IMG/VR virus record: IMGVR_UViG_3300050821_006049
Reading direction: 5' to 3' (one strand)
From: a virus
Length of the DNA stretch: 64,000 nt
Shown here one piece after another: positions 1-64,000 of the stretch. Within the stretch, counting starts at the first letter, position 1. Each line of letters starts with the position of its first letter. The translations under genes were made by a program, and so were the position numbers. The notes under the pieces were generated by a model. The model was not told where the DNA came from. It did not search any database and was given only the letters and a program-made list of their open reading frames with translations.

Positions 1-1247
1 GCGGCGGGGTTCAGCGTCAGCACGCCACGGATCACTTCGTCGGCAGAGACAAGATCGCCGATATTCCCCATCAAGCCGCCTCCGAGGTTCTTCCGCCCCT
101 CGAATACAGCCCGATGGATTACGTCTTTCTCGATCGCCTTGAGGGAGCCGTACTCATTCTTCAGAGCCTGATATCCTGGCCCGGTTGCGCCTTCGATCGC
201 TTTGTCCAGGCCAGACCGAAACTGGTTCGCGACCATCGCATCAACCCCGGCACGGCCCGCCGTTTCATAGGTCGGGCTTTTGTAGAATGCCTTGAGAGAC
301 TGGTTGAGATTCTGAATTGCCCTTTGCGCATCCACGGTCGAATACGAGCCCCTGACGGCCAAGCGGCCAGCTTGGTCCTCGGCGTACTTTGCCAACTCGG
401 GATGAAGATCGCGCACGACCGGATCAGCGGCGATTTTCTGCAATTCGCTGGCCGCAGGATGAAGATCGACTCTGGCCCCGGCCTGCCCCGCCGCCCGGGC
501 CATCGCATCGTATTTCTCGAATATCGACTGCTTGGTCTGATCGATCGCATCGCCGAATTGCTCGATCGTCTTCGGCAACTTGCCCGCGGTCTCGCCCTCT
601 TCCCCGACGAACCGCAGCGCCGGCTTGTTGGCGACGATGGAATCAATCGCAGATCTAGCCTGTTGATTGTATTTAGCCAACTCTGGGGCCGTCCCTGCCC
701 TTTCAACGGTCGGCTTGATCGCTCGCTGGTAGGCCGACTTGATGAAGCTGTCGACCTTCCCCGCGCTGTTGCTGGCGATTGCATCGCCCAACCCCCCGGC
801 GGTGAGACCGAACGGCAGAGTGCCGCCCGCCGTCTCCGCCATGCGCTCCGGCGTCGTACTCGGGCGCTTCATTCCGAAAGCGTCCAGCACCTTATCGGTC
901 ATCTCCTGCGGAGACGCTGCATCGGGCCAACCCATGTGCCGCGCGAGAGGCTTGTAGACCGCCGTCGCAAGCTCAGTCAGGCCGGCCGCGCCCGCGCCCG
1001 CGCCCGCCCCTACGGCCGTCCCGATCCCAGGGATAACCGAGCCCGCAGCGGCCCCTATACCCGCGCCCGCCGCGATCGGGGCTAGACCCCGGGTGAACGA
1101 GGCCGCGAGACCGCCCGCTGAGGTCTCCCCTTCCCGCGGCTCACCCGATCCAGCAGCTAGCGTCGGCTTAGCCGGATCAAAAGCCGGCGCATTCCCCGTA
1201 ACGGCCTGTGAGGGCTTGCTGGGGTCGAACGGTGGCGGATCGGCCAT
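1..1247 (-). CDS. Virion internal/ejection-type protein, partial (C-terminus lies left of the window; >=415 aa)
   Basis: Runs off the left edge, so it is absent from the ORF track. My translation of the minus strand from ATG 1245-1247 (TAATG overlap with the upstream stop) stays open to position 3: MADPPPFDPSKPSQAVTGNAPAFDPAKPTLAAGSGEPREGE...GAGIGAAAGSVIPGIGTAVGAGAGAGAAGL...KYNQQARSAIDSIVANKPALRF. The Arg-rich + ORF 114-1085 is its antisense shadow. Role inferred only from position after the lysozyme-domain protein. Confidence 0.55.
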   Translation of the reverse strand, partial: MADPPPFDPSKPSQAVTGNAPAFDPAKPTLAAGSGEPREGETSAGGLAASFTRGLAPIAAGAGIGAAAGSVIPGIGTAVGAGAGAGAAGLTELATAVYKPLARHMGWPDAASPQEMTDKVLDAFGMKRPSTTPERMAETAGGTLPFGLTAGGLGDAIASNSAGKVDSFIKSAYQRAIKPTVERAGTAPELAKYNQQARSAIDSIVANKPALRFVGEEGETAGKLPKTIEQFGDAIDQTKQSIFEKYDAMARAAGQAGARVDLHPAASELQKIAADPVVRDLHPELAKYAEDQAGRLAVRGSYSTVDAQRAIQNLNQSLKAFYKSPTYETAGRAGVDAMVANQFRSGLDKAIEGATGPGYQALKNEYGSLKAIEKDVIHRAVFEGRKNLGGGLMGNIGDLVSADEVIRGVLTLNPA

Positions 1248-3274
1248 TACTGCGATGGGGCGACAGGCTCATATTTGCCGCCCTTCCATGTGTATCGCCA
1301 TCCGTTCTGGATCTGATCGGGATGCCCTTGATCCGAAATTCCGTGACTCTTTACAAAATCGGCAAAACTCTCGCTGGGCTTGCCTCGCATGGTAAATGAC
1401 AACGCTTGCGCCGGGGTCCAAAAAATTGCGTTAGACAATGACTTACGCATAGTCTTGGCGTATTCCTTCTCGTCGTTCGACACCAAATTAGAATGCGATA
1501 GCGCCTCAAGAGCATTATCGGCGCTCTGTCGAATGCGGGCCAATTTGAACAGCGAGACACCTATCGAGTTACCCTCTTGCGGAATGAGCGGGTCCATCGC
1601 TGTCGCCGCCCAATGCCCTCCGTAAACCGGAGACATCAAGATCGAAAGCTCGCGCGATACCCCGGCCATACTCGCCTGCATCAGCGCCGCCTCGTTGCTG
1701 GTTAACTGTCGCGCCAAATCGCCCTTGAGCGCTTCAGGCATGCTAGTGCCGGGGACAACCGACCCAAGCATCCCGGTCGTTGTCCCAACCGGCAAGTTTA
1801 CGGCGTTTTCCAGGTCCGACTGGACCTCTCGCGCCCCGATCTCCTGTCGGACAACCTGCTGACCGGCACGTCCGCCGGCCCCCGCAGCCCCCGGCGAGAC
1901 TTCCCTGATTTGTTGCCCCTCTTCCAATTTGACGGGCTCGCCAGACTGAGAAACAACCCACCCCGGAGAGTCCTTACGCTCGCGGGCAAGAAAAGTGCGA
2001 ACCACGGCCCCGTCTTTATCTAAAACCTGGACGGTCTTACTCGCCTCAAACTCACCACCGCGACCTCCAGCCTGTTGCCGAATTTGATGAACCGCCTCGA
2101 TCTCTTGTTCCGGCGTGAAGTGCTGGCCCGTCTTGACAAAAAACGCCTGATCCATGTCGGCGAAAATCTTTTGCTCGGGCGGCTGTAATTCGCGCTTCAA
2201 ATCAGCGGCGTCGTGCCAGTGCTGGATCTGCGCCTGATTCTTTTCGGCCGCCTGATGTGCCCGATCGAGGGCGATTTCTTCCTGAATCAGCCGAGACATA
2301 TCGCCAGACCCGGCCATCGCCGCCATGCGCTCGTTGCCCAGCGCCGAGAGCATGATCTGGAGTTTCGAGGTCTTCTCGCTCGCGTCCATATGCTCATCGT
2401 AAAGGAGGTCTCGCAGCGACTGATGCTGAAACGAGGCCATCTTCATCATGACATCGGTATGGAACTTCCATGCGTCGTAATTCCGCTGGTACGCCTCCTG
2501 ATCGCCGTTGTTGTATGCGGTCATCGCCGCCGCCCCAGCCGTGAGCGACGCCGTCAAGGGCTGCCGGGTCAGCAGGCCGCCGAGGATGCCGAGAAGCGTC
2601 GCGACACCGCCGAAGCGTTGCGCCATATCGCGCGGGTTGGCCGATGGCGGATTGGCCGAGAGCTCCAGCGCCTTTTCCTGATACTCGGCGGCCTTCTGCT
2701 GCGCCTCGCGCAACGCCTTCATCGTATCGGAGTCACGGCCGCCCGACGCGGCAACACCTTGGAGGATCTTCTCCGTCTCGGCGCTAATGCGGTCAAGGTG
2801 TGCCTGCCGAGATGCCCGGTCCTTCTGCCAGTCGGCAATCATCGGGTCGGCTAGCGCCGCGCCCGGCCGCTCGTACTGAGCAGAGAACGCTTGGCGGGCC
2901 GCATCCGACGGTTCCGAACTCATTACCGCCTCAAGCGCCGGCTTTTCGGTCGTGTTGAGTTCTTGCCACAGGAAATCGAGCTGCTGCTGGGCGGTTGGCG
3001 AGGGGCCATATTGGGCGGTAAGGCGGCGCTGGCGATCGCCGCGCCATTGAGCGAGCCCGATTGCGCCCTGACCGCCGCCGGCCGGATTGAATGCCGTCGG
3101 GTCAAGCCCGCTCTCCCCGGAGAGCGCTTGAGTCACTCCCTGTGCTTGGGCGGGCGTCAGTCCTTTGGACGTGAAATAGCCGATTGCTTGCTGTGGCGAG
3201 ATCGCCCCGCTACCACCACCGCTGCTGCGGGCGGCGCGCGCTATCGGGTCGTCCAGAAGTGCGGCATCAGGCAT
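1247..3274 (-). CDS. Internal virion protein with N-terminal peptidoglycan-hydrolase (phage tail lysozyme-type) domain
   Basis: ORF 1247-3334. Start moved to ATG 3272-3274 (MPDAALLDDP...), 1 nt after the stop of the upstream gene. 'GLTPAQAQGVTQALSGESGLDPTAFNPAGGGQGAIGLAQWRGDRQRRL...QQLDFLWQEL' fits the phage tail lysozyme pattern (ES..fnP..GG.GiaQW..dR). The long helical remainder is typical of podovirus ejection proteins. Confidence 0.7.
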   Translation of the reverse strand: MPDAALLDDPIARAARSSGGGSGAISPQQAIGYFTSKGLTPAQAQGVTQALSGESGLDPTAFNPAGGGQGAIGLAQWRGDRQRRLTAQYGPSPTAQQQLDFLWQELNTTEKPALEAVMSSEPSDAARQAFSAQYERPGAALADPMIADWQKDRASRQAHLDRISAETEKILQGVAASGGRDSDTMKALREAQQKAAEYQEKALELSANPPSANPRDMAQRFGGVATLLGILGGLLTRQPLTASLTAGAAAMTAYNNGDQEAYQRNYDAWKFHTDVMMKMASFQHQSLRDLLYDEHMDASEKTSKLQIMLSALGNERMAAMAGSGDMSRLIQEEIALDRAHQAAEKNQAQIQHWHDAADLKRELQPPEQKIFADMDQAFFVKTGQHFTPEQEIEAVHQIRQQAGGRGGEFEASKTVQVLDKDGAVVRTFLARERKDSPGWVVSQSGEPVKLEEGQQIREVSPGAAGAGGRAGQQVVRQEIGAREVQSDLENAVNLPVGTTTGMLGSVVPGTSMPEALKGDLARQLTSNEAALMQASMAGVSRELSILMSPVYGGHWAATAMDPLIPQEGNSIGVSLFKLARIRQSADNALEALSHSNLVSNDEKEYAKTMRKSLSNAIFWTPAQALSFTMRGKPSESFADFVKSHGISDQGHPDQIQNGWRYTWKGGKYEPVAPSQ

Positions 3275-3275
3275 A

Positions 3276-4694
3276 TCACGCTGCCGGCGCGGGTGCCGTC
3301 GCTGGGCGCAGAGGCCCGGCGAGCGAGCCGGCAAACGCCGCCAAGGCCCGCTGCAAATTCTGATCCTGCTGAATCTGCGAGTTCATCAGATTCGTATAGA
3401 TATTGCTTTCAAGGCCGGTGGCGCTGGTCGCGAGGCCCGCTTCACTGACTCCAGTATTGACCAGTTGGTTGGCGATATCGAATTTCTGCGCCGCAGTTTG
3501 CTGGTCGATATTCCCGACCGCCTCCGCCGCCATCGTCGAGTTGCCAAGGCCCAGCGAAGCGAACTTGGAAAGGGTTGCCGCCTTGGCCGATGCCGCGGCC
3601 TGATCAATCGCCGATTCGGCCCCTGCCGGCAGCGCTCCCGTGTTGACGGCGTTGAGATTCTGGTTCGCCTGCGCCGTCAGCCCGCCCGCCGTATTCGCCA
3701 GATTTCCCGCCGCTGCCGTCAGGTTTCCCTGTTGCGGCAGAGGCTTGTTTCCCATCAGCGCCTCTGCCCCGAGGACGCCCCCGCCCAGCAGCAAGCCAGG
3801 GTTGCCCTTGACGAATGAGGCCGCATTCGAGAGCCAATCCGGCGTCGTCGTCATCCCTGTCCCGACACCCGGCGTGGCGGCATTCGTCGCCGTACCCCCG
3901 ATGCTCGGCGGCGCGCTCAGTAAGGCGTCCGCGCTCGGCGTTCCGAGCCCGGTCGAGACATCCGGCAGCCCGCTCACCGTCGAAGTCGGTAGCGTGGCAG
4001 CGGAAGTGTCGGTAAGCGCTCCAAAGAAATTCGGGGCGCCGGATGCGCCGGAGACCGTAGCCGGCCCGAGCTGGCCAATCGGCAACGCTGACGATGCCCC
4101 GGTAATGTTGCCCAAATCCCCCGCAGAGACATTCGCCGAGCCTGGCCCGGACACTCCGGCCAGCGTCCCGGTCGATGGGATCGAAGTCCCGCCGAGCGAG
4201 GCGGTCAGATTTGGCGCGGACCCGCCGCCGGTTCCCGCCGCCAGCCCAGAAAAGTCGGCTGTCCCACCGGGCGCCGCCGGAGCCCCACCACCACCCGCCA
4301 CAGCTCCGCCAGCGCCCGCGGCTGCGGGCAAACCGCCGACCGAAGTAACTCCGCCCGCGAAATCAGTCGGCGTATTGACCAGCGTCGTGCCGGGGGCGCC
4401 ACCGACACCGCCAACCGCCGGGAGCCCAGCCGTATCGGTCCCAGCGCTCGCCCCACCACTGAACAGAGACGGAGCGATCGCGGCCGTTGCCCCCGACAGC
4501 GCGCCCGATTCCAGCCCTTGCAGTGCCGCCTGGCCTGGTTTCTCTCCCGAGATAAGGCCGCCGCCGAAGCCACCCAATCCGCCGCCGAGTCCGGCACCCA
4601 GGAAGGCCGGGATACCGATCTCCGGCGCGATAAGGCTGCCAAGCAGCCCGCCGCCCGCGCCGAGGAGATCGCCGATCAGCCCCTTGCCGCTCAT
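3276..4694 (-). CDS. Gly/Ala/Thr-rich low-complexity virion protein (internal/ejection protein candidate)
   Basis: 472-aa ORF. MSGKGLIGDLLGAGGGLLGSL... has long G/A/T/S tracts, then an ordered C-terminal ~90 aa (NIDQQTAAQKFDIANQLVNTGVSEAGL). ATGA overlap with the upstream gene at 4691-4694. Confidence 0.6.
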   Translation of the reverse strand: MSGKGLIGDLLGAGGGLLGSLIAPEIGIPAFLGAGLGGGLGGFGGGLISGEKPGQAALQGLESGALSGATAAIAPSLFSGGASAGTDTAGLPAVGGVGGAPGTTLVNTPTDFAGGVTSVGGLPAAAGAGGAVAGGGGAPAAPGGTADFSGLAAGTGGGSAPNLTASLGGTSIPSTGTLAGVSGPGSANVSAGDLGNITGASSALPIGQLGPATVSGASGAPNFFGALTDTSAATLPTSTVSGLPDVSTGLGTPSADALLSAPPSIGGTATNAATPGVGTGMTTTPDWLSNAASFVKGNPGLLLGGGVLGAEALMGNKPLPQQGNLTAAAGNLANTAGGLTAQANQNLNAVNTGALPAGAESAIDQAAASAKAATLSKFASLGLGNSTMAAEAVGNIDQQTAAQKFDIANQLVNTGVSEAGLATSATGLESNIYTNLMNSQIQQDQNLQRALAAFAGSLAGPLRPATAPAPAA

Positions 4695-5320
4695 TTCAGC
4701 AGCGACTTCTCATAAGCGCCAGCAGCCGCATCGTAGCCGATGCGCTTGGCGACCATCTCGGCGTTGACCTGGTCGCACAACTCAAACTTGAATTGCGCGG
4801 CGTTGATAGACCGCGCCCATGCCTCGCCCGCCACGTAGATGCCGATGACCTCCAGCTGCACCTTGCGCGGATCGAGGTCGCGGTCGCGCTTACCGATTAC
4901 CACGAGATCCCAGACGATACCGCGCGGCTCCCAGGGTAATACGTCACAAACAAATATGCCCTGCGCGTTGTCGGTACGCAGATAGCGATACCGGCCGCCG
5001 CGCACCGCGAGCCGAAGGAACGGGACCAAACCCTCGGGTGTAGCGCGGGGATAGCGTTTCTTGATCCGGTCGAGCCCCCACGGCACAAGTTCCTCAATCT
5101 CGCTTTCCATGACCGGGCGGACGGTGTTCTGCTTGACGCCGCCAGACAGCGCGAACTCCCCTTCTGCCTGTTTGAGCGTGTAAAGCGGCGGCGGTTCCGC
5201 AGTCATCCGATCTAGCGTCGGGTTGGGCAATGTCGCCTCAACCTTCTGCGCCGTGATTATTGGATCGATCGGCGGCAGCGGAGCCAGATTTCTGATCATC
5301 CTCGCATGATGCTGAACCAT
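4691..5320 (-). CDS. Hypothetical virion-module protein (209 aa)
   Basis: Uninterrupted ORF in the operon frame pattern, with an ATGA overlap to the downstream gene. No family recognised (…RGGRYRYLRTDNAQGIFVCDVLPWEPRGIVWDLVVIGK…). Confidence 0.55.
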   Translation of the reverse strand: MVQHHARMIRNLAPLPPIDPIITAQKVEATLPNPTLDRMTAEPPPLYTLKQAEGEFALSGGVKQNTVRPVMESEIEELVPWGLDRIKKRYPRATPEGLVPFLRLAVRGGRYRYLRTDNAQGIFVCDVLPWEPRGIVWDLVVIGKRDRDLDPRKVQLEVIGIYVAGEAWARSINAAQFKFELCDQVNAEMVAKRIGYDAAAGAYEKSLLK

Positions 5321-5324
5321 TGTT

Positions 5325-5660
5325 TTACCCCGTCAACGCGATCTGCCACTTGCGGTGTTCGTCCGCGTGCAAAAAGATCCACGACGCTACCTCATCCGGC
5401 TTCTGAAAGTCCAGAACGCTCAAGTCATTGCCGCCGACCCCGAGAATGCCGTTGATCTGGTTGTGTGAAGCCTGATGGTTCAAAAGCCACCCGGTAACAT
5501 CCTCGGTCGGCAGCGGATCGAAGACGTATTGGCTCACCTGAATGTTGAACTTAGCGAGGATCGAGGCGGAAGTATCAATGTGGTCGGCGGCATTCGCCAG
5601 CGCGAACGCCGATATGTCGCCAGGCGTCGCCGGAACCGAGAAGAGGGTAGCTAGGCTCAT
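5325..5660 (-). CDS. Hypothetical virion-module protein (111 aa)
   Basis: Start taken at ATG 5658-5660 (MSLATLFSVPATPGDISAF...), which forms an ATGA overlap with the stop of the 749-aa gene. The first 74 codons of ORF 5325-5882 overlap that gene and were discarded. Confidence 0.5.
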   Translation of the reverse strand: MSLATLFSVPATPGDISAFALANAADHIDTSASILAKFNIQVSQYVFDPLPTEDVTGWLLNHQASHNQINGILGVGGNDLSVLDFQKPDEVASWIFLHADEHRKWQIALTG

Positions 5661-7909
5661 CAAACCCTCAACGACAAATCGCGCAGCATCAAAAGCGCCG
5701 TAATCAGCGCAAAGTCCGCCGAGTTGGAGGTCATCGTGAAGCCCATCGCCTGGCCGGACGGAGCGCTTGCGCTTGACCGCCCCCAAGCAATGCCGCTCGC
5801 CCCGGTAAAAGCGCCCTGTGTGACCGCTACCGATCCACTCTCGCTGTCGATCGTCCAGGTCAGGGTCGTATTCGAGTAGCACTCAAACAGCGCTTGAATG
5901 GCCCAAGCCTGCTTCTGTATTTCGATGCCGGGCTGAATCCATAGCTTCGATTGCAGGCGCTTCGTCAGGTCCACCGATGGCGCCTGGAACAGAGGATAAA
6001 AATTGGCTCCGTCCGTGCCGTAGGCGGTCAAGGTCGAGTTGACCTCCAGGGAGTTGATCAGGAAGATATTTGCCGATTGGCTCCCGGTCCACCAGCGCTT
6101 GCCGTTCCACAACAGGAACCCGGTGCGCAACCCTTCAAACGGATCAACGATCGGGTAAAGCACGCACAAGGTGTCAACGGAGAAGATTTGCGCGACCGCC
6201 GACGACACTTGGTTGAACCCGACAAGCGGGGCCGTGTTGAAAATGCCGTCGAGCTGGGGCGACGCCTTCTGGACCGCGCCGCCGGTAATCACATAGACGC
6301 CCTTGGCGTTCACGAAGGCGATCGACCGGCTATAGGTTGTTACCGAATCATGCCAGCGGGCGCCGATTTGCGGGTCGATGTTGAGGTTCGAAAACGTCGT
6401 GATTGACGGCGTGCCGGAGGTTGTGACCCCGCTGATATAATTGACCGACGAATCGCCGATCAGATAAAGGAACCCGTTCGATTGGCGCAGATGAACATAG
6501 GAGTTCCGCAGAAATGAGTCGGTCGATTGGAACGCCCCGCCGCCGTTGATCCCAAATTCCACCAGAGAGGTCGGCGCGGTGAACAGAATCCGGTTCCCGT
6601 CGGCGATCCATACCCGTCCGACATAGGTCTCGATGTCGGTTCCCTGGACCCCGAAAGGCATCATCTCGATGTGGCCCGCGGCCGGCCCACCCCCGCCGAC
6701 AAACTGGACGACCGGGGCCGGCGAATGCGGATAGCCAAAACCGCCCTGGCTCGGATAATCGAAGACGACACCGATCACTTGGGCGTTCTGAAAAACCACT
6801 CGGCCGCCGGCCCCAGATCCGGTCGAGGCCAAGTAATTTACCGTCGGCGTCGAGGTGTAATCGGAACCGCCGTTGATCATGGTGACGCCGGTAATCACCC
6901 CGCTCTCGATGACCCCCGCGAACACCGCGCTGCCGCCACCGCCGCCAGAAGTCGCGATGGTGACGCCGCCGGTGTAGCCGGAGCCCCCGGAGAGAACCTG
7001 GACGCCGGTGATCACCCCGCCGCTGAGCGAGGTCACGACCGCGACCGCACCCGATCCGCCCGATACCGGAGTAATCGTCAGCAGGGGAATGCTGGTAAAT
7101 CCCGAACCGCCGGAGATCACGGTGATGCTGGTCAGCACGTTGTCGGTGACGATTGCGGTCCCGTAGGCGGTCGTACCGCGACCACCGCCGGAGAAGATCA
7201 TCGCCGCTTGATCACCGAGCGAATAGCCCGATCCCGGAGCGGTGACATTGACCTGGTCAACCAACCCGAATTGCTCTGTCGCGACCGCCGCACCACCGCT
7301 GCCGGTGCCGCCGAAGATGACCGCTACCGAGGGATTGGAGGTGTAGCCGGAACCGGGGTCGTCGATTACCGCGACCGGGCTCAAAGTGCCTGCCTGGAAC
7401 AGATTGGTTCCGTCCCAGATGAAATAGCCGTTGCCGGAATCCGACGTGGTGACGATCAGCAGCACGTTCTCGCCGGCCAGGCCCGCCTGACAGAGCGCCA
7501 CCTGGAACGCTTCCGGTTGAAATGTACCGGGCGGCGCTACCGCCGTTACGGCGCTGCTCACGACATCGACCGCGACGGCGCTCCCGTCATCCAGGAACAG
7601 GATCGCGTAGCTGTTCGATGGCGTGGTGAAGAAGTCGAACTCGACGATGCGACGCCCGAGTGCCCCGGCATTGTAGATAGACGGCCCGAGATCGGGTAGG
7701 CACCGCAGGAAATTATCGCCGATAGGGACCAGATTATCGCACCACGCCATCTCTTCGTCAGCGATCGAGGCGCGGCCGACCTGGGTGTTGAGTGTGGTAA
7801 ACCGCGAGAGCTGGTGCGGACTGATATTGGTCGGCAGGCCGGGAACCGGCGACGGCGAGGCCGGAAGACCGCCGCGCTCGCTCACGTTGACACGGCGAGC
7901 GCGGCGCAT
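5660..7909 (-). CDS. Tail hub / tail-tubular-B-like structural protein with internal GSGYT tandem repeats
   Basis: 749-aa ORF between adaptor-like genes and internal virion proteins. This is the position and size of the large tail tube/nozzle protein of podoviruses. It contains six ~40-aa repeats. Family not verifiable without a search. Confidence 0.6.
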   Translation of the reverse strand: MRRARRVNVSERGGLPASPSPVPGLPTNISPHQLSRFTTLNTQVGRASIADEEMAWCDNLVPIGDNFLRCLPDLGPSIYNAGALGRRIVEFDFFTTPSNSYAILFLDDGSAVAVDVVSSAVTAVAPPGTFQPEAFQVALCQAGLAGENVLLIVTTSDSGNGYFIWDGTNLFQAGTLSPVAVIDDPGSGYTSNPSVAVIFGGTGSGGAAVATEQFGLVDQVNVTAPGSGYSLGDQAAMIFSGGGRGTTAYGTAIVTDNVLTSITVISGGSGFTSIPLLTITPVSGGSGAVAVVTSLSGGVITGVQVLSGGSGYTGGVTIATSGGGGGSAVFAGVIESGVITGVTMINGGSDYTSTPTVNYLASTGSGAGGRVVFQNAQVIGVVFDYPSQGGFGYPHSPAPVVQFVGGGGPAAGHIEMMPFGVQGTDIETYVGRVWIADGNRILFTAPTSLVEFGINGGGAFQSTDSFLRNSYVHLRQSNGFLYLIGDSSVNYISGVTTSGTPSITTFSNLNIDPQIGARWHDSVTTYSRSIAFVNAKGVYVITGGAVQKASPQLDGIFNTAPLVGFNQVSSAVAQIFSVDTLCVLYPIVDPFEGLRTGFLLWNGKRWWTGSQSANIFLINSLEVNSTLTAYGTDGANFYPLFQAPSVDLTKRLQSKLWIQPGIEIQKQAWAIQALFECYSNTTLTWTIDSESGSVAVTQGAFTGASGIAWGRSSASAPSGQAMGFTMTSNSADFALITALLMLRDLSLRV
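6686..7378 (-). repeat. Coding tandem repeat: six ~40-aa units with a G-S-G-Y/F-T/S core
   Basis: Residues ~178-408 of the 749-aa protein. Cores are GSGYT(186), GSGYS(226), GSGFT(268), GSGYT(309), GSDYT(348) and GGFGY(389), each followed by a GGG.G..A run (e.g. 'VLSGGSGYTGGVTIATSGGGGGSAVFAGVIESGVITGV'). One related unit ('ASGAGYASAPGVVL') occurs in the 281-aa protein at 12175-13020. Confidence 0.7.
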
Positions 7910-7983
7910 TCATAGTGGGCGGGCGCGGGAGGCGAGGATACGCCTCGCCGCGACCCTAACCACCAGCCCCAGAGGAGGGCGAG

Positions 7984-8439
7984 ATGGATAGCCACGACAT
8001 TATCGGATGGAGCAAAATTCCGCCAGACGGCGATAGTTCGTTTATTTGCTCGTGCGGCCAGAAAGCCCCACTTTCTGAATGGGGCGCCCACAAAGATGGG
8101 CCGCCTAAATATCCAGAACTGGCTAGGCGTATTGCTCGTGCGATCTGCATGGAAGACGATCCAGATTGCTACGCTCAAGAACTGGTGATAACGCAACCCG
8201 GAGAAAAACCCGAAAGCAAACCTCTTTGGGAATGGCATATTCCAAGAGCATTTGCCGTCCTCTATGCAATCCGGGAGCCAACCGAGGCGATGCGCGCGGC
8301 GGCTCGTAACCGAATTTGGGAATTTTTGTCGGACTACGCAGACTCTCATCCAGACCCGAAAGGCGAACATCCCGAAAGTGCCGAGCGGGTTGCCGCGGAT
8401 GTGTGGCGAGAGATGAGCGCCGCAGCTCTGAAGGAGTGA
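7984..8439 (+). CDS. Hypothetical protein, first gene of an antisense-oriented cassette inside the virion operon
   Basis: 151-aa ORF with a GAGGAGGG RBS just upstream. It lies on the opposite strand to both flanking structural genes. The first ~350 nt are visibly AT-richer. Carries the motif 'REPTEAMRAAARNRIWEF'. Confidence 0.6.
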   Translation: MDSHDIIGWSKIPPDGDSSFICSCGQKAPLSEWGAHKDGPPKYPELARRIARAICMEDDPDCYAQELVITQPGEKPESKPLWEWHIPRAFAVLYAIREPTEAMRAAARNRIWEFLSDYADSHPDPKGEHPESAERVAADVWREMSAAALKE

Positions 8440-8442
8440 GCG

Positions 8443-8757
8443 ATGTCCCAGCAGCCCGAGACCCTGCACCCCGGAACCTACATCAACCCCGACACCGGGG
8501 TCATCATCGCCGTTCGCGGCGGGCCGCCAAAGCCGAAGCCGCCGCCCGTCGTGGTGCTCGCCGCGCAGGCGATGCAACCGGCCTCGCCGACCGGCACGCA
8601 TTGGGATCAGGGGCTTTACCGGGATGCCATGCTTGACATGGCGGCACTCGCCATCGGCGTGCTTCAATACCCGACCGACGCGATGATGGCGGCCTTCCAC
8701 GACGCCACGCCGACGGAGTTCGCAAACGCCATCAGGATCGCGCTGGGGCTCAGTTGA
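8443..8757 (+). CDS. Hypothetical protein, second gene of the antisense cassette
   Basis: 104-aa ORF starting 3 nt after the previous stop. Pro/Lys linker 'GGPPKPKPPPVVV', motif 'YPTDAMMAAFHDATP'. Its 3' end overlaps the convergent gene 8750-9778 by 8 nt. Confidence 0.55.
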   Translation: MSQQPETLHPGTYINPDTGVIIAVRGGPPKPKPPPVVVLAAQAMQPASPTGTHWDQGLYRDAMLDMAALAIGVLQYPTDAMMAAFHDATPTEFANAIRIALGLS

Positions 8758-9778
8758 GCGATCTGCCATACCACGAGCTTACCTTGGATGGCATCGAATA
8801 AGCGCGGGCTCGGCGCATCATATTGGAATACAGACCGCCGGTGCGCTCGTTGTAGTAGGTCGCGGCAAGGTTGAGCACCGCCGGGTCGGCCATCGACATC
8901 ATTGCGAGGAACGCCGCATAGAACGGAACGGCGGCCGTCCACGGCGCGGGGATCAACTCGATGTCGGTGTCGGTCGCAAGGTCCAGCGGCAGGCACAGGC
9001 AATCGAGTTCCACCGGATAAGTCTGGTCCGGGTTTGGATACATATAGACCGAGCCTGCGGCACCCTGGCCGAATTGCGACCACCAAAACGGTGTGTAGAG
9101 AAAGTTTCCGTTTGTGTACGATCGCACGAGAGCCTGGAATTTCGAGAACGACAGGTAATTCCCCACATATCGCACATTGCTCCAGATGACCGCGATCGAC
9201 CGCACCGAAAGGATAGCCGCCGCTCCTGGCAACAATGTCTGGATCGGGATATCGATGAAGTTGATCTTCTCTTGGTTCTCCACGACCTGAGATGTGTATT
9301 CGAGTATCGCGCGACCCTGCGCGCCCGATCCGCTGGCGCCAAAACTCAACTGCTCGATGGTGATCTGCGGCGGGAACATATAGCCCTCGCCTGGATCGAT
9401 GACGGTGTAGCCGGTCACCTGCTGATTGGTCAGCACGGTCTCGACGGTCGGGCGGCGGCCAGGAAGATCGGGTAGAGTGAACAACGCGGAGGGAAAGTCG
9501 GTGTAACCCGAGCCGACGACCGATTGCGTCGCAATGATCGGGTCTCCGTAAATGTCGGTGATCGGCTTCCCGGTTACGTTGTCGATCAAAATCTGATCGG
9601 CCGGCACCACCGCGGAGACGCCTGACGAAATCGGCGTCAGAAAGCGGATACACTCGCCCTCGGCCGCGACTTGCTGGCGGGCGAGGTTGATATAGACATC
9701 AAGATCGAAGAGGTTGAAACGCTCCTGCTTCGGATCGCCGATCAGTCGCTGCACCTGTTGTCGATAGAAGTTCAGCAT
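8750..9778 (-). CDS. Virion structural protein, adaptor/tail-tube-A-like (342 aa), paralogue of 11475-12167
   Basis: Start moved to ATG 9776-9778 (MLNFYRQQVQRLIGDPKQERF...), 1 nt after the stop of the 72-aa gene. Shares N-terminal 'L..DP...........IN.AR.Q.AA...C.R' and C-terminal 'IP.PWT.AVP.(F/Y)AA(F/Y)L' blocks with the 230-aa protein. Central insertion contains GSGYT/GEGY. Confidence 0.6.
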   Translation of the reverse strand: MLNFYRQQVQRLIGDPKQERFNLFDLDVYINLARQQVAAEGECIRFLTPISSGVSAVVPADQILIDNVTGKPITDIYGDPIIATQSVVGSGYTDFPSALFTLPDLPGRRPTVETVLTNQQVTGYTVIDPGEGYMFPPQITIEQLSFGASGSGAQGRAILEYTSQVVENQEKINFIDIPIQTLLPGAAAILSVRSIAVIWSNVRYVGNYLSFSKFQALVRSYTNGNFLYTPFWWSQFGQGAAGSVYMYPNPDQTYPVELDCLCLPLDLATDTDIELIPAPWTAAVPFYAAFLAMMSMADPAVLNLAATYYNERTGGLYSNMMRRARAYSMPSKVSSWYGRSLN

Positions 9779-9779
9779 G

Positions 9780-9998
9780 TCAGTGGTGTGGGGCTTTGGC
9801 GGCGGCGGCCTCGCAGGCCATGCGCTTGTCGTGCATGTCCGCCTGCTTCGCGCCAAACTCCATTCGGCGCGGGTCGGCGGGATTGGCCGCACGCTTAGCG
9901 TAGCTGCCCTCGACCACCTTCATCCCCATGCAGGGGTCAGAGGCAAAGGCCCTAGTAGCAAGAACAATACAAATTAACGTGGCTAAGATAAGGCGCAT
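9780..9998 (-). CDS. Small secreted protein (72 aa)
   Basis: MRLILATLICIVLATRAFA|SDPC... is a typical Sec signal peptide. AT-richer 5' end. Tightly packed between virion genes. Confidence 0.5.
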   Translation of the reverse strand: MRLILATLICIVLATRAFASDPCMGMKVVEGSYAKRAANPADPRRMEFGAKQADMHDKRMACEAAAAKAPHH

Positions 9999-10005
9999 AA
10001 CTACC

Positions 10006-11475
10006 CTAATTGTTACAATTGTACTTAACTAGGTAGTCTCCGGCCGGCAAGACCACCGGAGATGCCCAAAGAAATGCGACGTGGCTTGCCGGCCCGATTG
10101 TATCGTCCGCGCCACGCACGAAAGAATAGACGGTGAACGAGCCGGCATTGAAGCTAGGCCAAACCCCTGGCGACGGTCCGCCAATGGCTAGCGTAAAACT
10201 ACAGAGCCCGTTCAGGCCAGTGTCGCTAACCAAGATCGACGGGAAGCTCAGATAGAATGACCCAGTCGCCGCAGCGCTTGCCCCAGCCAGAATGTCAACC
10301 TTCCCAGCATATGGACCAGAGCCGTCTACAACCGAAACCGTTACGTTGCCGGTCGGCGAGGGAGAAGTTAGGGGGCATCCCACGTTACCGGCGACGCAGG
10401 GCGTGTTATAGCTATCGTCGCTGGCGTTGTTGATGCGCCCGCCGCTATAAAGAAAGCCAGTCCCACCCCCTCCTGGCCATTGCGGTGATTGCGTCAGGTA
10501 GAAAAGAAGCTGGCCGCCGTATTTTACTTGATACTCGTCGGTTACGACGGCGGTTCCCTGGAAAATGTTGGCCGGATTGATCTGGGTGATCGACGCCTCG
10601 ACATAGAACAGCGTCCCGAGCGTGGGGTTGCCGACAAAATTCAGATGGCCCGCGGATATCAGGCTGGACGCCCCCGAGCCGGAGACGGAGAGGAATGTCG
10701 CGTTGCCCGAGACGTTCTGATCGGCCCAAATCCCAAGATTGGAGCCGGAATTTTCGTTGTGCCAGATAGCAACGGTAGCCGGTCCCCAGGTGTTGCCGGC
10801 CAAGAGGTTGAGGGTGCCGCCGATCTGGACGAAGCCGGTTGAGCTACATCCCGATCCCGTGCCGCTGATCAGCGCCATGTTCATGATCGCCACCGTGGCG
10901 TGATCGCCGACGCCGATGGTGGCGCAGTCAGCGCTACCGCCGTTCCAATTCTCGGTGCCGCCGCCGTCGAAGATCAACTGCCCGCTATCTTGGACGGCAG
11001 GCGGGGCAATGGTCGGGTTGGGAAAGGAGTTGGCGCTTCCGAGCAACGGGCTGTTTACAAAGACGCTCTCATTCCACGTATTCGTCCCGCCAGCCAGCGC
11101 GTGAATTATGATATTCCCGCCCGCGGCGTTGAACAGAAAGGCGGAATTGACCGCTTGCGCCTTGGTCAAGCATGGCTGAGCGATGTAGATGCATAAATTC
11201 GTGCCGGAGCCCGGCGACCCACCATCATTTCCGAGCTGCGAGATGTAAAGATTGATCGGATTGCTGGTCAGGCCAAAGGCTCGGATATCGAGGACGCTGG
11301 AGAAGTACGGGCACCTGACCGTGGCGCCGCCTTGCGAGCACGGGACATATTCCGTGCCGAGGAGAGGCAGCAGTGCCGGCGCCAAGCATTGGATGCAGAT
11401 GCCGGATTGGGACAGCGCCACACCGCCGAAGCCCACCGCCATCATGGCGACCAAGGCCAGCAGGAATTTGCGCAT
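10006..11475 (-). CDS. Signal-peptide-bearing beta-helix-like protein (489 aa) inside the virion module
   Basis: Start at ATG 11473-11475 (ATGA overlap with the upstream stop): MRKFLLALVAMMAVGFGGVALS|QSGICIQCLAPALLPLLGTEYVPCSQGGATVRCP. The rest is G/N/S/T-rich with repetitive beta-strand-like segments (…NIIIHALAGGTNTWNESVFV…GNATFLSVSGSGASSLISAGHLNFVGN…), as in tailspike or pectate-lyase-type folds (inference). Confidence 0.6.
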   Translation of the reverse strand: MRKFLLALVAMMAVGFGGVALSQSGICIQCLAPALLPLLGTEYVPCSQGGATVRCPYFSSVLDIRAFGLTSNPINLYISQLGNDGGSPGSGTNLCIYIAQPCLTKAQAVNSAFLFNAAGGNIIIHALAGGTNTWNESVFVNSPLLGSANSFPNPTIAPPAVQDSGQLIFDGGGTENWNGGSADCATIGVGDHATVAIMNMALISGTGSGCSSTGFVQIGGTLNLLAGNTWGPATVAIWHNENSGSNLGIWADQNVSGNATFLSVSGSGASSLISAGHLNFVGNPTLGTLFYVEASITQINPANIFQGTAVVTDEYQVKYGGQLLFYLTQSPQWPGGGGTGFLYSGGRINNASDDSYNTPCVAGNVGCPLTSPSPTGNVTVSVVDGSGPYAGKVDILAGASAAATGSFYLSFPSILVSDTGLNGLCSFTLAIGGPSPGVWPSFNAGSFTVYSFVRGADDTIGPASHVAFLWASPVVLPAGDYLVKYNCNN

Positions 11476-12167
11476 CAGCGGCCTCCGGCTGAGGGGCCGA
11501 ACCCGGTATTTACGATCTTCGATGCGGCCTCGCGCGAAGCCCCGCCGCCGGGCGAGTAGAGCGGCAGCACGGTCGAGACGACCGCTCGCGTCCCCCACGA
11601 CATAAACTCGCCCCAGCGCTGCAAAAGGGCGAGCGCATCGGCGGTGCGCTGCTTGTCCTGATAGAGCAGGTACGCCGCAAAATACGGCACCGCTTCGGTC
11701 CAAGGATACGGGATGGCCTCGGGCGTCGTGTCATCGACCAAAATGACCGGACGGCCGATCAGGTCGAAACTCAGCGGATAGATGTTATCCGGGACGGGAT
11801 CGACGGAGATGGAGCCGAGCGGCCCCGGCTCTTGGATCGACCACATATTCGGGGCGCCGTGTGCCAAGGTTCGATAGGCAACGAACCACTCCCAAGGCCG
11901 ATACGCAAACTGCGCGCCTGAGATAAAACCTATCTGAGCGGTGAGGGCGCCTTGAACCCCGGTCTCGACCGAAAGGCCGGCAAGTGGATAAACCGCGCCC
12001 CCGACCGTCGTCGAGACGGCTCCAGTGTATCGAACGCAATGCGTGGCGGCGGCGATCTGACCGCGGCCAGCGTTGATCGCGGTGTCGACCTCCTGCGTCG
12101 AATAGACGGCGTTGGTAGGATCGTCCAGCAGCCTCAGCGTGACGATTTCATACGCGGTGAGCGCCAT
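11475..12167 (-). CDS. Virion structural protein, adaptor-like (230 aa), paralogue of 8750-9778
   Basis: MALTAYEIVTLRLLDDPTNAVYSTQEVDTAINAGRGQIAAATHCVRY...IPYPWTEAVPYFAAYLLYQ. Conserved N- and C-terminal blocks are shared with the 342-aa protein. Confidence 0.6.
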   Translation of the reverse strand: MALTAYEIVTLRLLDDPTNAVYSTQEVDTAINAGRGQIAAATHCVRYTGAVSTTVGGAVYPLAGLSVETGVQGALTAQIGFISGAQFAYRPWEWFVAYRTLAHGAPNMWSIQEPGPLGSISVDPVPDNIYPLSFDLIGRPVILVDDTTPEAIPYPWTEAVPYFAAYLLYQDKQRTADALALLQRWGEFMSWGTRAVVSTVLPLYSPGGGASREAASKIVNTGFGPSAGGR

Positions 12168-12174
12168 CGGATCA

Positions 12175-13020
12175 TCAGGAGATGCCGCCGAGCGCCTGAA
12201 TCCACACCGTCGCGGAAGTGCCGTCAGCCGCCACCAATGTAGAGGTCGCGGTCGCGACCGCCGTATTGGTGCCGGCCACCGTCATCGTCGGCGCCGAAGC
12301 GACATGATCGCCGGGCAGAACCATGATCATCGCGGTGATAGTACCGGCAGCCGCTGCAAGCGGAATGGTGATCGACGGGATTGTGATCGTGCCGATATTC
12401 GGATCGTTCGGGTTCGGGATCAGCACGACACCCGGCGCCGACGCATACCCGGCACCGGAGGCCTGCACGGTGATCGCGTTGACCGCGCCGCCGGAGACCG
12501 TCGCCAGGGCCGTTGCCTGGATGCCGCCGGCGGGCGGGGCCTGTATCCACACCGTTGGCGGCAAAACCCAATTGGTGCCGCCGGTGACGCCGTTCTTGTC
12601 GGTGCCGATTACCGGAGTACCCATCTTTCCGTCGACCAGCACCCGCCAGGTCGAGCCGCCGGTCCCAGCGGTGACGCTCGCATTGCCCTGCGTGTAGCCG
12701 GTGTTGGTGCCGCCGATCGTCAACGTCGGTTGCGGAATGCCGGAAAGGTTGGCGACCCGGAAATTCTGCCCGTCCGAAACGACCTCGTGATAGGCGATCG
12801 TCGTGGTGAGCGGCTGCCAGGTGGTCGAGACCGGGTCAAGGAATTGGATGTAAGTGCCGGCCGGGGTGACGATGCCCCATTTGCCCGGCGGCAGATTGAA
12901 GGTCTCGCCCGGCGTCATATAGACTTGGTTCGACCAAGCGGCCGAACTCAGGCCGGGCGGCAGCGGAACCGGATACGGATTAGCGGGATAAGGTAGCGCG
13001 ATTCCCGGCCCTCCAATCAT
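12175..13020 (-). CDS. Second shell/virion protein after the major capsid gene (decoration/cement-type candidate)
   Basis: 281-aa ORF whose ATG overlaps the capsid gene stop. Beta-rich and Pro/Thr/Gly-rich, with one 'GAGYASAPGVVL' unit. A capsid accessory protein follows the MCP in epsilon15/BPP-1-like phages (established). The assignment here is positional. Confidence 0.5.
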   Translation of the reverse strand: MIGGPGIALPYPANPYPVPLPPGLSSAAWSNQVYMTPGETFNLPPGKWGIVTPAGTYIQFLDPVSTTWQPLTTTIAYHEVVSDGQNFRVANLSGIPQPTLTIGGTNTGYTQGNASVTAGTGGSTWRVLVDGKMGTPVIGTDKNGVTGGTNWVLPPTVWIQAPPAGGIQATALATVSGGAVNAITVQASGAGYASAPGVVLIPNPNDPNIGTITIPSITIPLAAAAGTITAMIMVLPGDHVASAPTMTVAGTNTAVATATSTLVAADGTSATVWIQALGGIS

Positions 13021-14024
13021 CAGAATGCTCCTCCGGTCAGCCCGGTAAAGATCGCGCCCGTCGAGGGCTTAGAGGTGATCACATTCTCGCCGAGGATCAT
13101 CACGCCGACCTGGGCGAGCTGGCCGAGCGGGATCAGCGAATAGAAGCCGGAGAAATCGAAACTCGCATCCTCGGATATGTACATCGAGGTGTATTTGCTG
13201 TTCGACATGATCACCGTGCCTTTGGGGCACCAGTGATCGAGATAGAACGGCACGCCGTTGATGTTGAGGTTCGGGAAGCCGGAGCGCGCGTTCGTGTCCA
13301 TCGAGTATGCCCCGCCGGGGCGGACGAACATCGTCTCGGTCCCGATGAACTGCGCGGCCAAGGTGGCGTAGTCCGACGGCGACATGATCACGTAGTCAGG
13401 AGCCTCGCCGCCAGCGAGGTCGGTCACCTGGATCAGATAAGACGACCAAGCGGCGCGCGAATTGACCAGCGGCGCAGATGTGGTGCTGGCGAAATAATTG
13501 CCCTGCCAGAACTGGTTGCCGGATTGTAGCCGGTTGATCCCGCCGTAAGTCGCAACGTTGGTCCCGTTATCGAACGCCTCGATAAAGCCGGACGGCATCA
13601 AGGGACTGTTGGAATTATTCGTAAACAGCACCGAGGCGAGCTGCTGAACCGTCGTCGCGTAGACATCGTTCATGCGAACGTCGAGGATCGGCACGATCGT
13701 CTCGGTCGACTGCAACAGCGCCTCGCCCAGCACCAGCGGTACGGGAACGGTGAAATACGCCGTGTTGAACTGAGACGGCTGGACGCCGGGGATCACCTGC
13801 GGCTTGTTGAAGTTGCCGGCATAGGAGGTCCACGCCCCCTGCACCATCGGCTGCCCCTGCACCGGAATGGTAATCTGGTTGAGACCGCCGGCGGAGCGCT
13901 GCGCCGAGCCCATCAGCATGAACAGCGACGGAGCGGCAAAGTAAATGTTCCGAACGACAACGGGGACGAACGCTCTGCGTGTGAGGCCAACCAATTCGTT
14001 AAATATACCCCCGCTTGAGGGCAC
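13020..14024 (-). CDS. Major capsid protein (HK97-fold candidate)
   Basis: 334-aa ORF after the scaffold (+HNH) and before the accessory shell protein. Size, position and sequence character fit (MPSSGGIFNELVGLTRRAF…GVPFYLDHWCPKGTVIMSNSKYTSMYISEDASFDF…). Family not verifiable without a search. Confidence 0.65.
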   Translation of the reverse strand: MPSSGGIFNELVGLTRRAFVPVVVRNIYFAAPSLFMLMGSAQRSAGGLNQITIPVQGQPMVQGAWTSYAGNFNKPQVIPGVQPSQFNTAYFTVPVPLVLGEALLQSTETIVPILDVRMNDVYATTVQQLASVLFTNNSNSPLMPSGFIEAFDNGTNVATYGGINRLQSGNQFWQGNYFASTTSAPLVNSRAAWSSYLIQVTDLAGGEAPDYVIMSPSDYATLAAQFIGTETMFVRPGGAYSMDTNARSGFPNLNINGVPFYLDHWCPKGTVIMSNSKYTSMYISEDASFDFSGFYSLIPLGQLAQVGVMILGENVITSKPSTGAIFTGLTGGAF

Positions 14025-14052
14025 TACACCTGTTCCAGGGATCGGAATTGGA

Positions 14053-14661
14053 CTACCCTCCTATTGACAGGTAGCCAAGCGCCGTGTCGGCTATACTTAG
14101 CATTCCTGGAAGTTGCCCATATTCTGCTAATAAAGACCGGCAGAACTCGATCTTGTCTTCTACTCTCTGCCCACACGGCTGAGATGTGTTCCACAGTTCC
14201 AGATTCGCTGGATCGTTATTCAAACGATTGCCGTCTTTGTGATGGACATTTTCGTAACGAAGCAGGGGACGGCCCAAACGCTGCTCCATAACTTGGCGAT
14301 GCTCTAGAATCCTTTTGCCGCCACCATTCTTAAACGCCCGATACCCTTCGCCGGTGACATATCCAGACCGCTTTGCGTCGGCAGCGCACGCTCTCGAGCA
14401 ATACCGCGCATTATATTGAAACCCACGGGAACGCCCGCGTTCGTCAACACGCTTACGGCTAGCGGTCTTGCCGCAATGCCCGCAAATGAATTCTGGCGGC
14501 AAACTCAGGCGGATCGAAATCCCAGCACATTCTCGGGAACAATACAGGGGATCTCTCTGATGCTGTTTCCGATACGCAGTTAAATAGGACTCCTTCTTGA
14601 AGAAGTCCCCGCCACAGCGGCGGCACTGGAAGGTGTAGATCCTGGCGGCTGGAGAGCCCAT
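14053..14661 (-). CDS. HNH endonuclease with N-terminal zinc-ribbon repeats (homing-endonuclease-like insertion)
   Basis: 'YENVHHKDGNRLNNDPANLELW' is a classic HNH core. N-terminal CxxC pairs are 'FQCRRCGG', 'YCSRECAG', 'ICGHCGK', 'YCSRACAAD'. Visibly lower GC than neighbours. Sits between the scaffold and capsid genes. Confidence 0.85.
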   Translation of the reverse strand: MGSPAARIYTFQCRRCGGDFFKKESYLTAYRKQHQRDPLYCSRECAGISIRLSLPPEFICGHCGKTASRKRVDERGRSRGFQYNARYCSRACAADAKRSGYVTGEGYRAFKNGGGKRILEHRQVMEQRLGRPLLRYENVHHKDGNRLNNDPANLELWNTSQPCGQRVEDKIEFCRSLLAEYGQLPGMLSIADTALGYLSIGG

Positions 14662-14664
14662 CCC

Positions 14665-15294
14665 TTATGCCGCCCATTCGCGGAGGTTGCCGTTAGCCTT
14701 ATCAGCGACGAATTTTGTGATCATCTGGCTCTTGTATTTCGCCGGATCTTTCATCAACAGCGAATGATCAACTTCGGCCTCGCTCGGATTGAACCAGTTC
14801 AGATCCTTGCCGGCGTATGATTGGGCGATCGGCGATGGGGCGGGCATCTGCGAGCGCACATAGGCCGATGCCACGTCGTAATCGCCGATGCCGCGCTCGC
14901 GCATAAGGTCTTCGATCCTGGCGATGCCGTCCTCGTCCCACCCTTCCTCGCGCAACCGCTTGTGCGCCGAGGTAATGGTGTTCTTGACGCGCCGCTCCTG
15001 AGCCTCCTGCTTCTCTTTCTCGCGCTCTTCCTGCTCGCGCTTGCGGTCTTCGTCGTAGCGCGCTTCAAGGGCGGCGATCTTGTCGAGAAGCGGCCGGGAC
15101 GCGGCCTCCGCTGTGTCGATTTCCGGCAGGGCCACATCGGGGAAATGCTTTTTGACGAGCTTCAGCGCCTCCAGCCGATCCGGGCTTTCGAGGATCTTGC
15201 CGAAGACCTTCTGGAAATTCTCGGCGGTCGGATAGCGTTGCGCCAGAGTGCGCAACTGATTCAGCTCGGAGTCGTCGATCTCGACCAGCGGCAT
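14665..15294 (-). CDS. Scaffolding protein candidate
   Basis: 209 aa, highly charged and helical ('YDEDRKREQEEREKEKQEAQERRVKN'). Located upstream of the capsid gene. Confidence 0.55.
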   Translation of the reverse strand: MPLVEIDDSELNQLRTLAQRYPTAENFQKVFGKILESPDRLEALKLVKKHFPDVALPEIDTAEAASRPLLDKIAALEARYDEDRKREQEEREKEKQEAQERRVKNTITSAHKRLREEGWDEDGIARIEDLMRERGIGDYDVASAYVRSQMPAPSPIAQSYAGKDLNWFNPSEAEVDHSLLMKDPAKYKSQMITKFVADKANGNLREWAA

Positions 15295-15296
15295 GA

Positions 15297-15467
15297 TCAG
15301 GCGCCCTTCGATCCGCCGACGTGACGAATCGTCAGGTCATTTTTTGAGACCGACGGCATGTGCGACTTGCGCGCGCCGATGTCCTGTTTCTCGAAATCCT
15401 GGCTGACGATGCGCGAATCCGATTTCGGCACCGTCTTCGTGGGATTATGGAATACGTCGGTGCTCAT
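15297..15467 (-). CDS. Small hypothetical protein (56 aa)
   Basis: Below the ORF-track cutoff. My translation is MSTDVFHNPTKTVPKSDSRIVSQDFEKQDIGARKSHMPSVSKNDLTIRHVGGSKGA. ATGA overlap with the upstream stop (15464-15467). Ends 2 nt before the scaffold ATG. Confidence 0.35.
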   Translation of the reverse strand: MSTDVFHNPTKTVPKSDSRIVSQDFEKQDIGARKSHMPSVSKNDLTIRHVGGSKGA

Positions 15468-15706
15468 GACTTATCTCCTGGAGCCGGGGTCTTCCCCACG
15501 GCCATGTTGCCGGAAGCCGCCGGCGCATCGGACTTCGCTGGCGCGGACTTCGCCTCTTCTCCCGTCGCCATATCGATAACCTTCACATCGATAACTTCGG
15601 GATCGTCGGGCAGCGCTTTCATCGCCGCCACTGCCGCCGCCATGTCCTCATGGCCGAAACAGGTGATCGATCCCTTGCGGTGAACGGCGAGGCAGAATGC
15701 CGACAT
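15464..15706 (-). CDS. Small hypothetical protein (80 aa)
   Basis: ORF fits the coupled operon spacing. No family recognised. Confidence 0.4.
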   Translation of the reverse strand: MSAFCLAVHRKGSITCFGHEDMAAAVAAMKALPDDPEVIDVKVIDMATGEEAKSAPAKSDAPAASGNMAVGKTPAPGDKS

Positions 15707-15709
15707 TCA

Positions 15710-16132
15710 TCATCCTCCTGGCGCGGGCGGAGCGGCGCCGCCTGGGGGAGCGCCCCCGGCGCCTCCGCCCTGCGCGGCGGCGAGTTGGGCGAGGAGCGGC
15801 GATATCTGCCGACGCTCCATCAAGAATTGTTCCATGCCGGCATTCTGCGCGCCCGGCGTGACCGAACTGGCGAGTTCCGGCAGTTTTGCGAGGAGATCCA
15901 TTGCCTTGCGAACCGCTTCCGAGGGCTTGGTTCCAAAACCAAGCCCCGGAAGGGCTTTAGCAAGCATGTCATACGCGCCCTTCACCAGAGCCATGCCGGA
16001 CGCTTCGGCGCCGCGATTGGGGGTCGGCATCGTAACCGGGGAGGAACCGAACGGGGGCTGACCCGGAGAGGTGCCGGCTCCCGCGACGGGAAGCGGCGGT
16101 GTTTGCGGCCCTGATGGAAGGAGCGGCGGCAT
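15710..16132 (-). CDS. Hypothetical head-module protein (140 aa), Pro/Gly-rich termini
   Basis: MPPLLPSGPQTPPLPVAG… with a central helical core 'ALVKGAYDMLAKALPGLGFGTKPSEAVRKAMDLLAKLPE'. Preceded by a 13-codon ORF with a strong RBS. Confidence 0.45.
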   Translation of the reverse strand: MPPLLPSGPQTPPLPVAGAGTSPGQPPFGSSPVTMPTPNRGAEASGMALVKGAYDMLAKALPGLGFGTKPSEAVRKAMDLLAKLPELASSVTPGAQNAGMEQFLMERRQISPLLAQLAAAQGGGAGGAPPGGAAPPAPGG

Positions 16133-16196
16133 CTGTCTTTAGTGGCGCTTGCCGCGCCGGCCGCGACGCTGTTCGTACATCGCCTTGCTCCTCTAG

Positions 16197-16293
16197 GGTT
16201 GCAGTCGGCTATTTAGCCTGAGGGTTCCTCGTTCCCCCCACCCGGCCTAGCCGGAGGAGCACATGGCCCCAGCCTAAACAGTCGATTGCAACC
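16197..16293. promoter_or_regulatory. Inverted repeat GGTTGCAGTCG / CGATTGCAACC upstream of the AlpA-like gene
   Basis: Arms at 16197-16207 and 16283-16293, 10/11 complementary, in the non-coding gap between the minus-strand 140-aa gene and the plus-strand cassette. Confidence 0.35.
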
Positions 16294-16349
16294 GTCGTCG
16301 GCGAACGCCATTGCCAGCAACAATCAAATTTGATACACAGTCGCCCGCG

Positions 16350-16538
16350 ATGAGCGGCGATCACGATTGGCTCTGTACCAAGGAAGCGGCTCAGATGTGC
16401 GCCGTCTCGGCAGCGCAGATGTGGCGGATGCGAAAGCGCTATAACGGGCCTTCGTTTCACCGGCTCGGCGGCAAGGTCATGTACAGACGATCGGATATCG
16501 AGGAATGGATCGACCGGATGCGGGTCGCATGTGAGTGA
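16350..16538 (+). CDS. AlpA/excisionase-family (HTH_17-like) DNA-binding protein
   Basis: 'LCTKEAAQMCAVSAAQMWRMRKRYNGPSFHRLGGKVMYRRSDIEEWI' matches the AlpA/Xis-type HTH pattern. The ORF track begins at a TTG (16311), so I prefer ATG 16350. Opposite strand to the surrounding head genes. Confidence 0.65.
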   Translation: MSGDHDWLCTKEAAQMCAVSAAQMWRMRKRYNGPSFHRLGGKVMYRRSDIEEWIDRMRVACE

Positions 16539-16768
16539 TGCCGACTGAAATGCAGAAGGTACGCTCGTCGCATGTATGGGAGGTCGGCTACGATCCAGAG
16601 CAGGCAGTGCTGTCGGTGCGCTACCACCCGACACTGAGCCACCCGGCGGGGCGGGTGATCGAATACCTCGGCGTAGACGCACAGACTGCCGCCCGAGTCC
16701 TTGCCGCGCCCAGCACAGGCACGGCACTTCACGATTTCGTCAAGGGCGTATTCGAGTTCCGCGGCTAG
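16535..16768 (+). CDS. KTSC-domain protein
   Basis: 'SSHVWEVGYDPEQAVLSVRY…GRVIEYLGVDAQTAARVLAAPSTGTALHDFVKGVFEF' follows the KTSC pattern (S..i..vgYD.....L.V.F..G..Y.Y..V......l..A.S.G). ATGA overlap with the AlpA-like gene. Confidence 0.65.
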   Translation: MMPTEMQKVRSSHVWEVGYDPEQAVLSVRYHPTLSHPAGRVIEYLGVDAQTAARVLAAPSTGTALHDFVKGVFEFRG

Positions 16769-17214
16769 ATCTGCTCGACTTGGATCTCGCCACCGGCGCT
16801 GTCGCCCCAGCCGATCGCGAGCCTTACCGCCTCGAAGGGAGTCGCCCCCGCTAGCATCGCTCCCATTAGGAAGTCCCCGTGCGCGCCGGCGACATAGTAT
16901 CTGGCATGGTGCGCGCGGTAAGGCCGGAAATCGTACTCGACCAAAAACACATCGTCACACAACGGCCCGATCAGCAGGCCGCCAAAATCATCCTTGTCAA
17001 CAGCCGCCGGCTTGGTTTCGGACAGGCCACCGCTCTCCAGCCACTTGGCACAATACTCGATATCGCAGGACCGCCCCCAGGCCGCGAACAACCGGCCGTC
17101 GCCAAGGCGATAAATCTTCTTCACAAAGCCGTGGATGATCTGGCTGTTCGACTTCCACACGGCCGAGTCGGCCGCTAGCTCGCCATGCTCGACCGAGTAG
17201 GCTATGACTGTCAT
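16765..17214 (-). CDS. HslV/proteasome-beta-like Ntn-hydrolase peptidase
   Basis: 149 aa. Begins MT-VIAY, giving Thr2 as a candidate N-terminal nucleophile. 'GFVKKIYRL' compares with HslV 'GNVKKVRRL', and 'YVAGAHGDF' sits at the G-S-G loop position. Colinear with HslV as I recall it. Its stop shares a palindromic CTAG with the convergent KTSC gene. Confidence 0.65.
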   Translation of the reverse strand: MTVIAYSVEHGELAADSAVWKSNSQIIHGFVKKIYRLGDGRLFAAWGRSCDIEYCAKWLESGGLSETKPAAVDKDDFGGLLIGPLCDDVFLVEYDFRPYRAHHARYYVAGAHGDFLMGAMLAGATPFEAVRLAIGWGDSAGGEIQVEQI

Positions 17215-17510
17215 TTGGCGCTCGGCCGCGAGGCCGCCGCTGACATTACAGTGGCCCTTGACCTCGGCAGTACATTTAGGGGCGGCTGCTTTCGGAACTC
17301 ATTCTGCTCGGACCAACGCCACCACTCCCACCAGCGCGGCCGCGTGTAACCGAAGCGAAGAGCGCTCTCTAACGCGGCCTGAAATGCCGACTCCGGGCTA
17401 TCGTGCCCCTTGCTAGTCACGACTAGTGTTCCGCCTGGCCGGTCGTGCCACGTAAAGATCCAACCCCAGGTCGGTTTTCCCCATATATCGGAATGGTCCG
17501 AAACCATCAT
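17211..17510 (-). CDS. Trp-rich hypothetical protein (99 aa)
   Basis: ORF between the portal and the peptidase, with an ATGA overlap downstream. 'GYTRPRWWEWWRW' motif. Confidence 0.45.
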   Translation of the reverse strand: MMVSDHSDIWGKPTWGWIFTWHDRPGGTLVVTSKGHDSPESAFQAALESALRFGYTRPRWWEWWRWSEQNEFRKQPPLNVLPRSRATVMSAAASRPSAK

Positions 17511-17514
17511 CCAT

Positions 17515-19209
17515 CTACCCCCTGTGATGCGCCGGCGCTCGGCCGGTCATAGCCTCGACCCGCTCTTGCGGCGGCAGGCTGGAAAGGAATTTCTGTTTCG
17601 CCGCTTCGCGGGCCTGGAGCTTTTCCTTGAGCATGTCGCGGTTCGGCACCGGCAACAGGTCCAGCAGATCCTCGCCGTCGATCGCCCCGGCCTTGAACAA
17701 GAATGCCGCCGTGGTGGCGTGATCCTGCTCATAGATCGGCGACGACGAATGCGAATCGACCAGCACGCGCGCGTCCGGCGGGAGCTGCGATAGATAAAAG
17801 TCGGTCTTGTGCTCAGGGTCTTCGTAGTTGGTCCAGTGCGCGCGGGCGTCCTTGGCCGCCATCAGCCACATCATTTTCTCGGCGAATTGGGCGACTTGCT
17901 CCTCGGCCCGCAGCGCCCGGTCGCGCAACCGCGGCGAGGCGGTACGGACGAGACCCTGAAAATGCGATCCCGCCCTCACCCCCGGCTCGCCCTTGCCCGA
18001 CAGCACATTGTCGAAACCGGCGATCGAATCGAAAAACCCGTCAATCACCTTGATTTCGTCGAAGGCATGGGCCGGCAGTTCCGGCGTCAGGTCTTCGACC
18101 TTGGCGCCGGGCATGGCTTCGGCAATCCAGCCATCGTTCTTCAACTGATCATAGCGCTCGTCGTTCATCCCCGAGAACCCGACGAAGGCGCGGATGCGGT
18201 CGTATTGCAGCGACATGATCCGCTTCACATCCTCGATCCGATCGCGCAGCAGGCTTTGCAGCTTGATCAAATCGGCGAGTTCGGAGCGGCCCCAGACGTA
18301 GCCGGCTTGCGGGTTTGCCTGGACGATCTGATAGGGGTGGTCGTGCGGGATGAACATATTGTCGCGGATCATCCGCGGGGCCAGGATGATGTCGGGGTCG
18401 ACGATCTGGATCGTCGTGTAGTCGCCGGTCTCGTCGTTGACCACGTAGATTTCGTGCATCGTGATCAGGCCGGCGGCCACGTCCGGCGACAGCAGCGCCG
18501 AGGACGGAGCCGGGGAAAGCTGCACGAAGCCGCCAGAGCCAGTGGTTGGCTGATCGGGTGTCCCGATGATCGGCGCGGTGCCAGCGAGGATCACCTGATG
18601 GATGTAGGTGTCGCCCTCCTCCAGCGCCGAGCGGCGGCGGGCATAACCGCGGGCGCGCTTGAACAGTTCCTTGGCGTCCGAGCGGTGCGAGATGCGGCGC
18701 CATAGCTCTTGCTCGGTGATATAGGCGGTCTCGGTGATTGCCTCCTGCTGATCAAGGCCGTTCACATCCTCGCGGTAGACGCCCATGTTCCACGGCATCA
18801 CCAAACGCCCCACCGGGCCGTCGTGTCCCCAGATCAGCTTCAGGAAGCATGAGCCGTGCGGCAGGCACTCGAATACCGCCTGCCCGAACAGGTCGGCGAA
18901 GCCCCGGCGGGCAAACTCTCGGGTTAGAAAGCGGCCGGCGACCCGGCCGCGCTTGGTCCATTCGGGGCCGTAATCATTTTCGTACTCGACAAAGAGCCGC
19001 AGATCGGCCGGCGCGAACAAGTTGGACGCAAGCTTGTCGCAATGCACGATCAGCTTGTTGTAGATCGCCTGACTGCCGGAATCGTTGCCGGTGTAGAGCC
19101 ACATCTTCTGAGTGCGGGCCAGCGCCTGGCGGGCGGACGCCGAAACCCGGCACTGGTCGACCAGATCCTTGGTCCACTGCGGCAGCTTGGCGGGCGACGG
19201 GAGGATCAT
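17515..19209 (-). CDS. Portal protein
   Basis: 564-aa ORF downstream of the TerL block. Size and position are typical of a portal. Acidic/helical C-terminus. No search possible. Confidence 0.7.
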   Translation of the reverse strand: MILPSPAKLPQWTKDLVDQCRVSASARQALARTQKMWLYTGNDSGSQAIYNKLIVHCDKLASNLFAPADLRLFVEYENDYGPEWTKRGRVAGRFLTREFARRGFADLFGQAVFECLPHGSCFLKLIWGHDGPVGRLVMPWNMGVYREDVNGLDQQEAITETAYITEQELWRRISHRSDAKELFKRARGYARRRSALEEGDTYIHQVILAGTAPIIGTPDQPTTGSGGFVQLSPAPSSALLSPDVAAGLITMHEIYVVNDETGDYTTIQIVDPDIILAPRMIRDNMFIPHDHPYQIVQANPQAGYVWGRSELADLIKLQSLLRDRIEDVKRIMSLQYDRIRAFVGFSGMNDERYDQLKNDGWIAEAMPGAKVEDLTPELPAHAFDEIKVIDGFFDSIAGFDNVLSGKGEPGVRAGSHFQGLVRTASPRLRDRALRAEEQVAQFAEKMMWLMAAKDARAHWTNYEDPEHKTDFYLSQLPPDARVLVDSHSSSPIYEQDHATTAAFLFKAGAIDGEDLLDLLPVPNRDMLKEKLQAREAAKQKFLSSLPPQERVEAMTGRAPAHHRG

Positions 19210-19466
19210 GCGAGGCCGAGTTTCTTGCGGGCGGTGGCTTCCATGGTTCCGAAGTCCCTAGTGATTTCGCCGAGCCGCAGGATCGCCGCATCGTTCGGCC
19301 GCTCGGGAAACACATAGGCCGCAGCCATCAGCCCGTAGCGGACAAAGGAGGTGAACGACACGCCGTCAGCGCGAGGTTTATGAAGCACCCCGCGCAATTC
19401 ACCGACTGCCACCACATCGCCTTCCGGCAATCCAATCACATGCGCGTCGGGGGGATGGAAAATCAC
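19206..19466 (-). CDS. Hypothetical protein (86 aa)
   Basis: ORF with ATGA overlaps at both ends. Confidence 0.45.
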   Translation of the reverse strand: MIFHPPDAHVIGLPEGDVVAVGELRGVLHKPRADGVSFTSFVRYGLMAAAYVFPERPNDAAILRLGEITRDFGTMEATARKKLGLA

Positions 19467-19681
19467 CGCCGCCTCGGCTGCGCCGGCAAGGCGTGATTGA
19501 CCTCGACATAGGCAGCGTGCGGCGGATCACCTTCAAGGACGATCGTGGCACCGGCAGGCGGCTTCGGCCAATAAACCCCCGGCAGTTTCGGCGACCAGAA
19601 TTGCGGCTCGCCGGACCCGCCGACTTGGGCGGCCAATTGCTGCAATGCGGCGGGGGGTAATTGCTGCAAGATCCGCTTCAT
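19463..19681 (-). CDS. Hypothetical protein (72 aa)
   Basis: Start moved to ATG 19679-19681 (MKRILQQLPPAALQQL…), forming an ATGA overlap with the upstream stop. The upstream part of ORF 19463-19855 is Arg/Gly-rich shadow. Confidence 0.4.
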   Translation of the reverse strand: MKRILQQLPPAALQQLAAQVGGSGEPQFWSPKLPGVYWPKPPAGATIVLEGDPPHAAYVEVNHALPAQPRRR

Positions 19682-20226
19682 CACCCCCTCACATACGGCT
19701 TCGCCATCGGGTGCGCCACGTTGTTCTGCACTTCGCCCTGATGCTTGGGCTGAATAGCGCTGAGCGCGATATGCCCCGGCCCGGTAAAGCTGGCTCCGGC
19801 CGCCGGCCCCGGCATGGCCGGGGCCACCCGCGCTCCTGCCATGCCGCCGCCCCATCCCATGTAATTGACCCCGATATTGTTCTTGGCTTCCTGCGCGAAA
19901 TTGGTCACCACATTCATCGGCACCTTGGCCGCGACATCGCCCTCCCGCTGGCGATCGTTCATGTCGGTGATTTTCAGGTAAGGCGCGTCAAGCGCTTGGG
20001 CTCGGGCAGCAGAAGATTCCTCCAGCGCCCGGTAGGTTCCGTCCGTCGCGCGAGCGATGGCCGAGCCGCCGATCGCGACTTTCGCCGGAACCGGCTCCAG
20101 CTCTTCGTCACCAAAGTCGACGCCGCAATTCACACAAAAGCGCGGCGGGCCGTCGCCGCGCTCCTGCAACAGCTCGAACCGCCGGTCGCAATCAGGACAT
20201 AAGTAAGTTCTGAAAACTAGCGCCAC
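19681..20226 (-). CDS. Zinc-ribbon protein (about 181 aa)
   Basis: 'YLCPDCDRRFE…PRFCVNCG' is a CxxC…CxxC ribbon. GTG 20224-20226 lies 1 nt after the TerL stop. The alternative ATG 20268 would overlap TerL by 41 nt. Confidence 0.5.
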   Translation of the reverse strand: MALVFRTYLCPDCDRRFELLQERGDGPPRFCVNCGVDFGDEELEPVPAKVAIGGSAIARATDGTYRALEESSAARAQALDAPYLKITDMNDRQREGDVAAKVPMNVVTNFAQEAKNNIGVNYMGWGGGMAGARVAPAMPGPAAGASFTGPGHIALSAIQPKHQGEVQNNVAHPMAKPYVRG

Positions 20227-20227
20227 G

Positions 20228-22141
20228 TCACCACGCCCACCGTCCTTGCCGGCGAGCGCGGCGCGCATCGTCCCTGCGCTGGCGCTCCGCCATGCGGAAA
20301 TGGTTCTGCATCACATATGTCATATAATCCGGCCCGGCGCCATGCTCGTCCTCGGCATCGCGGGCGGTCTCGATGGCAAAAGTCCGGCCCGAAGCCTCCA
20401 ACTCGGCCCGCTCGAAATCGATCCACACCCGAGTCCCAAGCGCCAACGCCACCGCGCGATCGTCCTTGGCGTTGCCGTCGGCCTCGATCTGCATCCCCTT
20501 GCGCACCAGCTTTTTCATCTCGGCCAGCGCCGGAACCGAGTTCACCACGAGGTTGCCCATCATGTAGTGATCGCCCATAGAGTTCATAAGTACCGGCTTA
20601 TTGAACGCTGTAGTTTTCCATTGTATGCTCCACGAGCCTGATATAGCGTCCGGCCTGTGAAACAGATACTGGCTGACATTGGCGAGCGGCGAGGGAGGGC
20701 GGCGACCGTCCTGAGGGTCGTCCGCCTCATCGTCTTGGCGAGGCGCGACAAGCTTGCCGGTGTCCAGTAAGGTCTTGAGGTGGCGGAACTCGGTCATCAC
20801 CGCTTCGCCGGGACCGTTGATCTCCAGGATATAGCGGCAATTGCCATACCAGCCGCAGAGGTCGGCGAGAACCCAGGTAAACTGGAACGGCTGCATGTTG
20901 CGCACCGCGAACTCGGCGACTTGGACTAGCCGGTCGGCGTAGAGGCGGACGACTTGCAGGCAGAAACGGTCGGCGGTGTCGCTCGACGCATAGGCAGGAT
21001 CGGCGGCGACGACGTAGCGCCCGTTGGGGTGGGGCGGCTGCCACACCTTCAGTTGGGCGAGCCTGGCCACATCGACCTGATGCCGCCGCAACGCCAGGAA
21101 ATTGTCCCCGAAATAGTAAGTGTACGCCTTGAACAGTTGCTCCTGCGCCACCTTCATCGACTGATCAAGGGTCCGTCCCGGCAGAAAAGGCGAGCCCGAC
21201 ATGCGGAAGGCTTCTTCGGCATAAGACGGAAACTCGACCTCGATAATCTCGCCCTTACCCTCGTCGATCTCGCCGCTATCGGCGCGGCGTTGCGGGTCTT
21301 TGCGGTGACGATACCATGCCCACTGCTCCAAGGTGATCGTCCAGTCATAGGTTTCCTTGACGATCTTCGCGGTCTCGACCTCATCATCAGACAGGCGGTC
21401 GTAGCCGTAACGCTGGAACAGCGGCGTGCCCTTTGGGATCAGGTACTCGTCATGCTGCCACCAGCCGATAAACACCGCCCGCTTGGTCAGGTCGTCGGAG
21501 ATGGAATCCTGCCACGCATTCTCAAAAAGGTTATAGCCATGCGCCGTAGACTCGACGACGTAGAGCCGCCACGGATAGGTGTCCGACAGCGAGGACATCA
21601 GCGATTCCCAGCCCTCGACATCGCCATATTGCGCGGTCTCGGTCGAGTGCATGAAGTTCAGCGCTCGCGACCGGCCCAGCGCGCCCTTGCGCTTCTGGGT
21701 GCCGGCCACAAGGTAGTCGATCATCGAACCATTCTCGAACACCAGACCGTTGCGGTTGTGCTTGCGGATCGGCAGCGGATGCGATTTCGGCAGATAATCG
21801 AGGATCTCGGTGACCAACAGCCGCAGCTTCTCCTTGTTGGGGTCGTTGTCGGTGACTAAGGCGCCTTGCAGCCCCGGATAGAGGGCGCACCAGAACAGGT
21901 CGAGCAACAGGGTTAGAGTGGTGATCCCGAGCTGCCGGGCCTTTAGGATCACAAACCAGTGAATGCCGTTGGCAAGCCCATCGAAAATCTGGTCGAGCGC
22001 GTAACGCTGCGCTCGATAGGGGTCGATGATAGTCGGACCCGAGTTCTTAGAGACGATGGTGACGTGTTTTAGGAAGTCGTAGAAGGCTTCCTCGAAGGCG
22101 TCGCGGTGGAACCGGGTCGTCGACGGGACTACTGCGGACAT
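20228..22141 (-). CDS. terL: Terminase large subunit
   Basis: 637 aa. N-terminal ATPase has a Walker-A-like 'ILKARQLGITTLT' and a 'GALVTDND' Walker-B-like segment. The C-terminal nuclease half has an acidic 'YVVAADPAYASSD'. Overall layout is typical of TerL. Confidence 0.88.
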   Translation of the reverse strand: MSAVVPSTTRFHRDAFEEAFYDFLKHVTIVSKNSGPTIIDPYRAQRYALDQIFDGLANGIHWFVILKARQLGITTLTLLLDLFWCALYPGLQGALVTDNDPNKEKLRLLVTEILDYLPKSHPLPIRKHNRNGLVFENGSMIDYLVAGTQKRKGALGRSRALNFMHSTETAQYGDVEGWESLMSSLSDTYPWRLYVVESTAHGYNLFENAWQDSISDDLTKRAVFIGWWQHDEYLIPKGTPLFQRYGYDRLSDDEVETAKIVKETYDWTITLEQWAWYRHRKDPQRRADSGEIDEGKGEIIEVEFPSYAEEAFRMSGSPFLPGRTLDQSMKVAQEQLFKAYTYYFGDNFLALRRHQVDVARLAQLKVWQPPHPNGRYVVAADPAYASSDTADRFCLQVVRLYADRLVQVAEFAVRNMQPFQFTWVLADLCGWYGNCRYILEINGPGEAVMTEFRHLKTLLDTGKLVAPRQDDEADDPQDGRRPPSPLANVSQYLFHRPDAISGSWSIQWKTTAFNKPVLMNSMGDHYMMGNLVVNSVPALAEMKKLVRKGMQIEADGNAKDDRAVALALGTRVWIDFERAELEASGRTFAIETARDAEDEHGAGPDYMTYVMQNHFRMAERQRRDDARRARRQGRWAW

Positions 22142-22431
22142 TAGCGGAGAAAGGTCCAGAAACGGTTTCGTGACCCCGGCGGTCCCGAATTAGGGCGGAA
22201 GCGCCGGATAATGCGGCGACGAGGCACGTTCAAATGCCTCCAGGACGCCGTTCTGCGGCTTGCCGACCAGCCAGGCACAGCCGTCCTAAGCATCCTACGC
22301 AATTCCCACGGATTGCTCGCGGCGCTCTCGATCAGCGAGCAATAATCATCCACCCCCACCACCATGAATTCCGGGGCCTCACCGCCCGCATGTTCCGTTA
22401 TCGACCGCAGCAGACCGGACATCTCGCCCAT
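22141..22431 (-). CDS. Hypothetical protein upstream of TerL (96 aa; small-terminase position, unverified)
   Basis: Stop overlaps the TerL ATG (TAATG). The N-terminal half looks ordinary and the C-terminal half is very Arg-rich (…RRTASWRHLNVPRRRIIRRFRP…). Confidence 0.4.
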   Translation of the reverse strand: MGEMSGLLRSITEHAGGEAPEFMVVGVDDYCSLIESAASNPWELRRMLRTAVPGWSASRRTASWRHLNVPRRRIIRRFRPNSGPPGSRNRFWTFLR

Positions 22432-23057
22432 CAGCGCAAGCCCAAATTCCAGGTCTGCAATCCGAGCGGCGCAAACCCCTGCGGCCCCAAAGGGGCGTCG
22501 GTACGGTACTCATACCCCTCCAACATCGCGGCAGCCTTGTCCAGCGTCGCCGCCTGGCCTTCGATCGCCGCCAGTTGCCGGCGGGCGTCAGATAGCCGGG
22601 CGCGCATGATGGCGCCGACGCGGTCGGGCTTGCCCTTCGGTGCCCTGAAACGCGCGGCCACGGCTTCGTATTTCTCGACGATTACCCGGATCTGCCCGCA
22701 CTTGGCATCAAGTGCGCCACGCTGTTTGGCGATGTCCAGTCGTGCCAGGGCCAGTACATTCACCCGCGACAGGTCTTGCATCGCCGCCTGGATCGCGGCA
22801 TCGAGCGCTCGAGCCAGTATGTCGAGCACTGCCGCCAATTCCCTGTCGGCGTTCGCCGCGCCCTCATCTCCGGTTTCGTCGTAGCGGCGGCGGCGGTCGG
22901 GGTCGGCCAGCACCGCTTTGGCGTGCGCCAGCCGCTCGAACTCGGCGCGGTCACCACCATGATCGGGATGCGCCTTCTTCGCCCGCCGGCGATAGGCTCG
23001 GCCGATCTCTGCGGCGGTGGCGGACGGCGCAACACCAAGTTCGTCATACAAGGTCAT
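22431..23057 (-). CDS. J-domain (DnaJ-like) protein with coiled-coil C-terminus
   Basis: Start at ATG 23055-23057. 'LYDELGVAPSATAAEIGRAYRRRAKKAHPDHGGDRAEFERLAHAKAVLADPDRRRRYDETG' contains the HPD tripeptide and J-domain helices. Confidence 0.85.
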   Translation of the reverse strand: MTLYDELGVAPSATAAEIGRAYRRRAKKAHPDHGGDRAEFERLAHAKAVLADPDRRRRYDETGDEGAANADRELAAVLDILARALDAAIQAAMQDLSRVNVLALARLDIAKQRGALDAKCGQIRVIVEKYEAVAARFRAPKGKPDRVGAIMRARLSDARRQLAAIEGQAATLDKAAAMLEGYEYRTDAPLGPQGFAPLGLQTWNLGLR

Positions 23058-23308
23058 GAACCTGTGATCTTTTCCGAAAACAATTCGGCGGGAAGGCGAA
23101 GACACATCCAGCCGTCACTGTTGGTCCTGATTGCCCCCGGCTCAGCCAATATCTCGATGAAGCCGCTTCCGTCTGGCTCGAACTCTATCCGATAGGATAT
23201 TAGCAAATTATATGGCGGATGATCACCCACCGAAGGAGCCCAACTGATCTCCCCATGGGAGATTGGGACCACCACTTTCATTGGCCTCTCCTTCTCGGTA
23301 TCCATCAT
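23054..23308 (-). CDS. Hypothetical protein (84 aa)
   Basis: ORF with ATGA overlaps at both ends. No family recognised. Confidence 0.45.
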   Translation of the reverse strand: MMDTEKERPMKVVVPISHGEISWAPSVGDHPPYNLLISYRIEFEPDGSGFIEILAEPGAIRTNSDGWMCLRLPAELFSEKITGS

Positions 23309-23439
23309 AAAACCCTACTACAGAGATATCCCGCGGTCACCGCCGCCAGCATGCCCGTAACCGGCAGGTGCAGCGGGAACGACAGCACAGCCTCGATGCA
23401 GATCACGAGGAAGACGGCGCGGGCCGCCCGGTCATTCAT
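23305..23439 (-). CDS. Small hydrophobic peptide (44 aa), possibly a detached C-terminal helix of the Wzy-like protein
   Basis: My translation is MNDRAARAVFLVICIEAVLSFPLHLPVTGMLAAVTAGYLCSRVL. ATGA overlaps at both ends. Below the ORF-track cutoff. Confidence 0.3.
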   Translation of the reverse strand: MNDRAARAVFLVICIEAVLSFPLHLPVTGMLAAVTAGYLCSRVL

Positions 23440-24326
23440 TGCTTCCTCCGCCAGATCAGCACCGGGATTGCCAGCAACGGCAGCGCGCCGATGCCCAACT
23501 CGTAAGCTGCCTGCAAGGAGTCGCTATGGGCATACACCAGCACCGGGTTGCGCGCCGCGAACGAGCCGATGCCATGGCCAAACGGAGTGATGGCGGTAAG
23601 GGTATCGGCCCACAGCACGATGCGGAACAGCGCATCGGCCGCTTTCTCCCGGCCCATCAACAGCAAGAGCCCGAGGCCGGCCACAAGGGTAGCAGCCATC
23701 CCCATTAGCCGCCAGCGCCACCGCATAGGCAAGCCGTAAAGGAGCCCGACAGCAGCGGCGAACAACGCGACCCGCGAACCGCACAGCAGGAGCGGAATCA
23801 ACAATACCGCCGTCATCGTATACCGATGCTGAAGGATCGCCCACACCAGCACGGGGGCCACGGTTTCCGCCAGCACGTCTCGGTTATAGAATAGCCCTGC
23901 CGGCGGGGCACTCTGCGGGATGCCGGACCAGCCCAAAGCTTGCGGAACGCACAGCAGCGCCGAAACCATCAAACCAACCGCGAAGAAGGCCATGACGAGG
24001 TCGAACGACCGTGCCCCTACGATGCCGGCCCCGGCCACGAACGCCACCGCCAAAATCCCCATCTGAGAGAGTTGCTGCAACGCACCAAGCCGGTCGGGAG
24101 CCCATGCGATCGACATCGCCGCGTAGATCAGCCCAGCCACCAGATATACCCAGGCTCGACCGCAGCGCCAGGCGGCCCAAGAAGACACCACCGTCAGCGG
24201 CAATCCAACCGCCAGAACCAACCAACGCGGCATTATCATACCACCCGCCGGGAACCACGCCACCGTGACCAAGAATGCTACCGCGCCCAAACCTAAACCG
24301 TGATCGTCGCATCGACGATCATCCAC
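23436..24326 (-). CDS. O-antigen ligase/polymerase-like (Wzy_C-type) polytopic membrane protein
   Basis: Multiple hydrophobic helices. 'GLFYNRDVLAE', 'LCGSRVALFAAAVGLL' and 'GHGIGSFAARNPVLVYAHSDSLQAAYELGIGA' follow the Wzy_C/O-antigen-ligase pattern (G.f.N.N, SR.a, G.G.gsf….aHn..Lq…E.G). The start is uncertain: GTG 24326 chosen, ATG 24239 or the ORF-track start 24476 are also possible. Confidence 0.65.
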   Translation of the reverse strand: MDDRRCDDHGLGLGAVAFLVTVAWFPAGGMIMPRWLVLAVGLPLTVVSSWAAWRCGRAWVYLVAGLIYAAMSIAWAPDRLGALQQLSQMGILAVAFVAGAGIVGARSFDLVMAFFAVGLMVSALLCVPQALGWSGIPQSAPPAGLFYNRDVLAETVAPVLVWAILQHRYTMTAVLLIPLLLCGSRVALFAAAVGLLYGLPMRWRWRLMGMAATLVAGLGLLLLMGREKAADALFRIVLWADTLTAITPFGHGIGSFAARNPVLVYAHSDSLQAAYELGIGALPLLAIPVLIWRRKQ

Positions 24327-24402
24327 GCCATGATCGGGGGCCGACGGCCCAGCCAGTCGCGAGGCCCCAGCAAACGCCAGCGCCTTGGCTACGAATGCCA
24401 GA

Positions 24403-24666
24403 TCATCCCAGCGGGAGATGCAGCGCGTTCCCAAGCCAGCACAGCGCCTCCGCGCCGAGCAGTGCCGAGGCCACAATGATCAATAGACTCAGAGCCCGAT
24501 CAACCCGCCGTACCACCGTCCAGCGATCCAGGCCAGCCAGCTTATATCGGATAACCGGGAAGCGGCACATGAACTCCCGGCTAAGCGCCTCATGATCAAT
24601 TATGCCCTGAACGGGGCGAGCAAGAAGGGGGGTGTTCGGCTCAGCCCGGTCGACCCCCTTGGTCAT
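24403..24666 (-). CDS. Hypothetical protein with C-terminal TM helix (87 aa)
   Basis: Last 87 codons of ORF 24403-25170, starting at ATG 24664-24666 (ATGA overlap with the PEP-CTERM gene stop): MTKGVDRAEPNTPLL…ALSLLIIVASALLGAEALCWLG. Confidence 0.35.
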   Translation of the reverse strand: MTKGVDRAEPNTPLLARPVQGIIDHEALSREFMCRFPVIRYKLAGLDRWTVVRRVDRALSLLIIVASALLGAEALCWLGNALHLPLG

Positions 24667-25310
24667 GGGCCACCGAGGCCGACGGAGCTGCCGCGCCGGT
24701 TGCGATTCAGCCAGCCCCACAGCGCCAGCAAGCCGAAGGCGAGCAAGCCGAGAGTTTGCGGCTCGGGCAGCGGCGCGCCCAGATCCACGATCTCGCCCGA
24801 GGACCACGTCAGACCAGCATCGGTGTCCCAATTTTCCAGGGTCAGCGCCGTCGTCTCGGCAATCATGTCGAGTTCGGCGAGGCCCGAGGTGTTGTACGAC
24901 CCGAGAAAGTCTGCGTCGCCGGTCGCGACGTACTTGAATTCGCCGACGATGTGCGGGTTGGTAGAGCCGTTGTTGAGATTGGTCCAGTCGACCGTACCGC
25001 TGATGTGATCGCCATCGCCAAATAGGATGCTCAGCGTCTCGCCCGGCATGGTCTGAGAAATTACCGGGAAGACCCCGCCCGCCCCCGGCCCGGTCGCCAG
25101 CGCCTCGGGGCCGAACGAGGCGACCCCGACATCGCTTTGGAACAGCGCCGACTCGTGATATGGCGCGCACGACATCGCCAAGGGATGACTGCTCCCCGTC
25201 CCGGCGAGGTCGCAGGCGGCGACCGGGCTGTTGCCCAAAGTAATCTGGTCGGCATGGGCCGAGGTGATGGTCAGCGCCGCAAAGCCTGCGGCCAGGATCA
25301 TTTCGCGCAT
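24663..25310 (-). CDS. Secreted PEP-CTERM-domain protein
   Basis: Signal peptide MREMILAAGFAALTITSAHA|DQ. The C-terminus 'PLPEPQTLGLLAFGLLALWGWLNRNRR' has P-E-P, a TM helix and a basic cluster, which is the PEP-CTERM sorting signal. Confidence 0.8.
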   Translation of the reverse strand: MREMILAAGFAALTITSAHADQITLGNSPVAACDLAGTGSSHPLAMSCAPYHESALFQSDVGVASFGPEALATGPGAGGVFPVISQTMPGETLSILFGDGDHISGTVDWTNLNNGSTNPHIVGEFKYVATGDADFLGSYNTSGLAELDMIAETTALTLENWDTDAGLTWSSGEIVDLGAPLPEPQTLGLLAFGLLALWGWLNRNRRGSSVGLGGP

Positions 25311-25320
25311 GTCGGTTCCC

Positions 25321-25767
25321 CTAGAAGTTGCAGTGGCCGCTCAGGAACACAGCGGTCCCAGCGGGAATTACGTCTGCAAGATTGAAGTCGATATAGACCA
25401 GACGCTGCCCGTTGACCACTGCCGAGCCGCCGCCCTGAAACTCGGGGCCGATCGCAGGAGACCCGGCGCCTGGCCAGCCGACGCTACCCACCTGCGGCGC
25501 GAAATCACAGTGCTCCGAGAAAGCTGGGCCGAACCCCGGTAGGAAGAACGCCACCGAGGGGCGAAGAGTCTTGCCATCGCCCCAGAGCCGTAGCGTGTAG
25601 ACCCCGGCTCCCGTTGACGGAGCGGGCGACATATCGACCTGCCGCCAGCCAGGACAATCGCCGACACCGGACCCGCCGGGAGGGGCATTGCCGGGACATC
25701 CGGCGTGGGCCGCGCCAGAAGCCGCGAGCACCAAGGCGAGCGCGGTAGAGGTGAGCGCGTGCTTCAT
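25321..25767 (-). CDS. Secreted Cys-containing protein (148 aa)
   Basis: MKHALTSTALALVLAASGAAHA|GCPGN… is a signal peptide. Four Cys in the mature part. No family recognised. Confidence 0.55.
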   Translation of the reverse strand: MKHALTSTALALVLAASGAAHAGCPGNAPPGGSGVGDCPGWRQVDMSPAPSTGAGVYTLRLWGDGKTLRPSVAFFLPGFGPAFSEHCDFAPQVGSVGWPGAGSPAIGPEFQGGGSAVVNGQRLVYIDFNLADVIPAGTAVFLSGHCNF

Positions 25768-26153
25768 GTTGGTTCCTTTCCGAGGGACCGAATACCGTCA
25801 GCAATGTCTTTGGCCAAATCGGTGGCCAGCTTTTCGGGTGTGACGAATTTTATCTCAATCTCAATGCCATCTAACAGAGCCGCGCCCCCGTCGGCGATCT
25901 TAGCGCATTCCTCGATCGCCTCGCGCCGAGCCGCGGCCAGTAATGCGAGGGGGCTGATTTCGCGACCAGTTCGCCAATATGGCCCCGCAAGCGCGATCCA
26001 TTTCTCGCGCTCCGCGAGCCGGCCTTCCTCGCGCGCGTCGGCGAATTGATTAGCCAAGTCCATGATCACCAACGCCGACGCCACCGTGCAAGATGCTTTA
26101 AGCCAAGCTACGGCCATCTCGCGGTCTCGATCGGTTACGACAAGTGTGCCCAT
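25764..26153 (-). CDS. Hypothetical protein (129 aa)
   Basis: ORF with an ATGA overlap downstream. '…AARREAIEECAKIADGGAALL…' helical protein. Confidence 0.5.
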   Translation of the reverse strand: MGTLVVTDRDREMAVAWLKASCTVASALVIMDLANQFADAREEGRLAEREKWIALAGPYWRTGREISPLALLAAARREAIEECAKIADGGAALLDGIEIEIKFVTPEKLATDLAKDIADGIRSLGKEPT

Positions 26154-26680
26154 CTCTCGCCCTTCATAATCTTGAGAACGTGACCACGGGTAACGCCGAG
26201 CGATGCGGCCAGTGATTCAGCCTGACTTAGGGGTGATGACCGTATTTTCCGCACGTCATCGTCAGTGAGCGTGCTTTGTGAATTGGCAGATCCTTTGTGA
26301 TTTCCAAATAATCCTTTGTTGATGCAATCGGCAATATTATCGCGGTTCGTCCCTACGAATAGGTGATCTGGGTTTATGCACAACTTGTTATCGCATTTGT
26401 GACACACGAACATTCCTGCGGGGATGTCGCCCTTGAATTCCAAGTACGACGCCCGGTGAGTAGATTCCGAATGTCTTGTGCCATCTGACGCTGAACCGAT
26501 GGTTATAGACCCATATCCGTTCTTTGTGGCCCCCGTCCAATTCCAGCAGCCGACATTATCTATGTCGATATGCCGAAGTAGGCGATTTTTTACTGGTGCC
26601 GCCTTAGGGCCGCCGACCCACCAATGCTCAGCCATGGCCGTCATCGCCTCCAATGGTAGCTGCTGGATCAAGGCAAACAA
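26135..26680 (-). CDS. HNH_3-type homing endonuclease with C-terminal HTH-like tail
   Basis: 'CWNWTGATKNGYGSI…THRASYLEFKGDIPAGMFVCHKCDNKLCINPDHLFVGTNRDN' is the classic HNH_3 signature. Visibly AT-richer than its flanks. The start could be ATG 26644 or 26635. Confidence 0.85.
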   Translation of the reverse strand: MFALIQQLPLEAMTAMAEHWWVGGPKAAPVKNRLLRHIDIDNVGCWNWTGATKNGYGSITIGSASDGTRHSESTHRASYLEFKGDIPAGMFVCHKCDNKLCINPDHLFVGTNRDNIADCINKGLFGNHKGSANSQSTLTDDDVRKIRSSPLSQAESLAASLGVTRGHVLKIMKGERWAHLS

Positions 26681-26858
26681 CTGCCCGCTGGAATGAAGGC
26701 CTGGAGCGGTTCAGCATGCTCGCCCGCGACATCGCGTCGAATTTACCCTGAGCTTCGGCAGCCGATCTGGCGCGCACAATTGTCATGCCAGAAAGGGTCC
26801 ATGCCACGGCGTAATCGCCGTATAGCGTCTGGACCTTTGGCGCGGCCGGCTCAGCCAC
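26628..26858 (-). CDS. Hypothetical protein (76 aa), 3' end possibly disrupted by the HNH insertion
   Basis: GTG start in a GTGGCTGA overlap. The N-terminal 45 aa look ordinary (…VQTLYGDYAVAWTLSGMTIVRARSAAEAQGKFDAM…) and the tail overlaps the HNH 5' end. Confidence 0.3.
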   Translation of the reverse strand: MAEPAAPKVQTLYGDYAVAWTLSGMTIVRARSAAEAQGKFDAMSRASMLNRSRPSFQRAVVCLDPAATIGGDDGHG

Positions 26859-26915
26859 GACTGTCCCTCACATGCGCCACAATCGCCAGGCCAAGACCTA
26901 TAAGCACCGGGATAA

Positions 26916-27155
26916 TCAGCTCGAGCACGGCTTCCACCCCGCATTCCGCTCCGGCTCGGGACATGCCGGGCACAAGTGACGATTGCCGCCGCAGTCTTTC
27001 CACCCAAGATCGACCGCCCAACCCGGTAGCGCTCGACTAACCGTGCGTCTCTCAAGGTCCAGATCCTGACCGCAGCCATCGCATCGGACAAACTGCGCAC
27101 GCGGGCCGCAATAAAATTCCAGCCCATCTACGATGGCGCGGACGGACTCAGCCAC
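26916..27155 (-). CDS. Small zinc-ribbon protein (about 79 aa)
   Basis: GTG 27153-27155 in a GTGGCTGA overlap with the upstream stop. 'FVRCDGCGQDL…NRHLCPACPEPE' has two CxxC pairs. Confidence 0.35.
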   Translation of the reverse strand: MAESVRAIVDGLEFYCGPRAQFVRCDGCGQDLDLERRTVSRALPGWAVDLGWKDCGGNRHLCPACPEPERNAGWKPCSS

Positions 27156-27657
27156 GGCGCATTCCAGCGTCACCGGCGCGCTCCGGCTCGTCCTCGGACG
27201 CCGATCGGTAGCCAGGAGGGCGGTCAATCTCATCCATTGCAAGAATAATGTCGTGAAGCCCAGGTCTCGCCATACTTCGAATATCTGCTTCGGTCCATCC
27301 GTCATCTTCGAGACCGCCGCGCCACTTACGACAGGCATTGATCAACCGTTTAACAGATTCTGAAATGGCATCCCGAGCCTGGACCGACGGGCTCCGGTCG
27401 CTCGGCTCTGAGACAGAGAGGGGCACAAGCTCCGCACGGCGGGCGCGCTCCATCGCAGACCAAATGGCACCAACAAGCTCCTCCGAGCCGGCTTGGCCTT
27501 GAAGGCGGTCAGCTATATGGACGCGCCCCCACAATTCTAAACGACCAGCCTCGATCATCGCCGGCGTCACCGCGATCTCCTCCACCGGAACCTCGGCGCC
27601 GGAAACCAAGTCCACCAACTGGCCGGCCAATCGCATGTTTGGCACATCACTAGTCAT
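27148..27657 (-). CDS. Hypothetical protein (169 aa) with 'VTPAMIEAGRLELW' motif
   Basis: Start at ATG 27655-27657 (MTSDVPNMRLAGQLV…), with an ATGA overlap to the upstream stop. Confidence 0.45.
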   Translation of the reverse strand: MTSDVPNMRLAGQLVDLVSGAEVPVEEIAVTPAMIEAGRLELWGRVHIADRLQGQAGSEELVGAIWSAMERARRAELVPLSVSEPSDRSPSVQARDAISESVKRLINACRKWRGGLEDDGWTEADIRSMARPGLHDIILAMDEIDRPPGYRSASEDEPERAGDAGMRRG

Positions 27658-27848
27658 CGCTTCTGCCCCGGCGGGGAGGCAGTTAATAACTCCGCCCGAT
27701 GCTCGTCCTCGATGCGAGGCCGCCATACGACAAGAGCCGCATCTATGCGCGCGATGTGCTCATCCACCAAATCGGCCAACGCACACGTCCGATCACTCTG
27801 CTGGCAGACCAGCAACATCCGGATGCTCTCAAGAACCAGGGTATTCAT
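27654..27848 (-). CDS. Hypothetical protein (64 aa), partial paralogue of 27845-28144
   Basis: C-terminus '…RIEDEHRAELLTASPPGQKR' parallels '…YEDEHRAELVAA…APAGQKR' of the upstream gene. The DNA repeats are listed in the findings. Confidence 0.4.
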   Translation of the reverse strand: MNTLVLESIRMLLVCQQSDRTCALADLVDEHIARIDAALVVWRPRIEDEHRAELLTASPPGQKR

Positions 27849-28144
27849 CGCTTCTGCCCCGCCGGGGCGACGGTGAATGTATGGGCATGGCCTCCGGCTC
27901 CGCGCTCGTCAGCCAGCGCCTTCTCCGCCGCCAGCCGGTCCCGCTCAGCCGCAACCAACTCCGCCCGATGCTCGTCCTCGTAAGCCTTGAGCGACGCCGT
28001 GAATTGCGCAAAGGCCGCGTTCACCGCAGCCTCAGCCTTCGTCATCGCGGGGTTAGGCGCAGGGGCCGGAGGCTGCTGGGCAACAGCCGTACCCCACGCC
28101 AACCCAACCAGCGCCGAAACGAATAGCAGGCCAGGGAGCCTCAT
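27845..28144 (-). CDS. Secreted coiled-coil protein (99 aa)
   Basis: MRLPGLLFVSALVGLAWGTAVA|QQPPAPAP… is a signal peptide followed by a helical region. Confidence 0.5.
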   Translation of the reverse strand: MRLPGLLFVSALVGLAWGTAVAQQPPAPAPNPAMTKAEAAVNAAFAQFTASLKAYEDEHRAELVAAERDRLAAEKALADERGAGGHAHTFTVAPAGQKR

Positions 28145-28458
28145 CCTTCCACCTCATGCTCGAAATTGCACACACGATCGAACCGCTTCAGCGCGTCGCG
28201 GATAATCACCTCAATCCGCTCTCCAGGCCCCAGTCCAGCATAGCTGCGATGCGCCAGATACTCCCGCCACTCGGCCACATCCATCGTCAGCGTGATCGCC
28301 AGCGGCACACCCTCCAAAGCCGTCCGGTCAACCGTGACACGCGCTTGCGGACGGCTTTGCATCGTCGAGGGGGTCACATTCTGCATCCCACCAACCGGCA
28401 GAGCCGGCAACGCCCGCAGCAAACTCTCTACCCCAACCGACGTGAAACTGTCAGGCAT
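28141..28458 (-). CDS. Hypothetical protein (105 aa)
   Basis: Start at ATG 28456-28458 (MPDSFTSVGVESLLRAL…). ATGA overlap downstream. Confidence 0.45.
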   Translation of the reverse strand: MPDSFTSVGVESLLRALPALPVGGMQNVTPSTMQSRPQARVTVDRTALEGVPLAITLTMDVAEWREYLAHRSYAGLGPGERIEVIIRDALKRFDRVCNFEHEVEG

Positions 28459-28609
28459 CGGAAGCCTCCGGCGGCTCTTCGTCGTAGACGAACGCCTCGA
28501 ATTCTCGGGCGCGATCAACAATGCCGCTCGGGTCACCCTGCACAGAAATCGCCAACTCCAAGAGTCTAGCCCTGACCTCAAGTCTAGCCGCTTGCGCCCT
28601 CTCACCCAT
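28451..28609 (-). CDS. Small hypothetical protein (52 aa)
   Basis: My translation is MGERAQAARLEVRARLLELAISVQGDPSGIVDRAREFEAFVYDEEPPEASDA. ATGCCTGA overlap with the next gene. Below the ORF-track cutoff. Confidence 0.3.
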   Translation of the reverse strand: MGERAQAARLEVRARLLELAISVQGDPSGIVDRAREFEAFVYDEEPPEASDA

Positions 28610-28814
28610 CGCCCACCTCAAGAGCCTCAATCTCGCTCAGCGCACGGTCCAGCAATACCCGCAACGCCGCGCTCCGACTCGTCGGAACCTGTAACCCACC
28701 ACGAAACCGATCCAACCTCGCCGTCAGCCCGGGCGGCAACCGCAAGTCCAGCCGGTCCCAATCCTCAGTATGCCGCGACTGTGCCCTCATGTCGGGACGC
28801 ATACCGACAAACAC
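28602..28814 (-). CDS. Ribbon-helix-helix (CopG/Arc-like) regulator, first gene of the long minus-strand operon
   Basis: 'DRLDLRLPPGLTARLDRF…SRSAALRVLLDRAL' has a beta-strand plus two helices, the RHH pattern. The track start is a GTG. ATGs at 28802 and 28790 are alternatives. Confidence 0.55.
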   Translation of the reverse strand: MFVGMRPDMRAQSRHTEDWDRLDLRLPPGLTARLDRFRGGLQVPTSRSAALRVLLDRALSEIEALEVGDG

Positions 28815-29191
28815 CGGAACATGTCAAGAAAATTCTCCTGGGGCAGGAAGGTTGGGGTAGCCTCGATCCCCTCAGCCCCGCGTCCCTTGACGTTCGCGGG
28901 GAGCCTTGAGCGCGATCAGGAAAAGTGGGTGGCAGGGCTGGCGTGGCCCCGCTACATCTTGTGTTTCAACCGCTCAAGCGCCGGCACAACTAATGCGTAA
29001 CCGCCATCACCCAATGATATCAACGGCATACGATGTCGCATAAGGCCCATTATGGAAAATGAGAACATATCAGGCACTCATCTATTAGTTGCTACCTAAG
29101 CGCCGGTTTCTGAGAGGCGGACTACGCTAAGGCTTTGATTCTTTCGCCCTTACCGTCATATTTCTGTCCATGGACTTGGTGGGCTAGCCGT

Positions 29192-29641
29192 ATGGCTAAG
29201 CGCAAGCATCATTCTCAGGCAGATGTGGATGCGTTCCGTCTGATGCTGCAACGCGTATACGGCCCGAACTGGCTAAAGCTGGCGGCGAACCTATACGGGA
29301 TCAGCGCCGAGCAAATGAGGCATTGGGTTTACGGTAAGCGCCCAATGCCCTCTAACGTATGGTGGGTATGGTATTCGCGGAGAGGCGTGATTGCTCAGCA
29401 GCTCGACGATCAGCAGCGGATCATACGGTTACGCGTGGATCGGGAGCATGATGCTCGGTTGCAAGCTTTCTTTGAGGCTCGGCATTTGGTGTATTCGAAG
29501 CTTCCTCCTGAGGATGTCGCTCGGCGGCCTGAGAAGGTCCAGCGGCCGCGAGTGCTGGTGATACAGGAGGATGGCGAGTTTGCGGCGAAGGATGTTCCTG
29601 CGGTTGTGAGTGCGGATCAGCCGTACAAGCTTCGTCGGTAG
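29192..29641 (+). CDS. Putative HTH DNA-binding protein (149 aa)
   Basis: Start at ATG 29192 (MAKRKHHSQADV…). 'LAANLYGISAEQMRHWVYGKRPMP' resembles a Cro/YdaS-type HTH. Divergent from the RHH operon across an AT-richer gap. Confidence 0.5.
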   Translation: MAKRKHHSQADVDAFRLMLQRVYGPNWLKLAANLYGISAEQMRHWVYGKRPMPSNVWWVWYSRRGVIAQQLDDQQRIIRLRVDREHDARLQAFFEARHLVYSKLPPEDVARRPEKVQRPRVLVIQEDGEFAAKDVPAVVSADQPYKLRR

Positions 29642-29802
29642 GTTCGTTCCGGCTTGGTTCCTTCGTTTCCGCGCACGTTTCGGGAACGTGCCGACAAGTT
29701 CCCTACTGCGTTCTGCGGCTAGTTTCCGGTGGCATGCCCGAGATTGCGCGGTGTCAGTCCTCTGATTAAATTGTGCATTGTCAAGCAGAGGAGATAACGC
29801 AT

Positions 29803-30276
29803 ATGGCACGCAAACAGTTCATCGCCACCACGAAACCGGCGTTGATTGACCGCTATCTTGAAATCGTCGAATGGGCTCGGCAGCGCTACACTGGCGCAAA
29901 CGGTCGGCTGGTGATTAGCAAGGGCGGTCATCCGGCGACTTATTCCAGGATCGAAGATGCGGCAGCGCGGCGTTATTTGTTTGGCAGCCGCCAAGCCTGT
30001 CAGCAAGGGAGAACGGAAATGACGATGCACGAATATCCGACCCGTGGTTACAGTCTTGAAACACCATCGTTAGCGGAAACTGCCCTGACCGGCTGGCTAG
30101 CGACTGCACACTTTCAACGTCTCAACCATCGGTATGATGTCCGCTTTTCGCGGCAAGGCGTATTCGTTCTACGGGATGGCGCGTCGGTTGCTTGGCACAA
30201 TGTTCCTTATGTTGCTCAGAAGGTGGCGCACAAGGTAGCGGACTTTCTGAAGTCAGCGTATGGCGTAGCGGCCTGA
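29803..30276 (+). CDS. Hypothetical protein (157 aa)
   Basis: Start at ATG 29803 (MARKQFIATTKPAL…) preceded by GAGGAGA. Followed by an intrinsic terminator. Confidence 0.45.
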   Translation: MARKQFIATTKPALIDRYLEIVEWARQRYTGANGRLVISKGGHPATYSRIEDAAARRYLFGSRQACQQGRTEMTMHEYPTRGYSLETPSLAETALTGWLATAHFQRLNHRYDVRFSRQGVFVLRDGASVAWHNVPYVAQKVAHKVADFLKSAYGVAA

Positions 30277-30313
30277 CGCCACGAATGGTCACGATTGTAT
30301 GTCTCAGGCAACG

Positions 30314-30336
30314 GGGCCGCTTCGGCGGCCTTTTTG
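30314..30336 (+). terminator. Rho-independent terminator
   Basis: GGCCGC-TTCG-GCGGCC stem-loop (30315-30330) followed by TTTTT (30331-35), 38 nt after the stop at 30276. Confidence 0.65.
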
Positions 30337-30691
30337 CTGTGCGCTGGCCTCGATGCCAGGTACATCGTGATCATCTCGGGTTGGCTTGCCATTAGGGGCT
30401 AGCCAGCCTCGCTGGTCGCGAGGGGTTCGCTGTCGCTCATAGAGCCAAGGGGGTTTTGGGAATCATCGCCCGATTTGACGCGCGCGCATGCGAGCCAAGG
30501 GCGGGGCCACGGCGAGGATCGGAACCTCGCACACCGAATCGTCTGTCGATGCCCCTGCCGCGAACTGCGCGGCTTACCGGGCGCACGTCGCGACTATCGG
30601 TCTTATCCAGGCGGGGTCGAGCGGCGTCCCCTACTGCCGGCTGGGTCGGGCTTTGCGGCAATCGAGGCCGCTATGATCTTGTGCCAATTCA

Positions 30692-30952
30692 TCAAGTGAG
30701 CACGTCCGAGTCATGCCAATCAAGAACATTCCCGGATTTCCAGCGATGGCCTTGACCAAAGCACCTTTGAGAACAATAACTTTTCCCCCAGCGTAGCGGC
30801 TTACCGCACGCTCGACACTCTAATTTCTGAGGATTTCCGGTTTGAATGCCGGCTAATCGCTTCAGCAGGTCAGAAGTAGTCCCGATCTTTTTTACGCCAT
30901 CGGCAGTGCCGATAACATAAATAACCGCTTGACGAGCGGGCGGGTGCGCCAT
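30692..30952 (-). CDS. Truncated GIY-YIG/T5orf172-like domain fused to a zinc ribbon (86 aa)
   Basis: 'VIYVIGTADGVKKIGTTSDLLKRLAGIQTGNPQKLE' is the first half of the T5orf172/MUG113 pattern. It is then replaced by 'CRACGKPLRWGKSYCSQRC'. Start taken at ATG 30950-30952. Confidence 0.45.
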   Translation of the reverse strand: MAHPPARQAVIYVIGTADGVKKIGTTSDLLKRLAGIQTGNPQKLECRACGKPLRWGKSYCSQRCFGQGHRWKSGNVLDWHDSDVLT

Positions 30953-31197
30953 TATGAGGGTTGCCTTGCGAACTTGATACACTCGCAACCGCTTAACCGG
31001 AGCAACCCAGCCGGTCAAGCAAAATCCGACCCTCCCCTGCGGATTGGCGCCCGGCTCCGGCCGGGCGTTTCCGCGCTATCCGAATCGCCATATCAGGAAG
31101 CAAAGGGCACCGGCGCCCGAGACAATCGCGCCTGCAATGATGCCTCCGATTGGCCCCGACCGCAGATTCCAGAAATGCCATGGCGGCGGGAAACGGC

Positions 31198-31926
31198 TCA
31201 CAGCAGCTTCTCGAGCTCGGCGATCCTGGCGCGGCGCTTGCGGAACTCATATAAACGCTTATTCAGTTCCAGCCATTGGAATGCGGCGATTCGCTTGTCG
31301 ACTGATAGCAGCTTTTCGACCGAATCGGCGAGATAGCCCGCGTGCTCAATCGCAAAATCCTTCTCGTCGCGGCCTAGATGGTCGGTTGTGATAAGCTTTT
31401 GCAGTTCCTTAATCCTGGCGCGGACCAGAGGATCGCGAATCGCCGACGGCATGCGGGCTAGGATGTCGGCAGGAAGTGGACGTGTGCCGACTTCGATCTG
31501 TGCCACAAAGGGCTGCCCCACGCCGACTAGCTCGGCCAGTTGGGCTTGCGTTAGGCCGGCAGCTTTGCGGGCGCCGCGGATTGCCTCGTTTTCCATGCCG
31601 AGCCTCAAAGAACGCATGCCCCGAAGAATTGCGGCTTCATAAGCCTCTGGCTCCCGTTTGGGCATGCGCCGAGCGCGCGCGTCATCGAGTGTTACGGACA
31701 ACATCGCATCTGAATATTGAAACCATTCTCCCCGGATACGTTCTTGGGAAAAAAAGCGATGTAAGGCAGCCTCGTCCAAACGATCAGCCTCGGGAATTTC
31801 GCGGATCAGGCGCAAATCCATGAAATGCCCGGTTTGAAACTGTTTAATACGGCCGTTGACGTTATTCGCGGCCCAACCGATCTTGACTGGTCCATCTGAG
31901 TCTGCCTGAAGGAAATAGACTGCCAT
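31198..31926 (-). CDS. GIY-YIG/T5orf172-domain + XRE-type HTH fusion protein (repressor candidate)
   Basis: N-terminus 'VYFLQADSDGPVKIGWAANNVNGRIKQFQTGHFMDLRLI…EAALHRFFSQERIRGEWFQ' is a complete T5orf172/MUG113 pattern. The middle 'AGLTQAQLAELVGVGQPFVAQIEVGTRPLP' is an XRE HTH. Helical C-terminus. Confidence 0.8.
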   Translation of the reverse strand: MAVYFLQADSDGPVKIGWAANNVNGRIKQFQTGHFMDLRLIREIPEADRLDEAALHRFFSQERIRGEWFQYSDAMLSVTLDDARARRMPKREPEAYEAAILRGMRSLRLGMENEAIRGARKAAGLTQAQLAELVGVGQPFVAQIEVGTRPLPADILARMPSAIRDPLVRARIKELQKLITTDHLGRDEKDFAIEHAGYLADSVEKLLSVDKRIAAFQWLELNKRLYEFRKRRARIAELEKLL

Positions 31927-31937
31927 TTCGCGGATCT

Positions 31938-32138
31938 TTAGGGTTTCGCGTTTGCGGCGAGTACTGCAGCGGAACGGACATATGCAGTCACGCTGAGACC
32001 CCGGGCTTCAGCCGCCCGGGAGATCTGGTCATAATGCTCAGGCTTCACCCACACGTGAATATCCCGAAGTTTCGGCTTGCACCTGGGCCATTCGTGCCAT
32101 TCGCCGCACACGGGGCAGAGAATTTCCTTGGCTTCCAT
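31938..32138 (-). CDS. Small zinc-ribbon/RHH-like protein (66 aa)
   Basis: Start at ATG 32136-32138 (MEAKEILCPVCGEWHEWPRC…). C-terminal 'ISRAAEARGLSVTAYVRSAAVLAA' resembles RHH/MobC-type tails. Confidence 0.45.
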   Translation of the reverse strand: MEAKEILCPVCGEWHEWPRCKPKLRDIHVWVKPEHYDQISRAAEARGLSVTAYVRSAAVLAANAKP

Positions 32139-32188
32139 GCCTATAGATATATAGGACAAATTTTCCTGCCACAACCCTATTTTTAGGC

Positions 32189-32217
32189 TTGACGCCATGA
32201 GCGGGCGCGCATATATT
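32189..32217 (+). promoter_or_regulatory. Sigma-70-like promoter TTGACG-N17-TATATT
   Basis: TTGACG at 32189-32194, a 17-nt spacer, then TATATT at 32212-32217. It sits 43 nt upstream of ATG 32260, which has a GAGGGAG RBS. Confidence 0.55.
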
Positions 32218-32259
32218 CCGATCTGTCAGCAGAGACAACCCCCAGCGAGGGAGAACGAG

Positions 32260-32511
32260 ATGACGTTCAAAACCATACACGAAGATGCTCGTAAGGCGAT
32301 TTTGGAGGCAAACGGAGCCGCAAGCGACACAGGTATCCCGCAAGTTGTCGGCTATGTGCAAGGGATGGGCTGGACGTATTACGATCCCCGGCATCCCGCG
32401 CCGGTCAAGTGTGTTCCCGAGATGCTTTGCTTCGCGCTCGGTAAAATCCCACTGCCGTTGACCGATGCTGGTTTCGACGTGCTGTTCAGCGCGCTCGCGA
32501 GCGTCGCATGA
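32260..32511 (+). CDS. Hypothetical protein (83 aa)
   Basis: ATG 32260 with a GAGGGAG RBS (MTFKTIHEDARKAILEANG…). Confidence 0.5.
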   Translation: MTFKTIHEDARKAILEANGAASDTGIPQVVGYVQGMGWTYYDPRHPAPVKCVPEMLCFALGKIPLPLTDAGFDVLFSALASVA

Positions 32512-32750
32512 AACCGTCGGCGTGCTCAGGCTGCAAATTCTGGTCCGAGATGATCGCGCAGTCGGTCGGAGGCGGACCCGTCGAGGCTTGGTGTCTCAAC
32601 GATCTGTCGCCGCATCGCAATCGGTACGTTTACCGAGGCTGCGAGCATCGAGTCGAGGGCGTTCCTGTCGACATGCCGGCAAAACACTCCTTCGACGGGC
32701 TCGGCGATATATTCACGCTCGACGAGTACAACCAAGCGAGCCGCGAATAA
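32508..32750 (+). CDS. Cys-rich small protein (80 aa)
   Basis: ATGA overlap. 'CSGCKFWSE…AWCLND…YRGCEH'. Confidence 0.45.
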   Translation: MKPSACSGCKFWSEMIAQSVGGGPVEAWCLNDLSPHRNRYVYRGCEHRVEGVPVDMPAKHSFDGLGDIFTLDEYNQASRE

Positions 32751-32839
32751 TTCTCAACGTCCTGGATAGCGTGCGCACGCGACAAGGGGCTCATCCGCGG
32801 CCCTTTCCTGGACGCCCCAGCGGAGAGGAGCGGAGAACG

Positions 32840-32998
32840 ATGCTAGTTTGGATGTTGTTTATTTATCACGTCGATACCCACGCGCTCGTTGAGCGCGTGT
32901 CGTATCCGTTCCCTACCGAGTCAGAATGCAAGTCAGCGGGAGAGGCGGAAGCGCAGGACGGCATTACCTATGCCGTTTGCCGCCCATCCAAGCCATGA
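32840..32998 (+). CDS. Small hypothetical protein (52 aa)
   Basis: ATG 32840 after GGAGAGGAGCGGAGA (MLVWMLFIYHVDTHALVERVSYPFPTESECK…). Its stop overlaps the next ATG. Confidence 0.35.
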   Translation: MLVWMLFIYHVDTHALVERVSYPFPTESECKSAGEAEAQDGITYAVCRPSKP

Positions 32999-33573
32999 CC
33001 CCCGCGACTCGCCGCTCTGTTTTCGGCCTCGGCGCCAGCCTCGCGCTTGTCAGCGCAGCCTCCGCCCGCGCCGCACCAATCGCCAGCGACCTCGACGGCT
33101 TCCGCATGGGCACGATTGGCTGCAAGGTATGGCCCCCCGAGGACGGCAAGACGACCTACCCAAACTTTACCTACGCCGTAGGCATGTACCCAGAGTGTAA
33201 GACCTTCGACGGCTGGATCTGTTCGCCCTTCGCCCGCGGCGAGCACTTCATCAAGCAGTACGACGACACCTATCTCGCTGGTCAACTGTTCTGCGACATC
33301 CACCTCGGCGGTCCCCGGTGCGTCAAAATGGGGATTTGGCTAACTTTACCGGGCACTACAACGCCACTCAACATGGCGTCAGAGGGCATGCCCGGCGGCG
33401 TACCTGGCGACGATATCACCTTCACCATCTCGTGGCGGCATATATGCCGCGGCCCCGCCGGCCGCTACGGCGCGCAGGTCTACGTCATGGCCTTCGAGCC
33501 GACGGATTTCATCTTCGACGGCGCCTGCGGGATGCTGATCGAGGAAATCCGCCTCCCGAGGATGCAGACATGA
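32995..33573 (+). CDS. Tat-signal secreted Cys-rich protein (192 aa)
   Basis: MTPATRRSVFGLGASLALVSAASARA|AP carries the twin-arginine motif T-R-R-x-V-F, an h-region and AxA. The mature part has 8 Cys. No family recognised. Confidence 0.6.
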   Translation: MTPATRRSVFGLGASLALVSAASARAAPIASDLDGFRMGTIGCKVWPPEDGKTTYPNFTYAVGMYPECKTFDGWICSPFARGEHFIKQYDDTYLAGQLFCDIHLGGPRCVKMGIWLTLPGTTTPLNMASEGMPGGVPGDDITFTISWRHICRGPAGRYGAQVYVMAFEPTDFIFDGACGMLIEEIRLPRMQT

Positions 33574-33761
33574 CCCTGACCAAAACAGACTTAGAGTTTA
33601 TCCATCAGCGCTTATCAGGGGAAATGATGACATATCTAAGTTATATGGCGCTAGGCAACCTAAGGGCCGGCCACGAAACATCATAATGAATATTTAATGG
33701 GTCTGTCTGATCGGCCGGAAGAAACTATCAAAGCTATATCTAATCCACCAGTACAGTCGCC

Positions 33762-33914
33762 ATGATCGACACGTCTGAAATAGCTAAATTCCGAGAAGGA
33801 ATCTTCTCCCTACTCAATTGGGCATGGCCCCATAAATCAGAAGTCGATCCTGACACGGCCAAGCTGGCAGAATTTCTCGCGGCGAAATTGCGAATTTGGG
33901 ACAGCCAGAAATGA
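33762..33914 (+). CDS. Small hypothetical protein (50 aa) in an AT-richer island
   Basis: My translation is MIDTSEIAKFREGIFSLLNWAWPHKSEVDPDTAKLAEFLAAKLRIWDSQK. Below the ORF-track cutoff. Confidence 0.3.
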   Translation: MIDTSEIAKFREGIFSLLNWAWPHKSEVDPDTAKLAEFLAAKLRIWDSQK

Positions 33915-33951
33915 CGACAGTCACAGCAGCTATGACCCCGAGGATGCAGAT

Positions 33952-34185
33952 ATGAAAATAACACATGCCAAATCGACGGTATTCGGGCGCAAATGGGACC
34001 AACGTCATCGGCGTCAGCTTGGCATAGGGATTGCGTGTGAACCTTGGTCCTCGCTGGTTGTTTGTCGACGCCGGCTTCCGAAGGTATCGCGTGACAGAAT
34101 GTCGCAGGCGGTCTATTTTGCGGAACCGTTACATCTCTTGAGAGAGATGGCGGTTAAGTTCGCGGCATGGCAGCTACGACCGTGA
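33952..34185 (+). CDS. Hypothetical protein (77 aa)
   Basis: ORF-track entry only. Basic and of uncertain coding quality. Confidence 0.25.
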   Translation: MKITHAKSTVFGRKWDQRHRRQLGIGIACEPWSSLVVCRRRLPKVSRDRMSQAVYFAEPLHLLREMAVKFAAWQLRP

Positions 34186-34631
34186 GCCTCTACCGTAAGG
34201 GAAACGCGACGGGAGCGAAGCTTGACGGGCTTCGCAATGGTGACGCCGAAATTTACACGGATCCCGCATCGATGCTGATTTTCACGCTTAAAGCGCGAAG
34301 GCTGATCAATCAAGCCGTGAATGCGTTCGGCAACGACCATCAACGACTGGTGTGGCGCACATGGGCAAGCGCTCATCCTGACATACGACGGGGGCCGGCT
34401 GATCCCTATGATGACGGGGCCGGTGCGCTGTCTCCCGAAGTCGCAACTGTAGCCCGGTCGGTTCTGAATCAGCTCTTTGATGCTACACAACGTCGTCTAG
34501 GATCGTCGAGTTTGTCGGAAGACGATATAGCAGATATCAGTAACGACCTAGCATTTATTCGCTCTGTGGTGAAAACCCTTAATCGCCATGCACCCCTTGA
34601 AGCTTCAATCGGCCAGGGAGTTTCTGTCTAA
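34167..34631 (+). CDS. Hypothetical protein (154 aa)
   Basis: ORF with ordinary composition (…LIFTLKARRLINQAVNAFGNDHQRLVWRTWAS…). No family recognised. Confidence 0.45.
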   Translation: MAATTVSLYRKGNATGAKLDGLRNGDAEIYTDPASMLIFTLKARRLINQAVNAFGNDHQRLVWRTWASAHPDIRRGPADPYDDGAGALSPEVATVARSVLNQLFDATQRRLGSSSLSEDDIADISNDLAFIRSVVKTLNRHAPLEASIGQGVSV

Positions 34632-34715
34632 TTAGTCTGCGATCTTCCACCGCGTCGCGCGCCCTGGGCCGCCCGATCCGCTCAACCTTGCTCTTTGTGC
34701 GGCAACGAGCGCTAG

Positions 34716-34964
34716 TCATCGTCCCCCTCCTGGCTGCTCGACTTTTATATCAACCGTGATTTTGCCCTTCAGCTTGTACGCGAATCGCAAATTATAGGCC
34801 GCCGCATGCAGCCAGTCGGCGGCTTCCTCTAACGTCCAGAGCTGGCCATCGTCTGGCAGGCTTTGGAATAGACCTTCGATCAACGGATGGCGGGGCGGAC
34901 CCTCGCCGCCTCCGCCGCCTTTCCCGCTGCCACCGCGATTGTGGGCAGATGATTCTTCCGGCAT
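34716..34964 (-). CDS. Hypothetical protein (82 aa)
   Basis: Gly-rich N-terminus, then '…LWTLEEAADWLHAAAYNLRFAYKLKGKITVDIK…'. Confidence 0.4.
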   Translation of the reverse strand: MPEESSAHNRGGSGKGGGGGEGPPRHPLIEGLFQSLPDDGQLWTLEEAADWLHAAAYNLRFAYKLKGKITVDIKVEQPGGGR

Positions 34965-35175
34965 TGGCTCCCCCGCGCGCTAAGTTGGGAAAGAGCGGCC
35001 CGCTGGTCGGCACTCTCTAAGGCGGAACCGGGTCACTGTTGACGCAGCGCCCGGCTCCTAAGACCGCAACAACGGATTGGCCCCGCAGTCGCGATCCTCA
35101 GATGGAATATAGCCTGTTGACGCCGGCTTTTCCATCTTCGCGAGCGAAGGCCGATCCCTCGCAAGGATTGGCCCC

Positions 35176-35433
35176 TTGTCGCAGCACTTCCTTATTTCCC
35201 CAGCAGCGCGGACGCTATCGCTCCGTGACATCATGCGGATGAGCGACGAAGACGCGCACGCGCGCTTCGTCGCTATTCGGTTCGCGGCAAACAACGGCGC
35301 GCCGTTTTGCCCGAGCTGCGGCGCGATCAAGGTCTACACGCTTGCCGAGACTCCGGTTCGCTGGAAATGCTCGGGTTGCCGTAGCAAGTTCAGCGTGACC
35401 AGCGGAACCCTGTTCCATTCCCGCAAGCTGCCG
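35176..35433 (+). pseudogene. IS1595-family transposase, N-terminal remnant only
   Basis: 'MSQHFLISPAARTLSLRDIMRMSDEDAHARFVAIRFAANNGAPFCPSCGAIKVYTL…WKCSGCRSKFSVTSGTLFHSRKLP' is the IS1595 zinc-ribbon N-terminal domain. The reading frame degenerates right after 'SRKLP' and no DDE domain follows. Confidence 0.75.
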
Positions 35434-35486
35434 AGCGGGCCGAAATCCTGTTTGAGATCGGCGAGGCTGAGAAGCGGATCGCCCGG

Positions 35487-35834
35487 TTGCAGGCCGAGCT
35501 TGTCCATCTCGACGCCGTGCTCCGGATGTTCCGGCCCGACTTCAAGATCGAGGGACTCCCCGTGCGGCATCGCCGGCCAACGAAATCGCCTTACTTCGTG
35601 CACGGCGAGATGACGAAGCGCATCTTCGACGCGATGCGGTCCAGCGGCACCGTGACCAGTTTTGAGGTCGCGGCTCAGGCAATGCGCGACAAGGGGCTTG
35701 ATCCTGAGAACGATAAGCCGACGCGGACGGACTTCGTGCGCCGAGTCTCGCTGGCGCTCGGCGATATGCAGCGCAAGGGCAAGGTCGAGAAGATCGGCCG
35801 GGGGCGGGCGATGCGGTGGAAACTTATAAGTTAA
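35487..35834 (+). CDS. 5'-truncated hypothetical gene abutting the IS remnant
   Basis: The track ORF starts at a TTG. The same frame is protein-like further upstream (…AAERAEILFEIGEAEKRIARLQAELVHLDAVLRMF…) back to ~35430 with no start codon, so the native N-terminus appears deleted. Confidence 0.45.
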   Translation: MQAELVHLDAVLRMFRPDFKIEGLPVRHRRPTKSPYFVHGEMTKRIFDAMRSSGTVTSFEVAAQAMRDKGLDPENDKPTRTDFVRRVSLALGDMQRKGKVEKIGRGRAMRWKLIS

Positions 35835-36115
35835 CTAAGCGCTTTCGCGATCACGCCCTTGACATCTTCGCTCGGAACATGGAGGTGATCCGCTATGATG
35901 CCACAAAGACGATCTAGGCGGATCGGCCATGCATTTCGCCTAAATCCGATAATTGTCGCACCGCATGGATGATCGTCGGCAAGGGCATATCGCAGCTCTA
36001 TCCCGCCCTGCCGCCCTTCTCCCTCTGCAGGAACGGGTGTGCCCAGCGCGACGTGAAGTACGTCGACCCCGCGGTCGTATGCCGCTATCAACGGCGGACG
36101 TTTGGCGGTAGCCAT
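35831..36115 (-). CDS. DUF2283-like small protein (antitoxin-like partner)
   Basis: 'YDRGVDVLHVALGTPVPAEGEGRQGGIELRYALADDHPCGATIIGF' follows the DUF2283 pattern (YD.e.D.lyi.l…e…g…d..g.ivGiei). Confidence 0.5.
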   Translation of the reverse strand: MATAKRPPLIAAYDRGVDVLHVALGTPVPAEGEGRQGGIELRYALADDHPCGATIIGFRRNAWPIRLDRLCGIIADHLHVPSEDVKGVIAKALS

Positions 36116-36393
36116 AATACGGACTGCCCGGTTAAGTCCCGGAAATCTCGTCGGTACCCCATGGAATCGACAAGGGCTTGTTCCGGATTTACGATCACGG
36201 CGAACGGTGACTGTGATCCTGGGCTCCTTTCTCCTTGGTTAATGAAGACAATGTTTCGTGGATCGCTTGTTCCCGCACAGACTACATGCGGCTCCTGCAA
36301 CGTCCCGACGATTACATCTTCTAGCGACTCTAGCTCGGGACGGTAAGCCAGATGCGTCTCCCAGGTGGTTGTCAGCAAAGTCACTTGCGGCAA
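36088..36393 (-). CDS. Barnase-EndoU-ColicinE5/D-RelE-like nuclease-fold candidate (toxin-like, 101 aa)
   Basis: TTG start. 'TWETHLAYRPELESLEDVIVGTLQEPHVVCAGTSDPRNIVFINQG' resembles the 'H…hPe……i..tl..Pd.V…d..n…f' pattern of that family. Overlaps the DUF2283-like gene by 28 nt. Confidence 0.4.
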   Translation of the reverse strand: MPQVTLLTTTWETHLAYRPELESLEDVIVGTLQEPHVVCAGTSDPRNIVFINQGERSPGSQSPFAVIVNPEQALVDSMGYRRDFRDLTGQSVLWLPPNVRR

Positions 36394-36725
36394 CCCGGGA
36401 AGGTCTGGAGAAGCCTTTGAGTCAATTGCGCTTCAAGATGGCTTGCTGCGTCATCGGCTTGCCCTTGGGAACGTCGAGCTTGCCTCCCTGCGCTCGCGGC
36501 CATGCGATTGCCCCTATCCCTTGTGCCTCGCCAACGATAATCTAAGCTTGGGCGCGCTGTCTACCGGAGCGATCTGGTCCCATCTGCGCCCGGACGACGA
36601 GAATGATGTAATAGCAGCTTATAGTAGGCAACCATCAGCAGTTGACGCATTATAAGGCGATTCACCATATCCAGGTACTATAAAATGCGTAAAACTGGAT
36701 CCCCCAGAGGAGGAAGTTTGAGATT

Positions 36726-37040
36726 ATGACAGGTTCCGGTCACTTCTGGCTGGTCTACGTCGTCGCGCTTCTCGCCAGCGCCGCTGCTTATGATAAATCC
36801 GGATGGCTTAAAGATCACATGGCCGGGATTGTTGCGGAGCAATGCGGCAAGTCTCCCCATAAAGACGAGATTGCGGGTGATGTCGGGACGCAGCCGTCGC
36901 TTGCCGTGAATATCTGCGTCGCAGGTATGCCGTGCGGCGATAAGACCGATAAACAGACTTTAAGGACCGCCTACCAGTACTGCGAAGGGGGTGTTGGTTG
37001 GGCAGGTATGCGACAATGGATGTTTTACTATACCCGGTAA
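36726..37040 (+). CDS. N-terminally membrane-anchored Cys-rich protein (104 aa), first gene of the endolysin module
   Basis: GAGGAGGA RBS. MTGSGHFWLVYVVALLASAAAYDKSGW… has one TM/signal-anchor. Five Cys. Confidence 0.45.
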   Translation: MTGSGHFWLVYVVALLASAAAYDKSGWLKDHMAGIVAEQCGKSPHKDEIAGDVGTQPSLAVNICVAGMPCGDKTDKQTLRTAYQYCEGGVGWAGMRQWMFYYTR

Positions 37041-37188
37041 GTACCTCGACCCCGTTTGTCCCAAGATCGTTGATCGTTGGCTGAAGAGCGACTGGCGAAT
37101 GGAGGACGAGCTTGCCGAGATCGCCCGCAAGAAGGAAGAGATCGCGGACGCCAAGGCGTTCGTTGAGGCCGTGGCGAAGCAGAAATGA
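36991..37188 (+). CDS. Small hypothetical protein (65 aa)
   Basis: ORF-track entry. Helical charged C-terminus (…EDELAEIARKKEEIADAKAFVEAVAKQK). Overlaps the previous gene by 50 nt, so the start is uncertain. Confidence 0.3.
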   Translation: MLVGQVCDNGCFTIPGKYLDPVCPKIVDRWLKSDWRMEDELAEIARKKEEIADAKAFVEAVAKQK

Positions 37189-37189
37189 A

Positions 37190-37411
37190 ATGCCCGAACG
37201 CCTCAAGCTGAGCGCCTTCGACTCCGAGGATGAGCGGCGGCGCTGGAAGATCATCCGCCTTGATATGGTAAACGGCGGCGAAGTTCCGGGCCTGATAATA
37301 GCGGCAACCAAGGAAACCGGCCTGTGCCTCATGCAGACCAGCGCTGACGAAGCTTCCCAACAGGAATACAACTTCGGCCCCAACGGGCTGCGCATCGTGA
37401 GGGTGGGATGA
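37190..37411 (+). CDS. Small hypothetical protein (73 aa)
   Basis: ATG 37190, 1 nt after the previous stop (MPERLKLSAFDSEDERRRWKIIRLDMVNGG…). ATGA overlap with the endolysin. Confidence 0.4.
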   Translation: MPERLKLSAFDSEDERRRWKIIRLDMVNGGEVPGLIIAATKETGLCLMQTSADEASQQEYNFGPNGLRIVRVG

Positions 37412-38007
37412 TGATTGACGTGGTGCTTGACCTCTCCCATTGGCAATCGCCCGTCAACTTCGCGGCTGTGGAGGCAAGCGGCGTGCTCGCCGTAATCTTG
37501 AAGGCGACGCAAGGCGCGAGTTGGGTGGACTTTACCTTTATCGAGCGCAGCTCCGCCGCCCGAGCTGCTGGTTTGCTAGTGGGCGCCTATCACTTCGCCG
37601 ACGCATCGGACCCATGCGCTCAGGTTGGCAATTTCTTGGGTATAGCCGGCTCTATGCCTCGGTTGGCCATCGACATCGAAGCGAATGGCATGGGGGACAC
37701 GGTCTCGATCGCGCAAGCCGCCGAGCTGGTAGCCCGCCTGCAAATGGCTACCGGGAAGCTCCCGCTTGTCTACATGGGGCGATGGGGACCGACCGGCGAT
37801 GGTGCCGGTCTACCAAATTCGGTTCTGACTCGCTGTCCGCTGTGGCTGCCGGAGTATGGTCCTAACCCAGTCCCGCCAGATGGGTGGGATATGTGGACTC
37901 TGTGGCAATACACATCGAGCGGCGATTGCCCTGGGGTCGGCGGTATCTGTGACCGAAGTCAGTTCAGCGGGACTGCCGACGATCTTGCGGCGTGGTGGGC
38001 AACCTAA
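37408..38007 (+). CDS. GH25 muramidase (endolysin)
   Basis: 'DLSHWQSPVNFAAVEASGVLAVILKATQGASWVDFTF…AGLLVGAYHFA…LAIDIE' matches the glycoside hydrolase family 25 lysozyme signature (D.SHWQ, KATEG, GAYHF, lD.E). Confidence 0.9.
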   Translation: MMIDVVLDLSHWQSPVNFAAVEASGVLAVILKATQGASWVDFTFIERSSAARAAGLLVGAYHFADASDPCAQVGNFLGIAGSMPRLAIDIEANGMGDTVSIAQAAELVARLQMATGKLPLVYMGRWGPTGDGAGLPNSVLTRCPLWLPEYGPNPVPPDGWDMWTLWQYTSSGDCPGVGGICDRSQFSGTADDLAAWWAT

Positions 38008-38548
38008 TCGCCGATGCCGGCCTGACAAACAGCGGTCCCGGCCCACGCCGCGAGGCCGCTATGGGGTCAATCAGCGCTTCGGCGTAAACCAGCACGGCAA
38101 GTGCATCAGCCTCATCTTCGGTCACCGGAGCCCATCCGTAGCGCTCGCATACGCGGCGGGTCGCGGCTTTCTTCGCCTCCCGCCCACCCCACCGGGCCTG
38201 CCCGGTGAAGTGCTTTGCGACCGAGGCCGTGTCTACCTCGCGACACTTCGCCCCCCAATTGTGCGCCACCATCTGAGCGATCATGGCCAGGCCGTAGAGC
38301 CGGCGGATGGTGGCGTTGTTGACCGAGATCGCGCCGCGCGGAATAAACGGCGCCTCAAAGACGGCCCAATCCGGCCCCCCGCACTCGCCCATGATGGCGT
38401 CCAGCCAGTCGTGGAACAAGACGCCCACTTTGCCGTCATCGTCCCCCGGTTTGCCGAATCGTTTGTGCCGCCACACGGGCCGCTCGCCCGGCAGCGCGAA
38501 CGCCGCACCCGTCGTGGTAGCTATGTCGAGCGCGAGGATGCCGGGCAA
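37964..38548 (-). CDS. ruvC: RuvC-like Holliday-junction resolvase
   Basis: 'ILALDIATTTGAAF', '…VFEAPF…' and 'TEDEADALAVLVYA' are the acidic catalytic motifs of phage RuvC-type resolvases. TTG 38546-38548, 1 nt after the gapR-like stop, is preferred over ATG 38638. The 3' end overlaps the convergent endolysin by 44 nt. Confidence 0.7.
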   Translation of the reverse strand: MPGILALDIATTTGAAFALPGERPVWRHKRFGKPGDDDGKVGVLFHDWLDAIMGECGGPDWAVFEAPFIPRGAISVNNATIRRLYGLAMIAQMVAHNWGAKCREVDTASVAKHFTGQARWGGREAKKAATRRVCERYGWAPVTEDEADALAVLVYAEALIDPIAASRRGPGPLFVRPASAIRLPTTPQDRRQSR

Positions 38549-38549
38549 T

Positions 38550-39017
38550 TTAAGCGATCGGCGGCAGATCGCCTTCGAGATGAGCCTGAGAAGCCGCGCG
38601 AAGCGCTTCAGCTGCCCTCGTCGGGACGTTACGAACAATGGCCGCCTGCCCGAGAGGAAGATCAGAAAGCATGCCCAGCGCCTGTTTGTAGATATCGATC
38701 ATATCCTGCTCGGCCTGCAAATCGTCCGCATCACGGCGGCGCACCGCGATCACCTTGCGGATGATCTTGTTCTCAAAGCCCGCATCCTTGGCCGCTTTGT
38801 AAATTTCCTTGATCTTTTCCGAAAGATCGCGGCGGACCTCTTCTGCGCCCTCGATTTCCTCGACGAAGCCAGCGAGCCGCTTGGCCGCATTATCGCCGAG
38901 GCGGCCGTTCTCGATGACCGAGACCGGGCCGGTATCCGAGCCGTTATCCTTCCGGGGCCGGCCACGTCCGCGCTTCGGCCCTACTTCGTCAACCAGTCGC
39001 CTTGCCATCTTCTGCAC
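38550..39017 (-). CDS. gapR: GapR/DUF2312-family nucleoid-associated DNA-binding protein homologue
   Basis: 'RLAGFVEEIEGAEEVRRDLSEKIKEIYKAAKDAGFENKIIRKVIAVRRRDADDLQAEQDMIDIYKQALGM' is colinear with Caulobacter GapR as I recall it ('…[28 protein letters not shown]…EEDAILDLYLSAIG'). It also has an N-terminal AT-hook-like 'KRGRGRPRK'. Confidence 0.8.
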   Translation of the reverse strand: MQKMARRLVDEVGPKRGRGRPRKDNGSDTGPVSVIENGRLGDNAAKRLAGFVEEIEGAEEVRRDLSEKIKEIYKAAKDAGFENKIIRKVIAVRRRDADDLQAEQDMIDIYKQALGMLSDLPLGQAAIVRNVPTRAAEALRAASQAHLEGDLPPIA

Positions 39018-39231
39018 CGTTTGTGATAGGGAACCTTCCCATTGCGTCCTCGATCCGAAATGCCGTGCGGAGCGTAATGCTCGGCTGGCCCTTCTCGAAA
39101 ACGCGATCGAAATCGATGCGCCGGATCATGCTCTCTTGCAGCCCGGCTCGTCTGGCGAACTCGTAGTCGGAAATGCCGGTCGCCCGCTTATAGGCGACGA
39201 CAGCGGCAACGAATTGCTCGACGATTTTCAT
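38989..39231 (-). CDS. HTH (XRE/Cro-CI-like) regulator (80 aa)
   Basis: 'ISDYEFARRAGLQESMIRRI' is an HTH. Divergent from the early rightward operon. A -10-like TATTTA lies only 7 nt before the ATG, so the mRNA is possibly leaderless. Confidence 0.6.
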   Translation of the reverse strand: MKIVEQFVAAVVAYKRATGISDYEFARRAGLQESMIRRIDFDRVFEKGQPSITLRTAFRIEDAMGRFPITNGAEDGKATG

Positions 39232-39237
39232 CTGCGC

Positions 39238-39310
39238 CTAAATATGCCGATAATTTTCTGAAATCAACGATTTTGTGATTGACTCGCGGCGGCGCTATCG
39301 GCATATTTAG
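39238..39310. promoter_or_regulatory. Operator/promoter switch: perfect 15-bp inverted repeat flanking back-to-back promoters
   Basis: CTAAATATGCCGATA (39238-39252) and TATCGGCATATTTAG (39296-39310). The rightward promoter is TTGACT (39279-84)-N17-CATATT (39302-07). The leftward promoter is TTGATT (rc of 39262-67)-N17-TATTTA (rc of 39239-44). Each -10 lies inside one repeat arm. Confidence 0.6.
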
Positions 39311-39442
39311 CGCATGCCTCTCTCCCCTCTCCTCACGGGCTCGTCGGCGGCCCTGGAACCCAAGCTGACCTTCGCGGGAAGAGAGGCGGTCATACCCGTT
39401 GCGGAGGGCGGCGAGCCGACAACTTTCCCGAGGGAGTGATCG

Positions 39443-39703
39443 ATGAACCCGGGGGCCAAGGCGGCAAGTATGAGTGCTCGCGCCAAGTTGGCCGAGATTG
39501 AAGGATGTCCGCTCGGGAAGCCCCTCACAGAGCTAGATGTGGAAGACGCGAAGGCCGAATTTTATACGGCGCTTGGCAAATTTCTCGGCCAAGTCAACGC
39601 CACCAGAATGCAGCACATCAACGCGCATAATCAGCTTGAAGACCTGATCGCGGACGCGACCGCGCGCCAGCTCCGCGAGCTGGAGGGAAACGATGGTGGA
39701 TGA
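39443..39703 (+). CDS. Early hypothetical protein (86 aa)
   Basis: First ORF of the rightward operon, preceded by GAGGGAG. Helical (…KAEFYTALGKFLGQVNATRMQHINAHNQLEDLIADATARQLRELE). Confidence 0.5.
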   Translation: MNPGAKAASMSARAKLAEIEGCPLGKPLTELDVEDAKAEFYTALGKFLGQVNATRMQHINAHNQLEDLIADATARQLRELEGNDGG

Positions 39704-39942
39704 CGGCGGCATTATCTGGGCTGCCGTCTTCAATTGTGCTGTCGGCCTGCGATGGGGAGCGGGCGTGCTCGGCGAGGCCGTCAATGAGTTTCGGCGCTCT
39801 TGGGATAGGCTGCATTTCCCCGGAGACTACGAAGACGACAAGGAATCTGAGAATGCGTGCTGACACACTCGTGAACTGGTTCCTGGCCTGCTGCATCGCG
39901 CTCGCGGCGGGGATGTTCGTCGGAGGGATGCTGGCGCTGTGA
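39700..39942 (+). CDS. Hypothetical protein with C-terminal TM helix (80 aa)
   Basis: ATGA overlap with the previous stop and GTGA overlap with the next start support this frame over the alternative ATG 39693 frame. C-terminus 'LVNWFLACCIALAAGMFVGGMLAL'. Confidence 0.35.
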   Translation: MTAALSGLPSSIVLSACDGERACSARPSMSFGALGIGCISPETTKTTRNLRMRADTLVNWFLACCIALAAGMFVGGMLAL

Positions 39943-40106
39943 GCACGATAGGAGCTGGGGAAGAGGATGTAACCGTGCCGCGTTGGGCGCTCCAATTCGT
40001 AATGGATCACGCCGATTTCTGGGATGAGGGACCGCGGGGAGAGGGATGGCGCTCAGCCGCAATGGAGCAGGCCACCAATGCGTTGGAGGAAGCCTTAAAG
40101 CCATGA
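39939..40106 (+). CDS. Small hypothetical protein (55 aa)
   Basis: GTG start. My translation is VSTIGAGEEDVTVPRWALQFVMDHADFWDEGPRGEGWRSAAMEQATNALEEALKP. ATGA overlap with the exonuclease gene. Confidence 0.35.
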   Translation: MSTIGAGEEDVTVPRWALQFVMDHADFWDEGPRGEGWRSAAMEQATNALEEALKP

Positions 40107-41002
40107 GTGCCCAAAAAAGCATGCAGTTTTACCACAGCATCAAGGCACTGTCTGCGTCGGGCGTCGAGACGCTGGCAAATGACTGCGCTTGGCGATTCTG
40201 GCAAGAAAGCCCGTGGAACCCGAATTTAGTTCCTAAGCATGCCAATGTGTTCGATGTGGGCTCGGCTGCGCATCTGGCCGTGCTTGAGCCTGAGCAATAC
40301 GATGCTCGCGTCGTCGAGGTGCATCACCCGGATTACAAGACCAAGGCAGCGCAGGAGCTCCGCGACGGAGCCTATGAGGCCGGCAAGGTGCCCATCCTCG
40401 ACAAGGAAAAGCCGGTCATCGTCAAAATAGCCGAGGCAATTTTCGAGCGCGCCGGCAGCTATTTCACCGGCGGCGAGGCTGAGGTGTCGCTGACGTGGGA
40501 TTGGGACGGAGTGCCGTGCAAGGCAAGGCCCGATTATCTGATCCGGGAGCGCGGGCTGATCGTTGACCTCAAGACGACGACGACATGCAATCCGCAGGCC
40601 ATCGCCCGCAAAGCTTGGAATGAAGGATGGGCGAGCCGCGTCGTCTGGTACAAGGAAGCGGCGATGGCCATTCCTGGAGCTCGTCCGGGATGGTCTGGGC
40701 TCGGACGTGGCCCGCGCTATATCTTCGTCGTCATCGAGGTTAAGCCGCCGCACCTGATCCAGCTTTTTGAGTTGGATGAACGCGCGGAGGCGTGGGGCCA
40801 GCAGATCGTGCGCCGCGGGCTGCGCCTGTTCCGAGAGTGCATGGCGAAGGGCGAGTGGCCGGCGTATGGGGATGGCGTGCAGAAGCTCAGCTTGCCAGCT
40901 TGGAGTGAGTACCAGCTTGCGGACCGCGAGCAAGCCGGCGAGTTCTCGACGCGGCCGACTAAAGAACAGATCGCCCGATCAACAGAGTGGTTGGAGCCAT
41001 GA
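40103..41002 (+). CDS. PD-(D/E)XK exonuclease (RecE/exodeoxyribonuclease VIII-like)
   Basis: Start at ATG 40103 (MSAQKSMQFYHSIKALSASG…). 'GSAAHLAVLEPEQY' and 'KARPDYLIRERGLIVDLKTTTTCNP…' match the PDDEXK-like exonuclease pattern (G.a.H..vLEP; aRpDyl…ivDlKTt). Confidence 0.75.
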   Translation: MSAQKSMQFYHSIKALSASGVETLANDCAWRFWQESPWNPNLVPKHANVFDVGSAAHLAVLEPEQYDARVVEVHHPDYKTKAAQELRDGAYEAGKVPILDKEKPVIVKIAEAIFERAGSYFTGGEAEVSLTWDWDGVPCKARPDYLIRERGLIVDLKTTTTCNPQAIARKAWNEGWASRVVWYKEAAMAIPGARPGWSGLGRGPRYIFVVIEVKPPHLIQLFELDERAEAWGQQIVRRGLRLFRECMAKGEWPAYGDGVQKLSLPAWSEYQLADREQAGEFSTRPTKEQIARSTEWLEP

Positions 41003-41169
41003 GCGAAATCAAAACCCCGGAGCAAGTAGCCTCTATGCGTGCTGAATGGGACCGATGGCTTGCAGTGCATCGTCCCACGATTGAGGAATTAAATTCTCTC
41101 ATCGAATGGGCTATGTCGAAAAAGCACGAAGCGTCCAAGCGTCTTACGGGCCGCTGGTATCGGCCATGA
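40999..41169 (+). CDS. Small hypothetical protein (56 aa)
   Basis: ATGA overlaps at both ends. MSEIKTPEQVASMRAEWDRWLAVHRPTIEELNSLIEWAM…. Confidence 0.4.
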   Translation: MSEIKTPEQVASMRAEWDRWLAVHRPTIEELNSLIEWAMSKKHEASKRLTGRWYRP

Positions 41170-42551
41170 GCATCGTCACCTTCGCGCCGGCTGCTCGGCT
41201 GGGCTCGCACATCATCGTCACGGCCTATGGGGTGTCGGGCTGCGGCAAGACGCTGAGTTTGTTGCTGCTCGGGCGCGGACTTGCCGGGCCAAACGGCAAG
41301 CTCGGCATGATCGACACCGAAACCGGCCGTGGCCGGATCTATGCCGCCCGCGTGCCTGGCGGGTATCTCTACGGCGAGCTCACCCCACCGTTCACACCAG
41401 AACGCTACATTGAGGCAATCGACGACGCAGAGAAAGCTGGAGTGGAAGTCCTAGTTCTGGACTCCGGTTCGCACGAATGGGAAGGGTTCGGCGGCATTCT
41501 GGAGATCGCCGACGCTGGAGAGAACCGGGAAGGCAAGCCGCTAGAAGGCTTGGTGAAATGGAGTCGTCCCAAGGCGCGCCACAAGAAGTACGTGAACCGG
41601 CTCCTCAACAGCCACATGCACCTGCTGATCGGACTCCGAGCCAAAGAGAAGATGAAGCAGTACACGTCCAAGGACGTGCCGCTACCGGCTGGTGTACGCG
41701 TAGGCGATATCATTTCTGAGGGGTTTACGCCGATACAAGACAAGCGCTTCATCTTTGAGACGACCGTGCAGCTTTTTCTGCCGCTCGGGTCGCGCGCCGA
41801 CCTTGGCAAGCCCGTCGTCGAGAAATGCCCCGAGGATCTGTGGGCGGCGTTCCCTGACGGCGAGCAGATCAGCGAGAAGACGGGCGAACTAATCAGACAG
41901 TGGGTAGCCGGAGGCGAGCCCGTCGACAAGGAGCTGCTCACCTTGCGGCGCCAGGCCGAGGAAGCGGCCGGAAAGGGCGTCGAGGCGATGAAAGCGCATT
42001 GGCACAAGCTCGGTCGCGCTACGCAAGCGCGATTGGTTGATCAGATGGATAATCTCCGCAGCATCGCCGAGAGCGCGGATGCAGAACATGGTGCGCCACC
42101 GTCTCATAGCGAAGACGGCCAACCGGCCAACCGGCCGCAAATGTGTTCGGACGATTCGGGGGAAGAGATTCGAACCGGCGCACCAGACATTCCGGCCGCT
42201 ACGGAGGCCGCCGGCGAGCCTCCGGTCCCGGAGCGCCCGCAGGAGCCCAAAGCCGGCTCCTCGCAACCAGCGGCCAGCGCCGCAGAGGACGCAAGCCCTT
42301 TGGACGGCTCGGGCGGGAACTCTACTACTGGTGAAATCACACCGCCGCGTCTCAACGGCCAAGCCGACTATCGAGGCTGGCGCGCGCGATTCGATCGGGC
42401 AGCTACTCAATGTCGTGATCGTGCCGAGTTGGCGGCGCTGACCGGCGAGAACTTCCACCACATCGAGGCCTACAACGTCGCGCTCCCGCGCCTCGCCCCG
42501 GCTTTCGCTGCGGCCCGAACCAAGCGCATGGAGGAGTTGCCCGATGCTTAA
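41166..42551 (+). CDS. AAA_24/Sak4-like RecA-fold ATPase with long acidic/Pro-rich C-terminal extension
   Basis: Start at ATG 41166. Walker A 'YGVSGCGKTLS', then 'GKLGMIDTETG' and 'VLVLDSGSHEW' (Walker B-like). The ~200-aa disordered region (…PPSHSEDGQPANRPQ…PPVPERPQEPKAGSS…) is followed by a small C-terminal domain. Confidence 0.75.
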   Translation: MSIVTFAPAARLGSHIIVTAYGVSGCGKTLSLLLLGRGLAGPNGKLGMIDTETGRGRIYAARVPGGYLYGELTPPFTPERYIEAIDDAEKAGVEVLVLDSGSHEWEGFGGILEIADAGENREGKPLEGLVKWSRPKARHKKYVNRLLNSHMHLLIGLRAKEKMKQYTSKDVPLPAGVRVGDIISEGFTPIQDKRFIFETTVQLFLPLGSRADLGKPVVEKCPEDLWAAFPDGEQISEKTGELIRQWVAGGEPVDKELLTLRRQAEEAAGKGVEAMKAHWHKLGRATQARLVDQMDNLRSIAESADAEHGAPPSHSEDGQPANRPQMCSDDSGEEIRTGAPDIPAATEAAGEPPVPERPQEPKAGSSQPAASAAEDASPLDGSGGNSTTGEITPPRLNGQADYRGWRARFDRAATQCRDRAELAALTGENFHHIEAYNVALPRLAPAFAAARTKRMEELPDA

Positions 42552-42723
42552 AATGAGACATTGTTGGAATTGCGGGAAAGAAATGGGGATGCTCGATGAT
42601 CGTGTCTTTGATCGTCGCGATACTTGCGGCTCACGCGAATGCGAACGGGCGGCGCGTGACGAAGATCGACGTGAGCGCGAGGAAGAGCATGAACAACTTG
42701 ACCGAGACCGCGGGTGGCGATGA
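42544..42723 (+). CDS. Small zinc-ribbon protein (59 aa)
   Basis: My translation is MLKMRHCWNCGKEMGMLDDRVFDRRDTCGSRECERAARDEDRRERE…. CxxC…CxxxxC arrangement. Overlaps neighbouring genes at both ends. Confidence 0.4.
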   Translation: MLKMRHCWNCGKEMGMLDDRVFDRRDTCGSRECERAARDEDRREREEEHEQLDRDRGWR

Positions 42724-42899
42724 GTAACATTCGCATCTGCCCTGAGTGCAATGGGGAAAAGGTCGTTGAGTACGAAAGCCGCCGCCCATCGCCGCCAAGT
42801 GGGCGGTTTGAAACTTGGCTAGATACCTGTCCGCTCTGTGACGGAGAGGGCGAGATTACAGTCGAGCCGATCGGAATGGAGGAGTTGTCCGATGGATGA
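42720..42899 (+). CDS. DnaJ CR-type zinc-finger miniprotein (59 aa)
   Basis: 'CPECNGEK…CPLCDGEG' gives two CxxCxGxG-type motifs, i.e. one DnaJ-type zinc centre. ATGA overlap upstream. Confidence 0.6.
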   Translation: MSNIRICPECNGEKVVEYESRRPSPPSGRFETWLDTCPLCDGEGEITVEPIGMEELSDG

Positions 42900-43062
42900 A
42901 ATCCTGGATGGAATCCGTACCTGTCCTGAATGCAAGGGGGAAGGTTTTATCGAATTTGAGATTGCACCGCCGACATCTAGTCCTTGGCCGGAAGTGGCCG
43001 TCAAGTGCTGCCCGACATGTGGTGGCGCGGGCGAAATAGAGGAGGAGTTGCCAGATGGCTGA
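42892..43062 (+). CDS. DnaJ CR-type zinc-finger miniprotein (56 aa), tandem paralogue
   Basis: 'CPECKGEG…CPTCGGAG'. The C-terminus 'EEELPDG' parallels 'MEELSDG' of the preceding gene. Confidence 0.6.
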   Translation: MDEILDGIRTCPECKGEGFIEFEIAPPTSSPWPEVAVKCCPTCGGAGEIEEELPDG

Positions 43063-43525
43063 GAATGCGGAGCTTTACCGCGCGCTGAAAGCTGCCCGCG
43101 ATCGTCATCGCGACATCCAAGACGAACTGGACAGGCATATAGCCGAGATCCGCCAGCAGTTCGCGGAGAGGCTTGCCGAGGCGGCGGCGGCAGTATCAAG
43201 CGCAGAGCGCGGCATAGACGAGGCGAAGTCCGCCGCGGGAGTGCTCGCGAACGCCGACATGCCTACGCACCTGCTATACGAGTGGAAACGAGACCGCAGA
43301 TCACTCTACGAGCTCACCGGGCGCAAAGGCCGGTACGAGGTCCGCACGTTGGAATCGCAGTTCGCCTCTACTCCTCATGGCGTCTCAATGGGCGAACGGT
43401 TTATCCGGCTGCTGAAAAAAGACGGAACACCTAGCCTACGGCACGAGTGGCTGGGTACTTGGCGAGGGAAATGGCTGCCGGAGGGCGAAGACCCGAACCA
43501 TGAGAAGGACGCCGCCGCCGAGTGA
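43055..43525 (+). CDS. Hypothetical protein (156 aa), last gene of the rightward early operon
   Basis: Helical N-terminus, then '…LYEWKRDRRSLYELTGRKGRYEVRTLESQF…'. No family recognised. Confidence 0.45.
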   Translation: MAENAELYRALKAARDRHRDIQDELDRHIAEIRQQFAERLAEAAAAVSSAERGIDEAKSAAGVLANADMPTHLLYEWKRDRRSLYELTGRKGRYEVRTLESQFASTPHGVSMGERFIRLLKKDGTPSLRHEWLGTWRGKWLPEGEDPNHEKDAAAE

Positions 43526-43538
43526 CCGCCCACCGCGA

Positions 43539-44855
43539 TCAGTGCGGCGCTCGCCATTCATCGAAAACAAAGCAGTGTTGATCGTAGTCCCAGCGAATCG
43601 GGATCGCTGTCCCGTCCTTTCCCCAATTTGACTTGCTGACAGTCAGGAGCCGGTTTCCTTTCGGCCCCTCGGGGATCATCCGCTTCTCGTCCTTCGACCA
43701 GACCATAGGGCGTTCCAGATGTAGATGCGTCCTGGCCTTCGCGCGCCATTGCTGCGATCCCCCGTACTGCGTGGCCGGCGTATTAGATCCCCCGCTCGGC
43801 TTTGGCGGATGCGTTGTCAAAAGCACGCAGGCATTGTTGTCACGCGCCCACTCCGTAAGAAACAACATTGTCGCCCGCGCAACGCGAGGCCGGTATGGAT
43901 CGCCGTTCATCATGTCGTCGCGGGTATCGAAGATGACGAGCTGGCGTCCTTCTAAATAGCCGTGCGCGATCAGCCAGCGCCAAAGCTGGGTCGGTTTGCA
44001 GCGCTCATTGCGCTGATCAAAATCAAGGAGCCAACTGTCGAGGCCATAGCGCGACGAGTAGTCGATCTGGTTTTCAAGATCGCCGGGCCGCAGACCGCGG
44101 GAGGACAGCAGCTTGTCCCGACGCCACAGCACCGTGTGCTCGGGGTCTTCGCAGAACCAAGCGAATGAGCGAACAGGATTCGCCAGTTGTTGCCCGACCC
44201 AAGCCTGCCCGGTCGCGGCGGCGATCATCAAGTCCAGCAGCAGGTAGGATTTCCCGCTGCCCTCGGCCCCGCTGAACAAACAGACGGCTCCCAGCGGCAG
44301 GACATCCGGGACCAGCCATTGCTCGGCTGGCAGATCCTTCAGATGTCCGCTGGCGAGGCTGCGGACGTTGAGGGCCTCATTTTGCTCGTGGATGGCGTGA
44401 AGGTAGCGGACCTCGTTTGGCTCGGCCGCGAGAAGCTGTCTCTCATGGTCATCATCGGCGACCTTAATGGGGTCGATGAGACGGCGCTTTTGCCAAGCGA
44501 TCGCAAGTTGATTTATCGCGGCAAGGTGATTGCGACGGCCGGCCTCATCCGGGTCGAGCTTCTCGACGCCGAGCTTGACACAAGCATCGACGAAGCTGAT
44601 GCGCTCGATCTTCTGGACAAATGAAATGGAATCTCCGCTTTCCCCGCAGGAGAAGCACTTAAACCCGATCGGCCAAACAACGAATGACGGATGTTTCTCC
44701 TGATGGAACGGGCAAAGGCCGACCGCGTACTTGGTTTTATAGGTCAGCGGGACGTAGCGGGAGATTATCGTGCGGGCATCGGTCTGTTTGAGGGCCGCTA
44801 GGTCGAACAACTCGGCGGTGTGGTTGTGGTGCGGCCGACGGACCTGCTCGCTCAT
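43539..44855 (-). CDS. Primase-type CHC2 zinc finger fused to RecA-fold (AAA_25/RepA-like) ATPase
   Basis: Start at ATG 44853-44855 (MSEQVRRPHH…). 'CPFHQEKHPSFVVWPIGFKCFSCGESGDSISFV' is a zf-CHC2. 'VCLFSGAEGSGKSYLLLDL' is a Walker A, and 'LVIFDTRDD' is Walker B-like. Confidence 0.75.
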   Translation of the reverse strand: MSEQVRRPHHNHTAELFDLAALKQTDARTIISRYVPLTYKTKYAVGLCPFHQEKHPSFVVWPIGFKCFSCGESGDSISFVQKIERISFVDACVKLGVEKLDPDEAGRRNHLAAINQLAIAWQKRRLIDPIKVADDDHERQLLAAEPNEVRYLHAIHEQNEALNVRSLASGHLKDLPAEQWLVPDVLPLGAVCLFSGAEGSGKSYLLLDLMIAAATGQAWVGQQLANPVRSFAWFCEDPEHTVLWRRDKLLSSRGLRPGDLENQIDYSSRYGLDSWLLDFDQRNERCKPTQLWRWLIAHGYLEGRQLVIFDTRDDMMNGDPYRPRVARATMLFLTEWARDNNACVLLTTHPPKPSGGSNTPATQYGGSQQWRAKARTHLHLERPMVWSKDEKRMIPEGPKGNRLLTVSKSNWGKDGTAIPIRWDYDQHCFVFDEWRAPH

Positions 44856-44886
44856 GGCCGATAGCACCGCGCGATATGGCTCGGCC

Positions 44887-45135
44887 TCATTTGCCGGCGA
44901 GATGCTCGGCACACCAGCGCCGGTGCTTCGCTGCCGGATGCTCGTGCGTCGTAACGTAGGACCAGAGAACGCGCCGACCAAATTCGGACCCGGTGAGCCC
45001 CCTAGCCTCGGCATCTTCTGTAATCCGCTCAAGCTGGCGATCCGTCAGCATTATTTGCAGACAGGAGCGCAGGCCCTTATCGAGACGGCCAGCCTTGAAT
45101 TGTGGGGATGGTTTGGATATATCAGTTCGCGACAT
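44887..45135 (-). CDS. RHH/MobC-like small regulator (82 aa)
   Basis: Start at ATG 45133-45135 with a GGAGGAAG RBS. 'CLQIMLTDRQLERITEDAEARGLTGSEFGRRVL' has a beta-strand plus helix, the RHH pattern. Confidence 0.5.
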   Translation of the reverse strand: MSRTDISKPSPQFKAGRLDKGLRSCLQIMLTDRQLERITEDAEARGLTGSEFGRRVLWSYVTTHEHPAAKHRRWCAEHLAGK

Positions 45136-45172
45136 CGCTTCCTCCGGTGCAAGGAACGGTGTCAAAGAATCG

Positions 45173-45204
45173 GGCTCCGCAGTTTGCCGCTGCGGGGCCT
45201 TTTT
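45173..45204 (+). terminator. Intrinsic terminator readable on the + strand
   Basis: GGCTCCGCAG-TTTGCCG-CTGCGGGGCC (10-bp stem with one G-U) followed by TTTTT (45200-04). No + strand gene ends here. It lies just beyond the start of the minus-strand RHH/primase operon. Confidence 0.5.
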
Positions 45205-45265
45205 CGTTGGCGAGGGCTAGCCTACGCCCGCGATTTCGGCAGCGTCAAGCCGGTTGTGGCGCGGA

Positions 45266-45556
45266 TCACTCGCTGTCTAGAGGCGGTAGAGGCGGCGGTA
45301 CAAAATATCGCAGCGGACCTGAGACGCGAGGGTTTTTCTGAGCTTCCTTCATTGCCAGAAATACCGAAACAAGAACTTCATCCCATAGAAGAAACCCCCG
45401 GGCACCAGTAAACTCTGACCACACAGATTCAATCTCGTTTCGTCCCGCCTCAATCATTTCCTTGGTAACGGAAGAGGTAAGAGTGCACCTCGGTAGCGGG
45501 GCCACTACCACCGCCTCCACAACCAACTGGACAACTTCCCAAATACAAAGGCACAC
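45266..45556 (-). CDS. Hypothetical protein with 'VTKEMIEAGRNEIESVW' motif
   Basis: ORF-track entry. The N-terminal 25 aa are dubious, so the true start may be internal. AT-richer region. Confidence 0.35.
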   Translation of the reverse strand: MCLCIWEVVQLVVEAVVVAPLPRCTLTSSVTKEMIEAGRNEIESVWSEFTGARGFLLWDEVLVSVFLAMKEAQKNPRVSGPLRYFVPPPLPPLDSE

Positions 45557-45790
45557 GGGTGGGGATGGGTCATCTGCTCATTTACTTGAATGTCACCCTC
45601 GATCCGCAAGTGTATACAATTCTTGAAGTCAACCATTGAGGGACTCGCGCCGAAATCTGACCTCTCACTAAAACCAATTTCGGTTTCCCGCGACGCAGCG
45701 TGCTGGTCGCAATCCGCCTCGGGAGCTCGCTGGCTTGTCTCTGTTCTGCTACTCGAATCGGTCATGGGGTCTAGGTCCGGAGGTATGGCA

Positions 45791-45818
45791 GAAAAAGAAA
45801 GCGCCCGCAAGGGGCGCT
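45791..45818 (-). terminator. Rho-independent terminator ending the 18-kb minus-strand operon
   Basis: AGCGCCC-GCAAG-GGGCGCT (45800-45818). On the minus strand it is followed by TTTCTTTTTC (rc of 45791-45800). It sits 30 nt after the stop at 45848. Confidence 0.65.
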
Positions 45819-45847
45819 AGTTTGGGGGAGAAACTGAACGGGGATGG

Positions 45848-46480
45848 TTAGCTGCCGCTGACCTCGCTGTACTGCATCGGCGCGACAAACGTTTCTGGCG
45901 GCGCGACGCCAGTGATGTTGACGGTGACGGCGGCTCCTACGATCGGAGCCTGTACCCCTAACGGGTCTGTCCAAGTGCCAAAGGTCGTAATGCTCTCGGT
46001 CGGTGCCGACGCGGGGGCCAGGAAACTGAATGTAACGCCATCGGCATTGAGGGTAACGCCGAGATCCGAGGCGTTGGCCTCGCCGATCGGCACAGACCAA
46101 GTGATCTGGCTGCCGGGGAAAACTTGGGGCGGGGTCGAGGAATCGACACACTGAACGCCGTCGGATGCGCCGCCGGCAGTCAGGTTGATTGAGGTAACAA
46201 TAGCCATAGTGCTGGCGCTCCTATACACGAGAGGAGGAACCGGCGGGATTGCCGGGTTCAGATCCGCCTCGATTTGCGTGTCGGCCGCGTCGATCGCGTC
46301 GAAGCGGGTCTTCAAATATGCTTTGAGGTCGGCGATCTGCTGGCTGAGTTCGGTCAGCAGGCCCAAGCCCGCCGCCGTGTCCACTTGCAGCGCATTCTGA
46401 ATCTGCTTCACGTCCTGTAAAATTTGCAGGACATCGGGCGGCTGAGGCGTCGGGCGAAACGGGAAGCGAGACTTAGCCAT
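45848..46480 (-). CDS. Coiled-coil + beta-sandwich protein (210 aa), last gene of the operon
   Basis: Helical N-terminus (…ILQDVKQIQNALQVDTAAGLGLLTELSQQIADLKAYLKTRFDAID…) and beta-rich C-terminus (…ITWSVPIGEANASDLGVTLNADGVTFSFLAP…). No signal peptide. Confidence 0.55.
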   Translation of the reverse strand: MAKSRFPFRPTPQPPDVLQILQDVKQIQNALQVDTAAGLGLLTELSQQIADLKAYLKTRFDAIDAADTQIEADLNPAIPPVPPLVYRSASTMAIVTSINLTAGGASDGVQCVDSSTPPQVFPGSQITWSVPIGEANASDLGVTLNADGVTFSFLAPASAPTESITTFGTWTDPLGVQAPIVGAAVTVNITGVAPPETFVAPMQYSEVSGS

Positions 46481-46530
46481 GGCCTCTAATTACCACAGGG
46501 ATTGTGACAGTTGATAGAGGGGGAAACTAC

Positions 46531-46785
46531 CTACGGCTGGTGCGGCGGCGTCGGCCCTACACGCATAGTCGGCGGCGGGGCAGGAGCAGGCACGGGATTG
46601 ACGATCGGTGCCGGGGGAGTCACTTCGGCCCAAGGTGGATGCATGAAGAGGCCCGCAACCAAGGAGGCGGCGCCTGCGCCAGCGGCCATGACGGCCGTGT
46701 GGGCCGGGAAGACTGGAGCGAAGATCCCTAGCACGCCAGACACAGCCGTGAACGCCAACGTTCCCCACTTGAGAACATTTCCCAT
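46531..46785 (-). CDS. Small membrane protein (84 aa)
   Basis: Start at ATG 46783-46785 (MGNVLKWGTLAFTAVSGVLGIFAPVFPAHTAVMAAGAGAASLVAGLFM…). Two hydrophobic helices and a Pro-rich tail. Confidence 0.5.
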   Translation of the reverse strand: MGNVLKWGTLAFTAVSGVLGIFAPVFPAHTAVMAAGAGAASLVAGLFMHPPWAEVTPPAPIVNPVPAPAPPPTMRVGPTPPHQP

Positions 46786-46937
46786 CAGAGCCTCCCGTGT
46801 CCGACGAGCAGCCAGATGATGAGCACGACCAGCAAGATTCCGCCGATGCCAATCCCGCCGCCCCATCCGTACTGGCGGTATCCGAAGCCGCCGCCGAATA
46901 TCAGCAGCAGCACGATGACGATGATGATCAGGTCCAA
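46785..46937 (-). CDS. DUF3309-like small membrane peptide (50 aa)
   Basis: TTG start 8 nt after AGGAG. My translation is (M)DLIIIVIVLLLIFGGGFGYRQYGWGGGIGIGGILLVVLIIWLLVGHGRL, the DUF3309-like pattern (TM - GyG/W-G-G - TM). TGATG overlap with the next gene. Confidence 0.5.
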   Translation of the reverse strand: MDLIIIVIVLLLIFGGGFGYRQYGWGGGIGIGGILLVVLIIWLLVGHGRL

Positions 46938-47020
46938 GGTCAGGACTCCTCAGTGCCGAGCACAAGCAGGATCAGCCATAGCACAAATACGATGCCCTAG
47001 CGTGATCCAGCCTGCGGTCG

Positions 47021-47212
47021 TCATTCGGGAGCCGCGCTGCCGTCGATCGGCCCGCGCCCGGCCTGCTCAGGATGAGACCCTGGCGGCGGCTCTATCTTGA
47101 TCCCCGGCTCATGCTGGTAGACGCCGCCGTCGCGGATGTAGACTGTGATCCCGAGTGCCCATGCCACAGCCTTAGCCTTCCGCAGCACCGCTTCGTCAGG
47201 AGTTTCGGTCAT
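47021..47212 (-). CDS. Small hypothetical protein (63 aa)
   Basis: ATG 47210-47212 with an ATGA overlap. MTETPDEAVLRKAKAVAWALGITVYIRDGGVYQHEPG…. Confidence 0.4.
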   Translation of the reverse strand: MTETPDEAVLRKAKAVAWALGITVYIRDGGVYQHEPGIKIEPPPGSHPEQAGRGPIDGSAAPE

Positions 47213-47616
47213 AGCCCACCGAGCGGGACGCGCAGCCCCAGCATTTGAAGCTGCAAGATGATCGGCAGGATCACCGGCGCGCACGGCCCTGCGGCCACGC
47301 CCTGCGCCAGCCTGTATCGCTCGACCAGCACGGCGAGCCCATCGCCCGTTGGATCGGGAGAGGCCATCACAGCGCCACCCAGCGCACCCCAGCACTGCGC
47401 TCCGGCTGCATCACCGCTCTTGGTCGCGATGACCCCGGCGTTGGCTACGTCGGTTGCGGTGAACTGCTGAAGCTGCGAGCAGGCCGAGAAAGCGATGGTC
47501 GCGATGATGGCGAGCCGTTTTGCGGCTGATCGGGTTACTTTCCGCCATCCTTTGCGCGTCCATTTCCACGCCACCCCTTCGGCATCGTAGAAACGATCTT
47601 GAGTGAGACGCTTCAT
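47209..47616 (-). CDS. Lipoprotein-like protein (135 aa)
   Basis: 'RLAIIATIAFSAC|SQ' is a lipobox-like F-S-A-C after a hydrophobic segment, preceded by an unusually long basic N-region. Confidence 0.45.
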   Translation of the reverse strand: MKRLTQDRFYDAEGVAWKWTRKGWRKVTRSAAKRLAIIATIAFSACSQLQQFTATDVANAGVIATKSGDAAGAQCWGALGGAVMASPDPTGDGLAVLVERYRLAQGVAAGPCAPVILPIILQLQMLGLRVPLGGL

Positions 47617-47795
47617 AGCCCCGGCACTCCGTCCTCGAGGTCAGCGAACGTCGGGCGCGGCCCGAACGAGTGCAGAGCCTCGTGTAGCCCGCGAATGGCG
47701 GCGGCGTGGTCGCCATGGAAGCCTACCGTATCAGGGTAGGCTTGGGCCAACAGCCGCGCGCAAGCGACGAGGAGCTGGAGTTCGTAGGGGTCCAC
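47613..47795 (-). CDS. Small hypothetical protein (60 aa)
   Basis: ORF with an ATGA overlap downstream. Confidence 0.35.
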   Translation of the reverse strand: MDPYELQLLVACARLLAQAYPDTVGFHGDHAAAIRGLHEALHSFGPRPTFADLEDGVPGL

Positions 47796-47846
47796 ATCTC
47801 GCCCTTCGATTATCTGCCGTCCCTTAGCACAACCGCCATGCGACTG

Positions 47847-48152
47847 TCAAAGTCTCGCCAGGAGATGGAAATGCTCGATCAGCACCACGCCGGCTGTCGC
47901 TGCACCTAGCATCCACGCGACCCGGATCGTGATCTTCGCGACAGACGCCTGGAGATCGATCAGGGCCGAACTTAGCTGGGCCGCCGCCGCTTCCTGCCGC
48001 CGCTCGACCGCCTCGATGCTGAGCTTGACTTCCTGAAACATGGCCCTCGTGCGCTCCCGATCTTCCATGCACATCCGCTCGTGTGCGGCGAGGAGCGCTT
48101 GGGTGCCGAACATGAAAACCATGCCTTCCATGATACGGAGGCAAACGCTCAC
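47847..48152 (-). CDS. Coiled-coil protein with C-terminal TM helix (about 94-101 aa)
   Basis: '…RERTRAMFQEVKLSIEAVERRQEAAAAQLSSALIDLQASVAKITIRVAWMLGAATAGVVLIEHF'. Internal ATGs at 48131 and 48122 are alternative starts. Confidence 0.45.
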   Translation of the reverse strand: MSVCLRIMEGMVFMFGTQALLAAHERMCMEDRERTRAMFQEVKLSIEAVERRQEAAAAQLSSALIDLQASVAKITIRVAWMLGAATAGVVLIEHFHLLARL

Positions 48153-48255
48153 TCAATGTGAACCACTTCACACTACCGAGCGTCATTTCTGCGTCCTTTT
48201 TTCCAGCACGGAACCGTATCACGAGGCCAGAAGCCCAGCAAATCGCGTATCGCGG

Positions 48256-48567
48256 CTATGTTTGAGGTGGGTTGCGCTGATCTTCGGCCGCCGTAGCGGC
48301 CCGCGCCTCGCCAATCTCGATACCACGCAGCTCACCTCGTGCATCAGCGGCCGCCTCGGCCTTGGAAACAAGCGAATTGGTGGCAACATGAACCTCTTCG
48401 ACCTTGGCCGCCACATGCTGAATTTCGGTTACCGCCGCCTGGGCATGCGCCGCAGCCTCGCGCGACGCCGCTACAGTCTCTCGCCGGGCAAGGATCGTAT
48501 TCCAGATGCCGTAGAGCACGCCGAGCGCGGTAATGCCCTGGAACAGGACTAGAAGCCAGCTCTGCAT
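48256..48567 (-). CDS. N-terminal TM + coiled-coil protein (103 aa)
   Basis: MQSWLLVLFQGITALGVLYGIWNTILARR… is followed by Ala-rich helices. It directly follows the 1301-aa gene. Confidence 0.5.
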   Translation of the reverse strand: MQSWLLVLFQGITALGVLYGIWNTILARRETVAASREAAAHAQAAVTEIQHVAAKVEEVHVATNSLVSKAEAAADARGELRGIEIGEARAATAAEDQRNPPQT

Positions 48568-48577
48568 CGCGGCCCCA

Positions 48578-51500
48578 TCAGAAATGATTGTCCGCGCCCC
48601 ACTGAACCTGCCCGTCGCTGTAGGTCGTGCTTAGCGGGGTTACATAAGGCGTCAGTTGGGTGATTGCCGTGTTCGCGTCGGTGCTAGTCCCGAGGACGCC
48701 GTTGAGCGCCTTGCGCCATTGCGCGGTGGCATACATCTCAGCCTCTTCCTCACCGTTCACGGCAGGATTGCGCCAGTCACCGGACGATGCCGCCGGACAA
48801 CTCGCATTAGCTATCGTCGCCACCCCAAAATCGGCGGTGATGTTCCAGGTCACGTAGGTTGTGCCGCCGGTGCAAACACCGCCCGAGATCGTTGGTTGTG
48901 TCGTGCTCAGTTGGCCAAATGCCGCGCCAGAAGCGTCCATGCAAAGCCAAAGCCATTGCCCATCGGTCACCTGTGGGGTCGAGGACGGTGGCCATCCCGA
49001 CAGCCCTTGGCTGGAGTCGCTCGGGCTCGTCTGATCGTGCCAATCAACGTCGGCGATGCTCATCCGCGTGCCGGACGCCAGCCGAGTTGTCGAGAAGATC
49101 GGATAGACCCACGGCCAACTCGCCGACACCACGATGCGGTCATTGATCGAGATTCCTGGCCCGGTCACCGGAGACGAGATCGAGATCGTCAGCCCCGAGG
49201 CAGGCGCGGTGACATAGGTCGGCCATGTAAGGGCGGTTGGATTGTCGAGATCCTTGATCACCCATCCCGTCGTTATCGGCCCGCTTTGCGGTGAGGTGAC
49301 GCTAGACAGCGGGATCGAAGTGCCTCCGGGTGACACCGGCGCGGTCGCCGTCGGCGTGAATGACCACGCTCCGGTGTTGCCGGCGGTTTCCAGCGACGCC
49401 GAGACGGTCGATGAACCATTTTCGGTGTGGATCGTATTATCGCCGGAGATTGGGCCATTCCCACGCTGGGGCGTTCCGGTGACCGTCGTCGCGTCCCATC
49501 CCGGTTGGGGCGATACATAAGGCGCGGTCTGGTGGGTGGTCGCATTTGCCCATTTGATTACATAGGCAACATTGTTGTAGGCGCAGGTATTGATAGCCGG
49601 GTTCTTGACCAAGTAGTTGTCCAGGAAATTGCGCGCAAAACCAGTGAGGTTGGCGTCGTTGCCGTTATCGAACATCACCGCCTCGTCGGTGTTCATGCCC
49701 CAATACAGTTGCATGAATAATGTATCAATTATTGACGAATTGTTCGGAACCGTAGTCCTGTAATCCTCCGGCGTCGCCTGATCGCCGTTGGCGGTATTGT
49801 CATAATACTTGGGGAACGGCCACACCGAAGCCCCCGCCGCCGCATCCCAGAAATTGCCGGTGCCTATGAAACTGTAGAAAGCGTAATTCATCGCGTAGTT
49901 GGTGGCAACGACGTGCTTGTAGTATTGGATAGAGGGCTCGTTCGGCGGCCCGAGATATGCCACCGGCACAGTCACATTTGCCCACCACGAGTTTTGCCGC
50001 GGAATGCTGCTGCTCATCCCTTGCGCATCATATCTCGTTCCGCCGAATGACAGAGATCGCGTGTTTCCATCGGTATTGGATGGCCCTAACGCCACCCCAT
50101 TCGCTTCGTCGATCCAATTCTCCAAGATGTACCGCTCAGCCTCGACCAAATAAATGCCGTGCTGGAACTCAGGCCAGTGCGATGTGTCGCCGTATCCGTC
50201 GTTATTCTCGATCTGTGTATTGGCCAGGGCCGGCTGGGCGGTAGTCGGAGACGGGACATCGCCCTGCCACATAAAATCATTGGGATAGCTAGCTGCCTTG
50301 TTGTACTGATCCATCACGAAATCCCAGGTATTGGAGTCCGTGAACGCCGCTGGCGGGGTATATCCGCTGCCTGAGTTGAAGTAATTTAACGGCAGTCCCG
50401 TGTCATCGTACCGCGGTCCATCCATCATGCCTGCCGTTGATTCGGCGGCAACTCTCATGTTTGCTAGATAGCTAACGCCGCCGTCGCTCGCACCGCCTTC
50501 GGCTGCCTGATACCAGTATGCCCAAGGCGATCCCATTGGCCCAAGGCCAATATGCCCAGAACCACCCGACCCAAATCCTGTCGTTGCGTCGGTCCCGCCA
50601 TGCTCATAGGGCGCATAGAGGTTCGTGTAATAAGGCGAGCCGAATGTCCCCGTCGTCGTCGTAAGCACGGCCGGACTGACCGTGATTGTGTTATTCAGCG
50701 GCAGAGCCGCCCGCGCGGCGTGGATGAAGGCGAGGTCGGCTGAGGCTGGGGAGACGACTACCTGCGCGAGAGCTTGGCTGTTCGGTGTGCTGTAAGTTCC
50801 TGTCGTCGTCGGCAACCACACTGGCCGGCCGGTTGCTCCGATCGCGCAGGCCTCGCATGGATCGAGCGCCGCCCACGAGCCGTTGACCTGCTGCTGGATC
50901 GCACACCATTTGTTATTTGAGCCGCCCTGCGCACAGCCGATGATCTCGGTCGAGCCGTTCTTGAAGTCGGCGTCGTAGACGACGTTCGGCCAGCCATTGT
51001 GGTTTTTATAGACTGAATTATCGGTAGTAATTACCGGCTTGATCGCATATAGACCGGTAGGTCCGGTCCACGCCTCGATGGTGAAGCGGAACCGCTCCCA
51101 GGCATCTTTGGTGCCGCTTACGTTGTCGCGGTATGCGCCGATGCCTCGATACGCCTTCACAGTCGGGCCGGAGGTGTAGACGCACAGGGCCGGGGTGGAC
51201 GTGGCCGATATCGGACCCGCTGCTAACGTACCCTGGATCGTCCATGTCGTGCCGCTGCCAGCCGTGATTATCGCAAGGTTGGTTCCGTCATCGACCATCT
51301 GTCCGATCGAGACCACGCCCGTCACGCTCGAAACCGTCATCGTCGAGCCGGAAAACGACTCCGTGAAGGCGGCTGCCCCTGGCATCGACGCACAACTCGA
51401 TGGATCGGTCGAGCCATAGGCGTTGAGGATCGTATCAATGTCGGCGGTCATCGCCCCGGAGCCGACCGCCGAAAAGCCACCGCCAGCCTTGATGATATTG

Positions 51501-52483
51501 ACGCCGGTTATGACATTGGAGCCATTCACGGTGACCGTGAAGGCCCCGTTGCTGGTTCCCCCGTGGATCGTGTAGCCAAATGCGAGAGTATCGCCGGAGG
51601 TAATATTCGCGGCGGCGTTGGCGGACATCGTTACCGTCTTTGCGCTGCTATTAAACGACAAAACCGTCGTGTTGTCCGGGATCGAGCTCGGATTCGTTAC
51701 GTCGATGATAGTGATTTGCTGGGGGTTGTTGAAAATGTACTGTGGCGGGACAGGGAGGCTGGAGAAAGTCAGGACCGCGCTACCTGACGATGTAGTCGTA
51801 CTGACAGACGCTTGGTAATTCGATGGTGTGATGCAATTCGCGCTACCCGACGTGCAGTTGAAGCCGAGCAAGCCTTGTGGAGCCGCCGCGGTCGTAGGCT
51901 GGTTCCTGACATACCCGCCAGAGATCGCGCCACCTGACACATAGAAACCGGGATAGGCCCCGTACCAGACTGATGGTCCCTGCGGACCCTGCTTCGTATA
52001 GGAACCGTTCATGTTGCTCAGCACGACCTTGAAGTCGCTCGCAGCAGCGATCGTGGCTGGAGTCACTGAGGATGATGTAGGGAAGCTGCCGGCCTGAACT
52101 GAAAAAGTAACTTGCTGACTGGCTCCCGACGCCATCTGTGGCACAAAGCCCGAGAACGGGCAGAACCTCAACGATCCGTCTGGCCAGAACGAGCACTGCT
52201 GGCTGTCGATCTGGGCGCTCGCGAGAGTAACGCCGCCGACCTTGGCAACCACGATATCACCGGATGGGACCGCGCCGGGCGGATACATCGTGCCGATATG
52301 CGTCGCGACCATCGTCGTGCCAGCGATCGTCGGCGTCGTCGCGCTGGCGATGTTCTTGACCGTCTGAGAGAAAACCACGCCAGACGACACAGAAGACGCC
52401 GCGCCGTGGCTCCCCAGCCGGAAGTGCGCCGACGCCGGAAGGCACAGCGTCAGCATGACGACGAGAAGACGCAGTATCAGCAT
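48578..52483 (-). CDS. Very large secreted protein (1301 aa): beta-rich N-terminal half, Trp/Tyr-rich central enzyme-like region
   Basis: Start at ATG 52481-52483: MLILRLLVVMLTLCLPASA|HFRLGSHGAASS. The central segment '…HWPEFQHGIYLVEAERYILENWIDEANG…SWWANVTVPVAYLG…FWDAAAGASVWPFPKYYD…' suggests a polysaccharide-active (lyase/hydrolase-like) domain, by inference only. Confidence 0.6.
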   Translation of the reverse strand: MLILRLLVVMLTLCLPASAHFRLGSHGAASSVSSGVVFSQTVKNIASATTPTIAGTTMVATHIGTMYPPGAVPSGDIVVAKVGGVTLASAQIDSQQCSFWPDGSLRFCPFSGFVPQMASGASQQVTFSVQAGSFPTSSSVTPATIAAASDFKVVLSNMNGSYTKQGPQGPSVWYGAYPGFYVSGGAISGGYVRNQPTTAAAPQGLLGFNCTSGSANCITPSNYQASVSTTTSSGSAVLTFSSLPVPPQYIFNNPQQITIIDVTNPSSIPDNTTVLSFNSSAKTVTMSANAAANITSGDTLAFGYTIHGGTSNGAFTVTVNGSNVITGVNIIKAGGGFSAVGSGAMTADIDTILNAYGSTDPSSCASMPGAAAFTESFSGSTMTVSSVTGVVSIGQMVDDGTNLAIITAGSGTTWTIQGTLAAGPISATSTPALCVYTSGPTVKAYRGIGAYRDNVSGTKDAWERFRFTIEAWTGPTGLYAIKPVITTDNSVYKNHNGWPNVVYDADFKNGSTEIIGCAQGGSNNKWCAIQQQVNGSWAALDPCEACAIGATGRPVWLPTTTGTYSTPNSQALAQVVVSPASADLAFIHAARAALPLNNTITVSPAVLTTTTGTFGSPYYTNLYAPYEHGGTDATTGFGSGGSGHIGLGPMGSPWAYWYQAAEGGASDGGVSYLANMRVAAESTAGMMDGPRYDDTGLPLNYFNSGSGYTPPAAFTDSNTWDFVMDQYNKAASYPNDFMWQGDVPSPTTAQPALANTQIENNDGYGDTSHWPEFQHGIYLVEAERYILENWIDEANGVALGPSNTDGNTRSLSFGGTRYDAQGMSSSIPRQNSWWANVTVPVAYLGPPNEPSIQYYKHVVATNYAMNYAFYSFIGTGNFWDAAAGASVWPFPKYYDNTANGDQATPEDYRTTVPNNSSIIDTLFMQLYWGMNTDEAVMFDNGNDANLTGFARNFLDNYLVKNPAINTCAYNNVAYVIKWANATTHQTAPYVSPQPGWDATTVTGTPQRGNGPISGDNTIHTENGSSTVSASLETAGNTGAWSFTPTATAPVSPGGTSIPLSSVTSPQSGPITTGWVIKDLDNPTALTWPTYVTAPASGLTISISSPVTGPGISINDRIVVSASWPWVYPIFSTTRLASGTRMSIADVDWHDQTSPSDSSQGLSGWPPSSTPQVTDGQWLWLCMDASGAAFGQLSTTQPTISGGVCTGGTTYVTWNITADFGVATIANASCPAASSGDWRNPAVNGEEEAEMYATAQWRKALNGVLGTSTDANTAITQLTPYVTPLSTTYSDGQVQWGADNHF

Positions 52484-54213
52484 GTTCCGCTGATCCCATA
52501 GGTCCATTGATCGAACAGGCACAGTGCCTGCCGCTGTGACGAGCTTGCTACTGTCGATGAGACTGCTGATGGGCCAGGGATGAAGCCCTGATCAGACCCG
52601 CCACCATACGTCATCCCAAACCCGAGAGGTATTTTCAGGCTTGCGTTCAGAAGCGTTCCTGTCGTCTCGGTTCCGTCAATCTTTAGTGTCGAACCATTCG
52701 TTGTTGAGCCGTTCAGTGTGCAGATCATGCTATGCAGGACACCGCCGGCTGCTGTCGATTCGCTGATCGTTCCGCCGCCGCCCGCACCTGGTCCGACGTA
52801 GCAGCTAGAGCCGCCCCCGTTCGTGAACGAGAGCTGAGCGATTGGATTGGATACGCCATTCGAGGAATTGAGGGCAACCACCGGGCCGCCGAACACACCA
52901 GTATTTTCCTCCGCATCTATCCATAGCGTCCCGGTCGTGCCGCTGCCATTGTACGCGGTGGGGTTCCACATGCCCCGATCAGTGCTGTTGCTGTTCGTCG
53001 GCGAGACCCGGGTGCCGTCAAATGCGTCGAAAAAGATAACTGGCTTCCGAGTAGTTATGCCCGCTCCGGTTGCCTGACCCCAGGTCGGCATGCAATTTGT
53101 CGGAGCGGTAACAATGCAGCCTGGACTGTTGCCGCTCTGATCGTAGGCAAGGTTGAGGTAACAGATTGACGTGTCACAGTCGCTCGCCAGCGTATTGTAA
53201 TCCATGTCGCCGTTAGTGAGCGCATTGATTGTGAAGAACTGGCCATCGCCCTCGCGCTGCACGAGCCAAATCGGATTTCCAGCCGTCGCATAAGCTGCGC
53301 TGATAGCATAGGGGCCAGTCCAGACAGGCCAAGTCATGCCCGTCGCACCGTTCGGGTAGGTCGCATCTCCTGGCCCAACATAAGCTCCCTGAGAGATATG
53401 GACATCAGCGACGAAAGACGATCCAGACGTTCCGATCATTCCCGTACCGACACCAGCCGCAGTCGCGGTGATATGGCAATTCGCTCCGCCTGCACCAGCG
53501 TTCGGCACGGTGTACGACGAGCTGAAAATCAGGTTGCTGCCCGAGATCGAGATGCCGGAAGCAGTACAAGCCGCATCGGCCCCGAGCGTGTAGGTCACGG
53601 CCGGTGGAGATCCAGCACCGCCGCAATGCGTCCAGCATATTGTGGTCGAAAGCGGCACCGTCTCGCCGACACCAGTCGTGTACTGAACGAAAAGCGGCCC
53701 AAAAGCGGTAAAGGTCGGGTTCCGCACCATGATCGAGAACGGCTGCGTAAACGACGCGCCGACCGGCGGAGTAGCCTTTACACAGATATAACTATGAGTC
53801 GGCGAGGCAGGATCAGCCTGTCCATAAATTTGAGCGGTACTGATGACGTTTAAGTTCGCGAGATCAACCGGGTCTGGACCGGAAGTGATAACCTGAAAGT
53901 CGTTGCTTGATGCACTGCATGAAATAGGAACGCTGCCATCCGAGGACGCGCCTGAATTGACCATAGAAAACGTGCAGCCGACGCAAGCCCCGCCGCCCGT
54001 CACCTTGGCGGTCAACGGGCCGATGACATGGCCGCTCGCTGCGCTCACTGGCAGGTTTTCGTTCCCGAGCTGAACCGAGATAACGTTGGTTGCGCCGCCT
54101 CCAGAGCCCTGACCGCCATGCGATGCCAGTCTGAAATGCGCCGCGACTGGCAGAGCATTCAGCGCGAGCGCAGCGGCCAAGATAATAGTGGCTATGAACT
54201 TAAATGCTGGCAT
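52477..54213 (-). CDS. Secreted protein (578 aa): Ig-like N-terminal region + GH54-like/concanavalin-like C-terminal domain
   Basis: MPAFKFIATIILAAALALNALPVAA|HFRLASHGGQGSGGG. The C-terminal 'IWLVQREGDGQFFTINALT…DCDTSICYLNLAYDQSGNSPG' parallels the GH54-like paralogues downstream. Confidence 0.6.
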   Translation of the reverse strand: MPAFKFIATIILAAALALNALPVAAHFRLASHGGQGSGGGATNVISVQLGNENLPVSAASGHVIGPLTAKVTGGGACVGCTFSMVNSGASSDGSVPISCSASSNDFQVITSGPDPVDLANLNVISTAQIYGQADPASPTHSYICVKATPPVGASFTQPFSIMVRNPTFTAFGPLFVQYTTGVGETVPLSTTICWTHCGGAGSPPAVTYTLGADAACTASGISISGSNLIFSSSYTVPNAGAGGANCHITATAAGVGTGMIGTSGSSFVADVHISQGAYVGPGDATYPNGATGMTWPVWTGPYAISAAYATAGNPIWLVQREGDGQFFTINALTNGDMDYNTLASDCDTSICYLNLAYDQSGNSPGCIVTAPTNCMPTWGQATGAGITTRKPVIFFDAFDGTRVSPTNSNSTDRGMWNPTAYNGSGTTGTLWIDAEENTGVFGGPVVALNSSNGVSNPIAQLSFTNGGGSSCYVGPGAGGGGTISESTAAGGVLHSMICTLNGSTTNGSTLKIDGTETTGTLLNASLKIPLGFGMTYGGGSDQGFIPGPSAVSSTVASSSQRQALCLFDQWTYGISGTC

Positions 54214-55252
54214 AAAAGTTCGTCAGGTAAGTGTAGATCGCTGTAGGCAATCCACCAACAGCCGACACGTCATTGGAAGTAACCGCCATATCGCGGAACC
54301 AGTACGGTCCGCACGAGGTCAAATCACCGGAGCATCCAAGATTCACTCGGCTTTGGGTGTTGATCGTTTGAAGAGGAGTAAAATTAGTGTCGCCCTGGAT
54401 GTTGTTGAACCAATCGTTTATTAGATTGGTGCCGCCGCTGTAGGTGATGACCCCAACGCCCGAGACAGGAGTGCTGTTCACAAAGGTTCGTCCTCCTCCT
54501 CCGCCACCCTCGTCGTCATAGTTGTAGTTTGTTGATCCCGCAGGGACTGGACTGCCAGTGAACCAGAACTGCGCTAACATCGATCCGCTGACAATGGGGA
54601 TCGGCCGCGTCGGATTGGAACCGCTTCCATTTTCACCGAAACCAAACTGGCCACAGCACAGCGATCCATAAGTGCTGTTCGTGTAAAATATCAGGCTCTT
54701 CGCGGCAGCGCCTGCGACGGCCGAGCATCCAAACCCGGTCAACCATCCCGTTGTAGCGCCGACTGTACCGTTGCTGACCGTGGTTTGGATGATGACCGGG
54801 AACCCGTCAGCGAGCCATGTTTTGAAAGGGGGGCGCTTGTTCGTCTCAAGCGCTAGCAGATTACACGTCCCCTTCTGATCGTAGAGATCGGTGAACGTAC
54901 AATCGTTGTACTGAGTGTAAGTCGCCGTCGTTGTGGTCGTGCCACCATTGGCGAGACAGAAAGTCGTCGCAGCGGACACGTTGACGACGAAATTACTCCC
55001 GGTATAGCTGGCCTCGAAGACCGCGCTATCACTCGTCCGAGTAAGTTGAAACGGATCGGTGTTCGTCGAGTTAAGACGATGCGTGACGGACCACGCGTAA
55101 ACGCAGGGTACATTCGTCTGCGAACAGAGGTCGCTATAAGCAACCGCGCCGTTACCACCGCCTCGCAGCAGCAACGCCTCCGCCGGGTCAACGGCGGAAC
55201 ATATAATCGCTGCAACCAGCGCGATAAAGAGAGCAGAGACAGTACGGGTCAT
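54200..55252 (-). CDS. Secreted GH54-like (alpha-L-arabinofuranosidase-B catalytic-domain-like) protein, paralogue A
   Basis: MTRTVSALFIALVAAIICSAVDPAEA|LLLRGGGNG. 'PCVYAWSVTHRL…PFQLTRTSD', 'FCLANGG…CTFTDLYDQKGTCNLL', 'LCCGQFGFGENGSG' and 'LGCSGDLTSCGPYWFRDMAV' are colinear with fungal AbfB blocks as I recall them. 11 Cys. Confidence 0.55.
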   Translation of the reverse strand: MTRTVSALFIALVAAIICSAVDPAEALLLRGGGNGAVAYSDLCSQTNVPCVYAWSVTHRLNSTNTDPFQLTRTSDSAVFEASYTGSNFVVNVSAATTFCLANGGTTTTTATYTQYNDCTFTDLYDQKGTCNLLALETNKRPPFKTWLADGFPVIIQTTVSNGTVGATTGWLTGFGCSAVAGAAAKSLIFYTNSTYGSLCCGQFGFGENGSGSNPTRPIPIVSGSMLAQFWFTGSPVPAGSTNYNYDDEGGGGGGRTFVNSTPVSGVGVITYSGGTNLINDWFNNIQGDTNFTPLQTINTQSRVNLGCSGDLTSCGPYWFRDMAVTSNDVSAVGGLPTAIYTYLTNFYASI

Positions 55253-56313
55253 CGCAATGCGTTGTAAATTTGTGACGGCAAACCAGCGGTCAACGACGCA
55301 TCGATGTTAAGTATTGCCATCCCCCTAAAATAGTTGTTGTTACACAGCGTATAATCACCAGAGCAGCCAATAACTATCCCGTCCTGAGTGTTGACCGTAG
55401 TAAATGGGGCACAGTTAGCTGGCCCCGTCTGTGAATTATTGTACCAAATGTTTGAGCCGCCAGCAGTAGAGCTATAGGTGATAACTCCAGTAACGTCTAT
55501 TGTCGGAGATGTAGAAAATGGAGAGCCGGCAACACACAACGCGCCGCCCTCAATATCCGTATCATAATCAGAAAAGCCTCCACTTACAAAGAACTCGGTA
55601 TTCATCGCCGAGCCAGAAGGAACGTTGCCGGGCGCTGGGTTGGTCTCAATTCTCCCATATTCACCGCTGGCATGAGTGACATCTCCATAGAAGGCGTTGC
55701 TTCCTCTACCTATTAAGGTTCTGGCGGCGCCACCATCGGCCAACGTACAGCCGTTGCTGAAGAGGTATTTAGCCGCCGGACTGGTATATGGGACCGCAGG
55801 CGATCCAGCTATGCCAGTCCCCGGTGTGATAATAGCCAGCGTTCCATCACTCGTGCGAACCTGAACGAGCGGCGCGTGAGCCGTCGCGCTGGTCAGATTA
55901 TAAGGCGCGCCAGCTATCAGATCGCAGCCCATTCCTGTTTGATTATAAATGGTTGTGTAAGTGCAATCATTATACTGAGTACTATAGGTTTGGGCTGTCG
56001 TAGTGCCCCCGTTCCCAACGCAAAATGCTGTTACCGCGCTAACATTAACCGAGAAAGTGCCTCCAATATAGCTGCCGTTAAGCGTCGCGCTGTCACTAAT
56101 GCGAGTAAGTTTGAATGGCACGGCATTCGAGCTTACTCGACGCTGGTTCAGGTCATAGGCGTAGATACATGATCCGGCGATAAAGGACTGTGAGCAAAAA
56201 TCAGTGTATCCAGCCGCCCCGCCCTTCAGTAACAGCCCTAACGCCGGAGCGACAGAGAAAGACAGCGCCACAGCGACAAGGAGTGATCCTATCCCAAGAA
56301 TGGAACGCATCAC
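55249..56313 (-). CDS. Secreted GH54-like protein, paralogue B
   Basis: MMRSILGIGSLLVAVALSFSVAPALG|LLLKGGAAG. 'SCIYAYDLNQRR…PFKLTRISD', 'FCVGNGG…CTYTTIYNQTGMGCDL', 'IGCSGDYTLCNNNYFRGMAI'. Clear paralogue of 54200-55252. Confidence 0.55.
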   Translation of the reverse strand: MMRSILGIGSLLVAVALSFSVAPALGLLLKGGAAGYTDFCSQSFIAGSCIYAYDLNQRRVSSNAVPFKLTRISDSATLNGSYIGGTFSVNVSAVTAFCVGNGGTTTAQTYSTQYNDCTYTTIYNQTGMGCDLIAGAPYNLTSATAHAPLVQVRTSDGTLAIITPGTGIAGSPAVPYTSPAAKYLFSNGCTLADGGAARTLIGRGSNAFYGDVTHASGEYGRIETNPAPGNVPSGSAMNTEFFVSGGFSDYDTDIEGGALCVAGSPFSTSPTIDVTGVITYSSTAGGSNIWYNNSQTGPANCAPFTTVNTQDGIVIGCSGDYTLCNNNYFRGMAILNIDASLTAGLPSQIYNALR

Positions 56314-56314
56314 T

Positions 56315-57997
56315 TCACTGTACCGAAAACTTCATGACCCGACCCGCCTCGGTCGTCCAGGTAGAGCCTCCATTCGAGCTAAAGCTTTCGACGCCACCCG
56401 AATAAGCGCCGGTGTCGTTATAGGCGAATGTGTATCCTCCTGCCGTATTTGTGGGGCTGCTGAACGCCACCGCATACTCAGTCCCCGCTATTAGCGACAG
56501 AGAACTGAACGTGAAGGTGACACGCTGTGGTGCCCACGAGAATGCGGCCGACGCAAGCGTTTGCGTGGCGAGAGCGCTTCCAGTGGGATGGTGCGACCCG
56601 TCAACTGCGAATAGTGTGGCAGTGAGCCCCGCCGTCGGCCCCGTGCAGCCGGTGTTGACTTTGCATAGCCGGTTGGCTTGGCCCGTCGTCAACACGAAAT
56701 TGATTGATGATAGGTTCGTAGGGGCAGTAAAACTCTGAGCCCTTTGATAAGGCGGCGACAAATCTCCTTCCCCAAGGTCCGCGCTTTGGGTCGAGCCTTG
56801 TTCCCAATATGCTACTCCAGACAGACCCTCCGAGCCTGTCTGCGCCCCCGCCCAATATGGGGTCGGCACGGGGCCGGCGGGCAGCGTGATGCTATTCGAT
56901 GGGGCGCATGTGATCGCGTTGAGAGCGCTGCCGGTGAATGCGAAGACGGCCCAATAGATATTGTTAAGTGCCTGATTCCCGAGGCCCGGTGTGGTGCCAC
57001 TGAGAGCTTGCGCCCATCTATCCGGCAGGTATAGCACCTGGGTTCCTGGGATGGCAGTGGGTGTCCCCCCGCCGTTTTGGCCGGAGCAAGAATTTGAGTT
57101 TAGTGCAGTGATCCCGGACCATGCAGACAGCGGAGAGGTCGAGCTGATGTAGTCGGTCGCCGCGATGAAGTATTCCGCAAGAGGTCCGTATGTGATGTAG
57201 TATGTGCTGCCAACCACGAACAACCCGACACCTTCGCCGGTCACACCAGTATCAAAGTCGCTCCCCGTCGCGTCGGTGAATGACGAGTTCAGCTCCTGCG
57301 CAAAGATATGCCGGCCGCTATTGTTGTTTGAGTAGGCAATCCACGCATTCCCTGATCCATCTATCGCCAGAGAATAATCCCCGTTCGCGTTCGCCGATCC
57401 GCCGTGACCGAGATGCGCTGGCGCAGTTGCGGCCGCGCAGCCATTGCTGGTCATCTGGGCTACGCTAGCACAGGTCCATACCATATAGCTTTGGTTCGTG
57501 CCCTGAGCGCCATTAATCCAGATGACATAGTTATTATTCGCGGCGTTGAATAATATGACGGTGTTGTAGCATCCCGGAAACACAATCGGCGAGGTAGCTG
57601 TCGGACTGCAATTAGCAGCCACCGGAGACCCGGTCGGGTCGAAGGGCTGGCCGAGGAACTGGAATTGTGGATTGCCGTTAGCGTCTGCCCACACTTGGTA
57701 GATGTTAACGCCGCAATACACCCCGTTATTCTGTATGCTCTGGCCGCATCCGTTGGCGTCGCCATACAGATAAGCAGTAGTGCCGACTTGCAAGATGCGG
57801 GCGTCGCTTACATCGATAGAGTTCCCATTTATGTCGAATTGGTGGATCTGGGTACTGGTGAGAGATGACACGTAATTGTGTATCGTGGCGGCGTGATATG
57901 TAGATCCACCTCCAGACGCGCGCGTCAGCAACAACGCCGACGCCGGAGCGACGGCGAGGCACAGCAGCGCAGCTAGGAGCCATCGGCACAGCATCAT
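56315..57997 (-). CDS. Secreted GH43-like beta-propeller candidate + C-terminal beta-sandwich (560 aa)
   Basis: MMLCRWLLAALLCLAVAPASA|LLLTRASGGG. Blade-like repeats 'ARILQVGTTAYLYGD', 'NIYQVWADANGNPQFQFLG', 'NTVILFNAANNNYVIWING', 'DYSLAIDGSGNAWIAYSN', 'GEGVGLFVVGSTYYITYG' and 'LYLPDRW' resemble GH43/five-bladed-propeller patterns (inference). Confidence 0.5.
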   Translation of the reverse strand: MMLCRWLLAALLCLAVAPASALLLTRASGGGSTYHAATIHNYVSSLTSTQIHQFDINGNSIDVSDARILQVGTTAYLYGDANGCGQSIQNNGVYCGVNIYQVWADANGNPQFQFLGQPFDPTGSPVAANCSPTATSPIVFPGCYNTVILFNAANNNYVIWINGAQGTNQSYMVWTCASVAQMTSNGCAAATAPAHLGHGGSANANGDYSLAIDGSGNAWIAYSNNNSGRHIFAQELNSSFTDATGSDFDTGVTGEGVGLFVVGSTYYITYGPLAEYFIAATDYISSTSPLSAWSGITALNSNSCSGQNGGGTPTAIPGTQVLYLPDRWAQALSGTTPGLGNQALNNIYWAVFAFTGSALNAITCAPSNSITLPAGPVPTPYWAGAQTGSEGLSGVAYWEQGSTQSADLGEGDLSPPYQRAQSFTAPTNLSSINFVLTTGQANRLCKVNTGCTGPTAGLTATLFAVDGSHHPTGSALATQTLASAAFSWAPQRVTFTFSSLSLIAGTEYAVAFSSPTNTAGGYTFAYNDTGAYSGGVESFSSNGGSTWTTEAGRVMKFSVQ

Positions 57998-58962
57998 TCA
58001 CCGCGAAGTCGTCGGATCGCGTCCTTGCGCTGACGCAGCCAGCGTTCGGCCGTAGCCACGCCGCCAAGCCCGACAGTCAGCGGCGCGAGGATCATCGCCT
58101 TGCTTGTCGCCGTACCAGTGGGCGGTGTGCTGGCTGGTTGTTCAAGCACGTCATAAACGACATCAATAGGCCATCGCAGCAGTGAATAAGGATTTGCATT
58201 CAGATAAGCATGTTCCCCAGCCGTTAAAAATCTGTTGCCCCATGCATAAGCAACGGTCGCCACCATGCTGCCTGTTCGAGTACTGCTCTGAAACTCTTGA
58301 AGAGTAAACTGCCCATTGGCATTCCAGTTCGCGAGTGGAGACACCATTACCGACGGGCTCCCTTGGAGCACCTGCTGGATACCATTCACATAAAGCGAAG
58401 GAAGCGCGCCTGAAACGAACGACGCTCCGGCCGAAACCATAGATCCCACAACCGGCACCGTTGTCCCCGCAGGCAACGCTGTGGTTGTGGTGTTAGTTGG
58501 GTATGCAACACCAATAACACTGTCGGACGGAGCTGGTTGATCGGGAGCAGCCAGTAGAGCAAGCTGAAGAAAGTTCGTCGTATTTATATAGAAACCAAAC
58601 ATCTGGGCGGGCGCAGTGCCAGTATTTATAGGCCCCCACTTTCCTCGGATGAACAGCGACACCGCGCCTGTTGGCGGGTTAGCTACAAAATTCGCTGGAA
58701 GCCCAGATGTGTTTGCCTGGCCCAAGATGCCATTAAGGCCTGGCCCCTCTGGAGTGTTCACGTTATATGAGTTTGCGTTGCGGCGTACCGTTAGATCCAG
58801 TAGCCCCGGAACAGCTAAATTTGTCATTGTGCTGCCAGGGAAGGCGGCCGGATAAAACGCAGCCAATAGTCCTTTCGCTAATGGATGAGAACGCGCAACT
58901 ACCGGGATTGTGCCCGTCATCGCGCGTCGAGAGATCGACGCGTATCCGGTAAGAAAAGCCAT
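57994..58962 (-). CDS. LamG/concanavalin-like jelly-roll candidate with C-terminal hydrophobic-basic tail (322 aa); no signal peptide
   Basis: Start at ATG 58960-58962 (MAFLTGYASISRRAMTG…), after the upstream stop at 58970. '…GAVSLFIRGKWGP…SMVSAGASFVSGALPSLYVNG…' is LamG-like. The tail is 'AMILAPLTVGLGGVATAERWLRQRKDAIRRLRGE'. Confidence 0.5.
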   Translation of the reverse strand: MAFLTGYASISRRAMTGTIPVVARSHPLAKGLLAAFYPAAFPGSTMTNLAVPGLLDLTVRRNANSYNVNTPEGPGLNGILGQANTSGLPANFVANPPTGAVSLFIRGKWGPINTGTAPAQMFGFYINTTNFLQLALLAAPDQPAPSDSVIGVAYPTNTTTTALPAGTTVPVVGSMVSAGASFVSGALPSLYVNGIQQVLQGSPSVMVSPLANWNANGQFTLQEFQSSTRTGSMVATVAYAWGNRFLTAGEHAYLNANPYSLLRWPIDVVYDVLEQPASTPPTGTATSKAMILAPLTVGLGGVATAERWLRQRKDAIRRLRGE

Positions 58963-58969
58963 CAGAGGA

Positions 58970-59530
58970 CTAATTGTTGAGGTTGATGTTGTAGGTGCGA
59001 TAGAGCAGAGTGTTGTTGCCGCCAGTCGCGCTGAGCGCAGCACCAGAACTATTAAAGACAGCGATCCGAAAACTGCCGGGCGGAATGATAATGCCGGTGC
59101 ATGTTCCTGCCAGAGTCGTGGTCGCACCCGCCGTCTCTTGTGGCATAGAGCAGACGAGTCCGGCCGCAGGCGCTCGGGTGATCGTCGCGCCAGAAGCCAT
59201 TTCACCAGTTCCATAGGTCGTGCCGTTGCTATTCAGCGGCATCAGATAGACGCCGATATACGCCCCGGCAGGAGGGGTGGCGCTGCCTACCGTCCATACG
59301 CCGCCTAAATCCATGAACTGGTCTTGCGCGGTTTGGTTAGTGATATCGGCGGCACTCGAAAGGACAGTGCTGCCGTTGGCAAGCGAAGTCATGTCGCCCG
59401 AGGCCATGACCGCAGTCCATGTGTACCCAACGCCGTTACCGGCGGTCCATGCCGAACGCGCCGCAGCGTGTGCTCCTTGCGCAGCAATCAGCGCAAAAAC
59501 GCCGGCAAGCAGAAGTCTTTTCAGCATCAC
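58970..59530 (-). CDS. Secreted beta-sandwich protein (186 aa)
   Basis: MMLKRLLLAGVFALIAAQGAHA|AARSAW…. '…PPAGAYIGVYLMPLNSNGTTYGTGE…GSFRIAVFNSSGAALSATGGNNTLLYRTYNINLNN' looks like a jelly-roll, receptor-binding-tip-like character (inference). Confidence 0.55.
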   Translation of the reverse strand: MMLKRLLLAGVFALIAAQGAHAAARSAWTAGNGVGYTWTAVMASGDMTSLANGSTVLSSAADITNQTAQDQFMDLGGVWTVGSATPPAGAYIGVYLMPLNSNGTTYGTGEMASGATITRAPAAGLVCSMPQETAGATTTLAGTCTGIIIPPGSFRIAVFNSSGAALSATGGNNTLLYRTYNINLNN

Positions 59531-59537
59531 CTTACCC

Positions 59538-62447
59538 TCAGTTAACTATTAAGTAATTCACGCAAGCCGGGTTGGTCGCGAGCGTCGCCGGAACCTGGAT
59601 TGTAAAACTGGTTGCCGCTGTTCTCGCGGTCACGACCGGCTGAACGAGAGTTGCGAGCGTCGTGTTACAAGTCGTCGCTGATATCGTCGCGCTTTCGTCG
59701 ATCGTCAGCAAAATTTCGCTCGCCGCCGTCACAGCCGTCGTATTGACGACAAGAGTAGGGTTCACACCCGTTGGCACCGCCACGCTTCCAGCTCTTGCCG
59801 AGACGCACACGGCAGGTGAGGCCCCATTAGAGCAATTAGTCGCCGTCGCTCCAGTCGGTGCGCCGCCCACGCATTGGGCTGTAGCTGAGGCCGAGTCCAC
59901 TGCGCAAGAGAAAGTCGTCACCGCCCCGGCAGTCGGATTAAGCGCCATAGTCGTGGGATTATAGCCAGACGCGAGAGCAAGGGTCCGGCCGCCAGTCCCA
60001 TCCTGGGTAACCTCAAAAGTCATAATCTGATTTGTTGACGCGATCTGACCCGTCGGAAATCCGAGGGTTCGGTTCGCGGTGATCGTAACTGTTTGGACGC
60101 CTCCGCAGGAGGCCGCCACGGCGATGGTCGCGGCGTCTGTTAATGGGCAAGGAGCCGACGCTGCCTGAGTGTACTTGAACGTGCCGGTTTGTGTGGTCGC
60201 GCCCGAGATTGTGTGCGCGCCGCTTAGCGTGCCCGACAGCGCAGCGCCATTAATTGTCGGCGTGGTTAGAGTCTTGTTGGTCAGAGTCTGGGTATCGGTC
60301 GTCCCGACGATGGTTCCGGCCGGAGCGGCGACACTCGATGTCAACGTAGTCGAGCTGCCGGCGATCGGGATTTGGCCAGTGGTCAAGCCCGAGATGCCGG
60401 AGCTTCCGGTGCCGCCGTTCGGAAAGCATTGCCAGTTGGTGCCATCAGTTATCAAAGTGACGGGCGTGGCGACGCCGCTGAAGGTCGTAGCCCCCGCGCC
60501 GCAGCCACCGTAGAAGGTTGCCGTCCCGCCTACGGTGGTGATCGAGTAAGTGTGTGTGCCGTCATACCCAAAGTTGTATGAATTGCTGCCCGCAGCACCG
60601 GGATTGGGCGCGGTATAGACCACCGAAGCCGCAGTCGCGGTCAGCATATAATTGCTGTCGTTGGTACTGCTCGCGACACAATTGGAGTTCAGAGTGCAAC
60701 TCGTAGTCCGGGCCGCGTAGAAGGGCGGCTGGATGAATATCGAACTGCCATTGGTAACGGTCTGGGTGCCAGGGTTATAGGTCGATGCTGTGTTGCCGAT
60801 GCCCGGCGTGGCCAGCGTGATCGTCGTCCCTCCACTGCAAGCACCCGAAGACGCTGCCAGTACATTCCCGCTGGTCAGCCCGAGGCACTGCGTCTGAGTG
60901 CCTGTGAGCGTCCCGCTGAAGACCGGGACGCCAGAGAAAGTCGGGGAGCCAGCTAGAGTGCCGGAGAGGGTCGCCCCGGCAATTGTCGGAGTCGTCAGCG
61001 AAGGGCTCGTCCCGAAAACCAGCGCGCCAGACCCGGTCTCACCCGTTACGGCCGCCGCTAAGTTCGCCGAAGAAGGCGTCGCCAGAAATGTCAGAACACC
61101 AGTGCCGGGGACCACCGTGCCGGAGAGGGTTGTTCCAGACGCCCAGATACCAAACGAACCGTTTGTGATGCTCCCGGACGGGTTAAGGGTGCCACTGCCT
61201 GCTGGCGTCTGCCACGTCATATCGTCGCGCAGGAATGTCGTCCCCGTCTGCGTTGCCGGTTGCGGCACTGACAGCGCCCCGACATATTCGCCGGCGCTAT
61301 CCGCTGCGATCGCAATATCTTGGTAGGAGCCTAGCTTGATCGATGCTAACCCGTTCAGGGTGCTGGTCGTGACGTTCAACGTGGAAGTCTGATGCTCAGT
61401 GAAAGCGTCGAGCCCGAAGCCCGTACCAAGCGATCCGGTCGATTGCGCCAGGGTCATCGTGGTCGGCGAGGCGTTGGTCGCCAAGACGAGCTGGCCGGCA
61501 TTGGCCGCGACCAGCGCGACCGTGCTTGTGCTGATGACGGTCGGGACGATCGGACACGCCGATGGGGCCGTCATCACACCAGACGCCGCGCAGAGCGAAC
61601 CCGTCAGCGAAGCCGGAACCTCCGTCGCCATGATCGCGCCAGAGCCGGATGCAACGAGCGACGCTCCGGTTCCGACAACCATCGCCGCTGTCGTGTTTGT
61701 GCTAGAGGTCAAGGCGCTGAAAGCGGCCGACCCGCCGCTGCCGTTTGACGCCGCGGTGATCAGGCCCTTGGCATTGACCGTGATGTTGGCGTTGGTAAAG
61801 CTTCCGACATTAGAGTTGACCGTCGCAAAAGTGGCGACGGCTCCGCTCGTGGTCAAATCGCCCGACAGGTTCCCGGCGGCGGTCACCAGTCCTTTGCCGT
61901 TCACGGTCTCTGCCGCAAAAGTCCCGACATTGCCGTTGACTGTCGCGAGCGTGCCGACCCCGGTCGAGCCGAGCAGCGTGAAGTCGCCAGTGACAGTCAC
62001 CCCGGCGACTGCCGTTCCGGCTCCCGGATAGCCAGCGATCTGATTCAGCGTACCGCTACCGACGGTGCCCGAACCTCCTGTCGCGGCGGCGGGAGCCCAC
62101 GCCAATCCGTTCCACGCCAAAACGTTTGTCGACGCCGGAGCAGCCGCCGATACCGGGCGCCCCTGCAACCCGACCACCGACGTTAAGAACGAGCCCGATC
62201 CAGGGGTTGTCACATCTCCGGTGAAGGCCGGGATACTGGCGTTGAAAAAGGTCGAAAGCTGAGAAGCGCTGGCCGACTTGGTTGGCGTGGAGGAGCTGCA
62301 ACCGCCGGTGGCGCAATCGGCGAATAGATCGGTCGAGAGGACGCTTCCGACCGGCACCAACTGGCTGATGTAGGAGTTCGATCCCGCAAACCCCGCGCAC
62401 GGGAGCAGCGAAACAGCCAAGAACGCCAGCGCCCGTAGGAATTTCAT
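59538..62447 (-). CDS. Secreted tail-fibre-like protein (969 aa), Thr/Gly/Ser/Ala-rich with fibre-type repeats
   Basis: [21 protein letters not shown]|[47 protein letters not shown]. Repeats are '[21 protein letters not shown]' / '[23 protein letters not shown]' and '[23 protein letters not shown]' / '[23 protein letters not shown]'. Confidence 0.65.
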
Positions 62448-62448
62448 T

Positions 62449-62811
62449 TTAGTTCACCAAAAGACAGCTAGAGGTATCCCCTCCGACGAGAACGCAGCTT
62501 GTCGTATCACCGCCGGTCAGCAACACACCCGGCGTGCTTCCCCCACCACCGCAGGCCGTGCAATTCGGCAGGCCCGTCGTCGGGTCATAGCCGCTGACGC
62601 ATCCGGTAGGGGGCACGCATTGTACGGGCGAGAGGCCGCGCGCCAGCGGGCAGGCAACGGTAGCGCCCCCTTGCGCGCAAGGCACAAGCTCGTTCCCGGT
62701 GAGCGGCATATGCGCCCTAGGGAGACATTGGATGCAGACCCCGTTGGGGTTTTGCGCGAAGGCAGCCCCGGCGCTCGCGAGGAATATCAGGATGAGCGCG
62801 AGGCGTCGCAT
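62449..62811 (-). CDS. Secreted Cys-rich small protein (120 aa) sharing the CIQCL…QGGATV.CP motif with 10006-11475
   Basis: [19 protein letters not shown]|[36 protein letters not shown]…. 12 Cys in total. Its stop lies 1 nt before the fibre gene ATG. Confidence 0.6.
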
Positions 62812-63195
62812 TCAGCCCACGAGATATTTGTAGAACGAGATATCGAGGACCGGGCTACCCGTCGCCGGGATGAAGTCGATCCGTCCGAGATTCCCCTGAT
62901 AGGTGAAGGTCGTCCCTGTTAAAACCAGCATGCCGACACTTGAGGTCGGCGCCGTACCATCATCTCGCCAGCGCACATTCTGCGTCTCGACCGTGATCAT
63001 CGCGACGACAGCGCCGTCGGGGATGCCGCCGGAGCAAGCGGTTAGCAACGTCGCCCCGCTGAGAGTGAGCTGACAGAAGCCAAGGGGGATGAGCGAGGTT
63101 GGTTGCGTGGGTAATTGCGCCCGCGCCGGTGAGATCCCGAATAGGATAAGAGCAAGAACCAGAACGCAGCGACGGATCACGGCTTGCCCCACCAT
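62812..63195 (-). CDS. Secreted beta-sandwich protein (about 122-127 aa)
   Basis: ATG 63193-63195 (MVGQAVIRRCVLVLALILFGISPARA|QLP…) or GTG 63178-63180 (GTGA overlap). The His/Arg-rich upstream part of ORF 62812-63411 was discarded. Confidence 0.5.
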   Translation of the reverse strand: MVGQAVIRRCVLVLALILFGISPARAQLPTQPTSLIPLGFCQLTLSGATLLTACSGGIPDGAVVAMITVETQNVRWRDDGTAPTSSVGMLVLTGTTFTYQGNLGRIDFIPATGSPVLDISFYKYLVG

Positions 63196-63560
63196 GCGTT
63201 GCCACGCGCCACATAAAGGTCTGTTCCGATGCCGGTGGTGTCCGCCAAAGTGGCCCCGCCGTTGATCGTGGTGCCGGTCGCCGCCGTGAGGGTCACGGTG
63301 CCCGCTGCCGCCGCGAACACATGGACGGTCCATCCCATCGGGAAGAGGGCGTTTGGCACCGGCAGGGTCACGGTCTCGGCGCCGGTGTTTTGAAACACCA
63401 GCAGTTTGCATTGATCGTTCGGAGACAGGGTGTAGGCCGTCTCGGCAGCTGGATGCGTGGTCGCGTGCTGGGAATAATCGGGGCAGTATGCCGCCTGCGC
63501 CAACGCCAATCCCGGCATCAGCGCCAAGGCCGCCGCCAGGAGGAACTTACGGGCAATCAT
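63177..63560 (-). CDS. Secreted beta-sandwich protein (127 aa)
   Basis: MIARKFLLAAALALMPGLALA|QAAYCPDY…. ATGA overlap with the upstream small basic protein gene. Confidence 0.55.
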   Translation of the reverse strand: MIARKFLLAAALALMPGLALAQAAYCPDYSQHATTHPAAETAYTLSPNDQCKLLVFQNTGAETVTLPVPNALFPMGWTVHVFAAAAGTVTLTAATGTTINGGATLADTTGIGTDLYVARGNAWWGKP

Positions 63561-63742
63561 GATTTTCTCCTTGCTTTGGTCTTTCGGCCTTGCCCGCTTT
63601 CGGACATGCCGATAGCGATAGCTTGCGACCGGCTCTTTACGGGGGAGCCGGAACTGGATTTGAGGGCTCCGGTTTTGTACTCGTGCATGACCGCATGCAT
63701 CTTCGACTGCTTCCCGGCCTTGGTGCGTGGCTTGGATTTCAT
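63557..63742 (-). CDS. Small basic protein of the DUF6496-like family (61 aa)
   Basis: 'SKMHAVMHEYKTGALKSSSGSPVKSRSQAIAIGMSESG' matches the '…VMHEFK.GELKSG.G.KVK.R.QAIAIALSEA…' pattern common in alphaproteobacteria, as I recall it. Confidence 0.6.
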   Translation of the reverse strand: MKSKPRTKAGKQSKMHAVMHEYKTGALKSSSGSPVKSRSQAIAIGMSESGQGRKTKARRKS

Positions 63743-63882
63743 TGCGCGCCTCGCCCGGACGGCACCGGCTTCTCGCTTGGGGGGCGCTTATCGACGACCC
63801 TCTTGCCGATCTGCGTCGCCAAATTGACTGTCGCGTCTCCGGCGCTCGACCACAGGGTCCCCGATGTGTCTTTCTGCATCAT
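63739..63882 (-). CDS. Small hypothetical protein (47 aa)
   Basis: My translation is MMQKDTSGTLWSSAGDATVNLATQIGKRVVDKRPPSEKPVPSGRGAQ. GAGGAGGGG RBS. ATGA overlaps at both ends. Below the ORF-track cutoff. Confidence 0.35.
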   Translation of the reverse strand: MMQKDTSGTLWSSAGDATVNLATQIGKRVVDKRPPSEKPVPSGRGAQ

Positions 63883-64000
63883 CCCCTCCTCAAGCTGAGC
63901 CAGACCGCAGGCAAGACCGCGACACCGCCGTAGATCGCCAGTTCGGCGAGCTGATAGGCATCGGGTCGCGGGAGCATCGCGCGGGCCAGCACGAAAGCCC
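63879..64000 (-). CDS. 3' end of a membrane-protein gene entering from the right edge (partial)
   Basis: The minus-strand frame is open from the window edge: …AFVLARAMLPRPDAYQLAELAIYGGVAVLPAVWLSLRRG*. Its stop overlaps the next ATG. Confidence 0.3.
   Translation of the reverse strand, partial: AFVLARAMLPRPDAYQLAELAIYGGVAVLPAVWLSLRRG

Follow-up and report, generated by a model that had tools for sequence, protein, structure and literature searches.

The 489-aa protein p489 is encoded among the tail adaptor genes of a new, uncultured podovirus-like phage whose genome assembles as a 65.3-kb circle. Structural modelling predicts that it is a beta-helix tailspike, and it carries a putative Sec signal peptide followed by a cysteine-bearing variant of the classical N-terminal docking motif of tail fibres. 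Receptor-binding proteins set the host range of a phage and are assumed to fold and to join the tail in the cytoplasm. The combination of secretion signals, paired cysteines and a docking motif suggests that these parts seem to fold in the periplasm and not in the cytoplasm. On balance we favour the reading that p489 is a Sec-made tailspike which, with the small protein p72 as its partner, folds with disulfide bonds in the periplasm and joins the tail at lysis.

Genome organisation

The window, that is the whole stretch of 64,000 nucleotides analysed here (IMG/VR record IMGVR_UViG_3300050821_006049), belongs to a circle of 65,279 bp as one Logan contig bridges both of its ends. Contigs of 65,420 and 65,309 exceed this length by 141 and ∼31, roughly what a k-mer overlap left by the assembler would add. 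No close relative of the phage was found in GenBank phages, at the DNA or the protein level, or in GTDB genomes. Since the genome is circular, the gene for a second motif-bearing protein, p120, is on the same strand and in the same late block as p489, ∼12.5 kb further downstream. The distance of 51 kb given in the sequence-only reading is thus an artefact of linearisation, and the operon described there as distal and secreted is not distal but is the downstream continuation of this late block across the circle. From p489 to p120 the block is broken only by two small genes on the opposite strand (7984-8757).

The genes for p489 and p72 are flanked, as had been described, by genes for proteins of 230 and 342 aa (Table 1). 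These two adaptor proteins are indeed paralogous (BLASTP 5e-10 and 3e-8), and the 342-aa protein scores 37.4 bits against PF24175, for which the gathering cutoff is 27. An ATGA junction had been placed at 11473-11476; the minus strand actually reads GCTGATGCG, i.e. TGATG, so that the TGA stop of the 230-aa gene (11477-11475) overlaps the ATG of p489 (11475-11473) by one base. A one-base spacer separates the stop codon of p72 from the ATG of the 342-aa adaptor. No promoter or terminator signal for p489 and p72 rose above chance; there were no promoter-like sites and terminator-like sites occurred at the chance level. The two genes do not form a GC island, their GC content being 0.57-0.62 compared with 0.605 genome-wide, and no Cys is present at position +1 of the predicted cleavage sites in the signal-peptide proteins of the genome. 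The lack of a GC shift, of a promoter or terminator of their own and of a lipobox rules out a moron origin for p489 and p72.

Signal-peptide genes among tail genes are known, namely those for Llp of phage T5 and for Cor. Phage lambda has Lom in such a position (PMC12309495). All three are small, are either outer-membrane proteins or lipoproteins, are expressed from signals of their own and are not homologous to fibres. In turn, p489 and p72 differ from them in having no lipobox, promoter or terminator of their own, or GC shift.

Table 1. Features of the late block. Positions are those of the window.
Feature	Position	Strand	Basis or content
230-aa adaptor-like protein	11475..12167	-	phrog_10775 tail protein; paralogue of 342-aa adaptor
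p489, predicted tailspike-type receptor-binding preprotein, 12 Cys	10006..11475	-	signal peptide, docking motif, beta-helix, beta-sandwich
p489 predicted Sec signal peptide, residues 1-22, MRKFLLALVAMMAVGFGGVALS then QS	11410..11475	-	heuristic prediction
p489 four-Cys docking motif, residues 24-56; Cys 27, 30, 46, 55	11308..11406	-	BLASTP, DNA pattern, profiles, shuffles
p489 predicted right-handed beta-helix, ∼residues 61-350; Cys pairs 95/102, 184/210	10426..11295	-	AlphaFold2, Foldseek, Cys covariation
p489 predicted C-terminal beta-sandwich, ∼residues 375-489; Cys pair 425/487 inside	10009..10353	-	AlphaFold2, Cys covariation
p72, small exported partner (predicted)	9780..9998	-	signal peptide, then xDPC...AC..AA.KA, two invariant Cys
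342-aa SU10-type adaptor	8750..9778	-	Pfam SU10_adaptor PF24175
p120, 10 Cys in 101 mature residues	62449..62811	-	signal peptide, docking motif, Cys-rich module, short repeated tail
p120 docking motif, residues 23-55; Cys 26, 29, 45, 54	62647..62745	-	BLASTP, DNA pattern, profiles
p969, fibre-like, signal-peptide-bearing, 18 mature Cys, without docking motif	59538..62447	-	BLASTP, HMM, Cys count
11-gene run, 10 being signal-peptide proteins with even Cys	48578..63560	-	signal-peptide scan, Cys counts

A four-cysteine form of the docking motif

The motif of 33 residues said to be common to p489 and p120 was confirmed: the strings are as quoted, 22 of the 33 residues are identical and the four Cys are aligned. 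BLASTP gave 2e-14 over 57 aa with composition adjustment, and a degenerate DNA pattern of the motif matched only the p489 and p120 genes in the window, where no match at all was expected. At the DNA level 65 of 99 nucleotides are identical and 13 of the 22 identical residues are specified by different codons. The difference in codons indicates an old paralogy kept by selection and not a recent copy.

A Cys-free motif at the N-termini of phage fibres, which the sequence-only reading had cited, proved to be real. The N-terminus of P0066, a homologue of p489, matches the N-termini of annotated tail fibres of Erwinia, Salmonella and Ralstonia phages and, more weakly, proteins of Rhizobium and Cronobacter phages (hypothetical, minor tail or tail-fibre-repeat proteins). 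This classical docking motif, I-x-x-L-P...G-x-E-x2-P-x-[VI]-Q-x-G-x-T-V-K, is present in the tail fibres ΦcrAss001 gp22 (PDB 7qoj) and Erwinia phage Special G gp306. When a profile of eight classical motifs was aligned with the four-Cys motif, hhalign gave a probability of 91% and an E of 9.5e-7 over 31 columns. An HMM of the eight motifs was also run on 1360 six-frame ORFs; p120 came first (E 3e-5) and p489 second (E 0.03), while the next-best ORF in the genome reached only E 5.8. The conserved positions are spaced identically in the two motifs (G-x-E-x2-P-x2-Q-x-G-x-T-V). The classical motif is found close to the N-terminus; in p489 and p120 this would apply only to the predicted mature chain, where the motif begins 2-6 residues past the predicted cleavage site, its start in the precursor being residue 24 in p489 and 23 in p120. 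In the fibre gp22 of ΦcrAss001 the motif occupies residues 28-51, and the adjoining residues 1-26 sit in the tail docking hub (PMC10172136). The motifs of p489 and p120 differ from the classical form in following a predicted Sec signal peptide and in having four Cys where the classical form is variable or hydrophobic. By profile comparison, then, the four-Cys motif is a form of the classical docking motif that contains Cys. By analogy with gp22 it may bind a tail hub, adaptor or baseplate socket, and because p120 has the same motif the two proteins would most likely share one type of docking site.

Given that the motif is short (33 aa) and that Gly, Ala and Cys abound in the two proteins, the likeness of p489 and p120 might be put down to chance or to amino-acid composition. 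However, the Smith-Waterman score of the mature parts was 127 whereas the best of 5000 shuffles scored 75, with none of the 5000 reaching 60% of the true score, so the similarity does extend beyond a composition-matched background as had been supposed. Recalling also the BLASTP result, the expectation of no DNA-pattern match and the independent Cys-free profile, which picks out exactly p489 and p120, chance and composition are refuted as an origin and we regard them as hardly conceivable.

The looser version of the motif proposed for the 969-aa protein, p969, did not survive comparison. BLASTP found nothing and the classical-motif HMM gave no match, so p969 is ruled out as a motif carrier. Further four-Cys motifs were not found by a word-index protein search with motif alignment, in IMG/VR with back-translated patterns and a custom degenerate pattern, in JGI metagenome contigs with the full pattern or in GenBank phages with tblastn. 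A relaxed pattern lacking the CxxC gave two partial relatives on unrelated contigs (L027 and L030), in each of which a signal peptide is followed by a docking motif with the equivalent of the Cys46/Cys55 pair alone.

Structure and family of p489

The beta-helix suspected in p489 was borne out by an AlphaFold2 model (pLDDT 84.9, pTM 0.82) with strands throughout residues 61-350, the N-terminal 60 residues being of low confidence. The top Foldseek matches of the model were phage tailspikes and tail fibres, and the best BFVD structural match was the fibre of Acidovorax phage ACP17 (1.9e-8). After the beta-helix, a further Cys pair, 360/367, falls in the linker just upstream of the beta-sandwich. 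The Pfam and PHROGs domain libraries contained no match for p489, p72, p120 or p969, and no close relatives of p489 were found in GenBank phages or GTDB genomes. The tailspikes of P22, Sf6 and HK620, phi297 gp61 and the depolymerases of Acinetobacter and Klebsiella phages resemble p489 in combining a right-handed beta-helix with a C-terminal beta domain and in having their genes among tail adaptor genes, although the structural match is weak (E ∼1e-3, TM ∼0.2), p489 has no Pfam match, none of its residues could be singled out as catalytic and, unlike these tailspikes, it is predicted to be exported.

A profile built from p489 and P0002 gave 155 matches at E<=1e-3 (alignment A4). Matches to the family HMM include an uncultured podovirus tail fibre (E 5e-35) and proteins of the cultured Acidovorax phages ACPWH (AXY83381), AP1 (UIS65496) and ACP17 (ASD50471) at E 1e-30 to 1e-32, and one family member carries a T7 tail-fibre N-domain. 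The ACPWH and ACP17 homologues are annotated as tail fibres, the latter in its RefSeq copy, and the AP1 homologue as hypothetical; the ACP17 gene lies near 122 kb and the first 50 kb of that genome contain no member. The Acidovorax fibres share with p489 the beta-helix body and a small gene directly downstream. They are Cys-poor, with 4-7 Cys, and lack a signal peptide whereas p489 has 12 Cys and a predicted signal peptide. Their small downstream gene is annotated for tail fibre assembly in AP1, and the downstream proteins of ACPWH and ACP17 resemble that of AP1. These products are Tfa-type chaperones, so annotated only in AP1, and have no signal peptide and no Cys. In contrast, p72, the downstream partner of p489, is predicted to be exported and is unrelated to Tfa. 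In two further phages (L001 and L024) a tailspike gene with a signal peptide is likewise followed directly by a homologue of p72. This suggests that p72 is a dedicated small partner encoded at the gene position normally held by a fibre assembly chaperone.

By our heuristic, AXA-type signal peptides are present in ∼100 of 152 family members. Homologues do not always have one, the cultured Acidovorax members being without. Among 50,697 GenBank phage records there was no family member bearing a signal peptide. The signal-peptide forms, which make up most of the metagenomic members, occupy tail-fibre gene slots. The genes for P0027, P0033 and the L027 protein come after baseplate wedge genes. Orthologous ATP-grasp genes immediately precede those for P0023, which has a signal peptide, and P0066, which has none. 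In P0014, which has a signal peptide, the N-terminal domain following the cleavage site is the domain that starts at residue 2 of the tailspike of the cultured Xanthomonas phage PBR31. The homologues without signal peptides begin exactly at the predicted mature start of the signal-peptide forms. There would thus be two forms of one tailspike family, one cytoplasmic and Cys-poor in cultured phages and one with signal peptides and disulfide pairs in most metagenomic members, using the same gene slots and the same docking modules. A 708-aa protein upstream of P0002 was considered as an orthologue of a 749-aa protein in the present genome but this was not supported.

Predicted export and cysteine pairing

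Signal peptides were predicted with our own heuristic and not with SignalP. It looks for n-, h- and c-regions and a small-x-small site, the criteria for Sec and SPase I being a positive n-region, an h-region of 8-20 residues and small residues at -3 and -1. The signal peptides previously noted on p489 and p72 were both recovered with all of these elements. The scan was positive for p489, p72, p120 and nine further late proteins; the signal peptide of p969 fell below the cutoff and was assigned by eye.

An even number of cysteines is a criterion for disulfide-bonded periplasmic proteins that reportedly goes back to Dutton et al. 2008. The mature Cys count is even in all 12 predicted signal-peptide proteins of the genome (p = 2.4e-4) and in 69 of 78 signal-peptide-bearing family members (p = 7e-13). 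Within the family the pairs 95/102, 184/210, 360/367 and 425/487 are gained and lost together; members without a signal peptide lack the pair 95/102 and largely lack the other three. Core virion proteins have no signal peptide and 0-5 Cys. The even counts and the covariation of the pairs have the appearance of a signature of disulfide bonding. The sequence-only reading had proposed a disulfide-stabilised, exported variant of the fibre N-terminal module; the homology to that module stands on the hhalign result, and export and disulfide bonding gain indirect support from the predicted signal peptides, the even Cys counts and the co-varying pairs.

The cysteines could also be read in another way. 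If the hydrophobic N-terminus of p489 were not cleaved, the protein would be an ordinary cytoplasmic tailspike in which the CxxC...C...C arrangement binds metal, like a zinc knuckle, or oxidises after release. Zinc is commonly bound by a CxxC together with two additional Cys, and virions assemble in the cytoplasm. Furthermore, the ΦcrAss001 tail is stabilised by disulfides that form without export (PMC10172136). However, canonical n-, h- and c-regions with A-x-A then Q are found in ∼100 homologues whose mature N-termini are unrelated, the signal-peptide-less homologues start precisely where the mature forms are predicted to start, and the excess of even Cys counts, like the covariation of the pairs, goes with possession of a signal peptide. 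In addition, the Cys46/Cys55 pair occurs alone in other signal-peptide-bearing motif proteins, which fits a disulfide and not a four-ligand metal site. We therefore consider an uncleaved, cytoplasmic p489 improbable.

A possible route to the virion

According to the favoured reading, p489 would be synthesised as a Sec preprotein and cleavage of the signal peptide would leave a mature N-terminus beginning with the four-Cys docking motif, behind which the beta-helix and beta-sandwich would carry four more Cys pairs. With p72 exported alongside, p489, p120 and possibly other exported Cys-rich proteins would undergo oxidative folding into disulfide-bonded trimers in the periplasm of the host and would meet the cytoplasm-assembled tail only once the inner membrane is breached at lysis. 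In this they would resemble the tailspikes of P22 and the fibres of T4, which can be attached in vitro to particles that are already complete. Counting against this route, the virions of tailed phages assemble in the cytoplasm, from which a protein in the periplasm is cut off until lysis, the disulfides of ΦcrAss001 show that virions can acquire such bonds without export, and literature searches turned up no earlier case of tail fibres exported by Sec. More generally, we put forward tentatively that there may be an undescribed but widespread class of receptor-binding proteins, Sec-exported and disulfide-folded in the periplasm, that are added at lysis to particles built in the cytoplasm, some of them with a p72-like partner.

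The compartment problem vanishes if p489, p120 and the signal-peptide proteins downstream are exported but are not parts of the virion, and instead act on the envelope or surroundings of the infected cell. They might destroy or mask receptors, giving superinfection exclusion or preventing progeny from sticking to debris, remodel exopolysaccharide or be displayed at the surface as adhesins like the MAT fibres of Bdellovibrio. MATs are Sec-exported, phage-fibre-like proteins with variable distal parts and a shared, conserved module immediately behind the signal peptide (PMC10769870). Unlike p489, they are chromosomally encoded in a predatory bacterium, are displayed on the surface and lie outside a virion gene block, and their N-terminal domain of ∼130 aa is unrelated to the docking motif. 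Another possible cellular precedent is Pantoea WceF, a bacterial enzyme whose fold resembles that of phage tailspikes (PMC7949094). The phage also has PEP-CTERM and weak Wzy_C-like genes that are envelope-directed, and ∼15 kb of consecutive signal-peptide genes resembles a secretome more than a simple set of fibres. Nevertheless, purifying selection has kept the docking motif, which is that of virion-bound fibres, in two proteins that are unrelated elsewhere. The signal-peptide members replace signal-peptide-less fibres in orthologous slots and also follow baseplate genes. Translation of p489 is coupled to that of an adaptor gene, and p489 has no promoter or terminator of its own. Finally, Pfam and PHROGs indicated no obvious fibre or spike lacking a signal peptide in the genome that could serve as receptor-binding protein. 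We judge a role outside the virion to be less likely than one within it, though it is the most serious of the alternatives.

If the exported forms are virion parts, an assembly step has gone unrecognised and infectivity would depend on the Sec and Dsb systems of the host. Virion assembly would then involve two compartments, here for the tailspike and a 15-kb set of fibre-like proteins, and this is a possible reason why such proteins might fail in cytoplasmic expression for biotechnology. Should they lie outside the virion, phages would be secreting copies of their own fibres to act against the envelope of the host, and that too would be a novelty. In both cases metagenomic phage fibres can be sorted by simple sequence markers, namely the docking motif, a signal peptide and an even number of Cys.

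Further signal-peptide genes of the late block

The p120 gene is immediately upstream of p969. The second Cys-rich module of p120 is common to P0004, and the structure model of p120 was unusable (pLDDT 38). Both genes belong to the 11-gene run by which the late block extends past the point where the circle closes. Its signal-peptide proteins are of 127, 127, 120, 969, 185, 560, 354, 350, 578 and 1301 aa, and the sole gene without a signal peptide (322 aa) encodes no Cys. Pfam and PHROGs were uninformative on the remaining late signal-peptide proteins, of which only the first 127-aa protein had weak PHROG matches, mostly of unknown function. Among the other envelope-directed genes of the phage are those for a protein with a signal peptide and PEP-CTERM and for a weakly Wzy_C-like membrane protein.

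Genome context of the p489 locus

The gene for p489, a protein of 489 aa, follows that for a 230-aa adaptor-like protein at a junction reading GCTGATGCG, in which one base is common to the TGA stop and the p489 ATG (TGATG, not the ATGA noted in the sequence-only reading). The p489 stop is separated by 7 nt from the start of the gene for the 72-aa protein p72, whose stop is followed after a spacer of one base by the gene for a 342-aa adaptor-like protein. The 230-aa and 342-aa proteins are paralogous (BLASTP 5e-10 and 3e-8, two segments), the latter matches Pfam SU10_adaptor above cutoff, and the major head protein (phrog_9953) and other virion genes lie farther upstream of the 230-aa gene. An HNH_3-like endonuclease gene, which immediately precedes the major head gene and lies in a low-GC patch (0.50–0.55 versus 0.605), looks like a mobile insertion. 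The surroundings of p489 show neither a GC island nor promoter or terminator signals beyond chance level, and p489 was therefore ruled out as a moron.

The gene for p120, a protein of 120 aa, had been placed 51 kb from p489. However, a p120-bearing Logan contig (L004) matches the window to ∼63,949, runs for 1,279 bases outside it and re-enters near position 170; the genome unit measures 65,279 bp. Contigs of 65,420 and 65,309 bp from independent assemblies correspond roughly to the unit plus an assembler k-mer overlap (141 and ∼31), and an ENA copy has a different permutation. The bridging contig, the contig sizes and the permuted copy together show that the phage genome is complete and circular (or circularly permuted). 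As gene order continues across the junction, p120 and p489 really belong to one late block, p120 lying ∼12.5 kb downstream. Window positions 1 and 64000 are the cut; the 600-aa gene that spans it has a weak, tape-measure-like PHROG match.

On the minus strand p489 is followed by p72, the 342-aa adaptor and two small opposite-strand genes; by proteins of 749, 111, 202 and 472 aa and a 675-aa protein with Phage_lysozyme2; across the junction, by proteins of 600, 86, 195 and 46 aa and a 61-aa DUF6496 protein; and then by proteins of 127 and 127 aa, p120, the 969-aa p969, and proteins of 185, 322, 560, 354 (340 in the Logan annotation), 350, 578 and 1301 aa. The opposite-strand pair, which separates the 342-aa adaptor from the 749-aa protein, breaks the otherwise one-directional block. 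The 749-aa protein has internal Gly-rich repeats, matches many PHROG 'virion structural / baseplate / head closure' repeat families and is possibly a nozzle or a signal-peptide-less fibre-bearing tail protein. A GH25 muramidase (Pfam 6e-30), lacking a signal or SAR sequence and encoded on the strand opposite to the late block, is likely the endolysin.

Coordinates of features in the window
Feature	Position	Strand
p489	11475 (ATG)-10006 (stop)	minus
p72	9998-9780	minus
p120	62811-62449	minus
p969	62447-59538	minus
Signal-peptide run	63560-48578	
DUF6496 gene	63557-63742	minus
350-aa and 354-aa proteins	54200-56313	minus
578-aa and 1301-aa proteins	48578-54213	minus
749-aa protein	5660-7909	minus
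Opposite-strand pair (151 and 104 aa)	7984-8757	plus
HNH_3-like endonuclease gene	14053-14661	minus
346-aa Wzy_C-like protein	23436-24476	minus
PEP-CTERM protein (215 aa)	24663-25310	minus
Small signal-peptide protein	25321-25767	
Twin-arginine-like signal protein	32977-33573	plus
GH25 muramidase	37408-38007	plus

The four-cysteine docking motif

The 33-residue strings quoted in the sequence-only reading for p489 and p120 were confirmed to be identical at 22/33 positions. The BLASTP alignment of the two proteins is confined to the N-terminal 57 residues (28 identical, E 2e-14), and with signal peptides removed the local alignment score was 127 against a maximum of 75 in 5000 shuffles of p120, so that the similarity exceeds a shuffled-sequence background. 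A degenerate DNA pattern of the motif matched only these two genes in the window, where none was expected. Since codons differ at 13 of the 22 identical residues and the motif DNA is only 65/99 identical, the copies are old and have been kept alike by selection at the peptide level.

Two more proteins, on the contigs L027 and L030, were picked up by a relaxed DNA pattern; in each, a signal peptide is followed by the classical motif, and the L027 protein occupies a tail-fibre slot that follows baseplate genes on a MAG contig of 106 kb. Both carry only the pair equivalent to Cys46/Cys55 (...GGELLPCVQGGVTRRC... and ...GAEQFPCVQGGSTKQC...), which suggests pairing of Cys46 with Cys55 and of Cys27 with Cys30 (p489 precursor numbering).

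The Cys-free fibre motif cited in the sequence-only reading is real. It was seen in P0066, a homologue of the p489 body without a signal peptide, whose N-terminus (MGVAISQLPAGSAPNGTEVFPAVQNGQTVKL) matches annotated tail fibre N-termini of Erwinia, Salmonella and Ralstonia phages and, more weakly, hypothetical, minor tail or tail-fibre-repeat proteins of Rhizobium and Cronobacter phages. A profile of eight such N-termini (A6) aligned with the four-Cys pair over 31 columns (hhalign probability 91%, E 9.5e-7). Among 1360 six-frame ORFs of the genome its best match was p120 (E 3e-5), followed by p489 (E 0.03) and, third, an ORF at 5.8; p969, said to carry a looser version of the motif, was not matched. 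In the PDB, A6 found residues 28–51 of the ΦcrAss001 tail fibre gp22 (E 0.002). Residues 1–26 of gp22 are held in the docking hub of that virion (PMC10172136) and adjoin the matched segment, so the classical motif would sit at the fibre base, where fibre meets tail.

In p120 the signal peptide and motif are followed by a second Cys-rich module (ending ...CTACGG) and a short repeated tail. The second module is also present in the protein P0004, where a membrane-anchor-like N-terminus replaces signal peptide and motif. One base separates the end of p120 from the p969 start codon, and p120 is plausibly a small docking adaptor for the downstream fibre-like proteins.

The p489 body and its family

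Word-index searches with p489 returned only p489 itself and P0002 (54% identical), whereas an exhaustive profile search gave 155 relatives, 71 of them at E<=1e-10. An AlphaFold2 model (64 relatives in the alignment; pLDDT 84.9, pTM 0.82) bore out the beta-helix-like character noted earlier, with a disordered or low-confidence region at 1–60, a beta-helix at 61–350 and a beta-sandwich at 375–489. Phage tailspikes were the top, though weak, PDB matches (E ∼1e-3), and the best match among predicted viral structures was a protein of Acidovorax phage ACP17 (1.9e-8). With the family consensus, members were detected in four cultured phages of Acidovorax (ACPWH, ACF1, AP1, ACP17) and one uncultured podovirus, mostly annotated as tail fibre or tail protein (that of AP1 is hypothetical). 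The four members fetched (ACPWH, AP1, ACP17, podovirus) matched the family HMM at E 1e-30 to 1e-35 and have 4–7 Cys and no signal peptide; an annotated tail fibre assembly gene directly follows that of AP1, and look-alikes follow those of ACPWH and ACP17. One family member has a T7 tail-fibre N-domain. A classical signal peptide, usually A-x-A then Gln, was present on ∼100 of the 152 relatives retrieved. Thus p489 is a tailspike-type protein of a family that exists with and without signal peptides.

Export and disulfide signatures

Signal peptides, called by a heuristic and for p969 by eye, were assigned to both p489 and p72, as had been proposed, and to ten proteins in the signal-peptide run. 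Mature Cys counts are even in 12/12 of these proteins (range 2–18; binomial p = 2.4e-4), and the sole gene of the run without a signal peptide encodes no Cys. Signal peptides are absent from the core virion proteins (portal, head, adaptors and those of 749, 472, 675 and 600 aa), which contain 0–5 Cys. Family-wide, the count is even in 69/78 members with a signal peptide (p = 7e-13). When the family is aligned, the p489 pairs 95/102, 184/210, 360/367 and 425/487 co-occur or co-vanish; all seven members without a signal peptide, which include T7-type and classical-motif proteins, lack 95/102 and mostly the other pairs too. The four docking-motif Cys fit the same trend.

P0014 is a second example of the same design. 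Its signal peptide is followed at once by an N-terminal domain (2e-19) that the cultured Xanthomonas phage PBR31 has in its tailspike, there starting at residue 2; the exported copy has an additional C..C pair.

Within the run, the 350-aa and 354-aa proteins are paralogous (38% identity, 7e-63), HFRLxSHG immediately follows the signal peptide of both the 578-aa and the 1301-aa protein, and an LLLxxG start is common to those of 560, 354 and 350 aa; further shared N-terminal modules may exist there. Elsewhere, a protein with several Cys and a twin-arginine-like signal (TRRSVFGLGASLALVSAASARA|AP) had no family match.

Tail-fibre slots and the p72 cassette

Family members with signal peptides occupy the places of tail fibres: P0027 and P0033 come after the baseplate genes Phage_Wedge1 and Sheath_initiator, and P0015 adjoins a terminase gene. 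The most telling slot evidence is that P0066, without a signal peptide, and P0023, with one, are each directly downstream of an orthologous ATP-grasp gene (38% identity, 2e-92), with a Phage_stabilise gene upstream in both contigs.

In contig L001, P0002 is followed by an 83-aa signal-peptide protein homologous to p72 (E 1e-4), and in L024 P0023 is followed by a 119-aa p72-type protein. The three small proteins align over a signal peptide, x-D/Q-P-C, a helical Ala/Arg/Lys-rich stretch and A-C-x2-A-A-x-K-A, with two Cys invariant. The L001 cassette lies after a 708-aa protein and before a DUF6496 gene, the region found downstream in the present genome, which indicates that tailspike and p72-type genes move as a two-gene unit. 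The position of p72 is that of tail fibre assembly-type genes in cytoplasmic relatives, and p72 could thus, tentatively, be a periplasmic assembly or latency factor for the spike. The present DUF6496 gene is just upstream of the signal-peptide run; its L001 counterpart (4272-4511) adjoins the cassette. The same layout of signal-peptide tailspike and small signal-peptide partner occurs in L024 (10001-21653), an unrelated 70-kb phage contig, where proteins of 1313, 65, 490 and >1090 aa downstream of the partner all begin with signal peptides.

Virion attachment or action on the envelope

The feature is real, though two of its details had been misdescribed. The proposal of an exported, disulfide-stabilised variant of the fibre N-terminus stood as regards motif homology, heuristic signal peptides and statistical disulfide signatures, and failed as regards p969 as a carrier and a distal operon. 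Fibre homology of the p489 body, the conserved cassette and placement in fibre slots are likewise established here, and the feature is broader than could be seen from the sequence alone: an exported, disulfide-paired version of fibres and tailspikes that keeps canonical docking modules. Such proteins would fold in the host periplasm and would join the tail once lysis breaches the inner membrane.

The main alternative is that the exported proteins never join the virion and act instead on the host envelope. The phage has other envelope-directed genes, there is a cellular parallel in the MAT fibres of Bdellovibrio, and no published Sec-exported tail fibre of a tailed phage was found in the literature. 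However, conservation of the docking motif, orthology of the slots to tail-fibre slots and the lack of an obvious alternative fibre in the genome put attachment to the virion somewhat ahead.

A PEP-CTERM protein with a signal peptide and a textbook sorting tail (LPEPQTLGLLAFGLLALWGWLNRNRR; Pfam 20.1 versus a cutoff of 20.7) suggests a host with an exosortase system. Just upstream of the terminase block, it and a second small signal-peptide protein adjoin a protein of 346 aa whose match to Wzy_C (O-antigen ligase-like) is weak and sub-threshold.

Follow-up and report, generated by a model that had tools for sequence, protein, structure and literature searches.

The lambda genes lom and bor are morons that lie in late operons with promoters and terminators of their own, and the PEP-CTERM/exosortase system, including the associated ligase-like protein TIGR03097, was reportedly described by Haft et al. 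in 2006. A link of the PEP-CTERM system to floc formation in Zoogloea appears in PMC12642866 by way of a work cited there, and a 2026 preprint mentions a Dehalococcoides mobile element with a PEP-CTERM domain; our literature search turned up no tailed phage reported to encode a PEP-CTERM protein. Concerning phage-borne glycan enzymes, Pseudomonas phage D3 and the O16 strains have a serotype-converting unit made up of Iap, Wzy-beta and Oac (PMC4815439), and the Variovorax phage VarioGold carries an O-antigen ligase family gene together with genes for signal-peptide and membrane proteins (VG_p25 to VG_p28), considered moron-like by its authors (PMC9658991). Phage-borne envelope cargo is already known in kind from D3 Wzy-beta and VarioGold.

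The locus analyzed here lies in a stretch of 64,000 nucleotides (the window) from an uncultured phage, whose genome is about 65 kb long and circular, the Logan and ENA contigs being permuted relative to each other. Our preferred reading, which we hold tentatively and at a little under even chances, is that the cluster combines, as a mosaic, accessory phage genes that move separately and act on the host envelope. Its phage-borne status, proposed in a sequence-only reading of the window, is borne out by the presence of TerL, a portal-sized protein, a tail lysozyme, a primase-helicase and a GH25 endolysin. Neither an integrase nor an exosortase was found in the window, and two scans of the GTDB species-representative genomes with narrow peptide patterns returned no relatives.

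The five ORFs on which that reading was built all lie on the minus strand at the coordinates it gave, but the interval from the HNH gene to the J-domain gene holds seven genes rather than five, the 129-aa and 84-aa genes having been omitted (Table 1). Public gene calls for the same contig give identical genes, with overlaps of 1-32 nt and a single 10-nt gap; the 148-aa gene starts in an ATGA that includes the stop codon of the 129-aa gene, and the same arrangement is found between the 87-aa and 215-aa genes. The whole cluster is embedded in a long, unbroken, leftward co-directional array that also holds packaging and structural genes. No promoter-like site was detected on the cluster strand, in agreement with the earlier claim that exported and membrane proteins are encoded here in the packaging-gene array without a promoter of their own, and terminator-like sites occur in the cluster at the number expected from shuffling. 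As exported host-envelope proteins encoded among late genes and dispensable for virion building, the products resemble those of lambda lom and bor, but the promoters and terminators of the lambda genes have no detectable counterpart in the cluster.

Table 1. Features of the cluster and of its boundaries (positions in the window).
Feature	Position	Strand	Remarks
HNH_3 homing-endonuclease-like gene	26135..26680	-	Upstream cluster boundary; Pfam HNH_3 (E 7e-12), PADLOC homing-endonuclease models
129-aa gene	25764..26153	-	N-terminus weakly hydrophobic, then a charged region, helical by eye
148-aa exported protein	25321..25767	-	Signal peptide MKHALTSTALALVLAASGAAHA ending AHA, then GC
215-aa exported protein with PEP-CTERM-like C-terminal sorting signal	24663..25310	-	TIGR02595, PF07589
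PEP-CTERM-like tail	24693..24773	-	Residues 180-206 of the 215-aa protein: PLPEP, helix QTLGLLAFGLLALWGWL, NRNRR; nine residues beyond
87-aa tail-anchored protein	24403..24666	-	Hydropathy segment at residues 55-73; immediately precedes the Wzy-like gene
Wzy_C-superfamily polytopic protein, N-terminal major fragment	23436..24476	-	Pfam Wzy_C, family alignment, motifs
44-aa ORF, C-terminal helix split off from the Wzy-like protein	23305..23439	-	-1 frame, ATGA overlap start
84-aa soluble protein	23054..23308	-	Follows the split Wzy-like gene and precedes the J-domain gene
J-domain protein	22431-23057	-	Downstream boundary; Pfam DnaJ domain (E 2e-15)
96-aa gene		-	Between the J-domain and TerL genes, in the downstream boundary (20228..23057)
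Large terminase subunit (TerL)	20228-22141	-	PHROG 2

The exported and membrane proteins of the cluster have no PHROG, defence-system (PADLOC) or lysis annotation, and the 129-aa, 148-aa, 87-aa and 84-aa proteins match nothing in Pfam, NCBIfam, PHROG or PADLOC. The 148-aa protein, with four Cys in its mature part, is an orphan whose sole match among 5.8 billion proteins is itself, and the 87-aa protein has a single membrane helix, located at its C-terminus. GC3 is similar in all cluster ORFs to that of the essential neighbouring genes, and as high.

The signal peptide of the 215-aa protein ends in AHA, giving a mature start at DQIT, and its C-terminal tail reads PLPEPQTLGLLAFGLLALWGWLNRNRR, followed by nine more residues. 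The description of this tail as a textbook PEP-CTERM signal needs correction: the three-part organization is present and the protein passes TIGR02595, although by only 0.3 bits (16.3 against a cut-off of 16.0), but it is a borderline case that misses the Pfam PF07589 cut-off by 0.6 bits (20.1 against 20.7). The tail is nevertheless beyond chance, as judged from the rarity of the pattern (xEP, 12-22 hydrophobic residues and a basic pair, all inside the last 50 residues), which is matched by one of the 585 stop-to-stop ORFs of the window and, among 2004 ORFs of other loci, by two homologues of the 215-aa protein only. Four homologues with 54-58% identity, all on phage-like contigs, keep the tail, and E183, P184, T186 and R205 are invariant across the five-member family alignment; three of the five members reach Pfam PEP-CTERM at E<=0.1, and three match, over the region equivalent to residues 123-198, the THxN PEP-CTERM family NF038125 with weak similarity (best E 2.3e-5). 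The passenger domain looks beta-rich, and the AF2 model is poor (pLDDT 46).

The protein shares with the PEP-CTERM/exosortase system the N-terminal signal peptide, the C-terminal signal of PEP, helix and Arg, the weak passenger-domain similarity and a Wzy_C-type gene nearby. It differs in being phage-encoded, in a window without exosortase, with HMM scores at threshold and with residues continuing past the basic cluster; instead of a sorting signal, the tail could be no more than a membrane anchor. It should be noted that these nine residues and the marginal scores weigh against the PEP-CTERM reading.

The polytopic protein measures 346 aa as its longest ORF, its true start being probably TTG 24290 or GTG 24326 as judged from alignment with homologues, and comprises about nine helices, with an all-helical AF2 model (pLDDT 76.5). 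Its proposed Wzy_C-like identity must be qualified, since its own Pfam Wzy_C score lies under the threshold (23.1 bits vs 31.7, E 7e-5), but as a divergent relative it stands, Wzy_C being matched by 45 of the 128 family members (best E 1.4e-14). The near-invariant residues of the family are R173, R219 and H251-X10-G262, which are kept in the window as R221, R271 and H303-X10-G314, and every family-invariant residue is intact. At motif level R, R and H correspond to R215, R288 and H338 of E. coli WaaL (PMC3643930), and HX10G to that of the phage-derived Wzy-beta (PMC4815439); the match between WaaL and the polytopic model is confined to this level and is not significant. Foldseek with the model retrieved no solved or viral structure resembling it, and a sequence profile reached no PDB chain. 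The same R, R, H order is found in PglL, PilO/TfpO, PglS and TfpM, where the Wzy_C-type enzyme gene likewise adjoins a co-oriented gene for a small exported protein (PMC3643930, PMC9829042); the difference is that here the genes belong to a phage, the neighbours have ordinary Sec-type signal peptides instead of being type IV pilins, and none of the 128 members matches PglL_A (PF15864).

The 44-aa ORF, taken earlier for an independent hydrophobic peptide gene, proves to be the end of this enzyme: it aligns to residues 280-319 and 292-330 of two full-length homologues (L003 and L007, respectively) and carries the family near-invariant F, P, P and G. It was detached by a 1-nt frame change, common to the Logan and ENA assemblies, whereas homologues with a complete C-terminus are one read-through polypeptide. 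The break falls in a positively charged loop, probably cytoplasmic, and the ATG of the 44-aa ORF is preceded by the ribosome-binding site GGAGGAAG. Since the small piece comes with a ribosome-binding site of its own, a transferase in two pieces, of 284-346 aa depending on the start codon and of 44 aa, is plausible; given the interruption of the gene, it may also be dead.

The Wzy-like family is metagenomic and large, with 2539 representative clusters at E<=1e-3 and 872 at E<=1e-30, and all contexts long enough to judge, about a dozen out of hundreds of clusters, are phage late or structural regions. The gene follows a capsid gene in seven loci (L003, L007, L013, L017, L019, L026 and L047), a portal-sized gene in L032-L036 and a fragment resembling a beta-helix tailspike in L038, while the L045 contig also has a peptidoglycan-binding hydrolase gene. 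The late-operon placement that had been thought unusual is therefore real but recurrent, being the rule in every Wzy-like context recovered. Usually, as in nine loci, the gene immediately upstream encodes a signal-peptide protein of 131-176 aa; these proteins form at least four BLAST sets with no detectable similarity between sets, and show no homology to either the 148-aa or the 215-aa protein. The window differs in that the gene directly upstream encodes the tail-anchored 87-aa protein, which has no signal peptide. VarioGold shows a comparable layout, in which genes for a signal-peptide protein and two small membrane proteins lie co-oriented ahead of an O-antigen-ligase-family gene whose product has 10 membrane segments, but the family HMM does not detect VG_p25, VG_p28 has no PEP-CTERM tail, and that cluster runs opposite to the late genes, beside the integrase gene and attP.

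Members of the 215-aa family are present in five further phage contigs: L031 and L042, where the gene comes behind a GH25 endolysin gene and several small genes; L030, where a DNA polymerase gene is close by; and L040 and L041, where it is surrounded by small genes. In the four of these five that were searched with the A5 profile (L030, L031, L040 and L042) no Wzy-like gene was found, and the tail pattern has no match in the other loci bearing a Wzy-like gene. A single co-evolved PEP-CTERM and glycan module, as put forward earlier, is not supported by these distributions; from the four loci without a Wzy-like gene and the differing contexts of the homologues, the two units are independent.

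Among the alternatives to a mosaic, we consider unlikely a cassette for serotype conversion like those of D3 or epsilon15, in which the Wzy_C-like protein would be an alternative O-antigen/EPS polymerase, the 87-aa protein would act, like Iap of D3, as an inhibitor of the host polymerase, and the exported proteins would be unrelated cargo. The Wzy_C proteins known from phages, that of D3 included, are indeed polymerases, which cross the membrane about 10 times and depend on the His of an HX10G motif (PMC4815439), a motif shared by the family here; in both D3 and the window the gene for a small hydrophobic protein adjoins the polytopic gene, in the window directly ahead of it, and the window's enzyme would likewise act on host surface glycan. 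Prophage genes are also reported to convert a surface polysaccharide in the case of Acinetobacter capsules (PMC13228068). However, tblastn finds no similarity of the Wzy-like protein to any GenBank phage, D3-like phages included, nor does the family HMM reach the VarioGold ligase, the window has no O-acetylase gene and its enzyme gene is split. D3 is temperate, with a converting unit that is constitutive in O2 and O16 strains, whereas the genes of the window lie in a packaging/structural array and the missing integrase leaves a lysogenic state unproven; the recurrent partner elsewhere is, moreover, a soluble exported protein and not a short inhibitor peptide. Distinctly unlikely is an integrated module of five genes, with the enzyme as a phage version of the exosortase-A-associated "O-glycosylation ligase", adding glycan to the PEP-CTERM protein (and perhaps to the 148-aa protein as well) ahead of sorting by the host exosortase. 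The co-directional, overlapping arrangement of the exported-protein and Wzy_C-like genes is consistent with it, as are the recurrence in other phages of a small exported protein followed by a Wzy_C-like gene and the frequent adjacency of O-oligosaccharyltransferase genes to acceptor genes (PMC3643930). TIGR03097 (PEP_O_lig_1) is the only related NCBIfam model that the family matches (two of 128 members, best E 6.6e-6), but the window's own protein does not match it; the 87-aa gene separates the PEP-CTERM gene from the enzyme gene, the partners in other phages are unrelated, and in the loci searched the two families do not travel together.

Decay of the cargo is quite improbable. On this reading the Wzy-like gene would have been inactivated by the frame change, the PEP-like tail would only be a membrane anchor in which no exosortase is involved, and little or no current function would be left; the stop codon, in a gene that reads through in homologues with a complete C-terminus, the marginal PEP-CTERM scores and the orphan state of the 148-aa protein fit this. 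But both pieces are open with all family-invariant residues intact, the small one begins with an ATG placed precisely at the overlap, behind a strong ribosome-binding site, the break sits in a positively charged loop, E, P, T and R of the tail are conserved among proteins of only 54-58% identity, and no ORF falls below its essential neighbours in GC3. Very improbable, and the least credible of the readings, is a partial lysis machinery, positioned shortly before the packaging genes as in lambdoid phages, with the 129-aa and 148-aa proteins as inner- and outer-membrane spanins and the 87-aa protein as holin-like. An anchored helical protein followed by a secreted one (AHAG, then C, with a Pro/Gly-rich start) and their ATGA coupling resemble the general architecture of separated spanin genes, and no holin or spanin was recognized beside the GH25 endolysin gene (37408-38007). 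This endolysin gene, however, is 12 kb from the cluster and on the opposite strand, no PHROG lysis match was found, HAGC is a poor lipobox owing to the His at position -3, the mature 148-aa protein (about 125 aa, four Cys) would make a large outer-membrane spanin, and the Wzy-like and PEP-CTERM genes would be left unexplained. The cluster as lysis cassette was rejected on the endolysin at 37.4 kb.

Returning to the mosaic of envelope-directed genes, the 215-aa protein would be exported via the Sec pathway with a PEP-CTERM-like signal at its end, and a host exosortase would cleave this signal and place the protein at the cell surface. The Wzy_C-superfamily protein may be an inner-membrane transferase working like WaaL, Wzy-beta or PglL, which at the periplasmic face would pass glycan from host undecaprenyl-pyrophosphate on to a surface polymer or to a protein partner that is exported. 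The cell surface would probably be altered as a result, other phages being excluded or receptors masked. As for the phage itself, its TerL shows 38-40% identity to those of uncultured Manatee Spring phages.

The genes that the sequence-only reading had placed between an HNH gene and the packaging genes are present in the order claimed, as public gene calls and an independent ORF listing agree. On the minus strand the order runs HNH_3 endonuclease, 129, 148, 215, 87, 332 (346 as longest ORF), 44 and 84 aa, J-domain, 96 aa and TerL. Genes of the cluster, i.e. the seven between the HNH and J-domain genes, overlap by 1-32 nt with a single gap of 10 nt, and the array runs leftwards from about 28.8 kb with no real gap; the one sizeable "gap" of the public calls (289 nt, 26858-27148) holds a roughly 80-aa ORF that shows the CxxC...CxxC pattern of a zinc ribbon and was probably overlooked by the gene caller. 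No sigma-70-like promoter was found on the cluster strand, terminator-like hairpins in the array are no commoner than at shuffle level, and GC3 is similar in the cluster ORFs (0.74-0.82), TerL (0.79) and the portal-sized gene (0.84). Taken together, these features make it plausible that the cluster is co-transcribed with the packaging genes. Several PHROGs without an assigned function match the J-domain (DnaJ-like) gene, which lies two genes upstream of TerL. The leftward array contains two HNH_3 homing-endonuclease-like genes, one of them bounding the cluster and being the sole match to PADLOC defence systems. In L003, a 102-kb phage contig, the third gene upstream of the Wzy-like gene encodes an HNH_3/AP2 endonuclease. 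Transfer of such cargo between phages may be aided by homing endonucleases.

The same genome was found in two independent assemblies, Logan SRR7094833_64491 (65,309 bp) and ENA ERZ27253777 k141_5349627 (65,420 bp), the window covering 64,000 bases of the roughly 65.3-kb metagenomic contig. Both contigs are differently permuted, the ENA one ending inside the gene under study, hence the genome is essentially complete and either circular or terminally redundant. Predicted hallmark genes mark it as a tailed phage: TerL (PHROG 2; 38-40% identity to uncultured "Manatee Spring" phages), a portal-sized gene (564 aa) and a tail-lysozyme-domain protein (695 aa), with a primase-helicase, a PD-(D/E)XK exonuclease and a repressor-like HTH protein also encoded. 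No tRNA genes were found in the window, no integrase was detected among the ORFs tested (a weak test), and a TerL scan of IMG/VR retrieved no relatives. Best phage matches of the GH25 endolysin are Wolbachia WO and Rhizobium phages (34-40% identity), which hints, if only faintly, at a host among the Alphaproteobacteria.

Coordinates of features in the window and in other phage contigs
Sequence	Feature	Coordinates	Strand
Window	HNH_3 homing-endonuclease-like gene, second in array	14053-14661	-
Window	TerL	20228-22141	-
Window	J-domain (DnaJ-like) gene	22431-23057	-
Window	44-aa ORF	23305-23439	-
Window	Wzy-like gene	23436-24476	-
Window	215-aa protein gene	24663-25310	-
Window	HNH_3 homing-endonuclease-like gene bounding the cluster	26135-26680	-
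Window	Zinc-ribbon ORF	26916-27155	-
Window	GH25 endolysin gene	37408-38007	+
Window	RuvC-like ORF	37964-38638	-
Window	1314-aa protein gene	48578-52522	-
Window	212-aa ORF	61393-62031	+
L003	HNH_3/AP2 endonuclease gene	7252-8277	
L031	1690-aa protein gene	2609-7681	
L042	347-aa protein gene	10773-11816	
L047	Stretch of HK97-type head module (265-aa protein, signal-peptide neighbour, Wzy-like gene)	6735-9053	

The 215-aa protein begins with a Sec signal peptide (MREMILAAGFAALTITSAHA followed by DQIT, with predicted cleavage after AHA), and residues A20, D21, Q22, I23 and T24 around this site are invariant across its family, which comprises the window protein and the four homologues (54-58% identity) found among 5.8 billion proteins. 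Its C-terminal tail, PLPEPQTLGLLAFGLLALWGWLNRNRR, is built of three parts, PLPEP, QTLGLLAFGLLALWGWL and NRNRR, and continues for 9 further residues past the Arg cluster, which is atypical for PEP-CTERM. For the earlier assignment of this tail to PEP-CTERM, the HMM scores straddle the cut-offs: TIGR02595 is just passed (16.3 bits versus a cut-off of 16.0) and PF07589 just missed (20.1 versus 20.7); within the family, 3 of 5 members reach the Pfam PEP-CTERM model at E<=0.1 and one reaches TIGR02595. All four homologues keep the [S/P]EP..T[L/I] motif, the helix and the basic residue, with E183, P184, T186 and R205 invariant in the five members. The three-part pattern is matched by a single one of the 585 ORFs of the window, and by two among 2004 ORFs of other loci, both of them homologues of the 215-aa protein. 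Given this conservation and rarity, the tail is conserved and specific, and no chance hydrophobic end. The last third of the passenger domain weakly resembles the bacterial THxN PEP-CTERM family NF038125 (3 of 5 members, best E 2.3e-5). The AF2 model (pLDDT 46) was too poor for a structure search, and with the methods used no relatives were retrieved from IMG/VR, GTDB representative genomes or GenBank phages. PEP-CTERM proteins are expected only where an exosortase (EpsH/Xrt) is encoded, and a conserved tail of this type is most naturally read as a signal by which a host exosortase would display the protein on the cell surface. The Wzy-like ORF is the only polytopic ORF in the window, which holds no other polytopic protein able to serve as a phage-encoded exosortase.

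The Wzy-like protein is, by its profile matches, a divergent Wzy_C relative and no curated member. The Wzy_C label given to it by the sequence-only reading holds at the level of the family, 45 of whose 128 members match at E<=0.01 (best E 1.4e-14), whereas the window protein itself stays below the gathering score of PF04932 (23.1 versus 31.7 bits, E 7e-5). It is matched by no NCBIfam model; TIGR03097 matches just two of the 128 members, and the PglL_A (PF15864) and exosortase models match none. An exosortase identity for this polytopic protein was considered and ruled out, the family matching Wzy_C, never an exosortase model, and having no invariant Cys. An exhaustive profile search extended the family to 2539 representative clusters at E<=1e-3, 872 of them at E<=1e-30.

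Twelve homologues obtained by word-indexed search have in common PRW, PPAGLFYNR, SR, R...W, GxG, AHSDxLQxxYELG and FPLHxPA. Near-invariant are R173, R219 and H251-X10-G262 in the numbering of one homologue (P0003), corresponding to R221, R271 and H303-X10-G314 of the window protein. In order and in local motifs they follow R215, R288 and H338, which are essential in E. coli WaaL and conserved in PglL (PMC3643930), and they agree with the HX10G motif of phage-derived Wzy-beta (PMC4815439). The family motifs LCxSR-A-LL, SAxxR-L and AHSDxLQ align with LTQTR-ATLL, SLGAR-L and LHNEIIE of WaaL, and in HMM and hhalign alignments, neither significant alone, SR pairs with R215 and AHSD with H338. Hydropathy shows eight segments in the protein and a ninth in the 44-aa piece, in keeping with the roughly 10-12 helices expected for an inner-membrane protein of this superfamily. 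The AF2 model, built from an alignment of just 12 sequences, is all-helical (pLDDT 76.5) and found no significant Foldseek neighbour (best E 0.67 in PDB and 0.19 in BFVD), while PDB sequence profiles gave spurious matches only. A narrow pattern scan of GTDB representative genomes returned no relatives. The retained R, R and H together with HX10G support a periplasm-facing glycan transfer from a polyprenyl-pyrophosphate donor; polymerase, ligase and protein O-oligosaccharyltransferase are inseparable by sequence (PMC3643930).

Loci with Wzy-like genes were gathered by DNA pattern and a smaller alignment, and all contexts long enough to judge are phage late or structural regions. The gene follows capsid and head-associated genes in six loci (L003, L007, L013, L017, L019 and L026), the classical series TerS, TerL, portal, protease and capsid in L047, a 770-aa portal-sized gene directly in L032-L036, and a fragment resembling a beta-helix tailspike in L038; the L045 contig also carries a peptidoglycan-binding hydrolase gene. 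In nine loci a co-oriented protein of 131-176 aa with a typical signal peptide is encoded immediately upstream, and in the window the exported proteins are set back by one and two more genes. The neighbours in the nine loci, none of them pilins, fall into at least four BLAST sets with no similarity detectable between sets. Their repeated association with the Wzy-like gene, diverse as these small exported proteins are, tilts the reading towards an enzyme and its acceptor. No homology of the largest exported-neighbour family (A6) to the 148-aa or 215-aa proteins was found, and PS[DT]G was discarded as a common acceptor motif, such sharing being frequent in shuffled sequences. In the HK97-type head module of L047, the Wzy-like gene and its signal-peptide neighbour come after the gene of a 265-aa protein that faintly matches MptE-like (PF01973), which may be another glycan-related gene.

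Homologues of the 215-aa protein lie elsewhere, on contigs that are all phage-like: following a GH25 endolysin gene plus several small ones (L031, L042), near a family-A DNA polymerase gene (L030) or among small genes (L040, L041). The PEP-CTERM and Wzy-like genes had been taken for parts of one surface-glycan/PEP-CTERM cargo module. The profile for Wzy-like genes (A5) finds none in L030, L031, L040 and L042, and the two families move independently among phages. This independence points to a cargo hot-spot between the homing-endonuclease-like HNH gene and the packaging genes rather than to one co-evolved module. The presence of just five small genes upstream of the terminase in a distant TerL relative is consistent with the hot-spot view. 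A lysis cassette, with endolysin, holin and spanins in one block, is ruled out for the cluster as a whole by the GH25 endolysin at 37.4 kb on the plus strand and by the absence of PHROG lysis matches, and a lysis role for the 129-aa, 148-aa and 87-aa genes alone is a minor rival.

Taken before as a hydrophobic peptide with its own gene, the 44-aa ORF represents no separate gene family; it aligns instead to the C-terminus of full-length homologues (residues 280-319 and 292-330) and holds the near-invariant F, P, P and G of the Wzy-like family. At the junction ...TGG CGG AGG AAG CAA TGA, the downstream ATG AAT GAC... begins one base earlier, giving an ATGA overlap with GGAGGAAG ahead. The split is present in both assemblies, no homopolymer run occurs at its site, and the break falls within a charged loop, WRRKQ/MNDRAAR. 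We read this as a recent splitting of the gene, which may still yield a two-piece enzyme, inactivation of the Wzy-like gene being the less probable outcome. For annotation, the lesson is that what looks like a "small hydrophobic peptide" beside a membrane-enzyme gene may in fact be part of that enzyme, detached from the rest.

Combining these elements, we propose, as a speculative reading that we consider rather improbable, that many uncultured tailed phages carry a structural-operon glycosylation cassette, here joined to an exosortase-fixed acceptor so as to yield a surface glycoprotein of the phage's own. The cassette would consist of a small Sec-exported acceptor and a dedicated Wzy_C-like O-oligosaccharyltransferase, self-contained and periplasmic, and the host exosortase would then fix the acceptor of the window phage to the cell surface. 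With both in place, the phage would make its own surface glycoprotein late in infection, which could exclude other phages, mask receptors or make cells aggregate. If true, the acceptor would be the first substrate of an exosortase to come from a tailed phage.

Concerning known systems, the cluster departs from the D3-type unit, composed of a Wzy-beta homologue, the Iap inhibitor peptide and an O-acetylase, and expressed from a prophage. Here, the region, the 215-aa protein and the Wzy-like protein have no DNA or protein match in GenBank phages, the cluster has no acetylase domain, no integrase was detected among the ORFs tested, and the 87-aa protein is a mere positional analogue of Iap. Known serotype-converting polymerases are also unlike the recurrent exported-protein pairing found here (PMC4815439). 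As in PglL-type O-oligosaccharyltransferases with an adjacent acceptor, a co-oriented exported-protein gene lies directly upstream in the nine loci, although the PglL_A motif (PF15864) matched none of the 128 family members. Among cultured phages, the arrangement described that comes closest is that of VarioGold, where an O-antigen-ligase-family protein is preceded by signal-peptide and membrane proteins (PMC9658991); no homology to VG_p25-p28 was found.

Phage genes that remodel the host surface determine subsequent phage infection and cell aggregation, and to our knowledge the list of known examples is short, comprising polymerases and glucosyltransferases encoded by temperate phages that infect pathogens. 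Phage-borne Wzy_C proteins are already known; undescribed is a large clade in structural operons, namely a Wzy_C-like family of hundreds of 50%-identity clusters with no PHROG, GenBank-phage relative or curated family membership, which environmental phages carry in their structural operons, in most cases together with the gene of a small exported protein. The exosortase pathway is linked to exopolysaccharide and floc formation, and a conserved PEP-CTERM-like tail on a phage protein would mean that phages can feed it. We found no tailed phage reported in the literature to encode a PEP-CTERM protein, the nearest case being a PEP-CTERM domain in a Dehalococcoides mobile element (2026 preprint).

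Some further observations concern other parts of these genomes. The GH25 endolysin gene stands alone among apparent early-region genes, remote from the structural array, with no holin or spanin recognised beside it, and a RuvC-like ORF overlaps its 3' end on the opposite strand. L031, which carries a PEP-CTERM homologue, also shares the GH25 endolysin with the window, and its 1690-aa protein shows patchy similarity to the 1314-aa protein of the window; hence both phages have several genes in common beyond the 215-aa one. In L042, a 53.7-kb phage contig, the PEP-CTERM homologue is directly followed by a 347-aa protein that carries a DGD motif and has a proline-rich tail; no solved relative of this protein was found. 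Finally, a 212-aa ORF of the window with three hydrophobic segments and a high GC3 (0.77) is antisense to a 969-aa gene; it could be either an artefact of reading frame or a genuine case of gene overlap.
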